Shown here one piece after another: positions 1-54,599 of a stretch of DNA of 54,599 nucleotides. The translations under genes were made by a program, and so were the position numbers. Positions within the stretch are counted from its first letter, which is position 1. Every line of letters begins with the position of its first letter. The stretch is taken from assembly GCA_031272005.1 (NCBI GenBank), contig JAISUQ010000060.1:1-54599 (forward strand), in the 5' to 3' direction. This stretch comes from Coriobacteriales bacterium. GTDB lineage: Bacteria > Actinomycetota > Coriobacteriia > Coriobacteriales > UBA8131. The notes beneath the pieces were generated by a model. That model saw only the letters and a program-made list of their open reading frames with translations, ran no database searches and was not told where the DNA came from.

Positions 1-26
1 AGGGCGCAATGAATTGCGCCCCTACG
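1..26. repeat. REP-like palindromic element, copy at the window edge (AGGGCGCAATGAATTGCGCCCCTACG)
   Basis: 9-bp stem GGGCGCAAT/ATTGCGCCC with a GA loop. The identical 26-mer recurs at 1303-1328. It sits just downstream of the stop of the minus-strand gene 60-1181. Confidence 0.75.
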
Positions 27-59
27 GGGATTGCCATAGTCGGAATAAAGCAGTGCTTC

Positions 60-1181
60 CTAGATAATGCTGCTGGCCTGGCTGGTGCCGCTGAGGCGCT
101 CGTAGATCAGGCGTTTGCCATGGCGCAGGCCCCAGAGCAAATCCCCAACCAGCAGCAACACCAAGGCCAGCTGGATAACCAGCGGTATCAGCTGATCGTC
201 GGTTGCGGCTATCACCGCCGTGCACAGCGCCAGTCCCACCAGCACGATATTGCGCAGCAGGTAGCGCAGCACAATCCGCAGCGGCAGCGGCAGGCCGCCC
301 TTGCTGCCTTCGGCCCGGCGCACGGCGATGCGCACCAGGGCCTTGCCGAAGGTCCGGCCAGCAAAGACCGCCGGCACCAACATGCTGTAGGCACACAGCG
401 CGATGGCGTAGGCTGCCAGGTCCCTTTGTGGCCAGGACTCCGGCAGCACCAAATAGACCAGGATCTGCAACAGCGCCACAATCGCCCCATCCACCAAAAA
501 GGCCACAAAGCGGCGCAGGTAACCCACCTGGGCGGCGCGCTGCCGGCTGTGCTTGTTGATCCGCTCACGTGAGGGCAGTGCTCGGCCCAGCACGTGGGCA
601 ATGCCAAAGCCCACCAGCCCGCCTGCCGTGTTCATCAGCAGATCATCGACATCGAACAGCCGGTAAGGGTGCGGATAGAGGCCAAACAGCCCGGTCAGCT
701 GGGAGATTTCAAAGAACAGCGACAGAGCCAGGCTGAGCAGCAGCACCCGCTTCAGGCTCAACTGGAAGTACCAGGCCAGATAGACGCCCCAGGGCACGGT
801 CAGGGCCACATTGAAGAGCACCTGCAGCACGGCAAAGCTCTTCAGCGCCCCCGGCCAGGTGCCAGGCTCGGATAACACCAGACCCGAGCTGGAGAGGATG
901 TCGGTCACAAAATGGAAGGGGATAGGCTGTACATACTGGCTCAGCGGCACTTCGCTGGTCATCGTTGCCGGGTCTGGCAGCGGCAGTATCACCAGGTAAT
1001 AGGCGCATTGGATGTAGAAGATGAAGCTGACGAAGACCAGCGTGCGCAGAAGCGAGATGGCTCCATAGCGTCGGTAGCTGTAGATGGCATAAGGCAGGGC
1101 GCAGGCCGCAGCGATAGCCGGCATCAGCACCAGTGCCGTGCCGATAGGGAAGAGATAGGCATCCAGGATAGCAGTCAACAA
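60..1181 (-). CDS. VanZ-like / RDD-domain fusion membrane protein
   Basis: 373-aa multi-TM ORF. The N-terminal half has a VanZ-like signature (FEISQL..., FDVDDLLMNTAGGLVGF). The C-terminal half is RDD-like (YLRRFVAFLVDGAIVALL). Confidence 0.75.
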   Translation of the reverse strand: MLTAILDAYLFPIGTALVLMPAIAAACALPYAIYSYRRYGAISLLRTLVFVSFIFYIQCAYYLVILPLPDPATMTSEVPLSQYVQPIPFHFVTDILSSSGLVLSEPGTWPGALKSFAVLQVLFNVALTVPWGVYLAWYFQLSLKRVLLLSLALSLFFEISQLTGLFGLYPHPYRLFDVDDLLMNTAGGLVGFGIAHVLGRALPSRERINKHSRQRAAQVGYLRRFVAFLVDGAIVALLQILVYLVLPESWPQRDLAAYAIALCAYSMLVPAVFAGRTFGKALVRIAVRRAEGSKGGLPLPLRIVLRYLLRNIVLVGLALCTAVIAATDDQLIPLVIQLALVLLLVGDLLWGLRHGKRLIYERLSGTSQASSII

Positions 1182-1208
1182 AACTCTTTCATATATGGGT
1201 CAGTGCTT

Positions 1209-1366
1209 CCTAAGGGAAACGCTGATTAAGTCCCAAGTCTCTATTGACCGTAGGGGCGCGATTCATCGCGCGCTGCCGACCTGCGAAATTGCCCTGCTAG
1301 AAAGGGCGCAATGAATTGCGCCCCTACGACCAACGTAGGCTTGGGACTTAATCAATCTTCCTTAGG
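1209..1366. repeat. Composite ~160-bp imperfect inverted repeat enclosing two REP-like hairpins (1249-1272 and 1303-1328)
   Basis: The outer arms 1209-1256 and 1321-1366 are reverse complements. They share a perfect 14-bp core GATTAAGTCCCAAG / CTTGGGACTTAATC and CGTAGGGG/CCCCTACG ends. The inner hairpins are GCGCGAT-TC-ATCGCGC and GGGCGCAAT-GA-ATTGCGCCC. Confidence 0.8.
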
Positions 1367-1541
1367 CTATCTCAGCGCCAACAGCCTGTCAAACCCAACC
1401 GCCAGCGAGGCAGATGTGCGGTCCCTCCTAACCCTGACAGCCACTGAACACACCAGCGCCCGCCGAAAGAGCATTCCGACGGGCGCTGGCTGCGTACTCA
1501 GCCGTGGCGGCTATCCTGAGCTATGCAACGCTTTATGCTGC

Positions 1542-2549
1542 TTACTCCATGTCCACTATGACCTTGATGGCCTCGGTTTTGTCGGCCGCCTTCTTCAAAG
1601 CCGCGTCCAACTCACTGAAGGGGAAGTGATGCGTGATGATCTCGTTGACCAAAGTGCGTCCGGAGGATAAATTGTCCATGACCTCGCGAATATCCTCGTC
1701 GTCATAGCCGTTGGAGCCCAGGATGTGACCTTCGCTGCTCATGACCTGGTAGGTGATGATGTCCTGGGGCTTCATGTTGATGCCCACGATGGACAGGCGT
1801 GCGTCGGGCTTGCCCAGCTTGAAGAACTCCTCAACCATGTTCGGCGCCCCGGCGCAGTCCACAACGATGTCCACGTTGATGGCATTTCCGTAGCCACGTT
1901 TGGGCACTGTGCCCCAGAGATCGGTGAGGAACTCGAACTTGTCGCCCTCTTCCGGCAGTGGTGCGACAATCACGCCCATCTTCTCCAGCAGAGCCCGCTT
2001 GTAATCAGAAAGCACGATGTCCACCACAACCGGTTTGATGCCTTGGGCTACGAGGGCACTGAGACAGAACAGGCCGATGGAGCCGGCGCCGTAGACCACC
2101 ACATTGTCGCCGGGTTTGGCGCCGGGGCGGTTCTTGCCACGCGTGCCCACACCAAAGGGCTCAATCAGCGAAGCCTCATCCCAACTGATGTTGTCCGGCA
2201 GATGCCAGGCACCCTGGCCCTCGGTGGCGTTCAGCACCTTGATGTATTCGGAGAAGCCGCCTGCCTGGCAGGTGTAGATGATGCTGGACACACAGCGGCT
2301 CGGGTGTACCCAGACCCGCTCGCCCTCCTTGAAATCCTTGACGTCCTTGCCCACTTCGGCTACCCAACCGGCGGTCTCGTGGCCGAACTGCTTGCCTGGC
2401 TCTACGCCAGCCCCATTGATGTCCGAGCCACAGATTGACGAGCGCACCGTCTTGACCAGGATCTCACCCGGCCCGATCTCCGGCCGCTCAATCTCCTCGA
2501 TGGCCGCTTCCAACATGCCTTTGTAGATACCAGCCTTCATTGTTGCCAT
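1542..2549 (-). CDS. Zn-dependent alcohol/polyol dehydrogenase (MDR superfamily)
   Basis: 335 aa. Has SICGSD and GHETAG Zn-site motifs and a VVVYGAGSIG Rossmann motif. RBS GGGAGAG upstream. Confidence 0.85.
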   Translation of the reverse strand: MATMKAGIYKGMLEAAIEEIERPEIGPGEILVKTVRSSICGSDINGAGVEPGKQFGHETAGWVAEVGKDVKDFKEGERVWVHPSRCVSSIIYTCQAGGFSEYIKVLNATEGQGAWHLPDNISWDEASLIEPFGVGTRGKNRPGAKPGDNVVVYGAGSIGLFCLSALVAQGIKPVVVDIVLSDYKRALLEKMGVIVAPLPEEGDKFEFLTDLWGTVPKRGYGNAINVDIVVDCAGAPNMVEEFFKLGKPDARLSIVGINMKPQDIITYQVMSSEGHILGSNGYDDEDIREVMDNLSSGRTLVNEIITHHFPFSELDAALKKAADKTEAIKVIVDME

Positions 2550-2584
2550 TTCTTTCTCTCCCTTCCGTCTTCGATTATCAGCTC

Positions 2585-3385
2585 CTACAACGCTATATCA
2601 CCCAGACCTACGTCGGCGGACTTGGTCGAGACTGCCAGCTGCTTACTCTTGCCATCGGCTTCGATGGTCAGTGTGAAGTCAGCGTCTGGCAGGTCGCGTA
2701 ACCAGAAGTCACCCCAGCCGTCGGTCGTGGCGGTGTAGGTGCCGGCCTCTCCGCTCAGCGTCGCCTTGGCGCCGATACGCACCTCCTTGGCCTCCGGGTC
2801 GTAGATCGTGCCGGCCACGAACTTCTTCGGCAGGCCGCCCTTGTAATAGACCCGCGGCTTGGTGCCGTACTCCGGGTGCAAAACCTCGCAGTCCGAAAGG
2901 TCGAAGTCGGCTTCTTCGCCGAACTTGATGAGGTCGACATGGCAGTTATCCACGCAGCGGGGCGTACTGATTGGATGGTCGCCGTCCAGCAGGTGAGCGC
3001 AGCCGGTGCACTTCTGGGCCAACTGCAGCTCCTCGTTCCAATAGATGACATGGTAAGGGCAGCTCTCCACGATCTTCTTGTTGCCCTTGGCCTTGACGGG
3101 GTCGATAACCACCAGGCCGTCTTCGCGCTTATAGACTGCGTCCGGGGCGGCCTTGATGCACGGCGCGTCGTCGCAATGGTTGCAGAGCACGGGCAGATAG
3201 GTCACGATGACATGCGGTCGGGCGCCGCGCTCGTATTGGTTCAGCTTGCACCAGAACTGCCCACTGACCGGCTGTTCTGCCGCATAGGGCAGCCATTCGT
3301 TGCCGCAATGCTCATCCTTGCAGCCGACCTGGCAGTCATGGCAGCCCACACAACCCTTATAGTCGATTACGAAAACCTTGGCCAT
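2585..3385 (-). CDS. 4Fe-4S beta subunit of a DMSO-reductase-family enzyme, pyrogallol transhydroxylase BthL-like
   Basis: The start was moved to MAKVFVIDYKGCVGCHDC (ATG at 3385, RBS AGGAGA), giving 266 aa. It has several CxxCxxCxxxC-type motifs. The C-terminal beta-sandwich tail (GTKPRVYYK ... IEADGKS ... VGLGDIAL) closely recalls the Pelobacter acidigallici BthL sequence as I remember it. Confidence 0.85.
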   Translation of the reverse strand: MAKVFVIDYKGCVGCHDCQVGCKDEHCGNEWLPYAAEQPVSGQFWCKLNQYERGARPHVIVTYLPVLCNHCDDAPCIKAAPDAVYKREDGLVVIDPVKAKGNKKIVESCPYHVIYWNEELQLAQKCTGCAHLLDGDHPISTPRCVDNCHVDLIKFGEEADFDLSDCEVLHPEYGTKPRVYYKGGLPKKFVAGTIYDPEAKEVRIGAKATLSGEAGTYTATTDGWGDFWLRDLPDADFTLTIEADGKSKQLAVSTKSADVGLGDIAL

Positions 3386-3390
3386 CTCAA

Positions 3391-6012
3391 TCACTCTCCT
3401 TCGACCCATGAAGCGTAGTTGCTGCCGATGGCCGGGTCGTAGTCGCGCGCCCAGGCGTCCGGGTACTGCTGCTTCCACTGGTCATACTCAGCCTTTTCCA
3501 GTTTGGCGCACTCCACCAGATAGTTGGTCACGGCGAAGCCCGCGCAGTGCTTGGAGATATAGCGCGGCGGGCTGATCAGGTTGGAAGAACCGCCGCGATC
3601 GATGTGCGGGGCAATCGGGTCGACGCGCGAACCCTTGGCGATATTGACGGACCCGGGGATAGTGCGCACCGAGATGCGTGCACCACAGAGGATAATTCCC
3701 TGATCGTTGAAGACCTTGACGATGTCGCCGTTTTGGATGCCGCGCGCTTCAGCGTCCTCAGGCGCCAGCCAGACCGGCTCGTAATCGTAGCCATCCCAAC
3801 CCTTGACCTTGACGGTCTCGATCTCGCGGAACCAGATCATATCGTCACCCTGTACATGGGTGCGGAAGCGGCCGGCCGTGGAACAGAGCAACAGTGGATA
3901 CTCCTTGGCTTTCTCGCCATAGGGTGTTTCATCGTGCATCCAGCCGTCCTCGCTGGAACCGCCGATGAACCAGCGGGCCATCGGCTGACGCTCCTGGTCA
4001 TCCGGGAAGTTATCCGCCAGAGCCTGCGACCAGAACTCGATCTTGCCCGAGGGCGTATCCAGCGGGAAGCTCTCCGGATCCTCATAGAAGTTCTGCATGC
4101 CACGCGGTATGTCCCGCCAGTCCGGGTCCAGCTTGGGAACATAGTAAGTACGCTCTTTCAGCTTATCAAAGCTGACTTCTTGCGAAATCGGGAACATGTT
4201 GAAGGCTGCCTCAAACCACTGATCTTCGGTCATGCCTTTGCTGATATTCTGATCGACACCAAAGCGCTTGCCGATCTCCAAGGCAATCTCGTAGTCACTC
4301 TTGCTTTCGCCTACTGGATCGCAGGCCCGCTCGTTCAGGCAGGCATACTTGACCTGGGTAACCTGGCTGCCGCCGACATCGTCGCGCTCCTCCATGACAG
4401 TGGTTACCGGAAGGATCATGTCACAGAACAATGAGTCGTTCTCCAGCCATTGGTGGTTGGTCAGGAAGAACTCCACCTTGGGGCTGCGAATGGCGTCCTG
4501 GTAGTTGAAGCCACCGTTCCAACAGCCCATGTTGCAGGGCTTTTCGCTCCAGAGCAGATGCACTTCGGTACCGCCCTGGTCGGCCGGCAACGGATAGTTG
4601 TACTCGGTGAACTGATCCTCGCGGCTGGCCTTGATGATTGAGGGGCTGCCCCACCACTTGGCCGTGCCTTCGTTGATGACCTTGGCGACCATGGTGCGCG
4701 GCACCTGCTGGGGTACTGTCACAAACATGCTGGAACGATTGCACATCGTTATCGGGAAGGTAGTGGTCTTGGCGGCAGTCGGCTTGGCCATCTCCGAATT
4801 GGTGATATACATCTGGTTGACGCCGGGCTTGCCCAAGCCCTGCATGGCCATCTTGTAGGCAGCAGTACGTCCCGGCTCGTGGGAGTACGGGCCTTTGACA
4901 TGACCGCTGGAGAAGTGCACCAGCGCAGTCCGCATCGTGCCCCATTTGCGGGCCAGGGCCTTGATTGTCCATTCGGGCACACCGCATATCGGGGCTGCCC
5001 ACTCCGGGGTCTTAGGCTGCCCGTCCTCTTCACCGAGGACGTAAGCTGTGAGCTTGTCGAAGCCGACAGTGTGGGTCTGCACATAATCCTTGTCGTAGAG
5101 CCCCTCGGTAATCCAGACATACATCAGGGCGAAGTCCAGCGCCACGTCGGTGTTGGGCAGGATTGGAACCCATTTCATCGTTGGATGGCAGACCGCCGTG
5201 TAGTTGCAGAAGGGGTCGACGATGACGAACTCCTTGCCCAGCTCCTCCCAATACTTGATCAGACGGCTCAGGCCCTGACCGGCATAGTTCTGGGTCAGCT
5301 CGATGTCGCCGGCATGGAAGGCGATCAACTCAGTGTTCTCGCAGATGTCCAGGGGCACGTTCCACGAGCAATAACCGGTTTCTGGAGGTGCAGCCAGGCC
5401 GAGGCCAAAATTGGAGCCGGCGCCCCAGACGTGTTTGGCGCCCCAGTACCAGCCCTCAACGCTGTCGGGGGTGCGCACCTCGCGGGTATAGCCACCCAGT
5501 TCCTTGAGCAGGGTCATGTGCATGCCGCCGCCAGAGTGCAGGTCCTTGCTCTCGCGGTGGCCGTCTTCGCCGATGCAGAGTATCGCATAAGGGCCATAGG
5601 TCTCGGTGACCCGTTTGAGCTCGGACTCGATGATGTCCAGAGCCTCGTCCCAACTGATGCGCTTGAACTTGCTGATGCCGCGGTTCTGCGGGTTGGTCTT
5701 GGCTGGGTCGCCACCGGGCTCCCAGTCCACGCGCTGGAGCGGGTACTTGACGCGGTTCTTGGAGTAGACGCGGTTCTTGTAGGCCAGGGCGAAATAGGTA
5801 GGTGTGGCTTTCATTGAGGTCTTGAGTTTCTTGCCCTGGAAGTCGTACTCCCAGAAGCTGTCCTCCAGCTCCTCTGGCGTATAGTTCATGTCCCAGTGCA
5901 GCGGGCGGATGCGGACGATTTTACCGTCCTTGGAGTCGATGGCTACCGGATCGCCGCCGGTTCCGCCCATGGCGACACCTCGGACGACCGTGCGGACATC
6001 CTTATCTCCCAT
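3391..6012 (-). CDS. Molybdopterin (bis-MGD) oxidoreductase alpha subunit, pyrogallol hydroxytransferase (AthL) / resorcinol hydroxylase-like
   Basis: 873 aa. It has no twin-arginine signal and no N-terminal CX2CX3C FS0 motif. Segments DSVEGWYWGAKHVWG, YVLGEEDGQPKTPEWAA..GVPEWTIKALARKWG and DRGGSSNLISPPRYISKHCAG match remembered AthL segments. RBS AAGGAGG. Confidence 0.85.
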   Translation of the reverse strand: MGDKDVRTVVRGVAMGGTGGDPVAIDSKDGKIVRIRPLHWDMNYTPEELEDSFWEYDFQGKKLKTSMKATPTYFALAYKNRVYSKNRVKYPLQRVDWEPGGDPAKTNPQNRGISKFKRISWDEALDIIESELKRVTETYGPYAILCIGEDGHRESKDLHSGGGMHMTLLKELGGYTREVRTPDSVEGWYWGAKHVWGAGSNFGLGLAAPPETGYCSWNVPLDICENTELIAFHAGDIELTQNYAGQGLSRLIKYWEELGKEFVIVDPFCNYTAVCHPTMKWVPILPNTDVALDFALMYVWITEGLYDKDYVQTHTVGFDKLTAYVLGEEDGQPKTPEWAAPICGVPEWTIKALARKWGTMRTALVHFSSGHVKGPYSHEPGRTAAYKMAMQGLGKPGVNQMYITNSEMAKPTAAKTTTFPITMCNRSSMFVTVPQQVPRTMVAKVINEGTAKWWGSPSIIKASREDQFTEYNYPLPADQGGTEVHLLWSEKPCNMGCWNGGFNYQDAIRSPKVEFFLTNHQWLENDSLFCDMILPVTTVMEERDDVGGSQVTQVKYACLNERACDPVGESKSDYEIALEIGKRFGVDQNISKGMTEDQWFEAAFNMFPISQEVSFDKLKERTYYVPKLDPDWRDIPRGMQNFYEDPESFPLDTPSGKIEFWSQALADNFPDDQERQPMARWFIGGSSEDGWMHDETPYGEKAKEYPLLLCSTAGRFRTHVQGDDMIWFREIETVKVKGWDGYDYEPVWLAPEDAEARGIQNGDIVKVFNDQGIILCGARISVRTIPGSVNIAKGSRVDPIAPHIDRGGSSNLISPPRYISKHCAGFAVTNYLVECAKLEKAEYDQWKQQYPDAWARDYDPAIGSNYASWVEGE

Positions 6013-6113
6013 AACGTGCCTCCTTTCATATTGTTGTTTTCAGGGATTGCTCTATTGTCCAGTCTATCGGGTTCGCGTGCCTGACTGTAATTGGCAATCA
6101 ACTGCAACTATCA

Positions 6114-6133
6114 CCAGTAACTTGGCTTACTGG
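6114..6133. promoter_or_regulatory. Operator-like inverted repeat CCAGTAA-N6-TTACTGG upstream of the Mo-enzyme genes
   Basis: Perfect 7-bp arms in the 224-nt spacer between the stop at 6237 and the alpha-subunit start at 6012. No cognate regulator is identified. Confidence 0.3.
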
Positions 6134-6236
6134 CGGCGAATGTCAGACTATCAGGATAGAAAGGCTGTTTTGTCAGCTTTAAGCGAACATATACCGGCTT
6201 TTGTGTGCGGCCGCTGCGGCCTGGCCACTTCCTGGT

Positions 6237-7646
6237 TTATTGCTTGACGGACTGTTCAATGCGTAGAGTCAGCATGGCGCCGAGGTCGTAGGCCTTGCTG
6301 CCAGCGACGTCCTCATCGCAGACCAGGTTGAAGCCCACCAGGCGGCGGTTCGTCTCGGCCGAAAGCGGCTTTGTATCCGTGCCAGCCACGGCATCTGCTT
6401 CGGTGCCTGCTCCGGCGTCAGTCACGGCGTCTGCTTGCGCATCTGCTTCCGCGCGCTGGTAAATCCGGATGACCGTCATATCGTCGCTCTCTTCAATCTC
6501 CGTGTAACGGTCTGGAGTCAGCTCCATGGTGCCGGCGGAGATGAACAGCGTGCCTCTGACAGCGATGGTGTTGGTGGCGATTGAGCCCGGATAGGCATCC
6601 TCGGCTGCCAGTGGCTGGCAGGCCAGTTCGGCAGCGATAGCCCGTCCGGCGCAGGCGCCCTGCACGGCGGCGTTCTTCCAGATGCCGACGATGCGTTGTT
6701 CTCCAGAGACCAACTCCAGGGCCTGGGCCACATCGCCGGCGGCATAGACGTCGGGGTCGGAGGTGCGCATCCATTCGTCCACCAGCAGCGCCCGATCCAT
6801 CTCCAGCGCACCTTCGGCCAAAAAGTCCAGGTTGCACTTCATGCCATGGGCCACGGTAATCTCGTCAAAGACAGCGGTTTCGCCGCCGGAGAAGGTTACC
6901 TGCAGCTGGCGACCTGCGGCGGCGGATTCAGGGCTGGGGTCGGAACCGGAAGCGGAGTCCGGGCAGTCCTCTGAACCGGAGCCAGAGCCGCTGTCGAGCA
7001 CCTGCACCGTCTGGATGGTCTGGCCCAGCAGCAGCCTGACGCCCTGGCGCAGCAGGCCCTGCTCAAAGCGGATGGCCGCTTCCGGCAGCGCATTGAAGTC
7101 CAAAACGTGCGGGTTCATCCCCACCAGAGTGACCTCGGCTCCGCGCTCCAGGGCGGCCTCCAGGCTCTTTAAGGCCACCAGCGAGGCGCCGGAGACCAGC
7201 ACGCGCCGGCAGCCCGGCCGCAACAGGGCGGCCTTCAGGCGCTCGGCGTCCTCCATCGTCCGCAGCACCAGCGGTTCGTAGTCGCAGGCCGGAAACCCCC
7301 AGCGCATCGGCGTGGCGCCGCTGGCGATGACGCACTTGGTATAGCTGTAGTCGCCCATAGCGGTGCGAATGCGATGGTTGGCCGGGTCCAGCTCCACAAC
7401 GGCGCTGCCTGTCAGAACCTCGGCACCCAGCTCGGCCAGCTCCTCCGCACTCCAGGGGAAGCATTGCTCCCAGCTTTTCTGGCCGCCGGCGTAATCTGAG
7501 GTCAGGATCGGGCTGTAGGGCGGTATCGAGGTGTTGGAGAACACCTGGATCTTGCCGGTATATCCGGCGTTGCGTAGGGCAATCAGGGCGTTGACACCGG
7601 CGGTGCCATAGCCGATGATGGCCACAGAAGTCTCCTGGTTTGTCAT
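6237..7646 (-). CDS. FAD/NAD(P)-dependent pyridine nucleotide-disulfide-family oxidoreductase
   Basis: 469 aa. First dinucleotide fold is VAIIGYGTAGVNA and the second is RVLVSGASLVALK; also YAAGD. Two low-complexity inserts are present (DSGSGSGSED..., EADAQADAVTDAGAGTEADA...). RBS AGGAGG. Confidence 0.8.
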   Translation of the reverse strand: MTNQETSVAIIGYGTAGVNALIALRNAGYTGKIQVFSNTSIPPYSPILTSDYAGGQKSWEQCFPWSAEELAELGAEVLTGSAVVELDPANHRIRTAMGDYSYTKCVIASGATPMRWGFPACDYEPLVLRTMEDAERLKAALLRPGCRRVLVSGASLVALKSLEAALERGAEVTLVGMNPHVLDFNALPEAAIRFEQGLLRQGVRLLLGQTIQTVQVLDSGSGSGSEDCPDSASGSDPSPESAAAGRQLQVTFSGGETAVFDEITVAHGMKCNLDFLAEGALEMDRALLVDEWMRTSDPDVYAAGDVAQALELVSGEQRIVGIWKNAAVQGACAGRAIAAELACQPLAAEDAYPGSIATNTIAVRGTLFISAGTMELTPDRYTEIEESDDMTVIRIYQRAEADAQADAVTDAGAGTEADAVAGTDTKPLSAETNRRLVGFNLVCDEDVAGSKAYDLGAMLTLRIEQSVKQ

Positions 7647-7658
7647 CCCGCTCGCCTC

Positions 7659-8858
7659 CTAACCCAACACCTGGGCCAGCCAGGGCCCGTACTCGCCGCT
7701 CCACATGCCCTCCAGCTGCCCAAACACCTGCTGCCAGTCGAACTGGTTTACAAACAGCAGCTCGGTGTAGTGCTTGTTGGTCACCGGGCGCGGATTGTTC
7801 AACAGGTAGAAGGCGTAGGTATAGGTGCAGGTGGGACACATCGTCACCACGGTCGCGCCGTCCGGGCAAAACGATAGCTTGCTATCAGTTTGTTTCTCCT
7901 GGCGGTCCAGGCTGAAGGCGCTGACCGCTCCGCCGGCGCCGCAGCAGCCGTTGAAGATTGCCGGGGTGGTGGCGTCGATACCCAGGGCGGCACAGGTCTG
8001 CTCCAGATAATCGCCGTCACGGTCCTGGCAGGATTTGGAGAGCCACAGCTGCTCGCGAGGCACTTCCTGGGTGGGGCTGAAGCTGTGCTCAGCCAGAAAC
8101 GCCGCCAGGCTCACAGTCTTGATGTCCAAAGCGTGCCGCGCCAGTGTCTGGCGCATCTCATTCACACAACCCGGACAGACACAGACCAGCTGCCGGGCCC
8201 CGGAACTCTGCAACTCGCTGGCTATGCGGTCGCAAAGTGCCTCGGCGCGGGCGTAGAATCCGGCGCTTTTCAGCGGCGAACCGCAGCACAGATCAATCAA
8301 TGTGGCCTTTCCGCCCAACTGCTCCACGGTGGTGAAGATCTCCCGTGTCAGCTCGGGGGCGTAAGCGGCCAGAGAGCAGCCGGGCATCAGGGCTATCTCG
8401 CAATCCGTGGCGCCCGACAGCCCTTCGCCCGGCAGATGACGCGTCAGGTCGGCAAAGCCGATGCCGTAAACCGCCCGATAGGCGGTAAAGACGTCCCACT
8501 CCTGATCCACCTGCACGCTGGACCAGCTGTCGCGCGGAATCAGGCCCAGGTTTTGAAAGTCCACGCGGGCATGGTAAATCAGTTTGGTGACGTCGTTGTG
8601 GGCAAAGCAGGTATTTTTACACTGGGTGCAGAAGAAGCAGCCGCGCACGGCCTGCACCAGCCGGGGGTTCTCGGCGATACGCTCGGCCAGTTCCTCGGGG
8701 GTGGTGGCGCCTCGCTGGGCAGCCAGCAGGGCCTTGGCTATTTCGCCTAAGGTCATATCGGCGGCAATCAGGGATTCGCAGGCATCGGTACAATGACCGC
8801 ATTGCGTGCACTGACCGGTGAATTCCCAATAGACCTGCGCGCAACTGAGCAGGCTCAT
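7659..8858 (-). CDS. (Fe-S)-binding protein with two 4Fe-4S motifs and CCG cysteine-rich domains (HdrD/GlpC/LutA-like)
   Basis: 399 aa. Motifs CTQCGHCTDAC and CFFCTQCKNTC, followed by CCGSPL, VCPGC, GCCGAGG and MCPTC. It lies 12 nt upstream of the FAD oxidoreductase gene. Confidence 0.8.
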   Translation of the reverse strand: MSLLSCAQVYWEFTGQCTQCGHCTDACESLIAADMTLGEIAKALLAAQRGATTPEELAERIAENPRLVQAVRGCFFCTQCKNTCFAHNDVTKLIYHARVDFQNLGLIPRDSWSSVQVDQEWDVFTAYRAVYGIGFADLTRHLPGEGLSGATDCEIALMPGCSLAAYAPELTREIFTTVEQLGGKATLIDLCCGSPLKSAGFYARAEALCDRIASELQSSGARQLVCVCPGCVNEMRQTLARHALDIKTVSLAAFLAEHSFSPTQEVPREQLWLSKSCQDRDGDYLEQTCAALGIDATTPAIFNGCCGAGGAVSAFSLDRQEKQTDSKLSFCPDGATVVTMCPTCTYTYAFYLLNNPRPVTNKHYTELLFVNQFDWQQVFGQLEGMWSGEYGPWLAQVLG

Positions 8859-9127
8859 ACTCTCTCCTTCCTCAGCTACCAGCCCTCTGGCGGTAATGCT
8901 GAACGGAGTCCAATTATACCTGTTAGTCCAAGAGGGTTAGCACAGCCCGCCGGCTTCGGCCGGTTTCAGCCTGCTGTCCGGCCACAACCTCCAAGCCCCC
9001 ATTTACCCAGCCACCTTGCAGACAACACGATTATCTCTCCAAAAGAAGAACCCAGCCGCGCGCAGGCGTAAGCTTGCCGCCGGAGCGGTTACAGGTACAT
9101 GTAGGTTTGAGCGGTGCGCTCAGAGGT

Positions 9128-10327
9128 TCAGCGCCGGGGGACTCCAGCGCTGGACAATGTTGCGGCCAATGCATCCGGTTGCACCAGGTCCTCCCAACTC
9201 AGCCGCACGAAGCGATAACCCAGGTTGGTGATGCTGTTCTGGCGCAGGCGCTCCGCTTCCAGGGTGGCCAGATAGTCCTCGGCATTCTGGCCGTACTTCT
9301 GGCGGCCATCAAACTCCACGACCAATGAACCGCCGCCATTCTTGGCGTTTGAGAACAGCAGTTGTCCGTGCTGAGTGTCTGCATAGCGCAGGCTGCGTTG
9401 CAGCGAAGCAGTTGGCCAAAGCCCATCCACCCGCCCCAACAGCTGGCCGGTGCCAGGATGTTGGATGCCCACCTGCAGCAGTGGCGCCTTGAAGCCCAGC
9501 TCCACGCAGCGAGCCAGCAGCAGGGTCTCGGCTGGGGAATCCTGCTGGTCGGAGAAGTACAGGCCGGCCAGCAGCGCCTGCCTGAAACCTCGGCGCTGCC
9601 CAATCGCGGAGCATAGATTAGCATACTCGCACCATAGCAGCTCGGCAGCGGTTGAGGCCAGTCTGGTCTGACGCATCGCGGTGTAGGATTTGATGAATCC
9701 CCTGGCCCCAGGTTCGAGACCCTTCAAGTCAACTGCCGCTGGGGCAGTATACTGGCTGGTTTCAGCATCCAGGGGCAGCCTCACCAAAGCCTCAGTGATA
9801 TCGCCATCCAGTTCATAGCTGGCGCTGCGGGTGATGCCGCGCTCGCCAAGCAGCAGCTCGTGCAGCAGGTGGGCAGCAGCCAGCAGCGTCTCGCCCAGCG
9901 ATGCGGAAACCGCACACTCATAAAGCGTTACCGCCTCAGGCCGGCAGCCTCTGGCCGCATCGCCCAGGCCCTCATGCAGCACCAGGTCGGATGTGCGCTT
10001 GAGATACAGCGGCTCATCGGCGGCAAAGTGCAGCTTGCTGCTGGTCAATACCGGTGCGCCAGCCAGCGCCGCAGTGGTGATGCCCCAGGGCCGCAGATCA
10101 GGGTGGGTCAGCAGATAGGCCGCCGCTCTCAGGCGGTATTGCCCGGAGAAATCCTGCGCTGCGAACTCGGCAGCATCCACGTAGGCTCCATGTGTCAATC
10201 GCAGCAGCTTGCCCCGCCGCGCCTTCTGGGCCAGAGCCTGTTGTGTGACCTTGGCCGTCTTGGCCGTCAGCACCTGTTCGGCGAGTCCTTCCGAAACCAC
10301 ATATTGGTCAGCCATGGTCTTCTCCAT
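9128..10327 (-). CDS. Hypothetical protein with an AbiEi-antitoxin-like N-terminus and a DUF559/Vsr-like endonuclease-fold C-terminus
   Basis: 399 aa. The C-terminal VVEFDGRQKY...RLRQNSITNLGYRFVRLSWEDL is typical of DUF559. The likely true start is the second ATG at 10315 (MADQY), preceded by GGAGAAG. Confidence 0.6.
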   Translation of the reverse strand: MEKTMADQYVVSEGLAEQVLTAKTAKVTQQALAQKARRGKLLRLTHGAYVDAAEFAAQDFSGQYRLRAAAYLLTHPDLRPWGITTAALAGAPVLTSSKLHFAADEPLYLKRTSDLVLHEGLGDAARGCRPEAVTLYECAVSASLGETLLAAAHLLHELLLGERGITRSASYELDGDITEALVRLPLDAETSQYTAPAAVDLKGLEPGARGFIKSYTAMRQTRLASTAAELLWCEYANLCSAIGQRRGFRQALLAGLYFSDQQDSPAETLLLARCVELGFKAPLLQVGIQHPGTGQLLGRVDGLWPTASLQRSLRYADTQHGQLLFSNAKNGGGSLVVEFDGRQKYGQNAEDYLATLEAERLRQNSITNLGYRFVRLSWEDLVQPDALAATLSSAGVPRR

Positions 10328-10450
10328 CCAATGTGTTCAGACTGGATGCTCAGCCTGAAAGCACTTGTCACTTATTACTCAAACCAATATTGTACCAAAG
10401 TAAAGTAAAACTGCAATCCAAATGCCAACAAGGTTTAATTTCCGGCAATA

Positions 10451-10520
10451 ATGCGGAGGGGGCGAAGGGGGGCGAAAGGGTGCGAAGAAGTGCGAAGAGG
10501 TGCGAAGCGGTGCGGTGGGG
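10451..10520. repeat. Seven tandem copies of a 10-bp unit (consensus TGCGAAGNGG)
   Basis: The copies are atgcggaggg / ggcgaagggg / ggcgaaaggg / tgcgaagaag / tgcgaagagg / tgcgaagcgg / tgcggtgggg. The period is exactly 10 bp. The array lies in the divergent intergenic region 10328-10715. Confidence 0.85.
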
Positions 10521-10715
10521 TTACACGATTATGGTTGTGCGACAATGCGTTTGTCAAAGGTGCCGGGGGCTAAGACAGGAGCTATACCAGAAACCATGCC
10601 GGGGACTAAGGAACTGTAAGACAGGGGACATGACAGGAGATGTATCGGGGATACCACAGTTCTGACCATTGCATTATAGTGGTTCTGGCGCTTTCGCGAC
10701 AGCATTGGAGGGCAG

Positions 10716-11672
10716 ATGCGCATCAAAGGGCAAATGGACACCGATAATGGCACCGCCGAACGACCTTGGGTGCTGGCGCCGCATCAGGTGGCGGCTTACC
10801 TAGCACGCATCGGTTATGATGGCGATTGTCAACCGACCCCCCAAACACTTCAAGCCCTGCAACGGGCCCACCTGCTCAATGTGCCGTTCGACAATCTGGA
10901 CATCATGGCTGCCCGGCCGCTGGTCTGCGATCTGGGCGGGCTGTACGACAAAATCGTCGGCCAGCGGCGGGGCGGCATCTGTTACGAGTTGAACAGCCTG
11001 TTTGCCGCGCTGCTGCGCTCACTGGGGTTTACGGTGGAGATTTACTCGGCGCGTATCCCCGGCGAGCTGTATAACCAGGACTTCGATCACCTGTTGCTTG
11101 GCGTGCCGTTGGCCGGGCAGCTTTGGCTGGCCGATACCGGCTTTGGCCGGGGCAGCTTCCTGGAGCCGATATTGCTGCAGCCCGGGTTAGCCCAAGAAGA
11201 TGCCCGGGGCAGCTTTCGGATTGCCCGGATTGAGACGGCGACAAAGCCCGACTCGGCAACCGACGCAGATGTACGCCAGCCAACAGCTGCTGCAACCGAC
11301 ACAGACTCACGCCAGCCAGAAGCCGCCACAACCGATGCGCAAGCCGGCACCTGGCCCGCCTACCAGTTGTACTGGCAGCCACCGGGCGGCGAGCCTTCGC
11401 TGTCCTACAGCTTCACCACTCAGCCCCGCGCGCTGGCTGAGTTCGTTCCCCGTTGGACGCACTTCGCCACCGCGCCTGATTCGCGCTTCCGCAGCAACTC
11501 CCTGGTAGCCAAAGACACGCCGGACGGTCGAATCTCGCTGACCAGCGACCGCCTGCTCATCACCGCAGGTGGTCAGCAGCAGCGCATTGAGATTGCCGAT
11601 GAGGCTGCGTACTGCTCCGCGCTTTCTGAGCACTTCGGCATCACCTGGCCGGATGGGGAGCTGCCAGCCTGA
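10716..11672 (+). CDS. Arylamine N-acetyltransferase (NAT family)
   Basis: 318 aa. The catalytic-Cys motif RRGGICYELN is present, and the N-terminal YLARIGY...L..L...HL..VPFDNLD is typical of NAT. It contains a duplicated ~11-aa low-complexity insert (DADVRQPTAAATD / TDSRQPEAATTD). Confidence 0.8.
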   Translation: MRIKGQMDTDNGTAERPWVLAPHQVAAYLARIGYDGDCQPTPQTLQALQRAHLLNVPFDNLDIMAARPLVCDLGGLYDKIVGQRRGGICYELNSLFAALLRSLGFTVEIYSARIPGELYNQDFDHLLLGVPLAGQLWLADTGFGRGSFLEPILLQPGLAQEDARGSFRIARIETATKPDSATDADVRQPTAAATDTDSRQPEAATTDAQAGTWPAYQLYWQPPGGEPSLSYSFTTQPRALAEFVPRWTHFATAPDSRFRSNSLVAKDTPDGRISLTSDRLLITAGGQQQRIEIADEAAYCSALSEHFGITWPDGELPA

Positions 11673-11818
11673 GGGAACAGTGGCTGATGGCCGTATGGTT
11701 TCTCCACCGCTGAGGTGCTGCTTTGCGTGCTATGGGCAGAGTCACCTCTCGCACACCAACCTATCGAAGCATTATCATAAGCAGCACAATTTCTACAGCC
11801 CACAGAAAGGGAGTCGAG

Positions 11819-14554
11819 ATGACTGATACACAGCGGGTGTTCGCGTTTGGCAAGGATGCCGCCGGCAACAATGTCACCGAGGGAAACCGGGACATGAAGT
11901 CGGTGCTGGGGGGTAAGGGAGCCAATCTGGCCGAGATGGCCTCCATCGGGTTGCCGGTGCCGCCCGGGTTCACCATCTCCTGCCAAACCTGCATGGAATA
12001 CTCGCGCGGCGGCAATCAGTTCCCGCCGGGTGCGGTAGAGGAGATTGAGAAGTACCGCCTGGACCTGGAGGCCCGGATGGGCAAGCGCATCGGGGACGCT
12101 GATGACCCGTTGCTGGTCAGCGTGCGTTCTGGTGCGCCATTCTCGATGCCGGGGATGATGGACACGGTGCTCAACCTGGGGCTCAACGACCAGAGCATCC
12201 AGGGCCTGATCAAGCAGACCGATAACCCCCGCTTCGCCTGGGACAGCTATCGGCGCTTCGTCCAGATGTTCTCCAAAGTGGTGATGGACGTGGACGGCGA
12301 CCTGTTCGAGAACGCCATCACAGCCAAGAAGATCACCCGTGGCGTCAGGGGCGACAACGAGCTTTCGGCAGAGGACCTGCAGGCTTTGGTGGAGGAGTTC
12401 AAGCAGATCTTCGCCAACAGCGTATCGGCCGAGCAATACCCGGAGCTGGTCCAGGATGGCAAGGTCAGCTTCCCGCAGGATCCCACCGTCCAGCTGGACC
12501 TGGCTATTCGCGCCGTCTTCGGCTCCTGGATGAACGACCGCGCCCAGCTGTACCGCAAGCAGAACAAGATCAGCGACGATTTGGGCACGGCGGTCAATGT
12601 GCAGTCGATGGTCTTCGGCAACAAGGGTGAGACCTCGGCCACCGGCGTGGCCTTCACCCGCAATCCGGCCAGCGGCGAGAACGAGTTCTACGGCGACTAC
12701 CTGATCAACGCCCAGGGCGAGGACGTGGTAGCCGGCATCCGCAACACCTCACCGATTTCGGAGCTGAAGGATGTCGAAGGCCTGCAGGAGGCCGGTCGCG
12801 AGCTGGAGGCGGTCTTCAAGACCCTGGAGAACCACTACCGCGATATGTGCGACATCGAGTTCACCATCGAGCAGGGCAAACTGTGGATGCTGCAGACCCG
12901 GGTGGGTAAGCGCACCGCCGCCGCCGCCCTGCATATCGCCATCTCGATGGTGGGCGAGGGGCTGATCAGCAAGCAAGAGGCGGTGCTGCGCATCGATCCC
13001 GCTCAGCTCGATCAACTGCTGCATCCGCAGTTCGACAAGAACGCCAAGTATGACGTGTTGGCCAAGGGTCTCAATGCCAGCCCGGGTGCTGCCGTGGGCG
13101 AGGCGGTGTTCTCCGCCGCCGATGCTGTGGCCGCTGCTGCTGCCGGGCGCAAGTGTGTGCTGGTGCGTTGGGAGACCAATCCGGACGACCTGGCCGGTAT
13201 GGTCGCCGCCGAAGGCATCCTGACCTCGCACGGCGGCAAGACCTCGCATGCCGCCGTCATCGCCCGCGGCATGGGTGCCCCTTGCGTCTGCGGCGTGGAG
13301 GCCTTGAAGATCGATGCTGAGGCCAAGCAGGCCGCCGTCAGCGGCAGCGACGTGGTAATCAACGAGGGCGATATGATTTCGATCGACGGCACCTCGGGCA
13401 TCGTGGTGCTGGGTGCCGTGGATCTGGTGTTGCCGGAGCTGTCGGGCGATTTGGACACCATCCTGGAGTGGGCCGATGAGTTCCGCACCTTGGGCGTGCG
13501 GGCCAATGCCGATAACCCCGAAGACGCCCAGCTGTCGCGGAACTTCGGTGCCGGCGGTATCGGGCTGTGCCGCACTGAGCATATGTTCCTCGGCGACCGC
13601 AAGGCCATCATCCAAAGCTTCATCCTCACCGACGACCCGGCGGTGCGCGACAAGGCTCTGGCCGATTTGCTGAAGGTGCAGACCGAGGATTTCTACGGCA
13701 TGTTCAAGGCCATGGATGGCCTGCCGGTGGTGGTACGCCTGCTCGACCCGCCGCTGCATGAGTTTTTGGATAACCCGCGTGAGCTGGAAGTCGAGATCAC
13801 CCGTCTGGAGATGTCCAGCGCCGATGCCGATTTGGTGATTACCAAACGCAAACTGCTCTCGCGCATCGATTCGATGGTGGAGATGAACCCGATGCTCGGC
13901 CTGCGCGGTGTACGCTTGGCCATCCTCAACCCCGAACTGGCGGCGATGCAGGTCCGCGCCATCGCCACGGCTGCCGCCCGGCTGATCAAAGAAGGCCTCA
14001 ACCCCAAGGCCGAGATCATGATTCCGCTGGTCAGCGTGACGCCGGAGCTGGCTACCCTGCGCCAGGAGGCCGAGGCTGTGCTGGCTGAGGTGGGTGCGGA
14101 GTTCGGTATCGAGTTGGATTTGCTGATCGGTACGATGATCGAGCTGCCGCGTGCCGCTGTCACCGCCGACGAGATTGCCAAGTACGCCGACTTCTTCTCC
14201 TTCGGCACCAACGATTTAACCCAGACCACCTTCGGCTTCTCCCGCGACGACGTGGAGAGCAAGTTCATCCCCCGTTACCTGGAGCGCAAGTTGATTCCGG
14301 TCAACCCCTTCGAGACCATCGACTCCGGTGTGGCCAAGCTGGTATCGATGGCCTGCGAGCTGGGGCGGCAGGGCAACCCCCAGGTGGAGTTGGGCGTCTG
14401 CGGCGAGCATGGCGGCGACCCGGACAGCGTGAAGATCTTCCACGGCATCGGCCTGGATTACGTCAGCTGCTCGCCCTATCGTGTGCCGTTGGCGCGACTG
14501 GCCGCCGGTCAGGCGGCGCTGGCCGAGAGCTTTGCCACCAGCGATAACCGTTAG
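11819..14554 (+). CDS. ppdK: Pyruvate, phosphate dikinase
   Basis: The start was moved to MTDTQRVFAFG (ATG 11819, RBS AAAGGGAG), giving 911 aa. It has LGGKGANLAEM, a phospho-His region GGKTSHAAVIARGMG and a C-terminal PEP-utilising domain (FFSFGTNDLTQ). Confidence 0.95.
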   Translation: MTDTQRVFAFGKDAAGNNVTEGNRDMKSVLGGKGANLAEMASIGLPVPPGFTISCQTCMEYSRGGNQFPPGAVEEIEKYRLDLEARMGKRIGDADDPLLVSVRSGAPFSMPGMMDTVLNLGLNDQSIQGLIKQTDNPRFAWDSYRRFVQMFSKVVMDVDGDLFENAITAKKITRGVRGDNELSAEDLQALVEEFKQIFANSVSAEQYPELVQDGKVSFPQDPTVQLDLAIRAVFGSWMNDRAQLYRKQNKISDDLGTAVNVQSMVFGNKGETSATGVAFTRNPASGENEFYGDYLINAQGEDVVAGIRNTSPISELKDVEGLQEAGRELEAVFKTLENHYRDMCDIEFTIEQGKLWMLQTRVGKRTAAAALHIAISMVGEGLISKQEAVLRIDPAQLDQLLHPQFDKNAKYDVLAKGLNASPGAAVGEAVFSAADAVAAAAAGRKCVLVRWETNPDDLAGMVAAEGILTSHGGKTSHAAVIARGMGAPCVCGVEALKIDAEAKQAAVSGSDVVINEGDMISIDGTSGIVVLGAVDLVLPELSGDLDTILEWADEFRTLGVRANADNPEDAQLSRNFGAGGIGLCRTEHMFLGDRKAIIQSFILTDDPAVRDKALADLLKVQTEDFYGMFKAMDGLPVVVRLLDPPLHEFLDNPRELEVEITRLEMSSADADLVITKRKLLSRIDSMVEMNPMLGLRGVRLAILNPELAAMQVRAIATAAARLIKEGLNPKAEIMIPLVSVTPELATLRQEAEAVLAEVGAEFGIELDLLIGTMIELPRAAVTADEIAKYADFFSFGTNDLTQTTFGFSRDDVESKFIPRYLERKLIPVNPFETIDSGVAKLVSMACELGRQGNPQVELGVCGEHGGDPDSVKIFHGIGLDYVSCSPYRVPLARLAAGQAALAESFATSDNR

Positions 14555-14590
14555 GGTAGTACGGAGCAAGTCCCAGCTTTGGGAGTCATT

Positions 14591-14616
14591 GTTGGGCGCG
14601 ATTCATCGCGCCCAAC
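14591..14616. repeat. REP-like hairpin (GTTGGGCGCGAT-TC-ATCGCGCCCAAC) 37 nt after the ppdK stop
   Basis: 12-bp perfect stem. Its core GGGCGCGATTCATCGCGC matches the element at 1254-1271 (18 of 20 over the 20-nt core). No T-run follows, so it is not a canonical intrinsic terminator. Confidence 0.75.
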
Positions 14617-14618
14617 TC

Positions 14619-14651
14619 GATTTGCCATAACTGGGGCAAATCGGTTAAATT
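14619..14651 (+). promoter_or_regulatory. Candidate MerR-type promoter/operator: inverted repeat GATTTGCC-N8-GGCAAATC overlapping TTGCCA (-35), followed by TAAATT (-10)
   Basis: An 8-bp perfect inverted repeat at 14619-14626 / 14635-14642. The -35/-10 spacer is about 18 nt, long as expected for MerR-controlled promoters. The site is 37 nt upstream of the MerR gene. It could equally be a second hairpin following ppdK. Confidence 0.35.
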
Positions 14652-14687
14652 AGCACTCTACAGTCAAGCCAGCAAGGGGGCGACAGT

Positions 14688-15530
14688 TTGGTTGGCACAG
14701 AGTTGTTATCCATCAAGGAGTTTGCCGAATACACCGGCGTCAAGCAACACATCCTGCGGCATTATGACGACATCGGCGTCTTCTCGCCGGTGGAGCGCGG
14801 CGCCAACGGTTACCGCTACTATTCCCCCCAGCAGATAACCGCGTTGAACATGGTCAACGTCTACCTGGGCGTCAAGGCCATGCATCGCGAGATTGGCGAG
14901 TTCAACCAGAACCGCAGCCCCCAATCCACCCTGGATTTTCTGCGCCAGCAGGGGCGCAAGATCGACGCCGAGCTGAGCCGGCTACATGATGCCTACGCTA
15001 TCCTGCATCTCTATGAGTCGCTGATCAGCGAAGGGCTGACAGCCGATGAGGATCAGCTGCTGCTGCGGGAGTGCCCCGAGTTGCCGCTGTTTCTGGGGCC
15101 AGTCAACCAGTTCGCCACAGATGGACAGTTCTACAGCGACTTCATCGACTTCTGCCGCACTGCTCGCAGCGGCGGCATCAACCTCAGCTACCCGATCGGA
15201 GGGTTGTATCAGGACATCGACAGCTTCACTGCGGCCCCCGACCAACCGACCCGCTTCTTCTCCACCTCACCGCATGGCAGTCAGACCAAGCCGGCTGGGC
15301 GCTATCTGGTTGGCTATGCCCGCGGCTACTACGGTGCGTTGCAGGGCCTGCCGCAACGCCTCAGCCAGTATGCCGCCGAGCAGGGCTTGCGCCTGGACGG
15401 CCCGGTGTATGTGCTCTACGTGCTGGATGAGGTCAGCGTGGCCGATCCGAACCAGTTCCTGGCGCAGGCCTCGGTGCGGGTGCAGAAGCTGCCTAAGACT
15501 GCTGGGACGGATGGTCGCGGATCTCGTTGA
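14688..15530 (+). CDS. MerR-family transcriptional regulator with a C-terminal GyrI-like effector-binding domain
   Basis: TTG start with RBS AAGGGGG. The N-terminal HTH (LSIKEFAEYTGVKQHILRHYDDIGVFSP...GYRYY) is classic MerR. 280 aa. Confidence 0.85.
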   Translation: MVGTELLSIKEFAEYTGVKQHILRHYDDIGVFSPVERGANGYRYYSPQQITALNMVNVYLGVKAMHREIGEFNQNRSPQSTLDFLRQQGRKIDAELSRLHDAYAILHLYESLISEGLTADEDQLLLRECPELPLFLGPVNQFATDGQFYSDFIDFCRTARSGGINLSYPIGGLYQDIDSFTAAPDQPTRFFSTSPHGSQTKPAGRYLVGYARGYYGALQGLPQRLSQYAAEQGLRLDGPVYVLYVLDEVSVADPNQFLAQASVRVQKLPKTAGTDGRGSR

Positions 15531-15672
15531 CCTCACGGCAGATGAATCCCAGCGCTTCCTGCCAACCGGCTTCGAAGGCTGTTTTGGTGATGTCGAACAA
15601 TGATTGTTCGGCGCGGTCGTGGACGTCACTGTCCAGGAAGTCCTGGAAAGCACGGATTCTGGCGTCATTCAT
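15493..15672 (-). CDS. Small acidic hypothetical protein (59 aa), last gene of the pilus operon
   Basis: The ATG at 15672 (MNDARIRAF...) has RBS GGAGA and overlaps the sortase stop (15665-15667) by 8 nt, so it is translationally coupled. Its 3-prime end overlaps the convergent MerR gene by 38 nt. I recognise no family. Confidence 0.45.
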   Translation of the reverse strand: MNDARIRAFQDFLDSDVHDRAEQSLFDITKTAFEAGWQEALGFICREVNEIRDHPSQQS

Positions 15673-16402
15673 GATGGTTATCTCCTGTCGAAGTAGAAAC
15701 ACGTTCGCAATAGACTAAATATCTTTGATAGTTAGCTCCCAATGGATTGCAGGAACTCAAGGTCACAAGATCGCGACCGGGTTGGATCTTGATGCTGTCA
15801 ACGTCGGTAGGGCTGATGATGCGGGTCTGCACCACCCGGTAGACCAACTGCTCGCGGAAGTTGGTGATCAACACCTCATCGCCGATGGCCAGTTTGTGGA
15901 TATCGCGAAACATCGGCAGCGTCGCGCCGCGGTGCGCGGCAATCACACAGTTGCTGTCCGTGCCGCCGATGGGGTAGGAGGTGTTGGTCAGATGTACCGC
16001 CCCCTTGGCCATGTTGTCCTGGTTGGCGCCCAGATAGATGGGCAGCTCGACATCGATGCTGGGCAGAGAGATGAATCCGATGCAGTCATCTTCCAGTCCG
16101 TAGTCGCGCAGATCGACGGATGGCTGCTGATAGGAGAGAGCGTCGCAGAGATCAGACTGTCCGGTTTCGGCCAGGCGGCGGTTCTCTGAGAGGAGATACT
16201 GGTAGAGTTGTTCGTAGTCGCTGCCAGCGCAACCCTGGTTGCTCGCTGAGCTACTGCTGAGGGCGACAGCAGTCAGGAAGCTGCTCTTCTGCACAGCGAC
16301 CTGGCTTCGGTAGCGCCAATCCAGCAGCTGCGGATAGAGCAGGATTCCCAGGCCACTCAGCAGCAGGATGAGGGCCACTGCCACACTTATTGCTTTGCGC
16401 AT
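15665..16402 (-). CDS. Sortase-family transpeptidase (class uncertain; no DPF-type lid and no C-terminal TM)
   Basis: The start was moved to MRKAISVAVALILL (ATG 16402, RBS AAGGAGGG), giving 245 aa. It has VIAAHRG (catalytic His), TLSSCNP (catalytic Cys, TLxTC-like) and a downstream Arg (QRYLV). Confidence 0.8.
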   Translation of the reverse strand: MRKAISVAVALILLLSGLGILLYPQLLDWRYRSQVAVQKSSFLTAVALSSSSASNQGCAGSDYEQLYQYLLSENRRLAETGQSDLCDALSYQQPSVDLRDYGLEDDCIGFISLPSIDVELPIYLGANQDNMAKGAVHLTNTSYPIGGTDSNCVIAAHRGATLPMFRDIHKLAIGDEVLITNFREQLVYRVVQTRIISPTDVDSIKIQPGRDLVTLSSCNPLGANYQRYLVYCERVSTSTGDNHHE

Positions 16403-17319
16403 CGCTGGGCCCTCCTTTGCTGAAGACGGCTGCCTTGCGGATGGGCGTTGCTGACAACTCCCCGGCGAGAGCTGGCCTGGCGGACAGCCAGACGGCGGCG
16501 GCTGCGCCAAAGCAGCCAGGCCAGCAGTACGACCAGATCCAACCCTGCTACCAGGCAGACCAGCATTATGTCGGGGGGCAGCCAGGTGATGTTGTGCCCG
16601 GCTGGCGTGCCTTGAGCCTGCTCGTCGCCAGGCTGATAGTCGATCCGGTGTCCGCGCACCATCAGCCGGTGGCTGTTTACCCCGTATGGCGTACAGGTCA
16701 CCAGGGTGCAGAGGTCACGGTTGGCATCCCTGCGCAGCGGCGTGATATTGCTCGGTTCCACTACCAGGATCTGATCGACCTGGTAGGCCAATACCCGATC
16801 CAGGACGTGCAGATAGAAGACGTCTCCCTCCTCCAGCTTGATCAGATCGGTGAACATCCGGGCGTGTACCAGGCCGGTGTGACCGGTGAGCACGCTATGC
16901 GAACCGATGCCGCCGATCGGCAGCGATGAGCCCTCCAGATGTCCTGCTCCCTGCTGCAACGTCGCTTCGGAGCTACCGTGGTAAATGGGCAGCTTGACGT
17001 CGATTTCGGGAATCTCGACATAGCCCATCGCGTCGTCCTCACCGATGCTCAGAGTGGCGGCATAATCATCGGATAGAGCCATACCGCTGCCTTTCAGAAA
17101 CGGGTCGTGCACTGGGTTGCCCTCCAGATTCTGGTTGTACTCCACGGCTTGCTGCCAGGCCGCCTCGCGCTGCCCGGCACTGGCGGCAGCAACACTATCA
17201 TCATAGCTTTGGGTTGCCATTGAGGCATGTCTGTCGAACAGCCAACTGGCCAGACAGGGGTAGGCGAGTAACCCGATGCCCAGCAGGGCAAGCATGATTA
17301 TCGGCACTATCCGCTTCAT
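16387..17319 (-). CDS. Class C (pilin-polymerising) sortase
   Basis: 310 aa. It has an N-terminal TM, a DPF lid motif (VHDPFL), LTGHTG, TLVTCTPYGVNSHRLMVRGHR and a C-terminal TM anchor. It overlaps the next sortase gene by 16 nt. Confidence 0.9.
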   Translation of the reverse strand: MKRIVPIIMLALLGIGLLAYPCLASWLFDRHASMATQSYDDSVAAASAGQREAAWQQAVEYNQNLEGNPVHDPFLKGSGMALSDDYAATLSIGEDDAMGYVEIPEIDVKLPIYHGSSEATLQQGAGHLEGSSLPIGGIGSHSVLTGHTGLVHARMFTDLIKLEEGDVFYLHVLDRVLAYQVDQILVVEPSNITPLRRDANRDLCTLVTCTPYGVNSHRLMVRGHRIDYQPGDEQAQGTPAGHNITWLPPDIMLVCLVAGLDLVVLLAWLLWRSRRRLAVRQASSRRGVVSNAHPQGSRLQQRRAQRCAKQ

Positions 17320-17357
17320 GGCCAGTCAACCGTTGCTATCCGAGCGCTCTTACGGCC

Positions 17358-18956
17358 TCAGTTGCTGCGCCGCCGCCGCAGGCTGCGGATGAGCAGCGCC
17401 AGGGCCAGACCAATCAGCACCAGGCCGCCGGCGGTAAAGGCCACCGTGCCCATGCCACCGGTCTTAGGCAGCGTGAAGCCGGTGCTGTTCTTGACCGTGG
17501 TGTCGATGGTGTAGCTGGTGGTCACTGTGGAGTTCTCGGCGGTGAAGTTGACCTGCACCGGCTCGGTCAGCAGATTGTAACCAGTGGGCGCCTGGACCTC
17601 TACCAGGTAATAGGACAGATAGGTCTTGGTGCCACCCGCGCTGACCTCAGTGTAGTCGGGCAAGCCGGCGAAGACGGCGGTAGCGGCTTGCGATTCAGAG
17701 CCGCCGCTGGTGGTGACCGCCCAATCCAGGTCGTGGTTATCTTCTTCATAACCGTTCTGCTGATAATCGACCAGCTGGCCATCGATCAACTGGATGTAAT
17801 GCCCCTCGTTGGCGTTAGACGGAGAAGAGGCGATTTTGAACTTGGCGCCGTTGACATTGACGCCCTGTCTCGTGTTGGTGTCGACCTTGTTGATGATGAT
17901 GGAGCCGGTATGGATCTTCTCCGAAGTGTCCTGGATGGTCTTTTCTTCGTTGAAGCGGTTGGTGAACTTGACGCTGGCCGTGTTGTCCAGCTCGTGGTTG
18001 GTGCGCTGGAGGATGTCGTCGTTGACAGTGGTGGCAAAGCGCAGCTCGATGAACTTGTAGTCAGCCAGGCCAGCCGGCACTGTCAGCGGTTGTCCGGAGG
18101 TATTGAAGGCCACAGTCAGGGTGTTGTTGTTGCCAACGCCGGATTCCTTGCTGGGCTCGGTGACGGTGTAGTTATCGGCGGTGATCACGGTTCCGGTTTT
18201 ATCGGCAGAACTGGTGAAACCGCGCAGCTCCAGACTGTCTGGCAGATAGTCCAGGGCGCTGTCCAGCCGGTCGATGAAGTTGAATTTGGCAAAGGCCGCG
18301 ATGTCGTCCGGCACGGAGGTGCGCACCGTCCAGTTCACCGTCTCGCCCAGGCCGATGACAGTCTTATCAGCCGTCTTGGTGATGTTGGCGGCTTCGTTTT
18401 TCGGATAGACGTGGACGTCGCTGATCCAACCGTCGCCTGTCGAATTGGTCATCGGTACGGCCACCACAAACGGTGCGGCGGGCGCGGTGACGCGGGTATC
18501 CGGCTGCTCGACCACCAGATAGTAGCCGGGATCGAGATTGCTGGCCTTGGCCAGCCCGGATTCGTTGGTAGTCACGCTGGCGGTCTTGGCTTCCGTCAGC
18601 GCGAAGACCTCGCTGCCGGAGGTCAGGGTGGCGGGGTCGGTGTAACTGTTCAACAGGTAGTCGCCATCGACCGGCACCAAGCCGGAGTCGGGAATGGTGA
18701 CCTTATACAGGTTGAAGGTGATGCCATCCAGCGGCGTGGCGTCTGCGGGGATGCTGACGTTTTGGTCTGTGCCGTCGTTGGCCGGATTGGCCGCTGTGGT
18801 ATCCGGCATCACGTACTTATGGATCGTCAGGCTGTAGGGCTTCTCCGGAAACGGATCGCCATAAGCCGCCGATCCCAGTCCTGTGCCCATCATCGCCAGG
18901 GCTACTGCCATCAGCAGTGCTGCGGCTCTTTGTACAAACGATTTACTCTTCATCAT
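17358..18956 (-). CDS. LPXTG-anchored major pilin (SpaH/EbpB/FimA type)
   Basis: 532 aa. It has a signal peptide, the pilin motif VHVYPKNEA (YPKN lysine) and an E-box-like YLVEVQAPTGY. The sorting signal is LPKTGG followed by a hydrophobic stretch and an RRRR tail. RBS AGGAAGGA. Confidence 0.9.
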   Translation of the reverse strand: MMKSKSFVQRAAALLMAVALAMMGTGLGSAAYGDPFPEKPYSLTIHKYVMPDTTAANPANDGTDQNVSIPADATPLDGITFNLYKVTIPDSGLVPVDGDYLLNSYTDPATLTSGSEVFALTEAKTASVTTNESGLAKASNLDPGYYLVVEQPDTRVTAPAAPFVVAVPMTNSTGDGWISDVHVYPKNEAANITKTADKTVIGLGETVNWTVRTSVPDDIAAFAKFNFIDRLDSALDYLPDSLELRGFTSSADKTGTVITADNYTVTEPSKESGVGNNNTLTVAFNTSGQPLTVPAGLADYKFIELRFATTVNDDILQRTNHELDNTASVKFTNRFNEEKTIQDTSEKIHTGSIIINKVDTNTRQGVNVNGAKFKIASSPSNANEGHYIQLIDGQLVDYQQNGYEEDNHDLDWAVTTSGGSESQAATAVFAGLPDYTEVSAGGTKTYLSYYLVEVQAPTGYNLLTEPVQVNFTAENSTVTTSYTIDTTVKNSTGFTLPKTGGMGTVAFTAGGLVLIGLALALLIRSLRRRRSN

Positions 18957-19020
18957 GCTGCGTCCTTCCTGTGTTTACCGGCCGGAGAAACCCGGCCATT
19001 CTCAAAATGTTCAGGCTGAC

Positions 19021-19053
19021 CTGCGAGCCTACCGCCACCAGGCAGGCTCGCAG
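19021..19053. other. Perfect 10-bp stem hairpin (CTGCGAGCCT-N13-AGGCTCGCAG) in the pilin 5-prime leader region
   Basis: Read directly from the sequence. It lies 65-97 nt upstream of the pilin start codon, inside a 552-nt non-coding spacer. Confidence 0.5.
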
Positions 19054-19421
19054 CCGCCCGACCATACAGTTTGGGGGTTCAGCCTCTCTGAAGGTCAAGA
19101 GGTATTTGGAGAATATTCTGTTGGGCTGGTATTTGTTGCGGATAAGCCGCTGACCTGCAAGAACAGGCGATATGCGCCGTGCCCGGGCAGATTGGCTGGG
19201 TCAATCAGCGCCGATTCGAGGCAAAAAACCTTCACCTCGGTATGAAGGTTGCTTGCCCCCAATTTTCACCGATAATTGTACTAAATTAAATAAAATATTA
19301 GTATTGAGTGTAATAAATGTTTCAAATAGTACAATAATAACGTTAGAAAACCTATGAATCAGGGAAACCAGCGCTTCTGTAGCGCAGCGGGTTTACTGCC
19401 CGAATGGTTCGGGGGCAGGCA

Positions 19422-19517
19422 GGTTCAGGGGCAGGTTTTTCGGCAGGTTTACAGGCCGGTTCACAGCCCGGTTCACAGCCCGGTTCACAGCCCGGTTTAC
19501 AGGCCGGTTTACAGGCA
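19422..19517. repeat. Eight tandem copies of a 12-bp unit (GGTT[CT]ACAG[CG]CC)
   Basis: The copies are ggttcaggggca / ggtttttcggca / ggtttacaggcc / ggttcacagccc x3 / ggtttacaggcc / ggtttacaggca. The array abuts and slightly overlaps the moeA stop at 19509-19511. Confidence 0.85.
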
Positions 19518-20705
19518 GGCTGGATTGGCTCGCAGCTCCACGGTCAGCGTCTCGCCGGCCTTGTGCGGCGGCTCGCCAATCTGGTTGATATACTGGCCGC
19601 TGGTGACGCCGATGCGATATGGCCCGCTGCCGCGATGCAGGGAGAGGGGCTCGGCGGTGTAGCCCTCAGGCGTTTGGCGTACTTCCAGGCGATTCCAGAA
19701 CTCCAATACCTGCGGGCTTTTCAGATCGCTGGTCAGTATAGCCTGCACCTGCTGGTGTTGCTCGGGCGCAGTACCCAGGGCATGGGCCACTACCGCCTTG
19801 ATGCACCAGTCAAAGACATAGCAGCAACCGACCATCGGCCCGGGCACCACCACTACCGGCTTGTCATCAATCAGGCCAATCAGGGTAGGCCGGCCGGGCG
19901 CAGCCAATACGCCATGGCAGAGCACGGTGCCGCGCTGGCGCACCAATGTGGTATTCAGATCCTCCTCACCTTTGGAGGAACCACCATTAATCAACACGAT
20001 ATCGGCTTGGACCAGAGCCTGATCCAGAGCGCTGGCCAGATCGGCGGCTTTATCCCTGACGATTGGGTAGATCACAGGCACAGCACCATAGCTTGATAGC
20101 ATATGCCTGGCGAAGGTGGAATTGCAGTCGACCTGCTGGCCGCGTTGCGGTTGCGCACCGGCCGGCACCAGCTCGCTGCCGGTGGGGATAAAGGCCACCC
20201 GTGGCCGCTGCACCACCTCCACCGCAGTGATACCGCCGCGCACCAGCGTCGCTGTATCCTCCGGACGGATGCGCCAGCCAGCGGGCAGCAAAAAGTCGCC
20301 CGGCGCCAGGGAGGCGCCGCCAGGCTCGACATTCATCCCGGCGGTCACCTCCAGGTCCTCTGGCAACGCGATGCCGCCGCCATCCAGCAACGTCACGTCC
20401 TCGATGCGGATTACGGCATCAAAACGGTCATCAAAGTCGTCGCCGGTATCGGCGCGTACATAGTCGCGCCCCAGCGCAAAGCCCGACAAGTCCGGTCGCG
20501 CAGCAGCAAAGGCTGCCGAGGCCACGGCGATGCCGTCCATGCAGGAGGCCCGCACCACCGGATAGCTCAGCAGCGAGCACTGCTCACTGGCCAGCACCCG
20601 CCCCACACTGTCATCCACGGCCACCTGCTCGGTCATCCGTGTCGGCTGCCAGGCGGCAAACAGTGCGGCCAGGGCTTCCTGCTTGGTGAACTTGTCAAAC
20701 TCCAT
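19509..20705 (-). CDS. moeA: Molybdopterin molybdotransferase MoeA
   Basis: 398 aa. N-terminal ...EALAALFAAW...VAVDDSVGRVLA...PVVRASCMDGIAV and the central MoeA/gephyrin E-domain layout are present. RBS AAGGAG. Confidence 0.85.
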   Translation of the reverse strand: MEFDKFTKQEALAALFAAWQPTRMTEQVAVDDSVGRVLASEQCSLLSYPVVRASCMDGIAVASAAFAAARPDLSGFALGRDYVRADTGDDFDDRFDAVIRIEDVTLLDGGGIALPEDLEVTAGMNVEPGGASLAPGDFLLPAGWRIRPEDTATLVRGGITAVEVVQRPRVAFIPTGSELVPAGAQPQRGQQVDCNSTFARHMLSSYGAVPVIYPIVRDKAADLASALDQALVQADIVLINGGSSKGEEDLNTTLVRQRGTVLCHGVLAAPGRPTLIGLIDDKPVVVVPGPMVGCCYVFDWCIKAVVAHALGTAPEQHQQVQAILTSDLKSPQVLEFWNRLEVRQTPEGYTAEPLSLHRGSGPYRIGVTSGQYINQIGEPPHKAGETLTVELRANPACL

Positions 20706-20730
20706 GTCCTGCTCCTTTATCTACGGCAAT

Positions 20731-20808
20731 CAAGCACAGCCATCCAGTATAGCCATCCAGCACAGCCATCAAGCACAGCCATCAGACTCAGCTGTCAGGC
20801 ACAGCCAT
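20731..20808. repeat. Six tandem copies of a 13-bp unit (C[AC]AGCACAGCCAT)
   Basis: The copies are caagcacagccat / ccagtatagccat / ccagcacagccat / caagcacagccat / cagactcagctgt / caggcacagccat. The array fills the spacer between the substrate-binding-protein (SBP) stop at 20808 and the moeA start at 20705. Confidence 0.85.
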
Positions 20809-21932
20809 CAGGCCGGGCCGAGATGATCCAGGATGCGCTGGGCATTCTCGGCGCTGAGGTCATAATTATAGAAGGTCTCGTAGTAATCCTGCACTTCGGC
20901 CACCATGTCCAGGTCAGCAAACAGCTCAGGATACATCTTCTGGGCCAGGTACTCCATCAGCAACACGCCCTCGCTGGAGTAATCCCAGAACATCACGCCA
21001 TCCGGGCAGAGATAGACATTGCCCTGCTGCACGGCGCTCATCTCGGCCCAGGCGGCATTGCCGGTCACGGCCTCTGTGCTGTCCATCCGGCCCATGAAGA
21101 TGTAGTCCGGGTCCCAGGCAATCATCTGCTCCATGGTCACCTCGGTGTCCATCTCGGCGCCCGACTCATCGGCGATGTTGCGCCCACCGGCCAGCTCCAG
21201 CCAGAACGAGGGATAGGAATAGGTGGAGAAGACCCCCAGCCCCTCCTCGCCGTAAGCGTAAACGGCAGTCTTGCGCTCTGCATCCGGGATGGAGCCCACA
21301 CGCTCCTGGACATAGGCCACCTTCTCGTCGAAGTAGGCAATCCAAGCCGCGGCCTTGGCCTGGGCATCCGCTCCGAAGGTGTCGGCGAACACCTGCACCT
21401 CCTGCTTCTGGTATTCGATGAACTCATCGGCGGTGGTGGGGTTGCCGGTGGAGTTCTGCACCACCACGACCGGCAGGCCGGCGGCCTCCATGGCGGCCAG
21501 AGGCTCCTCATAGTCGAAGAACAGCACCACGTCGGCACCCAGCTCAATCAGGCCTTCGACGTTGGGCTCGCCCGGGCTCTCGATGGCGGTCAGTTGGGAA
21601 ACGTTGGGGTTGGTTTCCACCACCCAGGGCCGGTCGATCATCACGAAGTGGATGCCTGCCAGACGGTCGGCCTGGCCGAGCAGGAAGACCTTCTCATAGG
21701 ACGGCCCGGCCACGGCAGCGGCATGCTCCACGTCTGTGGGCACGGTCACCGAGCGGCCAGCCAGGTCGATCACCGTCCGCCCGGAATCGGCGACGACGTC
21801 GGGGCTGTCGTTGTTGGCTGTGGTGTCCTCGGCCTTCGGCGTGCTGCAAGCAAACAGCCCCAGGCACAGCACCACGGCCAGCGCACAGCTGGCCATGCGG
21901 CGCAGCCATCCCATCGCCTGCGTCTGACTCAT
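20808..21932 (-). CDS. ABC transporter substrate-binding lipoprotein (type 2 periplasmic binding fold, FecB/BtuF-like)
   Basis: The start is set at MSQTQAMGW (ATG 21932). It forms an ATGA overlap with the ATPase stop and has RBS GAGGAAAG. The lipobox is LGLFAC. 374 aa. Confidence 0.8.
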   Translation of the reverse strand: MSQTQAMGWLRRMASCALAVVLCLGLFACSTPKAEDTTANNDSPDVVADSGRTVIDLAGRSVTVPTDVEHAAAVAGPSYEKVFLLGQADRLAGIHFVMIDRPWVVETNPNVSQLTAIESPGEPNVEGLIELGADVVLFFDYEEPLAAMEAAGLPVVVVQNSTGNPTTADEFIEYQKQEVQVFADTFGADAQAKAAAWIAYFDEKVAYVQERVGSIPDAERKTAVYAYGEEGLGVFSTYSYPSFWLELAGGRNIADESGAEMDTEVTMEQMIAWDPDYIFMGRMDSTEAVTGNAAWAEMSAVQQGNVYLCPDGVMFWDYSSEGVLLMEYLAQKMYPELFADLDMVAEVQDYYETFYNYDLSAENAQRILDHLGPA

Positions 21933-22783
21933 TCTCTTTCCTCGTTGCATTTTCGTTCACCTTTCTCTCTTCCGTCATGTGTCGAACTATTCTCAAGCTT
22001 CTCAAGCTCGGGAACACAGATGCAGTGGCCGCGGTCGGCCAGATAGTGCAGGGAGATATTCTCCTGGTACAGCTCACTGAGCAACTGCTCGTCGAGAGTA
22101 TCGGCGGCCTGACCAAAGACCAGCGGCGCGCCGGGGCGGATCACCCCGACCTGGCTGTGCAGCCAGATAGCGTGATCGGGGACGTGTGAGGTCATGATCA
22201 CGGCGATACCCCGGGCACACATCTCCTGAATCAGCCGCAGGGCCCGAATCTGGTTGCCGTAGTCCAGGTGGTTGGTCGGCTCATCCATCAGAATCAGCGG
22301 GGCTTCCTGCATCAGGACGCGGGCAATCTGAGCCAGCTGGCGCTCGCCGCCGCTGATGCGGCTCATCGGCGCCGTGGCCAGACGGGCGATGCCCAGCTGG
22401 TCCAGGGTCTGTTGGGCCAGACTGTAATCGCTGGCGGTTGGGCTCTTGCCAAAACGCAGGTGTGGCGCGCGGCCCATTACCGTGTAATCCAGCACCGAGA
22501 ACTCAAAGCTGACCGTCTGGATTTGCGGCAGATAGCCCAGGCGCAGGGCGATTTCGCGCATACTCAAAGAGCGCAGATCGTGGCCGCAGAGCTCGATACG
22601 GCCACTTTGGGGGCGCAGCAGGCCAGACAGGCAGTTCAGCAGCGTGGTCTTGCCCGAGCCATTGGGACCCAGCAACACCAGGACTTCTCCCGCCCGTACT
22701 GTCAGATTGACATCGGTGAAGACTGTCTGCCCGCCGCGGTAGGCAAAAGAGATGGATGCGGTGGAGATGACCGGTGCGCTCAC
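21929..22783 (-). CDS. ABC transporter ATP-binding protein (FecE/FepC/BtuD-like)
   Basis: The GTG start at 22783 forms a GTGA overlap with the permease stop. Walker A is GPNGSGKTT, the signature is ISGGERQ and Walker B is LILMDEP. 284 aa. The 578-aa track ORF is an upstream-extended artefact. Confidence 0.85.
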   Translation of the reverse strand: MSAPVISTASISFAYRGGQTVFTDVNLTVRAGEVLVLLGPNGSGKTTLLNCLSGLLRPQSGRIELCGHDLRSLSMREIALRLGYLPQIQTVSFEFSVLDYTVMGRAPHLRFGKSPTASDYSLAQQTLDQLGIARLATAPMSRISGGERQLAQIARVLMQEAPLILMDEPTNHLDYGNQIRALRLIQEMCARGIAVIMTSHVPDHAIWLHSQVGVIRPGAPLVFGQAADTLDEQLLSELYQENISLHYLADRGHCICVPELEKLENSSTHDGREKGERKCNEERE

Positions 22784-23808
22784 AGCTGCATCCTCCGCTT
22801 CACCACAATCAGCACGAACAGACCAGCCCCAACGATTCCGGTGATGATGCTCAAGGGTATCTCGGAGGCTGTCAGGTTGCGGGCCAGGGTGTCTACCAGC
22901 ATCAGGAAGGTGCCACCCAACAGACAGGAGGCTGGCAGCAGCCAACGGTTGTCCGAGCCGGTCAGCAGACGTCCGAGATGGGGGATAATCAGGCCCACCC
23001 AGCCAATGGAACCGCAGATACTCACGGCGCAGGCGGTCAGCACGGTGGCACAGACGATGGTCAGGGCGCGCAGGCGTTTGACATTGACGCCGAGGGTCTG
23101 GGCTTCGCCTTCCTCCAGTGACAGCAGATTGATGCGCCAGCGCGAGACCAGCAGCACCAGCGTCGCCGCCAGGATGGCGGGGGTCACTGCCGCCACGTCT
23201 GCGAGTTTCATGTTGGCCACTGAGCCCAGCGTCCAGAAGATGATCGCCGGCAGCTCGTCGTAGGTGTTGGCCAGGTACTGGCACAGGCTGAGTATCGAGT
23301 TGAACAGGGCCGCCACCACGATGCCGGCCAGCACCAGCGTGATATTGGAGTTCTGACGGAAGAGCCGGGAGATGCCCACCGAACAACAGACCGCCAGGCC
23401 ACCGCCAGCCAGGGCGGCCAACTGCACGGCGGCGCTGCCGAGGTGGGCGAGAATGGCCAGTGAAGCCCCAACGCAGGCGCCGGAAGTCACGCCCAGCAGA
23501 TCCGGCGAGACCAGTGGATTGCGGAAGACCCCCTGATAGACAGCGCCGGATAAGGCCAGGGCGGAGCCCACCAACAGCGCCGCCAGGGTCCGTGGCAGGC
23601 GCACATTGAGCACCACATTGGCCATCTGCGCCGTCCAGCTTTGTTCTGGCTGCAGGGGCGTCCAAGTGTTGACCAGAATCAGGAACACCTGGTCCAAGGG
23701 GATGGAGAAGCGACCCGCGCCTAAAGCCACCAGGCAGGTCAGCAGGGCTAAGACAGCCAGAGCCAGAAGCAGCGCGACCCGCGAGCGATGTTGTATGTCA
23801 GTCGGCAT
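22780..23808 (-). CDS. FecCD-family ABC permease (iron-chelate / cobalamin type)
   Basis: 342 aa and about 9-10 TM. Typical FecCD features are present (GAGRFSIPL..., LNVRLPRTLAALLVG, GSIGWVGLIIPHL). Confidence 0.85.
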   Translation of the reverse strand: MPTDIQHRSRVALLLALAVLALLTCLVALGAGRFSIPLDQVFLILVNTWTPLQPEQSWTAQMANVVLNVRLPRTLAALLVGSALALSGAVYQGVFRNPLVSPDLLGVTSGACVGASLAILAHLGSAAVQLAALAGGGLAVCCSVGISRLFRQNSNITLVLAGIVVAALFNSILSLCQYLANTYDELPAIIFWTLGSVANMKLADVAAVTPAILAATLVLLVSRWRINLLSLEEGEAQTLGVNVKRLRALTIVCATVLTACAVSICGSIGWVGLIIPHLGRLLTGSDNRWLLPASCLLGGTFLMLVDTLARNLTASEIPLSIITGIVGAGLFVLIVVKRRMQL

Positions 23809-23858
23809 CAGCCTGGATTATCCATTTTCGACATAATTAAACCCGAACAGAAATATTC

Positions 23859-23887
23859 ATTCTAGTATAAATCCACACATATGGCAA
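23859..23887 (-). promoter_or_regulatory. Sigma-70-like promoter for the FecBCD-type operon (TTGCCA-17-TAGAAT on the minus strand)
   Basis: The -10 is at 23859-23864 and the -35 at 23882-23887, with a 17-nt spacer. The promoter lies about 50 nt upstream of the permease start. Confidence 0.5.
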
Positions 23888-24020
23888 TGTTCTAATGAGA
23901 ACAGATTGGAAGTGAGGGTCGTCGGGCTGTGTTGCGGCCGGCCGTCGCCGGGTGCTGTCGGGCGCTGTCGGGCCCTGCCCCGGGTGCCTGCGGTCGCCGC
24001 AGAGAAAATTCAGATTTCCC

Positions 24021-24050
24021 TTGCAACATTCAGGCAGGTTGCCGTATAAT
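24021..24050 (+). promoter_or_regulatory. Strong sigma-70-like promoter for rplS (TTGCAA-18-TATAAT)
   Basis: The -35 is at 24021-24026 and a consensus -10 at 24045-24050, 65 nt upstream of the rplS ATG. Confidence 0.6.
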
Positions 24051-24115
24051 TTCCGTTTGCGTATTTTAACGGTTTCGGCAATCCGCCTGATTGATTTGTA
24101 GAGGACTGAAGCAGC

Positions 24116-24460
24116 ATGGACATTATCCGCGCACTGGAGCAACAGCAGATTAAGGCCGACCTTCCGCCTTTCACCGTCGGTGACCGGGTGAAGGTCCATT
24201 ATCGTATCATCGAGGGCAACAAGGAGCGCATCCAGGTCTTTGAGGGCGACGTCATCCGCCGCCACGGGGCTTCCAATCGCGAGACCTTCACGGTGCGCAA
24301 GCTCTCCAGCGGCATCGGCGTCGAGCGCACCTTCCCGGTACACTCGCCCAAGATCGACCGCATCGAGGTGCTGCGTCATGGCGCCGTGCGTCGGGCCAAG
24401 CTGTACTTCCTGCGCAAGAAGATCGGCAAGGCTGCCAAGCTGCGCGAAAAGGGCTTTTAA
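24116..24460 (+). CDS. rplS: 50S ribosomal protein L19
   Basis: 114 aa. [29 protein letters not shown]...FTVRK...[11 protein letters not shown] is diagnostic. Confidence 0.97.
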
Positions 24461-24466
24461 GCCCCA

Positions 24467-25117
24467 ATGGACAAGCAAACACGGACAGCTGCTCTCTACG
24501 GGGAGCAGCTTTCTTTATGTGCCGGTCTGGCGGCGGGCCTGGATGAGGTCGGACGGGGCTCGGTCGCCGGACCGCTGACCGTGGCGGCCGTGGTGCTGCC
24601 TGCCGAGCCGCGGATACAGGGGCTCAACGACTCCAAGAAGCTGACGGAGAAGCAGCGCGACGCCCTGGCTGTTGAGATCAGGTACACCGCCACAGCTATC
24701 GCCCTCGCCCATGTCTCAGCGGCCGAAATCGATGCTGGCGGCATGGCGGCCGCGCTGCGCCAGGCCTTTGGCCAGGCTCTGGGCGCACTGAGGACTGCCG
24801 ACGGCCAACCGTTGGAACTGGACGCAATATTGCTGGATGGCAATCCTTTGGGACTGCATCCGCGGGAAATCAGCGTCGTCAAGGGGGATGGTCGGGTGGC
24901 CTGTATCGCCGCCGCCTCAATCATTGCCAAGGTCACGCGGGATGCGCTGATGGTCGAGCTGGCCGAGCAATATCCGGCCTGGCAATTGGCCAGCAACAAA
25001 GGTTATGCCTCGCCCGCCCATATCGCCGCCATCCGCGAGCACGGCCTGACGCCGATCCACAGGCGCAGTTTCTGCTCCGGGTTCTTCCAGGAGCAGATAC
25101 CGTTCGCCGACGTATAG
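24467..25117 (+). CDS. rnhB: Ribonuclease HII
   Basis: 216 aa. It has GLDEVGRGSVAGPLTVAAVVL (DEDD site), NDSKKLT and IIAKVTRD. Confidence 0.93.
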   Translation: MDKQTRTAALYGEQLSLCAGLAAGLDEVGRGSVAGPLTVAAVVLPAEPRIQGLNDSKKLTEKQRDALAVEIRYTATAIALAHVSAAEIDAGGMAAALRQAFGQALGALRTADGQPLELDAILLDGNPLGLHPREISVVKGDGRVACIAAASIIAKVTRDALMVELAEQYPAWQLASNKGYASPAHIAAIREHGLTPIHRRSFCSGFFQEQIPFADV

Positions 25118-25290
25118 TAACCGTTTGCAGATACATATTGAAATGCTAGTATAACAATACAATTAAAACACCGCTATTGAGCAGCGGATTTGGAAAACTG
25201 ACAGCTGCACTCGGTTGCCATTTGGAGAACTGACCCTTTTCAGCAAGATTGCCGCGTTATGCTGGCAAATCTGATGAAAAGGAGAGAAAA

Positions 25291-25662
25291 ATGAGCACTG
25301 AAAGCAAACTGTTGGGTAGCGAAGGCGAGGATCTGGCCTGCGACTATCTATTGGGCAAGGGCCTGAAAATCGTGGAGCGCAACTGGCGTTGTCAGGCGGG
25401 AGAGGCTGACATCATCGCCTTCGACAACGATGAACTGGCCTTCATCGAGGTCAAAACGCGCCGTGGCGTCAACGCCGGCTTTCCGGAGGAGGCGGTGACC
25501 AGAGCCAAGCGCCAACGCTACGAGCGCATCGCCCTGAGCTATCTGGCCGACCACCGGATTCCTACCACCCAGGTGCGCTTCGACGTCATCGCGGTGATTG
25601 TGGTGGAGCCCAACCGGGCCTTTCTACGGCATCACTACGACGCCTTTGGCTGCGGGGATTGA
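25291..25662 (+). CDS. yraN: YraN-family (UPF0102) endonuclease-like protein
   Basis: The start was moved to MSTESKLLG (RBS AAAGGAGAG), giving 123 aa. It has G...A..YL...G..I.ERNWR...GE.DII and FIEVKTRR. Confidence 0.85.
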   Translation: MSTESKLLGSEGEDLACDYLLGKGLKIVERNWRCQAGEADIIAFDNDELAFIEVKTRRGVNAGFPEEAVTRAKRQRYERIALSYLADHRIPTTQVRFDVIAVIVVEPNRAFLRHHYDAFGCGD

Positions 25663-25838
25663 TCGTGCGTCGGCTGGGGCCGGCAGCGCCGGAAGGCGTG
25701 ATGCTGGAGGATCTGGACGGCTATATCGAGTATTCGGCCGCCGGCGCCGGTGGCAACTACGCTGGCAGCTTCAGCAGCTATGGCAGCAACGGTGGCTACG
25801 GAGCAGGTGGCGAGCAGTCTTATATACCTGTCGGTCGC

Positions 25839-27362
25839 ATGGGCTTTGTCAAGACCGCGACCATTCAGGGCGTGGAGGCCATCCCGGTCACGGTGGAAGT
25901 CTGCGTCAGTCGCGGAATGCCAGGCATCAACATCGTCGGGATGCCGGATACCGCCATCCAGGAGGCCAAGCTGCGCGTGCGTCAGGCGCTGAAGGCCTCG
26001 GGATATGAGATGAGCAACCGCTATGTGGTGGTCAACCTGGCGCCCAGCTCGCTGAAGAAGATCGGGTCGGGCTTCGATTTGCCGATAGCCATCGCCTATC
26101 TGCTGGCTACTGAGCAGATACCGGCGGATGTCGCCCGTGATCGCCTTTGTGTGGGGGAGTTGTCGCTGGATGGCACCGTCAAGCCGGCCCTGGGGCAGTT
26201 GGCTTACGAGAAGCTGGCCCACGAGCAGGGCTGGGGTTTGATGACCGGACCTACGATTGCTGGCGTGTTCTTCGAAGACGATCAGCCGCACGTCTGCCTG
26301 AATCGTCTGGAGGATTTGCGCAGCCAACAATTCTGTGCACCCCTTCAATCAGACACGGATCAGGCAACCGCGATGGCGGACTTCTCCGACATCGCCGGAA
26401 ACGACCTGGTCAAGCGGGCCTTGCAGATTGCTGCTGCCGGTGGCCATGGCCTGTTGATGATTGGTCCTCCGGGTTCTGGCAAATCGATGCTGGCCAGCCG
26501 GTTGCCCTCAATACTGCCACCGTTGCTGCGCGAGGAACGGATCGACTCGGCAATGATCCACTCCGTGGCCGGCTTGCCGTTTGAGCGCATCCTGGCGGGA
26601 GAGCGCCCCTTCAGGGCGCCACATCATGGGGCCTCCCGGGCCGGGCTGATCGGCGGTGGTACTCCCACCGGGCCCGGGGAGGTCTCATTGGCGCACAACG
26701 GTGTGCTCTTCTTGGATGAGTTGCCGGAGTTTGGCACGGCTACTCTGCAGCTGTTGCGCCAACCCATGGAGCAGGGGTCGGTATCCCTGGCCCGGGCGGG
26801 TGGCACGGTGACCTTCCCGGCCCGTTTCATGCTGGTGGCTGCTGCCAATCCCTGCCCCTGTGGCTTTTATGGTGACAACCGCAAGAGTTGCAAGTGTACG
26901 CCGCAGCAGGTCAGCCGCTATATGGGTCGAATCGGCGGCCCGCTGATGGACAGGATCAACATCATCGTGGATGTCCGACGCAGCGAGGCAGCCAAGGTCC
27001 TGGCCACCGGCACCGGCACCTCCTCAGCTGTTCTGCGGGCGGGGGTGATGCAGGCCCGGGAGTTCGCCGCCTGGCGCCAGCAGTCAGTTGCTCCCAGCCT
27101 GCCAGCACTGTCAGCCGCCGCCGAGTCTGCCGTGGCGCTGCGCTCCGGCTCCGGAGCAGCCCTGCTGGCCTCCTGCTGCCTGAATGACGCCGACATCACC
27201 TATCTCGAGCTGCTTTCCGAGCGCTATCAGCTCAGCGGCCGCGGCATCATGAGCGCTTTGACTGTCGGGCGAACCATCGCCGATTTGGAGACCAGCGAGA
27301 AGGTCACCCAGGAGCATCTGCTCGAAGCCGTGAGCTTCAGAACCAGTGGTTATGATGGCTGA
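25839..27362 (+). CDS. comM: YifB/ComM-family Mg-chelatase-like AAA+ ATPase
   Basis: 507 aa counted from MGFVKTATIQGVEA. It has a Lon-protease-like N-domain (GSGFDLPIAIAYL), Walker A GPPGSGKS and an FLDELPEF box. The start is uncertain: an in-frame low-complexity extension runs back to a TTG at 25659. Confidence 0.8.
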   Translation: MGFVKTATIQGVEAIPVTVEVCVSRGMPGINIVGMPDTAIQEAKLRVRQALKASGYEMSNRYVVVNLAPSSLKKIGSGFDLPIAIAYLLATEQIPADVARDRLCVGELSLDGTVKPALGQLAYEKLAHEQGWGLMTGPTIAGVFFEDDQPHVCLNRLEDLRSQQFCAPLQSDTDQATAMADFSDIAGNDLVKRALQIAAAGGHGLLMIGPPGSGKSMLASRLPSILPPLLREERIDSAMIHSVAGLPFERILAGERPFRAPHHGASRAGLIGGGTPTGPGEVSLAHNGVLFLDELPEFGTATLQLLRQPMEQGSVSLARAGGTVTFPARFMLVAAANPCPCGFYGDNRKSCKCTPQQVSRYMGRIGGPLMDRINIIVDVRRSEAAKVLATGTGTSSAVLRAGVMQAREFAAWRQQSVAPSLPALSAAAESAVALRSGSGAALLASCCLNDADITYLELLSERYQLSGRGIMSALTVGRTIADLETSEKVTQEHLLEAVSFRTSGYDG

Positions 27363-27375
27363 GGAGGTGTCGGCA

Positions 27376-28317
27376 ATGCCTGCAACTGCAAGGGATTCGG
27401 CTGTTCTCCGTCACGAGATCAACTTGGGTCAGGCCGGGTACCCAGCGGGCTTTCTGGGTGTCTACCGGCCGCCCCCGACGGTTTATGCAGTGGGGGATGC
27501 TGCGGCCCTGATGCGGCCGTCTTTGGCCATAGTTGGCGCCCGCAAGGCCACTCCCTATGGTCTGGCCTGCGCCAAGCGTTTTGCCAGCCGAGCAGCGGCT
27601 CGGGGTATCGTGGTGGTCTCCGGCGGCGCCATCGGCTGTGATCAGGCAGCCCATCGCGGCGCTCTGGCTGTTGGCGGGCAGACCGTCGTTGTGCTGGGTT
27701 GCGGTGCCGACGTCGTCTATCCCACGGGGGCTGCAGATCTGTTCGCGGAGGTTCTGGCCGCCTCGGGGACGATCATCTCTGAGGCACCCTGGGGCTCGCC
27801 GGTGGCGCGCTGGTGTTTTCGCCAGCGCAACCGCCTGATTGCCGGCCTGGCCCAGGCAACGCTGATTGTCGAGGCCGGGCTGCCCAGCGGCACCTTCTCC
27901 ACCGCTGATGATACCCTGGCCCAGGGCAAAGAGGTTCTGGCCGTGCCCGGCTCAATCTATGCCCGGGAGTCGCGGGGTGCCAACCGGTTGATTGCCCAGG
28001 GAGCGGTTCCGATTGTCGACGATCAGAGCTTTGACGACGCGTTAGTGCAGATCTTCGGAGTGCCATTGCTGCCTGTGCCTGGCAGTCAGCGCCGAGCTGG
28101 GCTTAAGGAGCCACTTGAGGAGGACGATACCACCCAGCTGGTTCGCGATGCCTTGATTCAAGCCCCTGCAACAGCTGAGGGGCTTGTCGGTATCTGTGGC
28201 GCCGACATCGTGGAGGTGGTACGCTATCTCTCGTTACTGGAGTTGCATGGCATGGTCTGCCGGCTGAGGGATGGCCGCTACAGCCTGTCACTAAGTGAAT
28301 TGGAACGGAGTCAATGA
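27376..28317 (+). CDS. dprA: DNA-processing protein DprA (Smf)
   Basis: The start is set at MPATARDS after the strong RBS GAGGAGG. It has LAIVGARKATPYG and VVSGGAIGCDQAAHRGAL, plus a C-terminal winged-helix tail. 313 aa. Confidence 0.88.
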   Translation: MPATARDSAVLRHEINLGQAGYPAGFLGVYRPPPTVYAVGDAAALMRPSLAIVGARKATPYGLACAKRFASRAAARGIVVVSGGAIGCDQAAHRGALAVGGQTVVVLGCGADVVYPTGAADLFAEVLAASGTIISEAPWGSPVARWCFRQRNRLIAGLAQATLIVEAGLPSGTFSTADDTLAQGKEVLAVPGSIYARESRGANRLIAQGAVPIVDDQSFDDALVQIFGVPLLPVPGSQRRAGLKEPLEEDDTTQLVRDALIQAPATAEGLVGICGADIVEVVRYLSLLELHGMVCRLRDGRYSLSLSELERSQ

Positions 28318-29678
28318 GCAAGCAGGTAACGATAATCGGCGGCGGTTTGGCAGGTTGCGAAGCCGCCTGGCAGCTGGCGTCGCGCGGGGTGGCGGTGCAA
28401 CTGTGGGAGATGCGTCCGACCCGGCAGACACCCGTGCACCGCGGTGGCGGCCTGGCCGAGCTGGTCTGCTCCAACTCCTTGAAGAGCCTCGACCCCTCCT
28501 CAGCAGCCGGCGCCCTGAAGGCCGAGTTGGCCCGCCTGGGATCGTTTCTGCTGCGCTGCGCTGTCCAGGCACGGGTGCCTGCCGGCGGCGCTCTGGCGGT
28601 GGATCGCGAGGCCTTCAGCGAACTGGTCAGCGCCGGTCTGACTCAGACAGGTCTGGTTGAGCTGATCCGCGCAGAGATGGACGACCTCCACAGCCTGTTG
28701 TCCAACGGACAGCCAGCCATCATCGCCACCGGACCGATGACCTCAGATACCCTGGCCAGCCAGCTGGCTGAGCTGCTGGGCGGGGAACACCTGGCCTTCT
28801 TCGATGCCGCCGCCCCGATTGTCGAAGCCGATTCCTTGGACATGGACCGGCTGTTTGCCCAGTCCCGTTATGACAAGAGCGGTGCGGATTATCTCAACGC
28901 CCCTCTCAACCGCGAGCAGTACGAGCGGCTGGTACAGGAGCTCAGCCAGGCTAAACGGGTCATCCTCCGCGATTTCGAGACCAGGGAGCTGTTCCAGGCC
29001 TGCCAACCGGTGGAGGAGGTGGCGCGCAGCGGTGCGGATACCCTGAGGCATGGCGCCCTCAAACCCGTCGGCCTGACTGACCCGCATACCGGTCAGCGGC
29101 CCTGGGCGGTGGTTCAGTTGCGTCCGGAGAACCGCCAGGGCAGTGCCTACAATCTGGTCGGCTTCCAGACCAATCTCAGCTTTGCCGAGCAGGAGCGGGT
29201 CCTGCGCCTGATACCCGGATTGGAGCAGGCCGTCTTTTTGCGTTACGGCGTCATGCATCGCAATACCTTCATCGATGCGCCGCGCCTGCTGAACGCCAGC
29301 CTGGCCTGGCGCAGCCATCCCCAGTTGCATTTTGCCGGCCAGGTCATCGGTACCGAAGGCTATACCGAAGCCATCGGCACCGGTCTGTTGGCGGCTTTAG
29401 ATACTTATGCTCAGTTGAGCGGCCTGCCAGCGGTGACACTGCCGCCTCAGATGCTGCTCGGTTCGCTGGTAGCCTATGCCAGCAACCCCGAGACCAGCAA
29501 TTATCAACCGATGCATGTCAATTACGGCATCATGCAGCCGTTGGATCCGCCAATCCGACGCAAGAGCCAGCGTTATGCCGCCTACAGCAGCAGAGCCCTG
29601 GAGGCTGTCGAGCGCTTCTGCACAGAGCATGACCAGCTCGACTTTGCCCCACCCTGCGCACTGCCGGAGCCAGCATGA
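28314..29678 (+). CDS. trmFO: Methylenetetrahydrofolate--tRNA-(uracil54-C5)-methyltransferase TrmFO (Gid)
   Basis: 454 aa. It has VTIIGGGLAGCEAAWQLA and LVCSNSLKS. ATGA overlap with the dprA stop. Confidence 0.93.
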   Translation: MSKQVTIIGGGLAGCEAAWQLASRGVAVQLWEMRPTRQTPVHRGGGLAELVCSNSLKSLDPSSAAGALKAELARLGSFLLRCAVQARVPAGGALAVDREAFSELVSAGLTQTGLVELIRAEMDDLHSLLSNGQPAIIATGPMTSDTLASQLAELLGGEHLAFFDAAAPIVEADSLDMDRLFAQSRYDKSGADYLNAPLNREQYERLVQELSQAKRVILRDFETRELFQACQPVEEVARSGADTLRHGALKPVGLTDPHTGQRPWAVVQLRPENRQGSAYNLVGFQTNLSFAEQERVLRLIPGLEQAVFLRYGVMHRNTFIDAPRLLNASLAWRSHPQLHFAGQVIGTEGYTEAIGTGLLAALDTYAQLSGLPAVTLPPQMLLGSLVAYASNPETSNYQPMHVNYGIMQPLDPPIRRKSQRYAAYSSRALEAVERFCTEHDQLDFAPPCALPEPA

Positions 29679-30601
29679 GCAGTTCAGACGCCACTGCCAG
29701 AAGAGACAGGATAAACGATCTGATCGAGCGTTTCCTGGTAGCGTTGCGTCTGGAGCGCAACCTTTCTGCCAACACCATTCGGGCCTATCGCATCGACCTG
29801 GAGCATTTTTCCGCCTGGCTTGATAGCGCAGGACTACAGCCCGAGATGCTCAGCTATAAGACGATGCGCGGTTATCTCGGTGAGCTGGATCAGCAGAACT
29901 ACAATCGGCGCAGCGTCAACCGGCGGCTGTCGGCCATCAAGACCTTCTTTGCCTGGATGGTCGAATGCGGCGAGATTGACAAGGACCCCCTGACCGTGAT
30001 CTCCGGGCCCAGGCAGCCCAAAAGCCTGCCCTCCTTCTTTGATTTCGAGGGGTTGAAACGGCTGCTTTCGATATGCGACCTGAGCACGGCAACCGGGCTG
30101 CGCGATCAGGCCCTGCTGGAACTGCTCTACGCCAGCGGCGCCCGCATCTCGGAGGTCGCGGCGCTTGAGGTTGCCGATGTGGATTTCGAGCAGCAGCAGC
30201 TGCGCTTGATGGGCAAAGGCTCCAAGCAACGAATCGTACCGCTGCATCCTTTGGCCCTGCGCACCATCGCTGCCTATCTGCAACAGGCCCGCCCGGAGTT
30301 GGCCGCCGCCGGCAAGGCGGCATCCAGTGCCCTGTTCCTCTCGGTGCGCGGCCAGCCGATGAGTGCCGATACGCTGCGTCGGGCCTTCAAGCAGGCCGTC
30401 AGCCTGGCCGGGCTGGACTCCAGCTTCTCGCCGCACGATATGCGCCACACCTTTGCCACGGACTTGCTGGAGAATGGGGCGGATTTACGCTCTGTCCAGG
30501 AATTGCTGGGCCATGCCAATCTCTCCACGACCCAGATTTATACTCATCTGACCTCCGGCCATCTCAAGGACATGCATCATCGTGCGCATCCGCGGGGGTG
30601 A
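29675..30601 (+). CDS. xerC: Tyrosine recombinase XerC/XerD family
   Basis: 308 aa. It has an N-terminal SAM-like domain (NTIRAYRIDLEHF). The catalytic residues are in ARISEV (R), HDMRHTFAT (H-x-x-R) and LLGHANLSTTQIYTH (H, Y). ATGA overlap with trmFO. Confidence 0.9.
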   Translation: MSSSDATARRDRINDLIERFLVALRLERNLSANTIRAYRIDLEHFSAWLDSAGLQPEMLSYKTMRGYLGELDQQNYNRRSVNRRLSAIKTFFAWMVECGEIDKDPLTVISGPRQPKSLPSFFDFEGLKRLLSICDLSTATGLRDQALLELLYASGARISEVAALEVADVDFEQQQLRLMGKGSKQRIVPLHPLALRTIAAYLQQARPELAAAGKAASSALFLSVRGQPMSADTLRRAFKQAVSLAGLDSSFSPHDMRHTFATDLLENGADLRSVQELLGHANLSTTQIYTHLTSGHLKDMHHRAHPRG

Positions 30602-30661
30602 TCGGTACACAGGCGGCGGCCAGCACCACCCATGATCATCATGCGCACCCACGGGGGTGAT
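30575..30661 (+). repeat. Imperfect 27-nt direct repeat duplicating the xerC 3-prime end
   Basis: ATCATCGTGCGCATCCGCGGGGGTGAT (30575-30601, containing the xerC stop) against ATCATCATGCGCACCCACGGGGGTGAT (30635-30661): 23 of 27 identical, with starts 60 nt apart. Confidence 0.7.
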
Positions 30662-30752
30662 ATGATGTTGGTGGCAACCAACAGGCTGTGTTCGGCTGCC
30701 ATGCCTGGCACATACTGTGCTCAGCCAAAACAGCGCAGAGCAGGAGGCAACA

Positions 30753-30926
30753 ATGTTCAATCTCAATACCGCCGACATCGTCATTGTGGCGATTGTTGCT
30801 GCAGCTTTGGTGCTGGCTCTGCGCCATATCTGGCGCAACCGCAAACGCAGCGGTTGTGACGGCTGCGGCTCGGACGACAACTGTGCAGCCTGCAATCCCG
30901 AAGATGCGAAAAACCCGAAAAACTGA
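30753..30926 (+). CDS. FeoB-associated Cys-rich small membrane protein (P12-like)
   Basis: 57 aa from MFNLNTADIVIVAIVAAAL (RBS CAGGAGG). It has one TM followed by the Cys-rich tail SGCDGCGSDDNCAAC. Confidence 0.7.
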   Translation: MFNLNTADIVIVAIVAAALVLALRHIWRNRKRSGCDGCGSDDNCAACNPEDAKNPKN

Positions 30927-30955
30927 TTGACAAGTAAAGTTAACCTAGTTAAACT
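30927..30955 (+). promoter_or_regulatory. Sigma-70-like promoter TTGACA-17-TAAACT for the iron-uptake operon
   Basis: Consensus -35 at 30927-30932 and -10 at 30950-30955, about 50 nt upstream of the FTR1 start. Confidence 0.55.
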
Positions 30956-30966
30956 CTTCAACACTG

Positions 30967-30988
30967 ATAGTTAGTCTATGCTAACTAT
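30967..30988. promoter_or_regulatory. Operator-like perfect inverted repeat ATAGTTAG-N6-CTAACTAT just downstream of the -10
   Basis: 8-bp arms read directly from the sequence. The position fits a repressor occluding the promoter or transcription start of an iron-uptake operon. The GTTAG/CTAAC core recalls DtxR/IdeR half-sites, but the spacing differs. Confidence 0.45.
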
Positions 30989-31006
30989 GATGGGGATTGG
31001 AGAGTT

Positions 31007-32296
31007 GTGAGCGCAAACCTGAGCATCAGACATCGTGTTGCCGGGCAGTTGGCCTGTGTGGTTTCCTTCCTGCTGGTGACCGCCGTCCTGTTCGTTTCGC
31101 CATTGTCCGCCGGCAAAGCCTACGCCGCCGAGACCGACCTGGAGACCTGGACTGAGGTGGCCGAGGAGATGTCCAGCATCCTCAACGATGCCTGGGAGAT
31201 CTACCAAAGCGGCGACGTCAAGGCGGCCAAAGCCCGGGTCGATGACGCCTACTATGGCTACTACGAGGCTTTGGGGTTTGAGAAGACGGTCATGGCGCAT
31301 ATCTCCGGTGGCCGCGCTGCCGATGTTGAATACCAGTTCAGCTTCATCAAGCGAGCCATGGAGGAAGGCGACAGCGATGGCGCCAAAGCCTCCATCGACA
31401 CGCTCTGCGCGATGCTGCTCGAAGACGGCAAGACCCTGGATGGCGGCTCGGCCAGCCCGCTGTTCGCCCTGCTCGGCTCACTGGCCATCATCCTGCGCGA
31501 AGGGCTGGAGGCCATCCTGGTGCTGGCGGCCATCATCGCCTACCTGGTCAAGAGCGGCAACGCCCAGCACACCCGCACGGTCTATATCGGCAGCGTCATC
31601 GCCCTGGCGGTCAGCGTGCTGCTGGCTGTGGCGCTTACCGCGCTGAGCGCCGCCAATGGCGCCAACCAGGAGATCATCGAGGGTGCCACCGCCCTGGTGG
31701 CCGTGCTGGTGCTGTTCTACACCTCCAACTGGATGTTCTCCAAGGCCGACTCCCGGGCCTGGAAGAGCTATATCGAAGGCAAGGTCACCACCTCGATCAC
31801 CAAAGGCGCCATCTTCGGCCTGGCTTCGGCGGCGTTCTTGGCCGTGTTCAGGGAGGGCGCCGAGACCATCCTGTTCTACAGCGCGCTTCTGGCCGGCAGC
31901 GACGCCGCATCCACCAACATGGTCTGGCTGGGGTTGGGCATCGGATTGGTGGCGCTGGTGGTGGTGTTCGTCCTGATTCGCTTCCTCTCCATCAAGTTGC
32001 CGATCAAGCCCTTCTTCATCGCCTCCAGCGTGCTGATGTTCATCCTCTGCCTCAGCTTCACCGGCAACGGCATCAAGGAGCTGCAGGAGGGCGGCGTGAT
32101 TCAGGCCACGCCGATAGCCGGTGTGCCGACCATCGACATCCTGGGCGTCTTTCCGGTCGCCGAAACGTTGATCCCGCAGCTGGTGGTGCTGGCCGTCACC
32201 GTGGCTACCATCATCTACCAGGTGCGCAAGTGGAATAAAGGGAACCAGGGGACACAAGGAGTCTCTGGCCATACACAGAAAGGTGAGGAGATATGA
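31007..32296 (+). CDS. FTR1/EfeU-family iron permease with an N-terminal extracytoplasmic domain
   Basis: GTG start, 429 aa. Two REGxE motifs are present (REGLEA, REGAET), in 7 predicted TM. Confidence 0.85.
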   Translation: MSANLSIRHRVAGQLACVVSFLLVTAVLFVSPLSAGKAYAAETDLETWTEVAEEMSSILNDAWEIYQSGDVKAAKARVDDAYYGYYEALGFEKTVMAHISGGRAADVEYQFSFIKRAMEEGDSDGAKASIDTLCAMLLEDGKTLDGGSASPLFALLGSLAIILREGLEAILVLAAIIAYLVKSGNAQHTRTVYIGSVIALAVSVLLAVALTALSAANGANQEIIEGATALVAVLVLFYTSNWMFSKADSRAWKSYIEGKVTTSITKGAIFGLASAAFLAVFREGAETILFYSALLAGSDAASTNMVWLGLGIGLVALVVVFVLIRFLSIKLPIKPFFIASSVLMFILCLSFTGNGIKELQEGGVIQATPIAGVPTIDILGVFPVAETLIPQLVVLAVTVATIIYQVRKWNKGNQGTQGVSGHTQKGEEI

Positions 32297-32970
32297 GAAC
32301 TGCACAGACAAGCCAGGTTGCTGGCAAGGAGATGACCCGCAAGGCGGTAGCGCTGCTGGCGGCCCTGGCGCTGCTGGCGATGGGGCTGCTCGGCTCGGTT
32401 GGTTGTACCACCGGCACCGGCACTGCCAGCGGCAGTGACAGCGGCGAAGAGAGCTCGGCCGACAGCGGCGGTGTGGCCGCCCCGGGTGAGGCCGGCGGTT
32501 TCGAGGAGTTCCCGCTCGGCGACGACCAGGTGGTCGGGCCGTTGAATGTGGCTGGTGTCTACTTCCAGCCGGTGGATATGGAGCCGGCCGGCAACTCGCT
32601 GCCTGCCGCCCAGTCCGACGCCCACCTGGAGGCCGACATCTCGGCCGCCGAGGGTAACAAGTGGGGCTATGGCGTGGGCGACTTCGTGCCCAACCTGACC
32701 GTGGACTACGAGATCACCGACAGCAGCGGCAAGGTGGTGGATGAGGGCGCCTTCATGCCGATGAGCGCCTCCGACGGCCCGCACTACGGCGCCAACGTCA
32801 AGTTCGGCCCGGCTGGCACCTACACCGTCAAGTTCATCATCCACAGCCCCGAGGAGCAGGGCTACCTGCTGCACACCGACCCGGAGACCGGCGTGGATGG
32901 CGATTACTCCAGCTATAAGTTCCCCTACACGGTGGAGTTCACCTTCGACTGGGATGCCCGCGAGTGGTAA
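32293..32970 (+). CDS. P19/FetP/Tp34-type periplasmic iron-transport lipoprotein
   Basis: ATGA overlap with FTR1 and RBS GGTGAGGAG. The lipobox is LLGSVGC. VAGVYFQPVDMEP..., AHLEADI and GPHYGANV are typical of this family. 225 aa. Confidence 0.8.
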   Translation: MRTAQTSQVAGKEMTRKAVALLAALALLAMGLLGSVGCTTGTGTASGSDSGEESSADSGGVAAPGEAGGFEEFPLGDDQVVGPLNVAGVYFQPVDMEPAGNSLPAAQSDAHLEADISAAEGNKWGYGVGDFVPNLTVDYEITDSSGKVVDEGAFMPMSASDGPHYGANVKFGPAGTYTVKFIIHSPEEQGYLLHTDPETGVDGDYSSYKFPYTVEFTFDWDAREW

Positions 32971-33132
32971 GCGCAATTCGGCCAACAGGCCATTGAGCGG
33001 TGCCTCCCCGGGCACCGGATAGCGGGTACAGGGCGGGCAGCTGCGCCCTCGAACAGTTGCAACAGTGGCGAGATTGTGGGTGCTTCCTGCAATCTCGCTG
33101 CTGCGCGATAGTCGGATTATCCCTGGAGCGAA

Positions 33133-34572
33133 GTGTTCGAGTATCTGATAAAAATATTGCAGCATAGCATGGCTCTGGCAGTGATCCTGCCGTTGCTGGG
33201 CACATTGGCAGTGCGTCTCGGGGCGGAGACAGGCGGCCTGCGCCGTCGCTTCACCATTGCCTTGCTGCTGGGCGCGGCCTGCTCCATCGCCATCGCCCTG
33301 CTGAAGACCCGTACCGGTTGGATAGTCACCGAGTATTGGAACACCGCTATCATGCTCGCAGTCATTCTCAGTGGCGCAGCGCTGCTGTTGCTGGCTTGCA
33401 GGCTCACGCGGCCCAACCCGGCCGAGCCGCGCTGTGCGGAGCAAACTCCGGCCGGTCAAGACCTGGCGGAGAAGACTCCGGCGGAGCAATCCCTGGCGGG
33501 TCAGTCCCTGGCGGAGCAGTCCTGCACAACCACGGCATCGTCGCTGCGTCGCCGACTGGCCTGTTGGGCAGCCTGCCTGCTGGCCTTCTCTCTGGTGTTC
33601 TATGTGCTGCGCGGCGATCTGCTCTACATCCGGGAGTTCGCCCAAAACGATGAGAGCCTGCTCAGTCTGGCAGCCCTTTATCGCTGCCTGGGTTGGCTGG
33701 CCGGCGCCGGCATCTGCATCCTCACAGCAGCCGGCCTGGCGGTTGTCTGCCGCCAGCTGAACACTCCAGCCATCTATCGCATCCTGGCAGCGATGCTGAC
33801 CATCTACCTGTTCTGCGGGTTGCTCAGCTGCCTGCGGGTGCTTTACGTACGCTACCTGATACCGCGCCCGGGCTGGCTGGGGGCGCTGCTGCGGGCGGCC
33901 ACCAACTACGCCGATATGATCACCATGGTGCTGTTGGCTTTGGCGCTGGTGGCGGTGGTGTTGGCGCTGCTCAGCCATCGCCGACAGGCCAGCGGACAAC
34001 CTGATTGCCCTGTAGCCGCAGCGCCCAACCCGGCCCAGCTGCGCAGGCTCCGCGCCGCTCGCCGCAAGACCCGGCGTTGGGGCACGCTGGTGGCTGCCTG
34101 CTGCCTGGCCAGCGTGCTGAGCTTCACGCTGCTGCTGGCCTGGGTCAACCGCGAGGAGGAGCTGGCGCCCTCCGAGGAGTTGGCCTACAGCGGTGAGGCG
34201 GCCTGTATCCCCCTAAGTGAGATCGAAGACGGCCATCTGCATCGCTTCACCCACGTCGCCGCCGACGGCACCGAGGTCCGCTTCATCATCATCAAGAAGA
34301 ACGAGGTGGCCTACGGGGTGGGTCTGGACGCCTGCAATATCTGCGGTGCCACCGGCTATCTGGAGCGCGATGAGCAGGTGGTCTGTATCAAATGCGATGT
34401 GGTGATGAACAAGCAGACCATCGGCTTTGCGGGCGGCTGTAATCCCATTCCGCTGGAGTTCGCCGTGCGCGACGGGGCGTTGTACATCGATAAGGATGTG
34501 CTGGAGTCCGGCGCCCAATACTTCAACGGCTCCAACACCGGCAGCGGCAATACCGCTCAGATGACCGGCTGA
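33133..34572 (+). CDS. Membrane protein with a C-terminal DUF2318 Cys-rich domain (Fe-S/metal-binding, P19-system associated)
   Basis: 479 aa with a polytopic N-terminus. The C-terminus has HRF.....DG..VRFIIIKK and CNICGATGY......VVCIKCDVVM....IGFAGGCNPIPL. Confidence 0.75.
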   Translation: MFEYLIKILQHSMALAVILPLLGTLAVRLGAETGGLRRRFTIALLLGAACSIAIALLKTRTGWIVTEYWNTAIMLAVILSGAALLLLACRLTRPNPAEPRCAEQTPAGQDLAEKTPAEQSLAGQSLAEQSCTTTASSLRRRLACWAACLLAFSLVFYVLRGDLLYIREFAQNDESLLSLAALYRCLGWLAGAGICILTAAGLAVVCRQLNTPAIYRILAAMLTIYLFCGLLSCLRVLYVRYLIPRPGWLGALLRAATNYADMITMVLLALALVAVVLALLSHRRQASGQPDCPVAAAPNPAQLRRLRAARRKTRRWGTLVAACCLASVLSFTLLLAWVNREEELAPSEELAYSGEAACIPLSEIEDGHLHRFTHVAADGTEVRFIIIKKNEVAYGVGLDACNICGATGYLERDEQVVCIKCDVVMNKQTIGFAGGCNPIPLEFAVRDGALYIDKDVLESGAQYFNGSNTGSGNTAQMTG

Positions 34573-34586
34573 GGCGGGGTAGCGCA

Positions 34587-36041
34587 ATGTTTATCCGCAT
34601 GATAATCAAGGTCATCGCCCGCCAGCGCACCAAGATGCTGATGATTGCCCTCACTGTGGCTTTGGGCAGTTCGCTGGCCAGCGCGATGCTCAATGTCATG
34701 TTGGATGTGGGCGATAAGGTCAACCGCGAGCTGAAGGCCTATGGCGCCAACATCACCGTCCAGCCCAAAGGCGCCCTGCTGCTCAGCGACCTCTATGGGC
34801 TGGACGCCGCCGCTGCAGGTGTCGATGCCTATCTGCCCGCCAGCGAGGCTGCCAAGGTCAAGACCATCTTCTGGGCCTACAACGTGGTGGACTTCACACC
34901 ATTGCTCAGCCTGCAGGCCGAAACGCCATCCGGGCGGGAGGTGGCAGTGACCGGCGCCTGGTTCTCCCATCAGCAGAGCCTGCCCACCGGCGAGGAGCTG
35001 CAAAGCGGTATCGACAACCTGCGCAGTTGGTGGGAGATTGAGGGGAGCTGGCTGGTCGATGGCGAGGATGACGGCGTCATGGTCGGCGTCACATTAGCCG
35101 AGGAGCTTGGACTCGAGGTTGGTGACCAGATCACGCTGAGCGGTTTGACAGGCGCAACCACCGATGACCCCGCCGATTCCGGCACCGCGGATCCCGCCCC
35201 CGCAGGAACCGGCACCACAGACCCCGCCTCCGGCACCACAGACCCCGCCGTTTCCGGCGATGCCGGTACCGCCGGCACCGCAGCTACCACCACCTCCGGC
35301 GAAGCCACTGCCGTTAGCGCTCCCACCAGCCGTACGCTCACCGTGCGGGCCATCATCACTGCCGGCGGTGACGAGGACAACCAGGCCTTTGTCACCCTGG
35401 CCTGCGCCCAGGCCATCAGCGGCAAGACCGGTCTGGCTACAAGCATCGAGGTCAGCGCGCTGACCACCCCGGACAACGACCTGGCGCGCCGCGCCGCCCA
35501 AAACCCCAAGAGCCTCTCGGCCAAGGATTACGAGACCTGGTACTGCACCGCCTACGCCTCGGCCATCTGCTATCAGATAGAGGAGGCCATCCCCGGCGTA
35601 GTCGCCAAGCCGGTCCGCCAGGTGGCCGCCTCGGAGGGTGCCATCCTGGAGAAGACCCAGCTGTTGATGCTGTTCATCACCATCCTGAGCATGGTGGGGG
35701 CGGGTTTGGGCATCTCCAACCTGGTCAGCGCCAGTGTCATGGAGCGCTCCGCCGAGATCGGCCTGATCAAGGCGCTGGGTGCCAGCGATGCCGCCGCTGC
35801 CTGGTTGGTGCTGCTGTCCATCCTGCTCACCGGCCTGGCCGGGGGCGTGCTGGGCTATCTGGCCGGGCTGGGCTTTGCCCAAATCATCGGCCTTGGCGTG
35901 TTCGGCTCGCAGATCGCCGCGGCGCCGTTGGTCATCCCGCTGCTGGCGGTGCTGCTGGTGCTGGTGTTGCTGCTCGGCAGCCTGCCGGCATTGCGCAGCC
36001 TGCTGCGTCTGCGTCCGGCGGAGGTGCTGCATGGCCGCTGA
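34587..36041 (+). CDS. FtsX/MacB-type ABC permease 1
   Basis: 484 aa. The layout is an N-terminal TM, a large extracytoplasmic domain and a C-terminal FtsX 3-TM bundle (ERSAEIGLIKALGAS). The loop carries a Thr/Asp/Pro/Ala/Gly low-complexity insert. Confidence 0.85.
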   Translation: MFIRMIIKVIARQRTKMLMIALTVALGSSLASAMLNVMLDVGDKVNRELKAYGANITVQPKGALLLSDLYGLDAAAAGVDAYLPASEAAKVKTIFWAYNVVDFTPLLSLQAETPSGREVAVTGAWFSHQQSLPTGEELQSGIDNLRSWWEIEGSWLVDGEDDGVMVGVTLAEELGLEVGDQITLSGLTGATTDDPADSGTADPAPAGTGTTDPASGTTDPAVSGDAGTAGTAATTTSGEATAVSAPTSRTLTVRAIITAGGDEDNQAFVTLACAQAISGKTGLATSIEVSALTTPDNDLARRAAQNPKSLSAKDYETWYCTAYASAICYQIEEAIPGVVAKPVRQVAASEGAILEKTQLLMLFITILSMVGAGLGISNLVSASVMERSAEIGLIKALGASDAAAAWLVLLSILLTGLAGGVLGYLAGLGFAQIIGLGVFGSQIAAAPLVIPLLAVLLVLVLLLGSLPALRSLLRLRPAEVLHGR

Positions 36042-37584
36042 TTCCCGCCCTTGCCCCAGCTCCCCAGGCCGCCGCTTCGGCTCTGGCTCTGGCTCTGGCC
36101 CCCGCCGCCCCCGCCGCTCCCGCCGTCCCCGCTCGGCTGGCAACCGGCTGTTCTTTCTCCGCACCATCCTGGCTTCACTCGTTCGCCGCCGCTCGCGCCT
36201 GTTGGTTGCCCTGCTCAGTGTGACGGTCGGCGCCTGCATCCTCAGCGGCCTGGTGACCATTTACTACGACATCCCCCGTCAGATGGGTCTGCAGTTCCGC
36301 TCCTACGGTGCCAACATGGTGTTGCTGCCGGCCGGAGATACCAACAACGCGGCGACCACCGCAGACAGCAACCCGGCAACCGTCGCATCCGCTGAGGCAG
36401 CAGCGGCAGAAGAGACGGACGCTGACGCAGAAGCAGCCGCAGAAGCAGAAGCAGCCGCAGCCGCAGCCACAGACGCAGAAGCGCCAGCAGGCGGAGAAAT
36501 GCCGGCCAGCCCGGACTTCTCCACCATCCAACTGCCAACCGGCCACACCACCGATACCAACTGTACCGGCTGCCACTCACAGGACTTCCTCGCCAATGCA
36601 GCTGCCAGCCAGGCCGCCGCGCCAGCCGCCTCCGCCTCCGCCAGCACTGCCAATGTCGCCGGCATCAGCCCCGAGCAGTTGACGGCGGCCCTGCAGCAGA
36701 TTCCCGCCAGCGAGTTGGTGGGTGTGGCGCCGTATCGCTATGGCAACGTGACCATCAACGAGACGCCGCAGATCCTGGCCGGCACCGACTTCTCCGGCGC
36801 TCAGGCTACCAGCCCGTTCTGGAGCGTCGAGGGTCAATGGCCGCAAAGCACAGGCCAGGCGTTGGTGGGCGTGGAGCTGGCCAACACCTACAGGCTGGAG
36901 GTTGGCAAGCGCTTCTCCGTCAGCACCTCGGCAGCCGACGGCAGCACTGCCATCCGCCAGCTGGAGGTGGCGGGCATCCTGACTACCGGCGGTGATGAGG
37001 AGGCCTTCGTCTTCGTCTCGCTCGCCGACTTCGCCAGCCTGCTGGGCCAGGCCGACTACGACAATGTGGAATTGAGTATCAATGCCTCCGGCGATGAGCT
37101 GGCGGCTTACGCAGATGCCATCCAGGCCGCCCAGCCTGCGCTCAGCGCGCAAGCCGTCAAGCGCGTCACTGCCAGCCAGGACGCCGTGTTGGGCAAGCTG
37201 CAGGCTCTGGTCTATCTGGTCACAACGGTGGTGCTGCTGCTGACGCTGATCTGCGTGGCCACCACCATGATGGCCGTTGTGACCGAGCGCCGCCGCGAGA
37301 TCGGCCTGCGCAAGGCGCTTGGCGCTGGCAACGATGAGGTCGCCTGGACCTTCATCGGCGAAGGCCTGGCCACCGCCCTGGTCGGCGGCATCCTCGGCGC
37401 GGCAGCCGGCTTCGGTTTCGCCCAGTTGGTCAGCCTGCAGGTCTTCGGACAGACCATCCACTTCAACTGGGCCATCGCACCGCTGACCGTGGTGGTGATG
37501 CTGGTGACCACCGTGCTGGCCTGCCTGCTGCCCCTGCGCTCGGCCACTGCCATCGATCCGGCTCTGGTTTTGAAAGGAGAATGA
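36031..37584 (+). CDS. FtsX/MacB-type ABC permease 2
   Basis: The ATG at 36031 has RBS GGAGG and overlaps the permease 1 stop by 11 nt. The motif is ERRREIGLRKALGAG. There is a very long Ala/Glu/Thr/Asp-rich insert, and the N-terminal ~40 aa are Arg/Pro/Ser/Gly-rich. 517 aa. The start is the only in-frame ATG available. Confidence 0.75.
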   Translation: MAADSRPCPSSPGRRFGSGSGSGPRRPRRSRRPRSAGNRLFFLRTILASLVRRRSRLLVALLSVTVGACILSGLVTIYYDIPRQMGLQFRSYGANMVLLPAGDTNNAATTADSNPATVASAEAAAAEETDADAEAAAEAEAAAAAATDAEAPAGGEMPASPDFSTIQLPTGHTTDTNCTGCHSQDFLANAAASQAAAPAASASASTANVAGISPEQLTAALQQIPASELVGVAPYRYGNVTINETPQILAGTDFSGAQATSPFWSVEGQWPQSTGQALVGVELANTYRLEVGKRFSVSTSAADGSTAIRQLEVAGILTTGGDEEAFVFVSLADFASLLGQADYDNVELSINASGDELAAYADAIQAAQPALSAQAVKRVTASQDAVLGKLQALVYLVTTVVLLLTLICVATTMMAVVTERRREIGLRKALGAGNDEVAWTFIGEGLATALVGGILGAAAGFGFAQLVSLQVFGQTIHFNWAIAPLTVVVMLVTTVLACLLPLRSATAIDPALVLKGE

Positions 37585-38315
37585 AGATGCCCTCGGCAAC
37601 CCCCACCACCGCCACCCCCGCCGCCACCCCCGCCAGCAAGCCAACCTCACAAGCCCTGCTCCAGCTGGACGCGGTGACCAAAAGCTACGGCGACCTGGAT
37701 GCCCTCAGAGACATCAGCTTCGCCGTCCAACCTGGCGAGTGGGTCTCGATCATGGGGCCATCCGGCAGCGGCAAGACCACGCTGATGAACATCATCGGCT
37801 GCATGGACAAGCCCACCTCCGGCTCCGTGCTGCTCTCCGGCCAGGACATCTCACGCGAGAGCCCCCGCGCCTTAACCGCCATCCGCCGTGACCACATCGG
37901 TCTGGTATTCCAGCAGTTCCACCTGATTGCCTATCTCAGCGCCCTGGAAAACGTGATGGTCGCTCAGTATTACCACAGCCTGGTGGATGAGGCCGAGGCG
38001 CTGCAGGCCCTGGAACGCGTCGGCCTGGCCAAGCGCGCCAACCACCTGCCGGCCCAGCTTTCCGGCGGCGAGCAACAGCGGGTCTGCATCGCTCGCGCCC
38101 TGATCAACCGCCCCCAGCTGATTCTGGCCGACGAGCCTACCGGCAATCTGGATGAGGACAACGAGCTGAAGGTCATGGCCATCCTGCGCGAGCTGCATGA
38201 CGAAGGCCACACCCTGATAGTGGTGACCCACGACCCCGAAGTAGCCAGCGCCGCCCAGCGCACCATCATCCTCGAACACGGCCACCTCAAAGAGATCCGC
38301 AACAACCAGCCCTGA
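37581..38315 (+). CDS. ABC transporter ATP-binding protein (MacB/LolD-like)
   Basis: ATGA overlap with the preceding gene. Walker A is GPSGSGKTT, the signature is LSGGEQQR and Walker B is LILADEPTGNLD. 244 aa with a Thr/Pro/Ala-rich N-terminal tail. Confidence 0.9.
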   Translation: MKMPSATPTTATPAATPASKPTSQALLQLDAVTKSYGDLDALRDISFAVQPGEWVSIMGPSGSGKTTLMNIIGCMDKPTSGSVLLSGQDISRESPRALTAIRRDHIGLVFQQFHLIAYLSALENVMVAQYYHSLVDEAEALQALERVGLAKRANHLPAQLSGGEQQRVCIARALINRPQLILADEPTGNLDEDNELKVMAILRELHDEGHTLIVVTHDPEVASAAQRTIILEHGHLKEIRNNQP

Positions 38316-38513
38316 TAACCGACCCCAGTGCTCCGCCTACCATATCATAGCAAATAACATAACTAGCAATTAACAATTAACAGCCTTTCAGGTTTCTTTC
38401 AGGCTTCTTTAAGTATTGGTGGTTATGCTTAGTGCCGGTCTCGCAAATCGACTTGTCTTTCAGCGCCCCAGGCAAGGATTTTGGGCGCGGCTACTATACT
38501 AAAGGACTGCAAG

Positions 38514-38738
38514 ATGTTTACGTTGACTGACCAGACTATCGAAGCAACGATGGATGTCATCAGCGGCTTCATAGTGTCCGCAGTCTGTGAACAAACTGGC
38601 AGGTAGCTTGACGAGGTGACTGAACTGTTCCTGATGTCTCGGGCTAACTGCCTGCTGCGTAACAAGGCAACGGGCTATTATTGGGATAGTATCACCGAGC
38701 TGAAAGAAATATTCCTGTCGGAGTTGCCAGAACAGTAG
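38514..38738 (+). pseudogene. Small ORF (74 codons) interrupted by one in-frame TAG at 38604-38606
   Basis: My own translation reads MFTLTDQTIEATMDVISGFIVSAVCEQTGR-TAG-LDEVTELFLMSRANCLLRNKATGYYWDSITELKEIFLSELPEQ. The frame is unbroken apart from that stop, and RBS AAAGGA lies upstream. It is protein-like and possibly of the DUF3791 type, with low certainty. It is too short on either side of the stop to appear in the ORF track. Confidence 0.4.
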
Positions 38739-38828
38739 CGCCGCAGATAGTGGTGTTTTCTTGTAGCGAGTGCCTCTCTCCAGTGTCCCGCTGATGTAGT
38801 CGTGGATGTGCCCGGATGTATTGGAACA

Positions 38829-38875
38829 TTGACATTCAGACAGTGTCAAAGTATGATGACATTTACAAAATGTCA
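38829..38875 (+). promoter_or_regulatory. hipB promoter (TTGACA-17-TATGAT) with two overlapping palindromes
   Basis: The -35 is at 38829-38834 and the -10 at 38852-38857. The first palindrome is TTGACA...TGTCAA (38829-38849). The second is TGACATTT-N3-AAATGTCA (38857-38875). Both lie immediately upstream of the HTH gene, which suggests an autoregulatory operator. Confidence 0.5.
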
Positions 38876-38900
38876 ATGTTTGTATACTTTGTGAGGCAAT

Positions 38901-39158
38901 ATGGAAGCACTGGCTGTTCTTTGTTCTATTCTGAAGCAGGCGCGCTTGGATCAGGGATTAACGCAAAAGGAGCTGGCAAAAAGAGCCGGCGTATCGCGGG
39001 CATGGCTGATAGCGCTGGAATCTGGCACCGCCAGTAGAGCCGAGCTCGGCAAGGTCCTGGATTTGGCCACAACGCTCGGATTGGAGTTAAAGCCGAGCAA
39101 ACGCAAACCTTTAGACGCAGATGCAGAGTTGATCATGCAGAGGTACTTCGATGCCTGA
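38901..39158 (+). CDS. hipB: XRE-family HTH protein, HipB-like antitoxin
   Basis: 85 aa. The HTH is LKQARLDQGLTQKELAKRAGVSRAWLIALESG. It overlaps the HipA N-terminal ORF by 8 nt. Confidence 0.75.
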   Translation: MEALAVLCSILKQARLDQGLTQKELAKRAGVSRAWLIALESGTASRAELGKVLDLATTLGLELKPSKRKPLDADAELIMQRYFDA

Positions 39159-39962
39159 GCCTGCGAAACTCAACGTCTTGCTCGGCGATGAGCTCGTTGG
39201 CACTTTGACCCAAACACGGGACAAAGGTCGGGTCTTCGCCTATCGACAGGATTGGGAAAGCGTGACCACGGCAATATCCTTGTCGATGTCAACGCGCAAG
39301 CAAACATACCCGCAAAGAGTCGTTGATCCATATCTTTGGGGACTGATACCGGATAGCCATATCATACGACACCAGATTGCGCGACAGTTCAATGTGTCTG
39401 CCAACAACCCCATGGCTTTGCTCGGTAAAATTGGTTTGGATTGCGCAGGCGCTGTCCGATTCTGCTCAGACAGCCAGTTGTTGAAGACCCCAGCCTGCTT
39501 GCATCGGCTGGACGCCCGGAGATGCGCGAACGCAACCGCATGGATTTTGCCCGCTCACTTTTCTTCAACTACTTGATGATGGCTCCGGATGCTCACGCCA
39601 AGAACTATTCGGTGTTGTTGTTAGCCGACGCAGTCCGGCTTGCACCACTCTATGACATCGCCTCTGGTGCGCCCTATACCAAAGACTATGGGAGGCCTGG
39701 TTTCAAGCGGGCAGCGATGCGCATTGGCGGGGAGAATCAGTTTGGCGAACTATCCCCAAAAAACCTGCAGAGGTTTGCCCAGCGCAACGGATTCGAAGAA
39801 CAATGGGTGATGGAGACGTTCAAGCAGATGGCAGAGGGCATTCCGTCCGCCCTGGAGAACGTGTTTGCCTGTAACGTCCATATCACAGGCACCAGCGAGT
39901 TGCGGGAAGCCATGCTGGGTCGGCTGAGCAGCCATTGCCAGAGAGCGGGCAAGCCACTTTAA
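39151..39962 (+). pseudogene. hipA: Decayed hipA toxin gene (frameshifted, central kinase core missing)
   Basis: ORF 39151-39576 carries the HipA coupling / N-terminal domain (LNVLLGDELVGTL..., GLDCAGAVRF). ORF 39441-39962, in another frame, carries the HipA C-terminal domain (LFFNYLMMAPDAHAKNYSVLL...LAPLYDI). Together they are about 270 aa, against about 440 aa for intact HipA, and no GAQPK-type P-loop region is present. Confidence 0.7.
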
Positions 39963-40225
39963 CTTACACAAATTCATAGTGCCCGGCTTGCTCATGCAGC
40001 AACCTCTTTCAATGCTGCAAGGGCTTCAAGTGCGGCATCAGGTTGCCTGCCTGGCGAGGCGAGAGTGTCGAGTAGACCCCATTCCGGCGAGACCATTGCC
40101 ACTCTTTTGACCCGGCGTGCAACGGTACGCACATTGTTGCTCAGCGGCACAACAAGCATAACCTGCGCAGAGTGGGGAGATGCATCGCTGTCCTGGTGCT
40201 AACACTAATTGATATAGGCTACTAG

Positions 40226-40254
40226 TTGACTAATTCTAATATAGGTGTTAAACT
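40226..40254 (+). promoter_or_regulatory. Sigma-70-like promoter TTGACT-17-TAAACT upstream of the radical SAM cluster
   Basis: The -35 is at 40226-40231 and the -10 at 40249-40254. It has the same architecture and the same TAAACT -10 as the promoter at 30927. It leaves a leader of roughly 120 nt before the GTG at 40379. Confidence 0.5.
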
Positions 40255-40378
40255 GCCAAATGGATTGAAGCACATTGTCTTCCATGTAGCGGGGCCCGGG
40301 GTTGGTCTGCTCCGGGTCTTTGCATGTCAGCGAAGTGCTGACTTCCTAACACGGCGGATTTTACAGGAGGCGCAGACA

Positions 40379-41392
40379 GTGGATAAATTCAGAAGCCAGA
40401 TTATCGACATCGTGGATAAAGGCCGGCTGGGCCAGGGGTTGGAAGACGATGAGATCCTCCAACTCTACTCCACCGACCCGGAGTCGCCCGAGGCCTTCTA
40501 CATCATGTGGGCCGGTCGCCAGCTGCAGCGCCAGGCCGCCAACAACATCGCCGAGGTGCACGCCCAAATCGGCCTCAACGGCTCGCCCTGTCCCAAGAAC
40601 TGCCAGTTTTGCAGCTTCGCCATCTGCAACGGCGTGCGTCAGGGCAAGCTGGAGATGCCTTTGCAGGATGTGCTGGAATACATCAAGATTTACCAGGAGC
40701 AGGGCGCCAATGCCATCCTGATGATGGTCACGGCCACCTACAAGTTCGAGAAGCTGTTGGAGATGGGCGCTGCCGCCCGCGCGGTGATGGACAAGGAGCT
40801 GCCGCTGCTGGCCAACACCGGCGACATGAGCCTGGAGCAGGCTCAGCAGCTTAAGGCCGCCGGATTCAACGGCTGCTACCATGCCGTGCGCATGGGGGAG
40901 GGCGTAACCACCACCATCCCCGTCGAGCGACGCCTGGAGACCATCGACAACATCCATGCTGCGGGCTTGAGCCTCTCCACCTGCGTGGAGCCGGTCGGCC
41001 CGGAGCATACGCCTCAGGAATTGACGGAGAAGACCCGCATCTGCATCAACTCCGGGGCGCTTTCGGCCGGCGTGGGCAAGCGGATCATGATTCCCGGCAC
41101 CATGCTGGCCAAATACGGGCAGTTGAACAACCTGGTAGCCGGGCGCAACGTCGCCGTCTACCGCCTGGCTGCCGGGCTCAAGCCGCGCCTGAACTGCGCT
41201 GGTGGCACCGATTTGGCCTCGGCCATGGGCGCAAATCTGGCCTGGGCGGAGATGGGCACCAACCCGCGTGATACCGAGGAGCGCACCGAGAAGGGCGGTC
41301 GCGGTGTGGACATCGCTTTCTGCAAGAAGGTCTTCAACGACGCTGGCTGGGATGTATTGGAAGGCCCGTCACCCGGCTGGATCCTGGACTGA
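40379..41392 (+). CDS. Radical SAM protein, BioB-fold (biotin synthase / HydE / PylB-like), paralogue 1
   Basis: GTG start after RBS CAGGAGG, 337 aa. The CX3CX2C motif is CPKNCQFCSF. By eye it is collinear with BioB (LANTGDMSLEQAQQLKAAG..YHAV; AGLSLSTCVEP; GTNPRD). Confidence 0.8.
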   Translation: MDKFRSQIIDIVDKGRLGQGLEDDEILQLYSTDPESPEAFYIMWAGRQLQRQAANNIAEVHAQIGLNGSPCPKNCQFCSFAICNGVRQGKLEMPLQDVLEYIKIYQEQGANAILMMVTATYKFEKLLEMGAAARAVMDKELPLLANTGDMSLEQAQQLKAAGFNGCYHAVRMGEGVTTTIPVERRLETIDNIHAAGLSLSTCVEPVGPEHTPQELTEKTRICINSGALSAGVGKRIMIPGTMLAKYGQLNNLVAGRNVAVYRLAAGLKPRLNCAGGTDLASAMGANLAWAEMGTNPRDTEERTEKGGRGVDIAFCKKVFNDAGWDVLEGPSPGWILD

Positions 41393-41393
41393 G

Positions 41394-42428
41394 ATGGGGC
41401 GGCCGGGGAGCCTAGACCTGGCCGCCTCGCCCCAAGGCAGGCGGACCAGCATCAAGCGCCATGAGCAGCGGGTGACCAGCATCCGCGAGCTGTTCTGGAT
41501 GCTGCTGCCGGTATCCGGGCTGCTCATCGCCTTGGGGCTGCACTACGGGCTGCCAAACGTCTACCCGCTGGCCTACCACCCCAAGACCTACGGCCCGGTG
41601 CTGATCGGCCTGGGTGCTATCTATATAGCATTGATGGCTGCTGCCTGCTTCTGGCCGGCGTTGCGCCGGCGCCTGCGGCACTTCTCCGGCATCTTCTTCG
41701 TCTTGGCCCTGACGCTGGCGGCGCTGGATGTCGCCACCCTCAAGACCGGCTGGCTGCGCCTGCCCTTTGTACCCTCGCCGGATAAGATCCTCTCCGTTTA
41801 CCCAGACAACGCGGCGCAGTTTGTGGAGAACTTCCTGGCCAGCATGAAACTGCTGTTCACCGGGGTGTTTCTGGGTACCCTGGCCGGGGTGCTGAGCGGC
41901 ATCCTGATGGGCTGGAGCCGCATCGCCAACTATTGGATATCCCCGGTGCTCAAGGTCATCGGCCCGGTGCCGGGGGTGGCCTGGCTGCCGATTGCCATGG
42001 TGCTGATGCCCTCCTCGCGCGCTGCCGGTCTGTTCCTGATTGGCCTGGCGCTGTGGTTTCCCCTCACGCTGATGATCTCCACCGCCATCCGCGACACCGA
42101 CGTCCGCCTGATCGAGAGTGCCCGGGTGCTGGGCGCCTCCGAGCTGCATATCCTCACCCACGTGGCCATCCCGGCGGCCATCCCGGCCATGTTCACCGGC
42201 ATGTTCATGGGGCTCTCGGCCAGCTTCGGCGCCCTCATCTACGCCGAGATGCTGGGGGTCAAAGCCGGTTTGGGCTGGTACATCGAGTGGTCGCGGGCCT
42301 GGGGCGAGTACGCCAAGATCTTCGCCACCATCGGCATCTTCATCGTGCTGTTCTTCGCGCTGATCGAGATTCTGTTCCGCATCCGCAACCACGCCATGAA
42401 GTGGCAGAAGGGCGTAGTGCGGTGGTGA
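41394..42428 (+). CDS. ABC permease, NitT/TauT (SsuC/TauC/ThiX-like) family with extra N-terminal TMs
   Basis: The ATG lies 1 nt after the preceding stop. 344 aa. The binding-protein-dependent transport signature region is ESARVLGAS....THVAIPAAIPAMFTG. Confidence 0.8.
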   Translation: MGRPGSLDLAASPQGRRTSIKRHEQRVTSIRELFWMLLPVSGLLIALGLHYGLPNVYPLAYHPKTYGPVLIGLGAIYIALMAAACFWPALRRRLRHFSGIFFVLALTLAALDVATLKTGWLRLPFVPSPDKILSVYPDNAAQFVENFLASMKLLFTGVFLGTLAGVLSGILMGWSRIANYWISPVLKVIGPVPGVAWLPIAMVLMPSSRAAGLFLIGLALWFPLTLMISTAIRDTDVRLIESARVLGASELHILTHVAIPAAIPAMFTGMFMGLSASFGALIYAEMLGVKAGLGWYIEWSRAWGEYAKIFATIGIFIVLFFALIEILFRIRNHAMKWQKGVVRW

Positions 42429-43183
42429 CGGAGAAGATTGGACTGGAAGCCGCAGAGCTCCTGCGCATCTTTGAGGACGCTGACGGCAACGAGGTCGTTG
42501 CCCTGGACGGTTTCAGCTTAAGCATCCAAGGCAGCGAGACCGTGGGCTTGATTGGCCCGTCCGGCTGCGGCAAGTCGACCTTCCTGCGCCTGGTGGCCGG
42601 GCTGGACCAGCCGCAGGGCGGCAGCCTCAGCGTGGGCGGCCAGCCCATCACCGGCCCGGATTACCACCGCGGCCTGGTCTTCCAAAACGCCGCCCTGTTC
42701 GAGTGGCTGACCGTTTGGGACAACATCGCCTTCGGCCTCAAAGCCCGCAAAGTCTACCGTCAGCAGAAACAACGCGTCCAGGAACTCATCGACCTGATGG
42801 GTCTGACCGGCTTCGAGAAGTCCTACCCGCACCAGATCTCCGGCGGCATGGCCTCGCGCACCGCCCTGGCCCGCTCCTTCATCCAGGAGCCGGACATCAT
42901 CCTGCTGGATGAGCCGCTGTCCTCGCTGGATGCTTTCACCCGGGCGACCATCCAGGACCAAATCATCGACATGCAACGCCGCGCTCAGGCGATCATTATC
43001 TTAGTAACCCATGATATCGAAGAGGCAGTCTATCTCTGCGACCGGATCATCGTCATGAGCGCCCGCCCCGGGCGCGTCCTCGGCGAGGTGGCCGTAGACC
43101 TGCCGCACCCCCGCGACCGCACCGAGGAGCGCTTCATCGCCCTGCGCCGTGCGGTGATGCATCTGCTAGGCAACCAGGCTTGA
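42422..43183 (+). CDS. ABC ATP-binding protein, NitT/TauT (SsuB/TauB-like) family
   Basis: GTG start overlapping the permease stop (GTGA at 42425 is an alternative). Walker A is GPSGCGKST, the signature is ISGGMASR and Walker B is IILLDEP, with H-loop VTHD. About 253 aa. Confidence 0.85.
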   Translation: MVTEKIGLEAAELLRIFEDADGNEVVALDGFSLSIQGSETVGLIGPSGCGKSTFLRLVAGLDQPQGGSLSVGGQPITGPDYHRGLVFQNAALFEWLTVWDNIAFGLKARKVYRQQKQRVQELIDLMGLTGFEKSYPHQISGGMASRTALARSFIQEPDIILLDEPLSSLDAFTRATIQDQIIDMQRRAQAIIILVTHDIEEAVYLCDRIIVMSARPGRVLGEVAVDLPHPRDRTEERFIALRRAVMHLLGNQA

Positions 43184-43239
43184 GGGTTGTCCCCATCAGG
43201 CCTGGTAACTATAGGAGCTCTACCAAAGGAGGAACAGCA

Positions 43240-44310
43240 ATGCAGGAATTATCGAGAAGGAAGTTCATCCAAGCGGCCGCCGTGGCCACAGCCGCCGCCG
43301 GCCTGGCCACCACCGGCCTGGCTGGTTGCCAGCAGCAGGCCGCCGACGACCAGGCCGCTGCAACGGATGGCGCCGATGCCAGCACCGACGCCAGCAGCGC
43401 TCCAGAGAAGATCCCCGTCACCGTAGGCTACTGGGGCGGCACCTGCGAGTCACCCATCTTCATCGGCGTGGAGCAGGGCATCTTCGAGGAGGAAGGCCTG
43501 GATGTCGACGTGCTGCAAATCACGGCCGACGTAGCCCCGCTGATGGCCAACGACGAGCTGGACTGCTTCGAGCTGACGCCGGATAAGTTCAAGCCGATCC
43601 AAAACGGCCTGGAGGTCAAGATCATCGACTCGCTGCACATCGGCTGCATCGGCGGCGCCGCCTCGGTGGAAAGCGGCATCAAGACCGTGGCCGACCTGGA
43701 GGGCAAGACGGTAGCCGCCTCCATCGGCTCCATCCCCCAGATCCAGATTGCCTCCCAGATGGTCCTGGCCGGCAAGGACCCCAACAAGGTCAACTGGGTG
43801 ACTTATCCCAACGCCGAGATGGAACTGGCCCTGGACAACGGCGAGATCGATGCCTTTGCCGCCTACGACCCCTTCCCCTCGATGGCCTGGGAAAACGGCA
43901 AGGTACGCTTCTTCTCCAACACCTATGACGAGGGGCTCAAGGAGTACCTCTGCTGCTTCGTAGGCCTCTCCGACCGCGCTCTGAACCGGGAGAACGGCAC
44001 CGAGCTGGCCCGCCGCCTCTCCGCCGCCTTCAAGCGCAGCTGCGCCTTTTTGCAGGAGAATCCCGATGAGGCCGCCCAGATCGTCCAGACGGCCGGCTAC
44101 ATCGCCGGCGACGCCGAGATGAACGCCCATTGCATCAGCGAGTACACCTGGGTGGCCGGCGACAAACAGCTGCTTGACGATAGCGTCTACGAGATCTGGA
44201 TGCAGATCTACCGCGCCGGCGCCCTGGAGGAAGCCCCCAAAGACGAGGCCGAGCTGGACGCCTACATCAAGGAGCTACGCGCCGGCATGGTCGCCTACTA
44301 CGGCGACTGA
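43240..44310 (+). CDS. Tat-exported lipoprotein, NMT1/THI5/SsuA-like ABC substrate-binding protein, Cys-rich
   Basis: The ATG follows RBS AAAGGAGG. The twin-arginine motif is SRRKFIQ and the lipobox is GLAGC. 356 aa. I counted seven Cys in the mature part, including a vicinal CC (EYLCCFVG). Confidence 0.8.
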   Translation: MQELSRRKFIQAAAVATAAAGLATTGLAGCQQQAADDQAAATDGADASTDASSAPEKIPVTVGYWGGTCESPIFIGVEQGIFEEEGLDVDVLQITADVAPLMANDELDCFELTPDKFKPIQNGLEVKIIDSLHIGCIGGAASVESGIKTVADLEGKTVAASIGSIPQIQIASQMVLAGKDPNKVNWVTYPNAEMELALDNGEIDAFAAYDPFPSMAWENGKVRFFSNTYDEGLKEYLCCFVGLSDRALNRENGTELARRLSAAFKRSCAFLQENPDEAAQIVQTAGYIAGDAEMNAHCISEYTWVAGDKQLLDDSVYEIWMQIYRAGALEEAPKDEAELDAYIKELRAGMVAYYGD

Positions 44311-44337
44311 GGGTTGCGCGGAGAAGACCCGGCAGCA

Positions 44338-45525
44338 ATGACTTCGGCAACGGGAGCGGCGACGGCAACGGCGGCAACGACGACAACGGCAACAGCGGCA
44401 GCGGCAACGGCAACAACGGCAACGGCGACAGCAGCGGCAGCGGCAACGGCAACAGCGACAGCAGCGGCAGCGACAGCGGCAGCAACGTCAGCGCCACCAG
44501 CCACTGCTGGCGCGCCGGTTAAGACGCCAGGCCGGGCGGTTGCGCCAGCAGGCGGCAAGGGTCTCCATGCCCGCCTGCTGGCCGCCCTGGCTGGCGAGAC
44601 GCTGGATTTTGCGGAAGCGCTGGCGTTGTACACCATGCCGGAGGACAGCCCCCAAGCCCAGGCGCTCATCTCCGCCGCCCGTCTGCTGACCCGCCAGGCC
44701 AACGGTGGGCGCGGGCAGGTCTTCGCCCAGATCGGCCTGGACGCCCTGCCCTGCCCGGAGATGTGCCAGTATTGCAGCTTCGCCGCCAACAGCACGGCCC
44801 TGGAGGCTCGCGACGTCCTCAGTCTGGATGAGGTAGTGGCCTATGCCCGCGCCTTCGATGCGGCCGGTATCCACCTGGTGTCTTTGATGGCCACGGCGGC
44901 TTGTGACTTTCAGCGCTATTTGGCGATAACCGCCGCTGTGCGCCAGGTGCTGCAGCCCAGCGTGCCGATCCTGGCCAACCTCGGTGACCTGGACGCCGGG
45001 CAGGCCCAGGCGCTGCGCCAGGCCGGTGCCAACGCCATCTACCATGCTGTGCGCCTTGGCGAGGGTTCAATCACCAACATCGACCCGACCCGTCGCTGGC
45101 AGACCATCTCCCATGCCAGCCTGGCTGGCCTGAAGCTGATGACCGGCGTCGAGCCGCTTTACGAGCAGCAACAGCCTCAGGACGTGGTAAACCGGATGTT
45201 CGAGACCCTACGCAGCGGTGCGCTGTGTACCGGTTGCTGCCCGCTGGTGCCGGTGGTCGGCACGCCGCTGGCCGATGCCGGCTGCACGCCACCAACACCC
45301 CAGCGTCGCCAGCTTATCGGCGCCATCTATCGCCTGGTAATCGGCACCAGCATCCCCTTCGGCCTGGGTGGCATCAGCTGGGTGGACGCCGGCACCAACC
45401 CCCGCGGTCGCCACCTGAGCAAAGACCCTGCCGAACTGCAGCGTCAGGTGGCGGAGAAGAAGCAGGCTCTGGCCGCCGAGGGTTGGAGCATCCCCGCGCG
45501 CCCGCTGCCGGAATGGCAGGCCTGA
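44338..45525 (+). CDS. Radical SAM protein, BioB-fold, paralogue 2, with an Ala/Thr low-complexity N-terminus
   Basis: CX3CX2C motif CPEMCQYCSF. It shares AQIGL, P[LI]LAN.GD, AG.N..YHAVR.GEG, AGL.L.T.VEP, GTNPR and AGW motifs with paralogue 1. There is no in-frame start codon between about 44338 and the conserved core, so the ~50-aa (A/T)n tract appears to be translated. A TTG at 44314 is an alternative start. Confidence 0.75.
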   Translation: MTSATGAATATAATTTTATAAAATATTATATAAAAATATATAAAATAAATSAPPATAGAPVKTPGRAVAPAGGKGLHARLLAALAGETLDFAEALALYTMPEDSPQAQALISAARLLTRQANGGRGQVFAQIGLDALPCPEMCQYCSFAANSTALEARDVLSLDEVVAYARAFDAAGIHLVSLMATAACDFQRYLAITAAVRQVLQPSVPILANLGDLDAGQAQALRQAGANAIYHAVRLGEGSITNIDPTRRWQTISHASLAGLKLMTGVEPLYEQQQPQDVVNRMFETLRSGALCTGCCPLVPVVGTPLADAGCTPPTPQRRQLIGAIYRLVIGTSIPFGLGGISWVDAGTNPRGRHLSKDPAELQRQVAEKKQALAAEGWSIPARPLPEWQA

Positions 45526-45529
45526 AGCC

Positions 45530-46720
45530 ATGCCTGTACACCGCGCCGGCCAGCCCAAGGTCTACCTGGATAACAGCTCCACCAGCTTCCCCAAGCCACC
45601 GGGTGTGGTCAAGGCGGTGACCGAGTACCTGGAGGATGTCGGCTGCAACCTCAACCGCACCGGCTTTGCCACCAGCTGCGTGCTGAACAAGCGCACCCGC
45701 GAAGCCCGCACCCGCTTGGCACGCCTGTTCAATTATCCCGAGTTCAAGCACGTCTGCTTCACCACAGGTATTACCACCAGCCTGAACATCGCCCTCAAAG
45801 GTCTGCTCAAGCGCGGCGACCACGTGCTGATCTCGCACATGGAGCACAACGCCGTGACCCGGCCGCTGTTCCAACTGCGTCGCCGGGGCGTCAGCTTCAG
45901 CTTCATCCCCTGCGCCAGCGACGGCACCCTTGATCCAGCCAGCATCCCGCCGCTGCTCAAGCCCAACACCCGCGCCATCTGCTGTCTGCACGGCTCCAAT
46001 GTCTGCGGCACCATCCTGCCGATCCGCCAGATTGGCGCCATCGCCCGCGAGGCCGGTTTGCTGTTCATCGTCGACAGCGCCCAGAGCGCCGGTGTGCTGC
46101 CCATCGACATGCAGGCCGATAACATCGACGTCCTCTGCTTCGCTGCCCACAAGGGCCTGCTCGGCCCGCCCGGCGTCGGCGGCCTGATTCTGCGCCCGGA
46201 GTTGGGCAGCCGCATCGAGCCTTTGGTGGTCGGCGGCACCGGGGTCTTCTCCGAGGAGGACAAAGTGCCAGACGACCTGCCGATGCATCTGGAGAGCGGC
46301 ACGCCCAACCTGATGGGCTACTATGGCCTGGCGGCTGCCCTGCGCTGGCTGGAGAAGACCGGCATCGAGCGCATCCACGCCCGGGAGGTGGAGCTCTACG
46401 AGCATCTGCTGGCCGGCCTGCAGCAGTTGGACAGCCTGTGCATCCACGGCACTCAGGACAGTCGCACTTCGCTGTGCGTTTTGGCGGTCACCGCGCCGGG
46501 TTTGGACATCGGCCAGGTGGCTTGGCGGCTGGATTCCAAGCATCGGGTGAGCACCCGCTGCGGCCTGCACTGTGCGCCTTGGGCCAACCGGGCCATCGGC
46601 ACCTGGCCCACCGGTACTCTGCGCCTTTCGCCCGGCTACTTCACCAAACCCCGTGAGTTGGACTATGCTGTAAGCGCATTGGAGGAATCGCTATGGTACG
46701 TGCGCAAGCAGACGAGGTGA
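45530..46720 (+). CDS. Class V aminotransferase / cysteine desulfurase (SufS/CsdA/selenocysteine-lyase-like)
   Basis: 396 aa. It has YLDNSSTSFP, FAAHKGLLGP (PLP lysine) and STRCGLHCAP (active-site Cys loop). Confidence 0.85.
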   Translation: MPVHRAGQPKVYLDNSSTSFPKPPGVVKAVTEYLEDVGCNLNRTGFATSCVLNKRTREARTRLARLFNYPEFKHVCFTTGITTSLNIALKGLLKRGDHVLISHMEHNAVTRPLFQLRRRGVSFSFIPCASDGTLDPASIPPLLKPNTRAICCLHGSNVCGTILPIRQIGAIAREAGLLFIVDSAQSAGVLPIDMQADNIDVLCFAAHKGLLGPPGVGGLILRPELGSRIEPLVVGGTGVFSEEDKVPDDLPMHLESGTPNLMGYYGLAAALRWLEKTGIERIHAREVELYEHLLAGLQQLDSLCIHGTQDSRTSLCVLAVTAPGLDIGQVAWRLDSKHRVSTRCGLHCAPWANRAIGTWPTGTLRLSPGYFTKPRELDYAVSALEESLWYVRKQTR

Positions 46721-47484
46721 GACAAAACACCCTCACTTCCAGCCAGGCTGCCATTCAACAACACTATGCAGAAGTGGCTGAAGAAGTGACTGAAGAAGTG
46801 GCTGAGATTGCCGCCTCTGGCAGCTGCTCGGCCGACCGCGGCTGCGGCAAGCCGCTGGAGCGCGCCGCCCTGCAACCTGGCGAGGTGGTGCTGGATCTGG
46901 GCTGTGGCGCCGGCAGCGAATTGCTGGCGGCCGCCGCGCAGGTAGGGGAGAGTGGCCAGGTTTTCGGCCTGGACATGACCCCGCAGATGCTGGCCCTGGC
47001 ACAAAGCCGCGTCGAGCAAGCCGGCTTCAGCAACATCAAGCTGCTCCCGGGCCTGATCGAGAACATCCCGCTGGCGGATGCCAGCGTGGATGTGGTCATC
47101 TCCAACTGTGTGCTCAACCTCTGCGATGATAAACCACGGGCATTGGCCGAGGCTGCCCGCGTGCTGCGCCCCGCAGGTCGCCTCTGCATCGCCGATATCA
47201 TCCTCGTTGCCGCCGACCTGCCGCTTGAGACCCGCCGCCTCACCGCGCCCATCCTCGGCTGCACCAACGGCGTCCTGACCACCGCCGAGTACCTGGCCGC
47301 GCTGGCCGCCGCCGGCTTCAGCGACGCCAGCGTGGAGCCTTACCGCCCCTACGCCGCCCGCACCCTGCTGCAGCGCGCCGAGCAACGCGGCCACAATGAG
47401 GCTCTGGCACATCTCTCCAGCACCATCCGCCAACGCAGCGTAGACAACGCCTTCGCCGCCGCCAACATCCAAGCCCGCAAATAG
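46693..47484 (+). CDS. SAM-dependent methyltransferase, arsenite methyltransferase (ArsM)-like
   Basis: 263 aa with RBS GGAGGAA. It overlaps the desulfurase gene by 28 nt. Motif I is VLDLGCGAG. VISNCVLNLCDDKP and ILGCTNG resemble ArsM Cys-containing motifs, and there is an N-terminal Cys pair SGSCSADRGC. Confidence 0.75.
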   Translation: MVRAQADEVRQNTLTSSQAAIQQHYAEVAEEVTEEVAEIAASGSCSADRGCGKPLERAALQPGEVVLDLGCGAGSELLAAAAQVGESGQVFGLDMTPQMLALAQSRVEQAGFSNIKLLPGLIENIPLADASVDVVISNCVLNLCDDKPRALAEAARVLRPAGRLCIADIILVAADLPLETRRLTAPILGCTNGVLTTAEYLAALAAAGFSDASVEPYRPYAARTLLQRAEQRGHNEALAHLSSTIRQRSVDNAFAAANIQARK

Positions 47485-47491
47485 CCAGCCG

Positions 47492-47577
47492 CCGCCATGC
47501 GGCCGACCCGCTGCCGGCACGCGACCGCCATGCGGCCGACCCGCAACCGACCCGCAACCGACCCGCGACCGACACGC
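47492..47577. repeat. Direct repeats after the methyltransferase stop: a 20-mer x2 plus an 11-bp tandem array
   Basis: CCGCCATGCGGCCGACCCGC occurs at 47492-47511 and 47525-47544. This is followed by (G/A)(G/A)CCGACCCGC tandem units from 47534 to 47566 and one degenerate unit to 47577. Confidence 0.8.
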
Positions 47578-47745
47578 CGCACCACTCGGTGCATGTTGTC
47601 CCAAACGCCAAAAAAAGTGTCCTCTGGCAAAGATTCTAACCAATAGGGTGATGTTTGCGACGGCGGATTCTGGTTTGATGGCAAGTAGCGCAATCGGGGC
47701 GGATTGGCTGCCTCGACGACTCACTCGTTTGAAGGGAGAGTGTCG

Positions 47746-47979
47746 ATGATGGAAGCAAGCAAGGGCGGGGTAAAAACCGGCAACCGTTTTGGCAAAACCA
47801 AGGTGCTGCTGCTGTTTCTGGCAGCGGCTTTCGCCGTGCTGGCGGTCCTCGGAGTGCTCCAGGCCACCGGCGTCTGGAAGACTGCCGCCGTCAATCCCAG
47901 CTGGTCTGCACCAGCATTCTACGTGGTACTGTTGGGCATCACCTTGGTGATTCGGGGCGTGCTCAGCCGGTTGCGCTGA
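47746..47979 (+). CDS. Small two-TM hypothetical membrane protein
   Basis: 77 aa from MMEASKGG (RBS GGGAGAG). It has two hydrophobic helices. I recognise no family. Confidence 0.45.
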   Translation: MMEASKGGVKTGNRFGKTKVLLLFLAAAFAVLAVLGVLQATGVWKTAAVNPSWSAPAFYVVLLGITLVIRGVLSRLR

Positions 47980-48079
47980 TAACTCGGATCAGCCATAGTC
48001 GAAATAGGCTGAGCTCTCCGGCCGCCGGCACAGCGACGACGCGCTGAGCGCTGGCGGCACCAGAGCACAACAACCAAGG

Positions 48080-48123
48080 GCTGGGCGGCGGATAAAACCC
48101 CAACCGCAGCAAAGCCGCCCAGC
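48080..48123. other. Perfect 10-bp stem hairpin GCTGGGCGGC-N24-GCCGCCCAGC
   Basis: Read directly from the sequence. It lies downstream of the small membrane gene and has no T-run. Confidence 0.4.
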
Positions 48124-48194
48124 GGGTGCACAGGCTGAACTATCCCCAAACCATGCCAACGCATAGCGACCCATTTGCTCGCTGAAATACAAAC

Positions 48195-48328
48195 TCAGCG
48201 CTGAAAGCAAAAAAACCGATTTCAACGCTAAGTAAAATCTTATGCTATACTAAATCAGCACCATAATGGCATAAAGGCAAGTCTATTAAACTCAGCGCTG
48301 AAATCAAAAAATCACGTTTCAGCGCTGA
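48195..48328. promoter_or_regulatory. Three copies of the perfect 10-bp palindrome TCAGCGCTGA, plus one degenerate copy, upstream of the ATPase gene
   Basis: Perfect copies are at 48195-48204, 48292-48301 and 48319-48328. The degenerate copy TCAACGCTAA is at 48222-31. The flanks are conserved (AAACTCAGCGCTGAAA). The last copy ends 16 nt before the ATG at 48345. Confidence 0.55.
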
Positions 48329-48344
48329 GTATAAGGATGAAACC

Positions 48345-49784
48345 ATGGAGATTATTGGCAGGCAACGCGAACAAAAAATCCTTCAACGCTGTCTGGAGTC
48401 AAAAAAGCCTGAATTCATTGCCGTTTACGGGCGACGCCGGGTCGGTAAGACATATCTGATTAGGGAGTATTTTACCAACCGCATCGTGTTTTCGATGACT
48501 GGCACACCCAAAGCCAGCCAGAAGGCACAGTTGGAAGGCTTTGACGATGCCTTGCAGGATGCTGGCGGCGAGGTACAGGTGCCGACACAGAACTGGAATC
48601 AGGCATTCAAACTGTTGCGCCTATTGCTGAAACAGCGGATATCAGACCCGCAGCGCAATGGTAAACTGGTCGTATTCATCGACGAGCTCCCCTGGTTGGC
48701 CACGCAGCGTTCAGGTTTTGTCCAGGCTTTGGAGCATTTTTGGAACAGTTGGGCATCATCGCGTCCAGAACTGATTCTGGTAGTCTGCGGCTCTGCGACT
48801 TCATGGATTATCAACAATCTGATTCATGAGCACGGTGGTTTACACAACCGGGTGACACGTCAGCTCAGGCTGGAGCCCTTTTCACTTTGCGAGTGCGAAC
48901 AATACCTGGAGTATCTTGGGCTGGCCTATACCCATCAACAGATTGCTGAATTGTATATGGTTACCGGCGGCATTCCGTACTATCTGGATTATCTGGAACC
49001 CGGAAAAAGCGTGGCGCAGAATATCGATGCCATGTTCTTTGCTGTTGGCGCGCCGTTGCTGCACGAGTTCGACGACCTCTATGCCTCGCTGTTCAAGAAC
49101 CCCGGTCATCATATTGCAGTGGTTGCTACGCTGGCAGCACATAAAAGCGGCCTGACGCAAAGTGAACTGGCAAAGTCAGCTAAAATCAAAGCCGGTGGCA
49201 CACTCTCAAAAACCCTGCAGGAACTCGAGCAGTGCGGCTTTATTGTCAAACAGAACGATTTTATGAGTAAGCGTATCCAGTACTACAGACTTGTTGACTT
49301 CTATACGTGGTTCTACTTCAAGCATGTCAAAGCTGTCAATGCTCAGGAGCACAACTATTGGCAGGCACGGAGTCGCAAGGGTGAACTTCTGTCTTGGAAT
49401 GGCCTGGCCTTTGAGCGGCTTTGCGAGGCTCACCTCGCCCAAATCAAGCAACGATTGGGCATCGCAGGTATTAGTGTCAAAACCAGTGCCTGGCGCAGCC
49501 GCGAATCCAGGCCAGCGGTGCAGATTGACATGATTATCAGTCGCGAGGACGGTATCATCAATCTCTGTGAAATGAAGTTCTCGGATGCACCCTACGCGAT
49601 TGGAGCCAAGGAGGCTGAGGATTTGAGCTACAAACTGAGCGTGTTCGCCAGTGAGACCAGAACAAGAAAAGCCCTGCATCTGACCATGGTTGCCAGCCAG
49701 GGGTTATCGTCAGGCTCATACCGCGGCGACATACAATCCGTTATCACCTTAAGTGACCTCTTCATGCCACTGCTGACACTTTAG
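48345..49784 (+). CDS. AAA-type ATP-binding protein (archaeal-ATPase / ATPase_2 family with a DUF234-like C-terminus)
   Basis: 479 aa. Walker A is YGRRRVGKT and Walker B is VVFIDELPW. GC is visibly lower than in the surrounding genes. Confidence 0.75.
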   Translation: MEIIGRQREQKILQRCLESKKPEFIAVYGRRRVGKTYLIREYFTNRIVFSMTGTPKASQKAQLEGFDDALQDAGGEVQVPTQNWNQAFKLLRLLLKQRISDPQRNGKLVVFIDELPWLATQRSGFVQALEHFWNSWASSRPELILVVCGSATSWIINNLIHEHGGLHNRVTRQLRLEPFSLCECEQYLEYLGLAYTHQQIAELYMVTGGIPYYLDYLEPGKSVAQNIDAMFFAVGAPLLHEFDDLYASLFKNPGHHIAVVATLAAHKSGLTQSELAKSAKIKAGGTLSKTLQELEQCGFIVKQNDFMSKRIQYYRLVDFYTWFYFKHVKAVNAQEHNYWQARSRKGELLSWNGLAFERLCEAHLAQIKQRLGIAGISVKTSAWRSRESRPAVQIDMIISREDGIINLCEMKFSDAPYAIGAKEAEDLSYKLSVFASETRTRKALHLTMVASQGLSSGSYRGDIQSVITLSDLFMPLLTL

Positions 49785-50088
49785 GCACTGATTGATTCCA
49801 ACTATGACAACTCCTGCTGAGGCACAATTCATTGCGCACTTTCGAGTGTAGCGTTAACGCAGGTCGCAGCGCGCGATGAAGCTTGACCTCTTCGATGTGG
49901 ATTTCCAACCAATCTATCAGGAGTTTGTGCTGTTTAGCCGGTAAAGTGCCAGCCAACAAGTTGCCATCAATGTTATAGACAGCCGCAAACTCGGCATATT
50001 TTACATGCTCGTGTGGTTCATTGCGTTGTACCACATCGTGGAAGAATAAGCGGACGATCAAACTGTCGATGCTGGCAAGCTCTGGCAA
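49762..50088 (-). CDS. DUF4160-family small protein
   Basis: TTG start at 50088 (MPELASIDSLIVRLFFHDVVQRNEPHEHVKYAEFAAVYNI.DGNLLAGTLPAKQHKLLIDWLEIH) after GGAG. The pattern matches DUF4160 (IV.MYF.D...H..PH.H..Y.E..A...I..G..L.G.LP......V..W...H). The longer track ORF runs into the leuS promoter and start region on the opposite strand. Its 3-prime end overlaps the ATPase gene by 23 nt (convergent). Confidence 0.6.
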   Translation of the reverse strand: MPELASIDSLIVRLFFHDVVQRNEPHEHVKYAEFAAVYNIDGNLLAGTLPAKQHKLLIDWLEIHIEEVKLHRALRPALTLHSKVRNELCLSRSCHSWNQSVPKVSAVA

Positions 50089-50210
50089 CACGGGCTCCAG
50101 TCTCAAATGAAGCCAGTATAGCTTCTGGAGTGCAGCCTTAACTGGAGTATAGCAGGTAAACCTGCGGGAGATTGGGTATACTGGTTTCTCACCGTTCAGG
50201 AGGAGAAAAC

Positions 50211-52823
50211 ATGTCGCACTACGAGCACTTTGCGCCCTATGACCCGCACTCAATCGAGCCGCATTGGCAGGCTGCCTGGCAGGAAGCCGGCGCTGATGCC
50301 GTACGCACCGAGGGCGACAAGCCATATTACTACGCTTTGGAGATGTTCCCCTATCCATCCGGCGATGTGCATATGGGGCATGTCCGCAACTATTCCATCG
50401 GCGATGTGGTCAGCCGCTACAAGCGGATGCGCGGCTTCAACGTGCTGCACCCCATCGGCTGGGACGCCTTCGGCATGCCGGCCGAGAACGCCGCCATCAA
50501 GCAGAACTCCAGCCCGGCCGCCTGGACCTACGCCAACATCGACCGCCAGCGCCAGTCGCTGAAGCGCCTGGGCTTCTCCTACGATTGGGACCGTACCGTC
50601 ATCACTTCCGATGTCGATTATTATCGCTGGGGGCAGTGGATCTTCCTCAAGCTCTGGGAGCAGGGTCTGGTGGAGCGCAAGAGCTCACCGGTCAACTGGT
50701 GCCCCAGTTGCGCCACCGTACTGGCCAACGAGCAGGTGCTGGGGGACGGCGAGTGCTGGCGTTGCCACAGCCATGTGCAGCGCAAGGAGCTGGAGCAATG
50801 GTTCTTCAAGATCACTAACTACGCCCAGGAGCTGCTGGACGATCTGGATAAACTCAGCGGCTGGCCGGAGCGGGTCAAGCAGATGCAGGCCAACTGGATT
50901 GGCCGCTCCACTGGCGCCGAGGTCGACTTCACCTTATGCGACGCAGACGGCGAGCCCACCGATGAGCTGATCACCGTCTTCACCACCCGGCCAGACACCC
51001 TGTTCGGCTGCACTTTCTTTCTGCTGGCGCCGGAGCATCCGCTGGTTCAGAAGTTGGTAGCCGGCACAGAACAGGAAGCTGAGGTTGCCGAAGTGGTTGC
51101 CGCCGCCGCCAGCGCCTCGGCGGTAGAGCGCTCCAAGGGCGAGCGGGAGAAGCTCGGCGCCTTCACCGGCCGCTATGTGGTCAACCCGATCAACGACGAT
51201 AAAGTGCCAATTTGGATAGCAGATTATGTGCTCATGGACTACGGCACCGGCGCGGTGATGGCCGTGCCCTCTGGCGATCAGCGCGATTTCGAGTTCGCCC
51301 GCAAATACGGCCTGCCCATCCCACCGGTGGTCATCCCGGAGGGCGAGTTCTTCTTCAACTCCCTGAAGAACCAGCCCAACCGGGTGATGTTCGAGGTGCT
51401 CTGGAACGAGGCCTACGACGGGCCGGGCACGATGGTCCAAAGCGGCGAGTTCACCGGTATGCCTGGCGGCAAGGACTCCGAGGGCTCTGCCGCCGTCATC
51501 GCCAAGCTGGAGTCGATGGGTCGCGGGCGGCCCACCATCAACTTCCGCCTGCGCGACTGGCTGATCTCGCGCCAGCGTTACTGGGGCAACCCCATCCCGG
51601 CCATCCACTGCCCCAACTGCGGTATCGTGCCGGTACCGGAGGCTGATCTGCCAGTGGTGCTGCCGATGGACATCGACGTCACCACAGGTGAGACGCTGGC
51701 CGACCGCCCGGAGTTCTACGACGTCACCTGCCCGCAGTGCGGCGCCAGTGCCCACCGCGAGACCGATACCATGGACACCTTCACCTGCTCCTCCTGGTAT
51801 TACCTGCGCTATACCGACCCGCACAACACCGAGCTGCCCTTTGACCGCGCAGCCGTGGACAGCTGGATGCCGGTCGACCAGTACATCGGCGGCATCGAGC
51901 ACGCCATTCTCCACTTGCTTTACTCCCGTTTCTTCACCAAGGCCCTGCGCGATGTGGGGCTGTTGGGCTTTGACGAGCCGTTTGAGAACCTGCTGACCCA
52001 GGGCATGGTCAAACTCAACGGCGAGACGATGAGCAAGTCCAAGGGCAATGTGGTGGCGCCGGAGGATATGATCGCCCGCTTTGGCGCCGACGCCCTGCGC
52101 GTCTACATCCTGTTCATGGCGCCGCCGGATAAGGACCTGGATTGGCTGGAGAGTGGCCTGGAGGGCATCTCGCGTTTCCTCAACCGCCTCTGGCGGATGA
52201 TCTTCGACCTGGTTGGTGCGGCCTGCGAGAACACCTTCTACGAAGGGCCGCGCGACGAGGCTGCGGCTGCCTCTGCCTCTGCCTCTGCCGCGCTGACGCC
52301 GGAGGCCACTGCCGCCGCCCGCACCGTGCTGCGCGAACGTCATCGGGTGGTTGGTAAGGTCACCGAGGACATCGAGCGTTTCAACTTCAACACCGCCATC
52401 GCCGCCATCATGGAGCTGGCCAATGCCACCGGCAACTACCTGCGTTTTGCCGCCCCGCCGGCGCGGCTGGCCGATGCCAGCCAGCACGCCGTCGATGTCG
52501 AACTGGCCGAGACCTTCATTGCCCTGCTGGCCCCGATGGCACCGCACTGGGCGGAGGAACTCTGGCAAAACCTGCTTGGCCATAGCGATTCGGTACATCA
52601 ACAGGACTGGCCTGCGTTCGACCCGGCGCTGGCCGCAGCCGACGAGCTGGAGCTGGCCGTGCAGGTCAACGGCAAGGTGCGGGCGCGCATCACGGTCGCT
52701 GCCGATGCTGCCGAAGATGTGGTGCAGGCCGCCGCTCTGGCCGCTGTGGCCGCATACATCGAGGGCAAGGAGCCCAAGAAGCTGGTAGTGGTGCCAGGCA
52801 AGCTGGTCAGCGTGGTTGTCTGA
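50211..52823 (+). CDS. leuS: Leucine--tRNA ligase
   Basis: The start is at [11 protein letters not shown] after RBS CAGGAGGAG. 870 aa. The HIGH-type motif is [11 protein letters not shown] and the KMSKS motif is present (TMSKSKGN), together with a CP1 editing domain. Confidence 0.97.
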
Positions 52824-52914
52824 GATTGTCTGACGCCAGCAAACCGACATGGCAAACCGACATGGCGCTTGCACACCGCCCGCCAGGTTATGCTAGAATA
52901 GCAATTCCCCCTTC

Positions 52915-52989
52915 GGGCGTTTGGCGCAGCGGGAGCGCGATTCCTTCACACGGAATAGGTCACTGGTTCAATCCCAGTAACGCCCACCA
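52915..52989 (+). tRNA. tRNA-Val (anticodon CAC), CCA encoded
   Basis: Manual cloverleaf. Acceptor GGGCGTT/AACGCCC; D arm GCGC-AGCGGGA-GCGC; anticodon arm ATTCC-TTCACAC-GGAAT; variable AGGTC; T arm ACTGG-TTCAATC-CCAGT; discriminator A followed by CCA. A candidate promoter TTGCAC ... TGCTAGAAT lies upstream (52869-52899). Confidence 0.9.
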
Positions 52990-52998
52990 AACAATCAA

Positions 52999-53023
52999 CG
53001 GCCCCCAAGCGGGGCCGTTTTTG
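52999..53023 (+). terminator. Rho-independent terminator after tRNA-Val
   Basis: CGGCCCC-AAGC-GGGGCCG followed by TTTTTG. Confidence 0.8.
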
Positions 53024-53054
53024 TTGAAGCAACAACTGCAATAACCGCCCACCC

Positions 53055-53077
53055 GGGCGTTACTGGGGTTGAACCAG
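53055..53077 (-). repeat. Inverted 23-nt copy of the tRNA-Val T-arm / 3-prime acceptor segment
   Basis: GGGCGTTACTGGGGTTGAACCAG is the reverse complement of tRNA positions 52963-52985 (CTGGTTCAATCCCAGTAACGCCC), with one mismatch. Confidence 0.75.
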
Positions 53078-53089
53078 CTGGTTCTCGCA

Positions 53090-53113
53090 GCGTGTATGCT
53101 TTTGCATACACGC
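53090..53113. other. Perfect 10-bp stem hairpin or palindrome GCGTGTATGC-TTTT-GCATACACGC
   Basis: Read directly from the sequence. It lies about 110 nt upstream of the FAD oxidoreductase start, and no T-run follows on either strand. Confidence 0.45.
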
Positions 53114-53222
53114 CAGCGCCGCTGTGTCAAGGTTCTCCCCAACCCAATCCTTGTCGAACGCCGCGTGCGTCGAAGCGCTATAATTACCCCCAATGTTTCC
53201 CATCAATGTAAAGGGGCTTCTC

Positions 53223-54593
53223 GTGAGTGATACCAAGTATCGTGTGGCAGTAGTTGGCGCGGGCGCGGCTGGCGCCATGGCAGCTTATCGGCTCTGGCAG
53301 CGTCTCGGCGTCTGGGGCGACATCACCGTCTACGAGCGCAATGAGCACGCCGGCGGACGGGCCTGGGACGTCAACTGGGCCGGCACCCGCATCGAGGTCG
53401 GCGGCTCCATCCTGCACTCCTCCGGCCAGTACACCATGGAATTGATGGATTTCACCGGCTGCAAGGAGGGCCAATCCGGCCTGTCCATCGACGGCAAGGA
53501 TGAGACCTACGCCTTCTGGACCAGCGAGGGCTTCCCCATTCTCACCCATACCTCACTGGCTTCGATGGGTACCAACATCGTCAAGCACACCGGTCCGGTC
53601 TCGGCGCTGAAGCTGGTGCGCTCGGCCACGGCGATGGCCGACAAATGGGGCAAAATCTACGAGATACTGAAGTCCGGCGAGCTGTTCGACACGCCTCAGG
53701 ATATGCTGCGGCGGCTGGGGCTGTTCTCAGCCACGCAGATCTCGCTGCGCGGTGAGCTGTCGCGTTTGAACATCAACGACAAGATGATCAACGACGTGGT
53801 GGAGCCGATCGTCCACAATATGTACAACCAGGGTGGCGAGATTGCCGCGCTGGCTGGCGAAGTCGGCCTGGCTGGCGCCGGTCTGGCCGGCGGCTACCTG
53901 TTCTGCATCGACGGCGGCAACTGGACGCTCTACGACAAGACGCTGCGCAAGATTGGCGCCAACCTGCGTTACAACACTAAAGTGGAGAGAATCGAGGCCT
54001 ACCAACCGGCCGCCCGGGCGGAGAATGGCCACTACCGCTACCGCGTCTACACCAACGATGACGACCGTGGCGTGGAGTTTGATGCCGTGATTCTGGCCGC
54101 GCCCCTGGCCCTGGCCGATTTGAGCATCGACGTCGACGGCCAACCGCTGGAGTTGCCCATCTATCCCTATCAGGAAGTCCAGACCACCCTGGTGGCCGGC
54201 GAGCTGAATCCGGAGTATTTCGGTGCCGACCCGGCAAAAAAGCTGCCCTCGACGATTTTCACCGCCGACTCCACCGGCGCACCCTTCAAGAGCATCGGCA
54301 TCACCGGCTATTCTCCGCAATACGAAAGCCGCATCTACAAGATCTTCAGCGCTGAACACGTGATGACCGAAGCCGAATTGGACGCCATCTTCAGCCGCCG
54401 CCAGGACACCATGACCTTCGTCTGGCGCGGCGCCTACCCGATTATCCGCCCGGCCACCGAGCACGTGCCCTTCGTGCTGCAACCCGGTCTGTACTATGCC
54501 TGCGCCTTTGAGACGGCAGCCGGCGCCATAGAGGTGGAGTCGGTGGGCGGCTTCAACGTCGCCACCAAGTGCGCCCAGTACCTGGAGGGATAA
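53223..54593 (+). CDS. FAD-dependent oxidoreductase (prenylcysteine-oxidase-like / amine-oxidase fold)
   Basis: GTG start after AAAGGGG (VSDTKYRVAVVGAGAAGAMAAY...ERNEHAGGR), a classic GxGxxG plus E...GGR FAD fingerprint. 456 aa. The specific family assignment is tentative. Confidence 0.7.
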   Translation: MSDTKYRVAVVGAGAAGAMAAYRLWQRLGVWGDITVYERNEHAGGRAWDVNWAGTRIEVGGSILHSSGQYTMELMDFTGCKEGQSGLSIDGKDETYAFWTSEGFPILTHTSLASMGTNIVKHTGPVSALKLVRSATAMADKWGKIYEILKSGELFDTPQDMLRRLGLFSATQISLRGELSRLNINDKMINDVVEPIVHNMYNQGGEIAALAGEVGLAGAGLAGGYLFCIDGGNWTLYDKTLRKIGANLRYNTKVERIEAYQPAARAENGHYRYRVYTNDDDRGVEFDAVILAAPLALADLSIDVDGQPLELPIYPYQEVQTTLVAGELNPEYFGADPAKKLPSTIFTADSTGAPFKSIGITGYSPQYESRIYKIFSAEHVMTEAELDAIFSRRQDTMTFVWRGAYPIIRPATEHVPFVLQPGLYYACAFETAAGAIEVESVGGFNVATKCAQYLEG

Positions 54594-54599
54594 AGCCTT

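Follow-up and report, generated by a model that had tools for sequence, protein, structure and literature searches.

A pyrogallol transhydroxylase-like molybdenum enzyme of a sister clade and its probably accidental CCG-FAD neighbors in a Coriobacteriales genome

Results

The locus lies in a 54,599-nt stretch of DNA (the window) from a Coriobacteriales bacterium, whose source genome is a MAG of 82.6% completeness. After checking ORFs and translations, we recovered all five genes that the original prediction had listed, co-oriented on the minus strand. Reading along that strand, the first gene of a CCG-FAD unit (7659..8858) encodes a 399-aa CCG-domain Fe-S protein with HdrD/GlcF/GlpC-like architecture, and the second (6237..7646) a 469-aa FAD/NAD(P)H oxidoreductase of the ferredoxin-reductase type. 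These are followed, on the same strand, by an intergenic gap of 224 nt (6013..6236), the synteny breakpoint between two units. The second unit comprises alpha (3391..6012, 873 aa), a bis-MGD catalytic subunit that belongs to a group here called clade B; beta (2585..3385, 266 aa), a BthL-like Fe-S subunit with a C-terminal beta-sandwich domain; and an MDR-family (Zn-ADH fold) NAD(H)-type dehydrogenase (1542..2549, 335 aa), a recurrent accessory gene of clade-B enzymes. Apart from the 224 nt between the FAD gene and alpha, the gaps are 12 nt between CCG and FAD, 5 nt between alpha and beta, and 35 nt between beta and MDR. The moeA gene noted on the same stretch is located at 19509-20705. No equivalog-level NCBIfam assignment was obtained for any of the five proteins when the cut-off was applied.

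The alpha subunit contains PF00384 and PF01568 domains, and its best PDB match is 4v4c_A, the large subunit of pyrogallol hydroxytransferase (E 2.7e-97, 330 bits); the TMAO/DMSO reductases TorA and DorA score about 200 bits (210 bits or less) and acetylene hydratase 48.7 bits. For beta, which has a Fer4_11 domain and a CarboxypepD_reg tail, the best PDB match is 4v4c_B (E 9.7e-59), with residues 5-261 aligned to residues 6-271 of 274. Beta has the C-terminal beta-sandwich tail that had been described earlier. The N-terminus of alpha has neither a Tat signal nor an FS0 cysteine motif. Upstream of its ATG the frame is open for 9 codons only, and a ribosome-binding site (GAAAGGAGG) precedes the ATG, so that neither a signal peptide nor an FS0 motif can be hidden there; the N-terminal sequence and the short upstream frame agree with the cytoplasmic location originally proposed.

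The two subunits resemble AthL/BthL of Pelobacter acidigallici (PgtL, 4v4c) in size (875 + 274 aa there, 873 + 266 aa here) and in being cytoplasmic. Both systems lack Tat and FS0 and have a Ser Mo ligand; Asp174, His144, Glu177 and Trp181 are kept here, and beta has the same Cys motifs and C-terminal beta-sandwich as BthL. The "block-wise identity" to AthL that had been noted before is real, but it amounts to 30% over the full length. Judged from these features, alpha/beta is a cytoplasmic two-subunit molybdenum enzyme of the AthL/BthL-like type and belongs, in the broad sense, to the RhL/PgtL branch of Ser-coordinating MopB enzymes. The family is large: a protein-representative search gave 437 representatives at E below 1e-30, more than 5000 homologues were found, and the 1.9-Mb genome itself has six alpha/beta paralogues, five besides this one.

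The gut catechol dehydroxylases (Dadh, Cadh, Hcdh; Dodh, Cldh, Eadh1-3) are also bis-MGD enzymes from Coriobacteriia, with the hydroxyl groups of polyphenols as their targets, and this genome is rich in them. Gordonibacter-type catechol dehydroxylases are cytoplasmic two-subunit enzymes encoded close to MFS and regulator genes (PMC11887054, PMC12771579), and assigning alpha to that class, as a Dodh, Cldh or Eadh, would fit both the shared layout and the Coriobacteriia host. The assignment is nevertheless hardly credible and is refuted at the sequence level. Alpha scores 330 bits against AthL versus 49 bits against acetylene hydratase, the enzyme with which catechol dehydroxylases cluster, apart from transhydroxylase (PMC7028382), and AthL has served as an outgroup for them (PMC11887054). 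They form another MopB clade with an N-terminal Cys motif; alpha lacks the GPGCHxGC motif of Dodh and Cldh and shares no more than 22-25% identity with their N-terminal 290 aa, and true Cdh-type genes are present elsewhere in this genome.

In a phylogenetic tree sampled without RhL (resorcinol hydroxylase) and DbhL sequences, alpha was placed in the large clade B, which is sister to the true transhydroxylase clade, each clade having 100% support. A tree constraining alpha with the true transhydroxylases was rejected (lnL difference 335, p-AU 6e-90). A transhydroxylase homologue is also known in Eubacterium oxidoreducens; alpha groups neither with it nor with the P. acidigallici enzyme.

Active-site residues were compared in an alignment of 99 sequences, of which 9 belong to the true transhydroxylase clade and 90 to clade B. 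D183-S184 and H152 of alpha align to D174-S175 and H144 and are invariant in all 99 sequences; Glu177, like Ser175, Asp174 and His144, does not vary in either clade. In the Pelobacter enzyme, the Mo-ligand Ser and the Asp/His pair keep a phenolic hydroxyl in place at the metal and activate it. Tyr404, which Messerschmidt et al. 2004 are said to have proposed as the third catalytic residue of transhydroxylase, and Tyr560, which we take to form the co-substrate pocket together with the pocket loops, are both found in 9/9 sequences of the true clade and in 0/90 of clade B. The loops around these two residues are deleted in alpha, the GGLGGW loop is missing, and Arg153 and Trp176 of AthL are replaced by Gly and Val, respectively. 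Clade B has signatures of its own (H-x-E-x-K, P-C-x3-C-W and a C-terminal extension). By phylogeny and residue content, alpha is a member of an uncharacterised sister clade and falls outside strict transhydroxylase (EC 1.97.1.2). The original prediction had suggested a reaction different from the textbook conversion; the position outside the true clade and the loss of Tyr404 and Tyr560 speak for this, and alpha/beta probably catalyzes a reaction other than pyrogallol-phloroglucinol transhydroxylation.

It could still be argued that alpha/beta is a redox-neutral transhydroxylase or isomerase that uses another polyphenol or co-substrate, with vestigial Fe-S clusters and no partner. AthL/BthL is the closest structure, the Ser/Asp/His core is kept, the conserved cassette has no redox partner gene, and the NAD(P)H-type reductase downstream parallels the order of transhydroxylase followed by phloroglucinol reductase (PMC10470551). 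We consider this reading unlikely: two residues invariant in the true clade are absent here along with their loops, the Arg153 and Trp176 positions have changed, and the enzyme groups outside that clade. The gene context also differs from that of AthL. No match was found in the genome for the phloroglucinol pathway families DPGC (Cyclase, PF04199) and TAL (BKACE, PF05853), which is weak evidence in a MAG of this completeness. On the same observation, the idea that alpha/beta opens the canonical phloroglucinol pathway was set aside.

Within the RhL/PgtL branch, RhLS of Azoarcus anaerobius and DbhLS of Thauera aromatica AR-1 are likewise Ser-coordinating MopB enzymes (PMC10100899). They are a resorcinol hydroxylase and a 3,5-dihydroxybenzoate hydroxylase, respectively, whose reactions run with water and an external electron acceptor instead of a co-substrate, and by analogy clade B may carry out an RhL-type reaction in either direction. 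RhLS and DbhLS serve nitrate-respiring Proteobacteria and are membrane-associated.

The MDR protein (ADH_N and ADH_zinc_N domains) had been grouped with the Mo enzyme in the original prediction, and gene neighborhoods uphold this. Among eight other genomes possessing an MDR homologue, five (G155, G073, G161, G181 and G066) have it no more than about 5 kb away from an AthL-like gene, and such neighbors of AthL-like alpha genes are seen in loci L014, L023, L024 and L050. On this comparative evidence, the MDR dehydrogenase is a recurrent partner of clade-B enzymes. Besides alpha and beta, the conserved clade-B cassette contains genes for a regulator, a VOC protein, an MFS transporter and either an SDR or an MDR enzyme, and it encodes no redox partner. 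No NCBIfam equivalog was found for the VOC and SDR neighbors in related loci.

The CCG protein contains two PF02754 CCG stretches above cut-off (E 1.5e-11). Matches to Fer4_7 and Fer4_17 are below cut-off, and CxxCxxCxxxC motifs are visible in the sequence; the protein shows the HdrD/GlcF/GlpC pattern, in which two CCG domains follow a ferredoxin module with two [4Fe-4S] clusters. The FAD protein is a Pyr_redox_2 protein (E 9e-40) without a redox-active Cys motif. Its best NCBIfam match is PadH-like (E 2e-50, below cut-off), and in the PDB it matches best (E 7.5e-27) the FAD subunit of a tungsten aldehyde oxidoreductase, 8c0z_E. Orthologues of the CCG protein (60-74% identity) are widespread in Coriobacteriales, and the FAD gene always comes after them. 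The order CCG then FAD recurs in about 10 contexts with unrelated neighbors, and in other genomes FAD and CCG are fused into one protein. In this genome, the CCG, FAD and MDR genes are present in one copy each. From these patterns, CCG-FAD is a conserved unit that stands on its own across Coriobacteriales, probably as an NAD(P)H-linked iron-sulfur flavoenzyme.

The original prediction had joined the CCG and FAD genes with alpha in a redox-coupled operon. This claim did not hold in the comparison of gene neighborhoods. Neither gene was found beside alpha/beta in any of 80 related loci (up to 8 kb flank each), nor beside the five other alpha/beta paralogues of this genome. Upstream of the alpha orthologues with 84, 78 and 73% identity, a divergent TetR gene occupies the place that CCG-FAD takes here, and the synteny break coincides exactly with the 224-nt gap. 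In the order-level sample of 200 genomes, 10 had a strong CCG orthologue without an AthL-like gene and 25 showed the reverse. The CCG gene adjoined an AthL-like gene in two of about 40 CCG-bearing genomes, with a chance expectation estimated at about 1. In genome G140 (locus L119), LuxR-CCG-FAD lies divergently beside a different AthL-like paralogue. By gene order, the CCG and FAD genes stand outside any conserved operon with alpha/beta.

The gap itself gave few signals. It contains a weak sigma-70-like match at 6176-6147 (9/12); no terminator-like site was predicted and no repeats were found in the 224 nt, and RNA fold stability downstream of the FAD gene was not unusual (z -1.1). An alignment of the gap with the sequences upstream of three orthologues showed no convincing similarity, and neither a promoter nor an operator could be credibly recognized as conserved. 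Read-through co-transcription is therefore possible, since the genes are co-oriented, 224 nt apart and have no predicted terminator between them.

A single five-gene operon would make the locus a phenol dehydroxylase or hydroxylase in which electrons pass from NAD(P)H through FAD, the CCG Fe-S protein and beta to Mo, a general CCG-FAD module having been recruited as donor in this lineage. Besides the shared strand and the 224-nt gap free of terminator-like sites, several points agree with it. Among solved structures, the FAD protein is closest to 8c0z_E, an NAD-binding FAD subunit that supplies a polyferredoxin and a tungsten-pterin enzyme; co-substrate residues are absent from clade B; a second adjacency exists in G140; and CCG and AthL-like genes tend to occur in the same families (raw odds ratio about 16, confounded by phylogeny). 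FAD/NAD subunits of the same family in AorABC (8c0z) and in the phenylglyoxylate oxidoreductase PadEFGHI are also precedents for feeding Fe-S subunits of pterin or other oxidoreductases. In those systems, however, the FAD subunit sits in a conserved operon with its partner, and here its linkage to alpha/beta is not conserved. The loci without CCG or FAD, the TetR gene in the closest orthologues, the paralogues without such neighbors, the genomes that have only one of the two gene types, and an adjacency count near chance all argue against one operon. The pair is also autonomous, and its conservation exceeds that of alpha (66-74% identity among the top matches versus 60-65% for most alpha matches). 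The single-operon reading is thus, in our view, distinctly unlikely.

Discussion

The explanation that we favor somewhat is that two independent units were set side by side by rearrangement: the CCG Fe-S protein with its FAD oxidoreductase, and a sister-clade Mo enzyme (alpha and beta) with its MDR dehydrogenase. For the second unit, a plant phenolic would be bound at the Mo of alpha, which would add, remove or shift a ring hydroxyl without a tetrahydroxybenzene co-substrate. Any electrons would travel through beta, along its three [4Fe-4S] clusters, to a partner outside the cassette, and the NAD(H)-dependent MDR enzyme might then act on the product, reducing or oxidizing one of its carbonyl or hydroxyl groups. 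A counterpoint to the explanation by two units is that an enzyme without a co-substrate pocket would need a redox partner, and the cassette encodes none.

It is conceivable, though we rate it as quite improbable, that CCG-FAD was captured here, and independently in G140, as a dedicated NAD(P)H-linked donor for the clade-B enzyme. Such a capture would yield a soluble NAD(P)H-dependent dehydroxylase or hydroxylase for non-catechol phenols, and the clade-specific CxxxC pair of alpha might then join the electron relay.

With two separate units as the preferred explanation, the apparent "built-in NADH wire" formed by CCG-FAD next to alpha is probably an accident of gene order. For this stretch of DNA the result is mostly negative, and the conserved partners of the enzyme are MDR, SDR and VOC enzymes, MFS transporters and a local regulator. 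Clade-B enzymes are numerous in gut and termite-gut Coriobacteriia, and we found no report of a characterised one. The organisms that carry them also have the well-studied catechol dehydroxylases and influence what becomes of dietary polyphenols. Their reaction is a gap in anaerobic phenol chemistry, for which dehydroxylation of non-catechol phenols, hydroxylation and isomerisation are the candidates.

Gene organization and structural relatives

The five co-oriented genes predicted at 1542-8858 were all recovered as ORFs on the minus strand, each with an assignment backed by Pfam. They encode a 399-aa Fe-S protein that combines two CCG domains with Cys motifs of the ferredoxin type (CCG, 8858-7659); a 469-aa Pyr_redox_2 flavoprotein (FAD, 7646-6237), 12 nt after CCG; the 873-aa molybdopterin subunit (alpha, 6012-3391), separated from FAD by a 224-nt gap; the 266-aa Fe-S subunit (beta, 3385-2585), 5 nt after alpha; and a 335-aa dehydrogenase of the Zn-ADH fold (MDR, 2549-1542), 35 nt after beta. 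None of the five proteins reached the cut-off of an NCBIfam equivalog. An unrelated VanZ/RDD membrane protein is encoded downstream, the protein upstream had no family match in the Pfam search, and moeA is located at 19509-20705. Elsewhere in the window, an arylamine N-acetyltransferase gene (10716-11672, plus strand; PF00797, E 1e-52) adjoins a pyruvate phosphate dikinase gene. The source genome is a 1.93-Mb MAG, 82.6% complete, and the window is one of its contigs in full length.

Among solved structures, alpha matched best the large subunit of pyrogallol hydroxytransferase (4v4c_A, E 2.7e-97, 330 bits), with TMAO/DMSO reductases at ~200 bits and acetylene hydratase at 49 bits. The match of beta to 4v4c_B (E 9.7e-59) extended over the full protein and took in the C-terminal beta-sandwich tail that had been proposed; beta also carries the Cys motifs of BthL, the small subunit of the Pelobacter acidigallici enzyme. 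The lack of a Tat signal and of the FS0 motif in alpha, as originally predicted, is real, because only nine open codons precede the ATG in its frame and a strong ribosome-binding site is present at this ATG. Alpha has 30% identity to AthL, the P. acidigallici large subunit, and 31% to its E. oxidoreducens homologue.

Phylogeny and active-site residues

A FastTree tree of 104 rows resolved two sister groups, each with 100% support: the true transhydroxylase clade, in which AthL and its E. oxidoreducens homologue group with seven relatives, and clade B, with 90 members. Alpha was placed in a Coriobacteriia subclade of clade B, beside termite-gut and other gut MAGs. Joining this subclade to the true clade was rejected in an IQ-TREE topology test of 50 rows (lnL difference 335, p-AU 6e-90), in which the tested group was defined only after the first tree had been inspected. 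In the alignment, Ser175, Asp174, His144, Glu177 and Trp181 are invariant across both clades. In contrast, Tyr404 and Tyr560 are present in 9/9 members of the true clade and 0/90 of clade B, where their loops are deleted; alpha also differs from AthL by Arg153 to Gly and Trp176 to Val. Messerschmidt et al. reportedly assigned Tyr404 and Tyr560, in 2004, to catalysis and to binding of the co-substrate. Clade B has near-invariant residues of its own: H-x-E-x-K after His144, P-C-x3-C-W at 492-498, and a conserved C-terminal extension. In alpha (gene 3391-6012), these signature positions, which are not found in true transhydroxylases, correspond to residues 152-156, 492-498 and 851-869.

Judged from its sequence, alpha is probably not a classical transhydroxylase. 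That it is a redox-neutral transhydroxylase acting on a new substrate seems unlikely. Six 18-kb loci from Desulfobacterales and Actinomycetota MAGs (L081, L089, L088, L080, L073 and L070) contain a true-clade gene, with 47-52% identity to AthL, together with one or two clade-B genes. This sharing of loci suggests that the two clades catalyse separate steps of a common pathway in environmental anaerobes. The phloroglucinol pathway is completed by the Cyclase (DPGC) and BKACE (TAL) families (PMC10470551), neither of which had a match in the present 82.6% complete genome.

Genomic context of the CCG-FAD pair

It had been proposed that CCG and FAD are coupled to alpha/beta in one redox operon. This was not borne out: among 80 related alpha/beta loci, compared with flanks of up to 8 kb, none (0/80) carries homologues of CCG or FAD next to alpha/beta. 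Upstream of the closest alpha orthologues (84, 78 and 73% identity) lies a divergent TetR gene; on the downstream side, the 78% and 73% orthologues are followed by genes such as VOC, SDR and MFS, and the contig of the 84% orthologue stops directly after alpha. The FAD-alpha gap of 224 nt is exactly where synteny breaks; it contains one weak match to a promoter and nothing resembling a terminator, and read-through transcription across it is possible. CCG orthologues (60-74% identity) are widespread, always with the FAD gene directly after them and otherwise with unrelated housekeeping genes as neighbours. Some genomes encode the two proteins as a single FAD-CCG fusion of ~860 aa, so CCG-FAD is predicted to be one enzyme in its own right. 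The FAD protein of the window (6237-7646) has two low-complexity inserts rich in Ser/Gly/Asp/Ala (residues ~218-246 and ~399-433), both missing from its 415-440 aa orthologues.

CCG, FAD and MDR are each single-copy in the genome, which has six AthL-like paralogues. Three of its other contigs (C16, C24 and C49) start or end within beta-subunit genes; the assembly appears to be broken up by near-identical paralogous alpha/beta cassettes, which makes it uncertain how many copies of the 68-70% paralogues exist and what lies beside them.

In one 200-genome sample of the order, used for both genes, 40 genomes had a strong CCG orthologue (E < ~1e-99) and 55 an AthL-like gene. Both were present in 30, AthL-like genes only in 25, and CCG only in 10, among them several with a completeness of 96% or more. 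In the family to which the window belongs, 17/32 genomes have AthL-like genes, and only two besides the window's genome have a strong CCG orthologue. CCG-alpha adjacency was observed only in the window's genome and in G140, where LuxR-CCG-FAD lies divergent beside an AthL-like paralogue of 43% identity. By our own estimate, given about six AthL-like loci per 2-Mb genome, the chance that a random gene lies no more than 5 kb from one is ~3%, which predicts roughly one adjacency in 40 genomes. Considering the shared orientation and possible read-through together with these counts, we regard a five-gene redox operon including CCG and FAD as quite improbable.

MDR and recurrent neighbours

Judged by its gene neighbourhoods, MDR is, unlike CCG and FAD, a genuine partner of alpha/beta. 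Its homologues, at E 1e-50 or better, were found in just 8 further genomes of the 200-genome sample, and in 5 of these 8 (G155, G073, G161, G181 and G066) they lie no more than ~5 kb from an AthL-like alpha gene, which supports the predicted tie. MDR also follows alpha/beta in the related locus L014 (68% identity), in Gordonibacter sp. 28C and Marseille-P2775, and in an Anaerolineales MAG. The protein is of the NAD(H) type, with a GAGSIG motif and then Asp. Recurrent neighbours in 49 Coriobacteriia loci include a VOC/Glyoxalase_4 protein (27/49), a TetR regulator (26/49), an FKBP/SlyD-like protein (18/49), an SDR (16/49), an MFS transporter (15/49) and a two-component system (13-15 of 49). The cassette in the window is a minimal version, with alpha, beta and MDR only.

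Relation to catechol dehydroxylases

Gut catechol dehydroxylases group next to acetylene hydratase, apart from transhydroxylase (PMC7028382), and AthL serves as the outgroup in PMC11887054. That alpha is itself such a dehydroxylase is extremely improbable, and this candidate was rejected: alpha has 22-25% identity to the N-termini of Dodh and Cldh (N-terminal 290 residues only, from the eLife alignment) and lacks their GPGCHxGC motif, and acetylene hydratase scores 49 bits against it versus 330 bits for the AthL structure. The same fragments matched many true Cdh-type genes elsewhere in the genome. One of these, outside the window (contig C56, 5844-6707, minus strand), has 86% identity over 288 aa to the N-terminus of Gordonibacter pamelaeae Cldh, a catechol lignan dehydroxylase, and the 1.9-Mb MAG contains at least 25 further Cdh/acetylene-hydratase-type matches. 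Contig C171 has a Cdh-type gene immediately after an AthL-like alpha/beta pair. The genes that DOPAC induces >1000-fold in G. pamelaeae 3C, together with dodh, include a radical-SAM gene and a 'nitrate ABC transporter' set (C1877_00905-00925; eLife 2020 supplementary file 2d); the radical-SAM/NitT-TauT cluster at 40226-47484 of the window resembles this set by annotation alone.

Proposed function

Alpha shows a Ser-ligated bis-MGD site with the Asp/His pair, from which the co-substrate residues are absent. A phenolic hydroxyl would bind at Mo, and alpha/beta may, with no need for tetrahydroxybenzene, remove, add or shift a hydroxyl group on the ring; any electrons involved would run through beta, and their donor or acceptor would be encoded at another locus. 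This study adds a negative test of the CCG/FAD link and a positive test of the MDR link, and we consider it reasonably probable that alpha/beta is a Ser-ligated bis-MGD enzyme acting on a phenolic ring hydroxyl, whose product would be the substrate of MDR, with CCG/FAD separate.

Follow-up and report, generated by a model that had tools for sequence, protein, structure and literature searches.

A conserved gene set of BioB-like radical SAM enzymes, a cysteine/histidine-signature importer, a desulfurase and an ArsM-like methyltransferase in Coriobacteriia, with a possible role in anaerobic sulfur handling

Closest described systems and layout of the locus

Paired BioB-like radical SAM enzymes have a precedent in LipS1/LipS2 (PMC9585515), SclA is a selenocysteine lyase of Enterococcus faecalis (PMC13188914), and the nitrogenase-like Mar system has been described in neighbourhoods with metY, metC and sulfonate transport (bioRxiv 10.64898/2026.08.20.746119). 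The cluster reported here lies in a 54,599-nucleotide stretch from a Coriobacteriales bacterium, the whole of which we call the window. The original prediction held that no characterised pathway has this gene set, and our literature search likewise found no paper describing the cluster.

Seven open reading frames, all on the + strand, lie within positions 40226-47484. Their junctions (+1, a 4-nt overlap, +56, +3 or +27, +4 and a 28-nt overlap) agree with the predicted tight, co-directional packing, and the profile-search domains match the earlier assignments in all seven proteins. A consensus-like promoter had also been proposed. A promoter-like site, TTGACT-17-TAAACT with an extended -10 TG, is present at 40226-40254 (+). 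The scan as a whole gave no more sites than its shuffles; however, the promoter/operator stretch upstream of the first gene, RS1, is conserved in four loci (L001, L011, L017, L024). A degenerate operator copy, GATATAGGCTACTA, overlaps the promoter region (40210-40223, +) with three mismatches to the consensus GAyATTGTCTAnTA (core AGACA-T-TGTCT). This operator recurs ahead of cluster operons at many loci, where it precedes RS1, desulfurase, RS3, methyltransferase, ABC and DUF4418 operons. The 5' leader of about 125 nt (40255-40378, +) appears from its sequence to form two GC-rich hairpins (~40293-40318 and ~40326-40342). A comparison with Rfam gave nothing for it, be it at the gathering threshold or with E <= 1, and its sequence is not conserved across the loci compared. 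No SAM or other riboswitch was found that would back membership of a sulfur regulon.

Radical SAM enzymes and importer

RS1 (40379-41392, +) matches the 337-aa NCBI protein P0001 and has a GTG start 7 nt after AGGAGG; position 40226, where the -35 hexamer and a TTG ahead of the gene lie, is an unlikely start. RS2 (44314 or 44338 to 45525, +) is a divergent paralogue, 35% identical to RS1 (E = 1e-58). The motifs quoted for the pair (CPKNCQFCSF, CPEMCQYCSF, AQIGL, P[LI]LAN.GD, YHAVR.GEG, VEP and GTNPR) all occur in the translations. RS1 passes PF04055 (35.3 bits, cutoff 29.5); RS2 falls under it (26.9 bits), yet has the motif and the fold nonetheless. The AlphaFold2 models (pLDDT 90 and 89) match type II BioB and HydE best for RS1 (TM ~0.8), and BioB, HydE, PylB and ThiH for RS2, which bears out the predicted BioB-like fold. 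In addition to CX3CX2C, RS1 has the family-invariant residues H61, C202 and C273 (alignment A4), and its 1218 homologues are mostly from Coriobacteriales/Eggerthellaceae. RS2 has CX3CX2C and a single further conserved cysteine, C216 of the 314-aa core that begins at about 44560, and only 33 clusters of homologues turned up for it. A distant RS2/RS3-like homologue lies with CobW and DUF2284 in an operon for corrinoid methyl transfer.

The start of RS2 is uncertain: an Ala/Thr low-complexity repeat fills the first ~80 codons, the JGI gene call (P0121) begins later, and the close homologue P0123 is likewise N-terminally extended. The tandem repeat finder and the sequence itself identify this region as a (GCN)n repeat of period 6/15/30 (44345-44500, +), which may encode an Ala/Thr-rich N-terminal extension or else be an untranslated spacer.

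Many homologues are named "biotin synthase" by JGI. BioB is the top sequence and fold match of both enzymes, and the LipS1/LipS2 pair offers a precedent for BioB-like enzymes that work in pairs. RS1 and RS2 might on this view be divergent biotin or lipoate synthases finishing a vitamin from an imported precursor. We regard this as very improbable. Scores on the BioB model TIGR00433 are 49-62 bits (49.5 for RS1) against a cutoff of 225, and both folds are equally close to HydE, PylB and BioB. As predicted, neither protein has cysteines at the positions aligned with the auxiliary-cluster ligands of BioB, be it type I (C97, C128, C188) or type II (C52, C138, C198), and the auxiliary-cluster triad of LipS1/LipS2 is absent as well. 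YHAVR stands in place of YNHNLD, the BioB substrate motif; up to five paralogues occur per locus, and no bio or lipoate-ligase genes lie nearby.

Between the two enzymes lie the NitT/TauT-family permease (41394-42428, +; BPD_transp_1), the ATPase (42425-43183, +; ABC_tran, 106.7 bits) and a Tat-signal lipoprotein substrate-binding protein, SBP (43240-44310, +; NMT1, NMT1_2 and TAT_signal domains, LAGC lipobox). The best NCBIfam matches of the permease (SaoP, NtrB, TauC) are all under their cutoffs, and its gate region reads AEM, with neither Cys nor Sec. The ATPase reaches 232 bits on SaoA (cutoff 360). The SBP has an invariant signature, C69, H133, C136 and C238-C239. All full-length homologues keep it, from E 1e-234 to E 3e-28 and to as little as 30% identity, and none of the more remote binding proteins that were found has it; it defines a subfamily. 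Among solved structures, ThiY (3ix1), SsuA (2x26) and 4nmy come closest, and among characterised families SsuA and ThiY. Import of a small precursor or a metalloid had been predicted. The invariance of this signature lends support to the import of a thiophilic precursor. RS1-type genes adjoin three importer families (NitT/TauT, Opp-type in Lagierella, and YnjB-like), which is compatible with a role of the enzyme in working on imported compounds.

Outside Coriobacteriia the SBP subfamily directly follows MetY. In Cohnella 100 nt separate the gene from that of the MetY homocysteine synthase ahead of it, and two Bac_luciferase-family genes, probably SsuD-like monooxygenases, follow downstream. 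At another locus (L072) it comes after cystathionine gamma-synthase/lyase, CysK and MetY and is adjoined by NifH/D/K-like and NifB-like genes. This locus is a nitrogenase-like sulfur-assimilation neighbourhood of the Mar kind, and the arrangement matches the metY, metC and sulfonate-transport neighbours of Mar. These contexts involve the SBP and ABC module (with DUF4418/FtsX), not RS2, the desulfurase or the methyltransferase.

Desulfurase, methyltransferase and conservation of the gene set

The desulfurase (45530-46720, +; TIGR01977, Aminotran_5) is a PLP enzyme of the class II/selenocysteine-lyase type. It passes TIGR01977 (391.5 bits, cutoff 377), its best PDB matches are SufS-type desulfurases, and alignment A3 shows no variation at the PLP-binding Lys (HK) or the catalytic Cys (HCA). 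The quoted motifs FAAHKG and RCGLHCAP are in place, and the predicted desulfurase is of class II with intact catalytic residues. The same slot is filled by two class II lineages, SufS-type (390-405 bits) and EF2568/SclA-type, both of which retain the catalytic Lys and Cys. We interpret this as suggesting that the persulfide-forming activity itself is needed.

The window enzyme belongs to the EF2568/SclA clade, which includes the selenocysteine lyase SclA, and this raises the question of selenium. The importer might bring in a selenium species (e.g., as a selenotrisulfide on the cysteine site), the lyase might free selenide or perselenide from selenocysteine, and the methyltransferase and radical SAM enzymes might produce, or serve to detoxify, selenium in a methylated or carbon-bound form. 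Enzymes of the SufS/CsdB kind work well as selenocysteine lyases, and selenoprotein variants exist in the families of the ArsM-like methyltransferase, of MbdU and of rhodanese. We nevertheless consider this distinctly unlikely. The SclA model gives 377 bits, under its cutoff of 525, and most loci use the SufS-type enzyme instead. No selD, selA or yqeB/yqeC-like family occurs in the contexts with gene calls, the methyltransferases have no in-frame TGA at their Cys positions, and the MetY/CysK/Mar-like contexts indicate bulk sulfur, not a trace element.

The methyltransferase (46693-47484, +) is SAM-dependent and of the short ArsM type. It scores 221 bits on NF008823 (cutoff 263), and its best PDB matches are the ArsM structures 5evj and 4fr0. 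The quoted SNCVLNL and ILGC motifs are present, and RGCG, SNCV and GC each align to a Cys of the ArsM chain; the three presumably correspond to C72, C174 and C224 of CmArsM. They are kept in 24/24, 24/24 and 20/24 cluster orthologues, so that the predicted ArsM-like cysteines prove to be a conserved triad.

This triad speaks in favour of a metalloid or organometallic pathway, in which the SBP would capture a soft metal(loid) such as As(III) or Sb(III), the methyltransferase would methylate it and the radical SAM enzymes would make or cleave carbon-metalloid bonds, either for detoxification through import and volatilisation by a mer-like logic or for organoarsenical synthesis as in ArsM+ArsS or ArsM+ArsL. 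Cluster methyltransferases straddle the ArsM cutoff (220-265 bits against 263; one orthologue passes), most carry an N-terminal CC motif, the SBP shares with SaoX, from the proposed organometallic SAO system, a similar CC motif, DUF4418 and the MbdU-like protein are Cys-rich, and the distant RS2/RS3-like homologue in the corrinoid operon fits. On the other side, the N-terminal CC motif is missing from the window's own methyltransferase, no arsR, arsB/acr3, arsC, arsD or arsA family occurs in any of 17 contexts that had gene calls and Pfam listings, RS1 and RS2 match neither the ArsS nor the ArsL models of NCBIfam, and the SBP subfamily adjoins MetY and CysK elsewhere. It is also hard to see why a whole family of gut bacteria should keep an importer dedicated to the high-affinity uptake of a toxic trace element. 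We hold this reading to be unlikely.

The cluster had been described as an orphan, which it is not: the gene set recurs in ~30 species-level genomes of gut and termite Coriobacteriia. A search that used RS2 as bait recovered 38 loci from Eggerthellaceae/Coriobacteriales genomes at species level. Within the fetched flanks, a desulfurase and/or ArsM-like methyltransferase lies near RS2 in 30 of the 38 (both in 24), an RS1-type gene at 18 and the same ABC system at 10; RS1-type paralogues and this importer are thus both frequent neighbours. Gene fusions likewise occur, of desulfurase with methyltransferase in some genomes (1084 aa in L005) and of an N-terminal MobA-like domain with desulfurase in most loci. 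Given this recurrence and the fusions, the adjacency is far beyond chance, and the survey favours a real system over an arrangement unique to this genome. A chance juxtaposition of unrelated operons would accord with the variable gene order and with Gordonibacter pamelaeae, where RS1 and the importer occur without RS2, desulfurase and methyltransferase. It is scarcely credible, being already contradicted by the conservation data, by the common operator ahead of the operons and by the swapping of non-orthologous desulfurases in one slot. The view of the cluster as one functional unit is supported. The gene set consists of two separable modules, A (RS1-type enzyme and importer) and B (RS2, desulfurase and methyltransferase), and the seven-gene order is merely one arrangement of them.

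Recurrent neighbours are Cys-rich: DUF4418 (PMKCHW and C..C motifs), an MbdU-like DUF5714 protein and rhodaneses, one of them 3-mercaptopyruvate-sulfurtransferase-like. Molybdopterin oxidoreductases and SlyD-like FKBP genes lie near the clusters of L004 and L009. Together with the MobA fusion (NTP_transf_3) and HydE among the best structural matches, they could indicate metallocofactor maturation. Several HydE/BioB-like radical SAM enzymes, the desulfurase fused to its MobA-like nucleotide-binding domain and the methyltransferase would then assemble or sulfurate a cofactor, perhaps a Mo/W-bis-pyranopterin cofactor of variant form or an organometallic centre of a new kind, by a logic like that of HydE/HydG, Hcg or Moco sulfurase. 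We judge this improbable, and place it below selenium. The MobA-like domain is absent from the window cluster; elsewhere it is degenerate, the glycine-rich NTP loop usual for such domains is gone, and neither solved structures nor NCBIfam models match it. Molybdoenzyme adjacency is weak evidence because Eggerthellaceae encode dozens of molybdoenzymes, and a dedicated importer with a Cys-lined SBP is unexpected for cofactor maturation.

A proposed anaerobic sulfur pathway and its counterparts

We tentatively favour an oxygen-independent pathway in which uptake is joined to persulfide formation, to methylation and to radical C-S chemistry, most likely one by which strict anaerobes import and rework a sulfur compound; selenium or arsenic is less likely. 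The module A importer would take up a thiophilic substrate, probably a reduced or organic sulfur compound, held by the cysteine/histidine-lined site of the SBP, and the RS1-type enzyme would then act on it without oxygen. The module B PLP enzyme would form an enzyme-bound persulfide, which rhodaneses may relay in some genomes, and the Cys-triad methyltransferase would methylate the mobilised sulfur. RS2 would use the 5'-deoxyadenosyl radical to make or break a C-S bond in a small molecule that is probably amino-acid-like. The SBP signature, the conserved methyltransferase triad and the recurrent Cys-rich neighbours point to a thiophilic substrate. For sulfur specifically we rely on MetY, the Mar-like context of L072, the kinship to SsuA and ThiY, the SufS-type enzymes and rhodanese, and the RS1-type genes beside three importer families. 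That the element is S and not Se or As is inferred, as are the direction in which the chemistry runs and the nature of substrate and product.

Several observations weigh against sulfur. The ArsM-type triad is the defining arsenite-binding feature of ArsM, and we know of no established role for it in sulfur assimilation. The methyltransferases lie at the ArsM cutoff, and the window desulfurase falls in the clade containing SclA. No MetY or CysK lies immediately beside any Coriobacteriia cluster examined, riboswitch support is likewise missing, and the MetY/Mar contexts concern the importer rather than module B. The sulfur reading also leaves unexplained why the desulfurase should consume cysteine in sulfur salvage.

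If the sulfur reading is correct, the cluster would be the anaerobic counterpart of the oxygen-dependent ssu/tau/sfn organosulfur systems and a functional counterpart of the nitrogenase-like Mar system or, alternatively, a "split" version of a methylthiotransferase.

Layout, conservation and control of the cluster

The host of the window is a Coriobacteriales metagenome-assembled genome (locus tags LBR39_), in which seven ORFs of one direction span 40379-47484. These are the radical SAM gene RS1 (40379-41392), the permease (41394-42428), ATPase (42425-43183) and binding protein (SBP, 43240-44310) of an importer, a second radical SAM gene RS2 (44314 or 44338 to 45525, its start being uncertain), a cysteine desulfurase (45530-46720) and an ArsM-like methyltransferase (MT, 46693-47484). 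The junctions of the original prediction (+1, a 4-nt overlap, +56, +3 or +27, +4 and a 28-nt overlap) and all motifs quoted in it are present, domain searches agree with the protein families that it named, and the paralogy of RS1 and RS2 is borne out (35% identity, E = 1e-58). The GTG at 40379, preceded by AGGAGG, is the most likely start of RS1 and gives a protein of 337 aa as annotated at NCBI (P0001). A (GCN)n repeat (44345-44500, periods 6, 15 and 30) separates the SBP gene from the conserved RS2 core; it makes up the first ~80 codons of RS2, which would have an Ala/Thr-rich N-terminal extension if it starts at 44314 or 44338. Beginning at the MT stop codon, 47474-47577 is taken up by tandem repeats with units of 11 and 33 nt (CCGACCCGCAA-like).

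RS1 homologues form 1218 clusters, nearly all from Coriobacteriales/Eggerthellaceae and Gordonibacter pamelaeae among them; RS2 homologues form only 33. The RS2 alignment was scanned against one genome per species, which yielded 56 loci, 38 of them with an RS2-type gene, and synteny was counted by tblastn with defined queries, plus precomputed gene calls, for neighbours within the fetched flanks. The cluster had been regarded as an orphan, a view that has to be abandoned given that tblastn places the desulfurase and/or the MT beside RS2 in 30 of the 38 loci within the fetched flanks, and four of the eight exceptions (L028, L034, L045 and L049) are truncated by a contig end. By the same tblastn counts within the fetched flanks, desulfurase and MT are both near RS2 in 24/38 loci, an RS1-type gene in 18/38 and the window-type ABC system in 10/38. 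Several loci also carry one to three copies of RS3, a further paralogue 41.5% identical to RS1, and rhodaneses are found in several. Three distinct ABC importer families adjoin RS1-type genes, varying by lineage. Gordonibacter pamelaeae possesses RS1 and the importer without RS2, desulfurase or MT, and the unit therefore consists of two modules, one of an RS1-type enzyme with the importer (module A) and one of RS2, desulfurase and MT (module B). Both modules are present in Ellagibacter isourolithinifaciens DSM 104140, which like Gordonibacter pamelaeae is a cultured host, and the cluster likewise occurs in termite-gut relatives of Eggerthellaceae.

A promoter scan located a promoter-like site, TTGACT-17-TAAACT, with its -35 hexamer at 40226. 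In many loci an operator-like palindrome, AGACA-T-TGTCT (within GAyATTGTCTAnTA), lies upstream of RS1, desulfurase, RS3, MT, ABC and DUF4418 genes. Copies are found in the homologous loci L001 (9870-9883), L007 (427-440), L011 (6749-6762 and 12205-12218), L015 (6541-6554), L017 (6821-6834 and 13323-13336) and L026 (12093-12106 and 15162-15175), and a degenerate copy in the window at 40210-40223. Its half-sites resemble the corynebacterial McbR box (TAGAC-N6-GTCTA), from which the spacing differs. A TetR gene is present in L009 and L026. A riboswitch in the 125-nt leader was rejected, as the window gave no Rfam match; there was also none upstream of RS1 in seven other loci nor in five further loci, and leader sequences are not conserved among loci. 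A TPP riboswitch at L004 19758-19866 precedes a Thiamine_BP/ABC permease pair; a stand-alone RS1 gene is located about 9 kb away, and the riboswitch appears unrelated to the cluster.

An iron-uptake-type cluster (31007-38315) lies directly upstream of the region of the seven genes and comprises an FTR1 permease, a P19-like protein for Fe2+ transport, a membrane Fe-S protein resembling FtrD, two FtsX-type permeases and an ABC ATPase. Its FtsX/ABC ATPase genes (34587-38315) are ruled out as members of the seven-gene cluster, because they belong to this FTR1/P19/FtrD-like group and a HipBA module intervenes before RS1; in other genomes FtsX/ABC/DUF4418 genes adjoin RS1. The module (38901-39962) consists of a HipB-like HTH gene and hipA in two overlapping ORFs (N-terminal domain 39151-39576, C-terminal 39441-39962), and the split hipA looks like a frameshifted toxin gene. 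The GC content of the hip segment, 0.53-0.55, is lower than that of its surroundings. Downstream, an ATPase_2/AAA_14 protein with a MarR-like domain (48345-49784) lies in a low-GC stretch (0.51, 48000-50000). A similar AAA_14/DUF4143 gene interrupts the cluster in L005, and the AAA_14 genes of both loci may be mobile or insertion-prone. A tyrosine recombinase of XerC/XerD type (29675-30601; Phage_integrase plus N-terminal SAM-like domain) is also encoded in the window.

The radical SAM enzymes

The radical SAM motif CX3CX2C, CPKNCQFC in RS1 and CPEMCQYC in RS2, is invariant in both families. With PF04055, RS1 scores 35.3 bits (cutoff 29.5) and passes, and RS2 falls just below with 26.9 bits. 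AlphaFold2 models of both proteins are confident (pLDDT 89-90) and match radical SAM TIM barrels with a probability of 1.00, namely those of BioB (types I and II), HydE, PylB, ThiH and HydG (TM 0.7-0.8, 14-19% identity). All curated models score RS1 and RS2 far under their cutoffs: the BioB model TIGR00433 gives 49.5 bits for RS1 and 61.9 for RS2 (cutoff 225), the PylB model TIGR03910 gives 25 bits (cutoff 348), and the HydE model has no match to the window proteins. Partner genes of the HydG/HydF or PylC/PylD type were not found in the Coriobacteriia loci.

The auxiliary cluster of BioB is ligated by C97, C128, C188 and R260 in type I and by C52, C138, C198 and R268 in type II (PMC10813225). 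The suspicion that neither paralogue keeps such Cys proves right, as none stands in RS1 or RS2 where the alignments place the ligands of the 2Fe-2S cluster of BioB or of the type II 4Fe-5S cluster; these positions fall on SLMAT or ILMMVT, ANxGD, and MTGVEP or STCVEP in the RS families. In RS1 the type II C52 position is taken by a His, and a Cys follows the C188/C198 position at a distance of two residues. The auxiliary 4Fe-4S Cys triad of LipS1 (C230/C276/C277) and LipS2 (C85/C276/C279) (PMC9585515) was not found in RS1 or RS2 in a comparison by motif only, without an aligned LipS sequence. RS1 has the Cys C202, C222 and C273 and lacks a CC or CxxC pair at the C-terminal end; RS2 has a single extra conserved Cys beyond CX3CX2C. 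Biotin or lipoate synthase is rejected as an identity for RS1 or RS2, given the model scores and the absent ligands. Lipoate-protein ligase and lipoyl carrier Pfam families are absent from every context with gene calls.

RS1 and RS3 have in common an invariant His on strand 1 and invariant Cys on strands 5 and 7 (H61/C202/C273 in RS1), which would lie roughly near where BioB holds its second cluster. The conserved Arg, Glu and His residues of the barrel (YHAVR.GEG, VEP, GTNPR) would suit an amino-acid-like substrate. A distant RS2/RS3-like gene is part of a corrinoid methyl-transfer operon (L067 6998-13010), together with a B12-binding protein, MtaA/CmuA fused to a thioredoxin-like domain, CobW, DUF2284, RACo and a PocR/AraC regulator, and the radical SAM family is therefore tied to methyl transfer in two independent settings.

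Importer, desulfurase and methyltransferase

The importer is of NitT/TauT type, with a BPD_transp_1 permease, an ABC_tran ATPase and an NMT1/SsuA-type SBP, all above their Pfam cutoffs. The SBP, of the NMT1/SsuA/ThiY group, carries a TAT signal according to two models and a lipobox Cys. Its residues C69, H133, C136 and C238-C239 are invariant in every full-length homologue down to 30% identity, and none of them is found in more distant binding proteins from the same search. This Cys/His signature is the most informative new result. Double-Cys motifs in binding proteins have been reported as unusual and as a hallmark of SaoX (bioRxiv 10.1101/2022.07.06.499078), the binding protein of the proposed selenocysteine-assisted organometallic (SAO) system.

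Outside the Coriobacteriia, genes of this SBP subfamily keep different company. In Cohnella (L070) the gene lies 100 nt downstream of a MetY homocysteine synthase and is followed by two Bac_luciferase-family genes. In L072 it is preceded by cystathionine gamma-synthase/lyase, CysK and MetY, and followed by DUF4418, an FtsX-type ABC pair and a NifB-like gene, with NifH/D/K-like genes alongside. This is the pattern described for neighbourhoods of the nitrogenase-like methylthio-alkane reductase (Mar), which contain metY, metC and sulfonate transport (bioRxiv 10.64898/2026.08.20.746119). In a gut Firmicute isolate (L071 2376-14483) the same importer-DUF4418-FtsX/ABC unit is flanked by two RS3-like genes. 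Next to this segment stand pylBCD-like genes on one side and, on the other, a gene for a pylS-like tRNA synthetase, and a cobalamin riboswitch and cbi genes follow; the adjoining pylBCD are a separate canonical set and not partners of the RS enzymes. DUF4418, a membrane protein of four helices, has the conserved motifs PMKCHW and C..C; the window has no homologue of it.

The window desulfurase belongs to TIGR01977 (class II, EF2568 clade; 391.5 bits, cutoff 377) and reaches 377.2 bits on the SclA model NF040779, short of its cutoff of 525. K208, H347 and C348 are invariant, and the PLP-binding Lys and the catalytic Cys of RxGxHCA are present. Such a stand-alone EF2568/SclA-type enzyme is found in the window and five other loci; most loci have a SufS-type desulfurase (390-405 bits on TIGR01979), and both lineages retain the PLP-binding Lys and the catalytic Cys. 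The SufS-type enzyme is usually fused to an N-terminal domain of ~400 aa with a degenerate MobA-like fold (e.g., L005 13728-16982, L007 488-2830 and L068 7657-10011) and the conserved motifs HQP, RPLQ, SWxxWLRR, VFGEE and DFPLLND. This domain has only a weak match to MobA-like NTP_transf_3 and matched no NCBIfam model or solved structure. In L005 the MT is joined to the fusion as well, forming a protein of 1084 aa.

The best solved relatives of the MT are ArsM structures, and its RGCG, SNCV and GC motifs each align to one Cys of the ArsM chain. These ArsM Cys correspond to C72, C174 and C224 of CmArsM, which bind As(III) there. The ArsM-like Cys motifs seen earlier are upheld among the cluster orthologues, which keep the three Cys in 24/24, 24/24 and 20/24 cases; an N-terminal CC motif occurs in 19/24 and is missing from the window MT. 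On the ArsM subfamily model NF008823 (cutoff 263 bits) the window MT scores 221.3 bits and the orthologues 220-265 bits, with only L007 passing. Because the MT has an ArsM-type triad, the SBP a SaoX-like site and the window an SclA-type lyase, readings of the cluster as handling a metalloid or selenium stay alive. Across the 17 neighbourhoods that have gene calls, no ars or sel gene was seen. Among the candidate elements sulfur is considered the most likely, on account of the neighbouring MetY/CysK/Mar-like genes, an importer of the SsuA family, SufS-type desulfurases and rhodaneses.

Meaning of the cluster and comparison with known systems

The evidence establishes the cluster as a conserved functional unit handling a thiophilic element. 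Its substrate, product and direction of chemistry we infer; the steps would be import, formation of a persulfide (or perselenide), methylation and radical chemistry. A tentative and rather doubtful proposal is a previously unrecognised O2-independent pathway with three partners: a new BioB/HydE-fold radical SAM subfamily lacking BioB-type auxiliary clusters, a supplier of persulfide and a methyltransferase with a Cys triad. Acting jointly on a compound that the Cys-lined SBP has captured, they would form or cleave carbon-chalcogen (or carbon-metalloid) bonds. This could be, for example, radical-SAM-based organosulfur assimilation leading to methanethiol and methionine, or a route by which gut Coriobacteriia produce a new methylthio-, seleno- or arseno-metabolite. 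As claimed originally, no characterised pathway with such a gene set was found in the literature, and nothing describing the cluster was found under the gene combination, ArsM in Eggerthellaceae, DUF4418 or the Sao names. The component families are all known; their combination, the RS1/RS2/RS3 subfamily and the Cys-lined SBP subfamily are uncharacterised, and the chance that the pathway is really new is substantial.

It is largely open by which routes strict anaerobes acquire or convert the sulfur of organic or reduced compounds when no O2-dependent enzyme takes part, and the nitrogenase-like Mar is the only recently described O2-independent route (bioRxiv 10.64898/2026.08.20.746119). The cluster is widespread among the Eggerthellaceae, which are known to metabolise drugs and polyphenols in the human gut, and offers a new radical SAM subfamily, whose RS1-type sequences form more than 1200 clusters, as well as an SBP subfamily defined by a Cys/His/Cys/Cys-Cys site. 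The MT stands at the edge of the ArsM family and its real substrate may not be arsenic, which would affect the reading of "arsenite methyltransferase" annotations in gut metagenomes.

The SAO locus of Clostridioides difficile and other anaerobes (Haft and Gwadz 2022, bioRxiv 10.1101/2022.07.06.499078), whose function is itself only a hypothesis, likewise has a NitT/TauT-type importer. SaoA, SaoP and SaoX are the best NCBIfam matches of the cluster importer, but all fall far short of their cutoffs (SaoA 232.5 against 360, SaoP 92.7 against 295, SaoX 69.5 against 300). Both lipoproteins have a CC and further Cys (C50, C192 and C224-225 in SaoX, positional equivalence being estimated from profile coordinates), and the published SaoX model resembles 4NMY and 2X26 (bioRxiv 10.1101/2022.07.06.499078), two entries that sequence searches with the cluster SBP matched as well. 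Strict anaerobes are among the hosts of both systems, and both are read as trafficking a thiophilic substrate. In contrast, the permease gate of the cluster is AEM, without Sec or Cys, the cluster has no selenoproteins, and SaoL (MerB-like), SaoB, SaoC, SaoE, SaoT and SaoD are not matched in it; genes of radical SAM, desulfurase or ArsM type are in turn lacking from the SAO locus.

Pairing of a radical SAM enzyme with a Cys-triad ArsM-family methyltransferase is shared with ArsM plus ArsS (arsenosugar) and ArsM plus ArsL (arsinothricin). However, RS1 and RS2 are of BioB/HydE fold and match neither the ArsS nor the ArsL models, the ArsM models of these two pathways give scores of 83-104 bits against cutoffs of 400-500, the cluster lacks an ars resistance context, and its importer and desulfurase have no equivalent in those systems. 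Like the sulfur-inserting BioB and LipS, RS1 and RS2 have the full TIM-barrel radical SAM fold (TM 0.72-0.80) and an associated sulfur donor, and paired paralogues are also known from LipS1/LipS2, but the neighbouring genes differ. HydE and PylB, whose substrates are of amino-acid type, are structural matches as good as BioB. With MiaB, RimO and MtaB the likeness would be mechanistic only, lying in radical SAM C-H activation with a methylated sulfur donor; these are single proteins with UPF0004, TRAM and an auxiliary 4Fe-4S cluster that target tRNA or protein, and domain searches found neither UPF0004 nor TRAM in the cluster proteins.

Finally, the ssu/tau/sfn systems, which join an ABC importer to an O2-dependent monooxygenase, and the Mar system have no counterpart to the desulfurase and the ArsM-type MT, and the Coriobacteriia clusters possess radical SAM enzymes in place of a monooxygenase or nitrogenase-like enzyme. 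The SsuA-family SBP and the NitT/TauT ABC system are nevertheless shared with ssu/tau/sfn, the SBP subfamily is elsewhere found beside MetY, CysK, Bac_luciferase-family and Mar-like genes, and the proposed role would be the same, namely sulfur supply when sulfate assimilation is unavailable.
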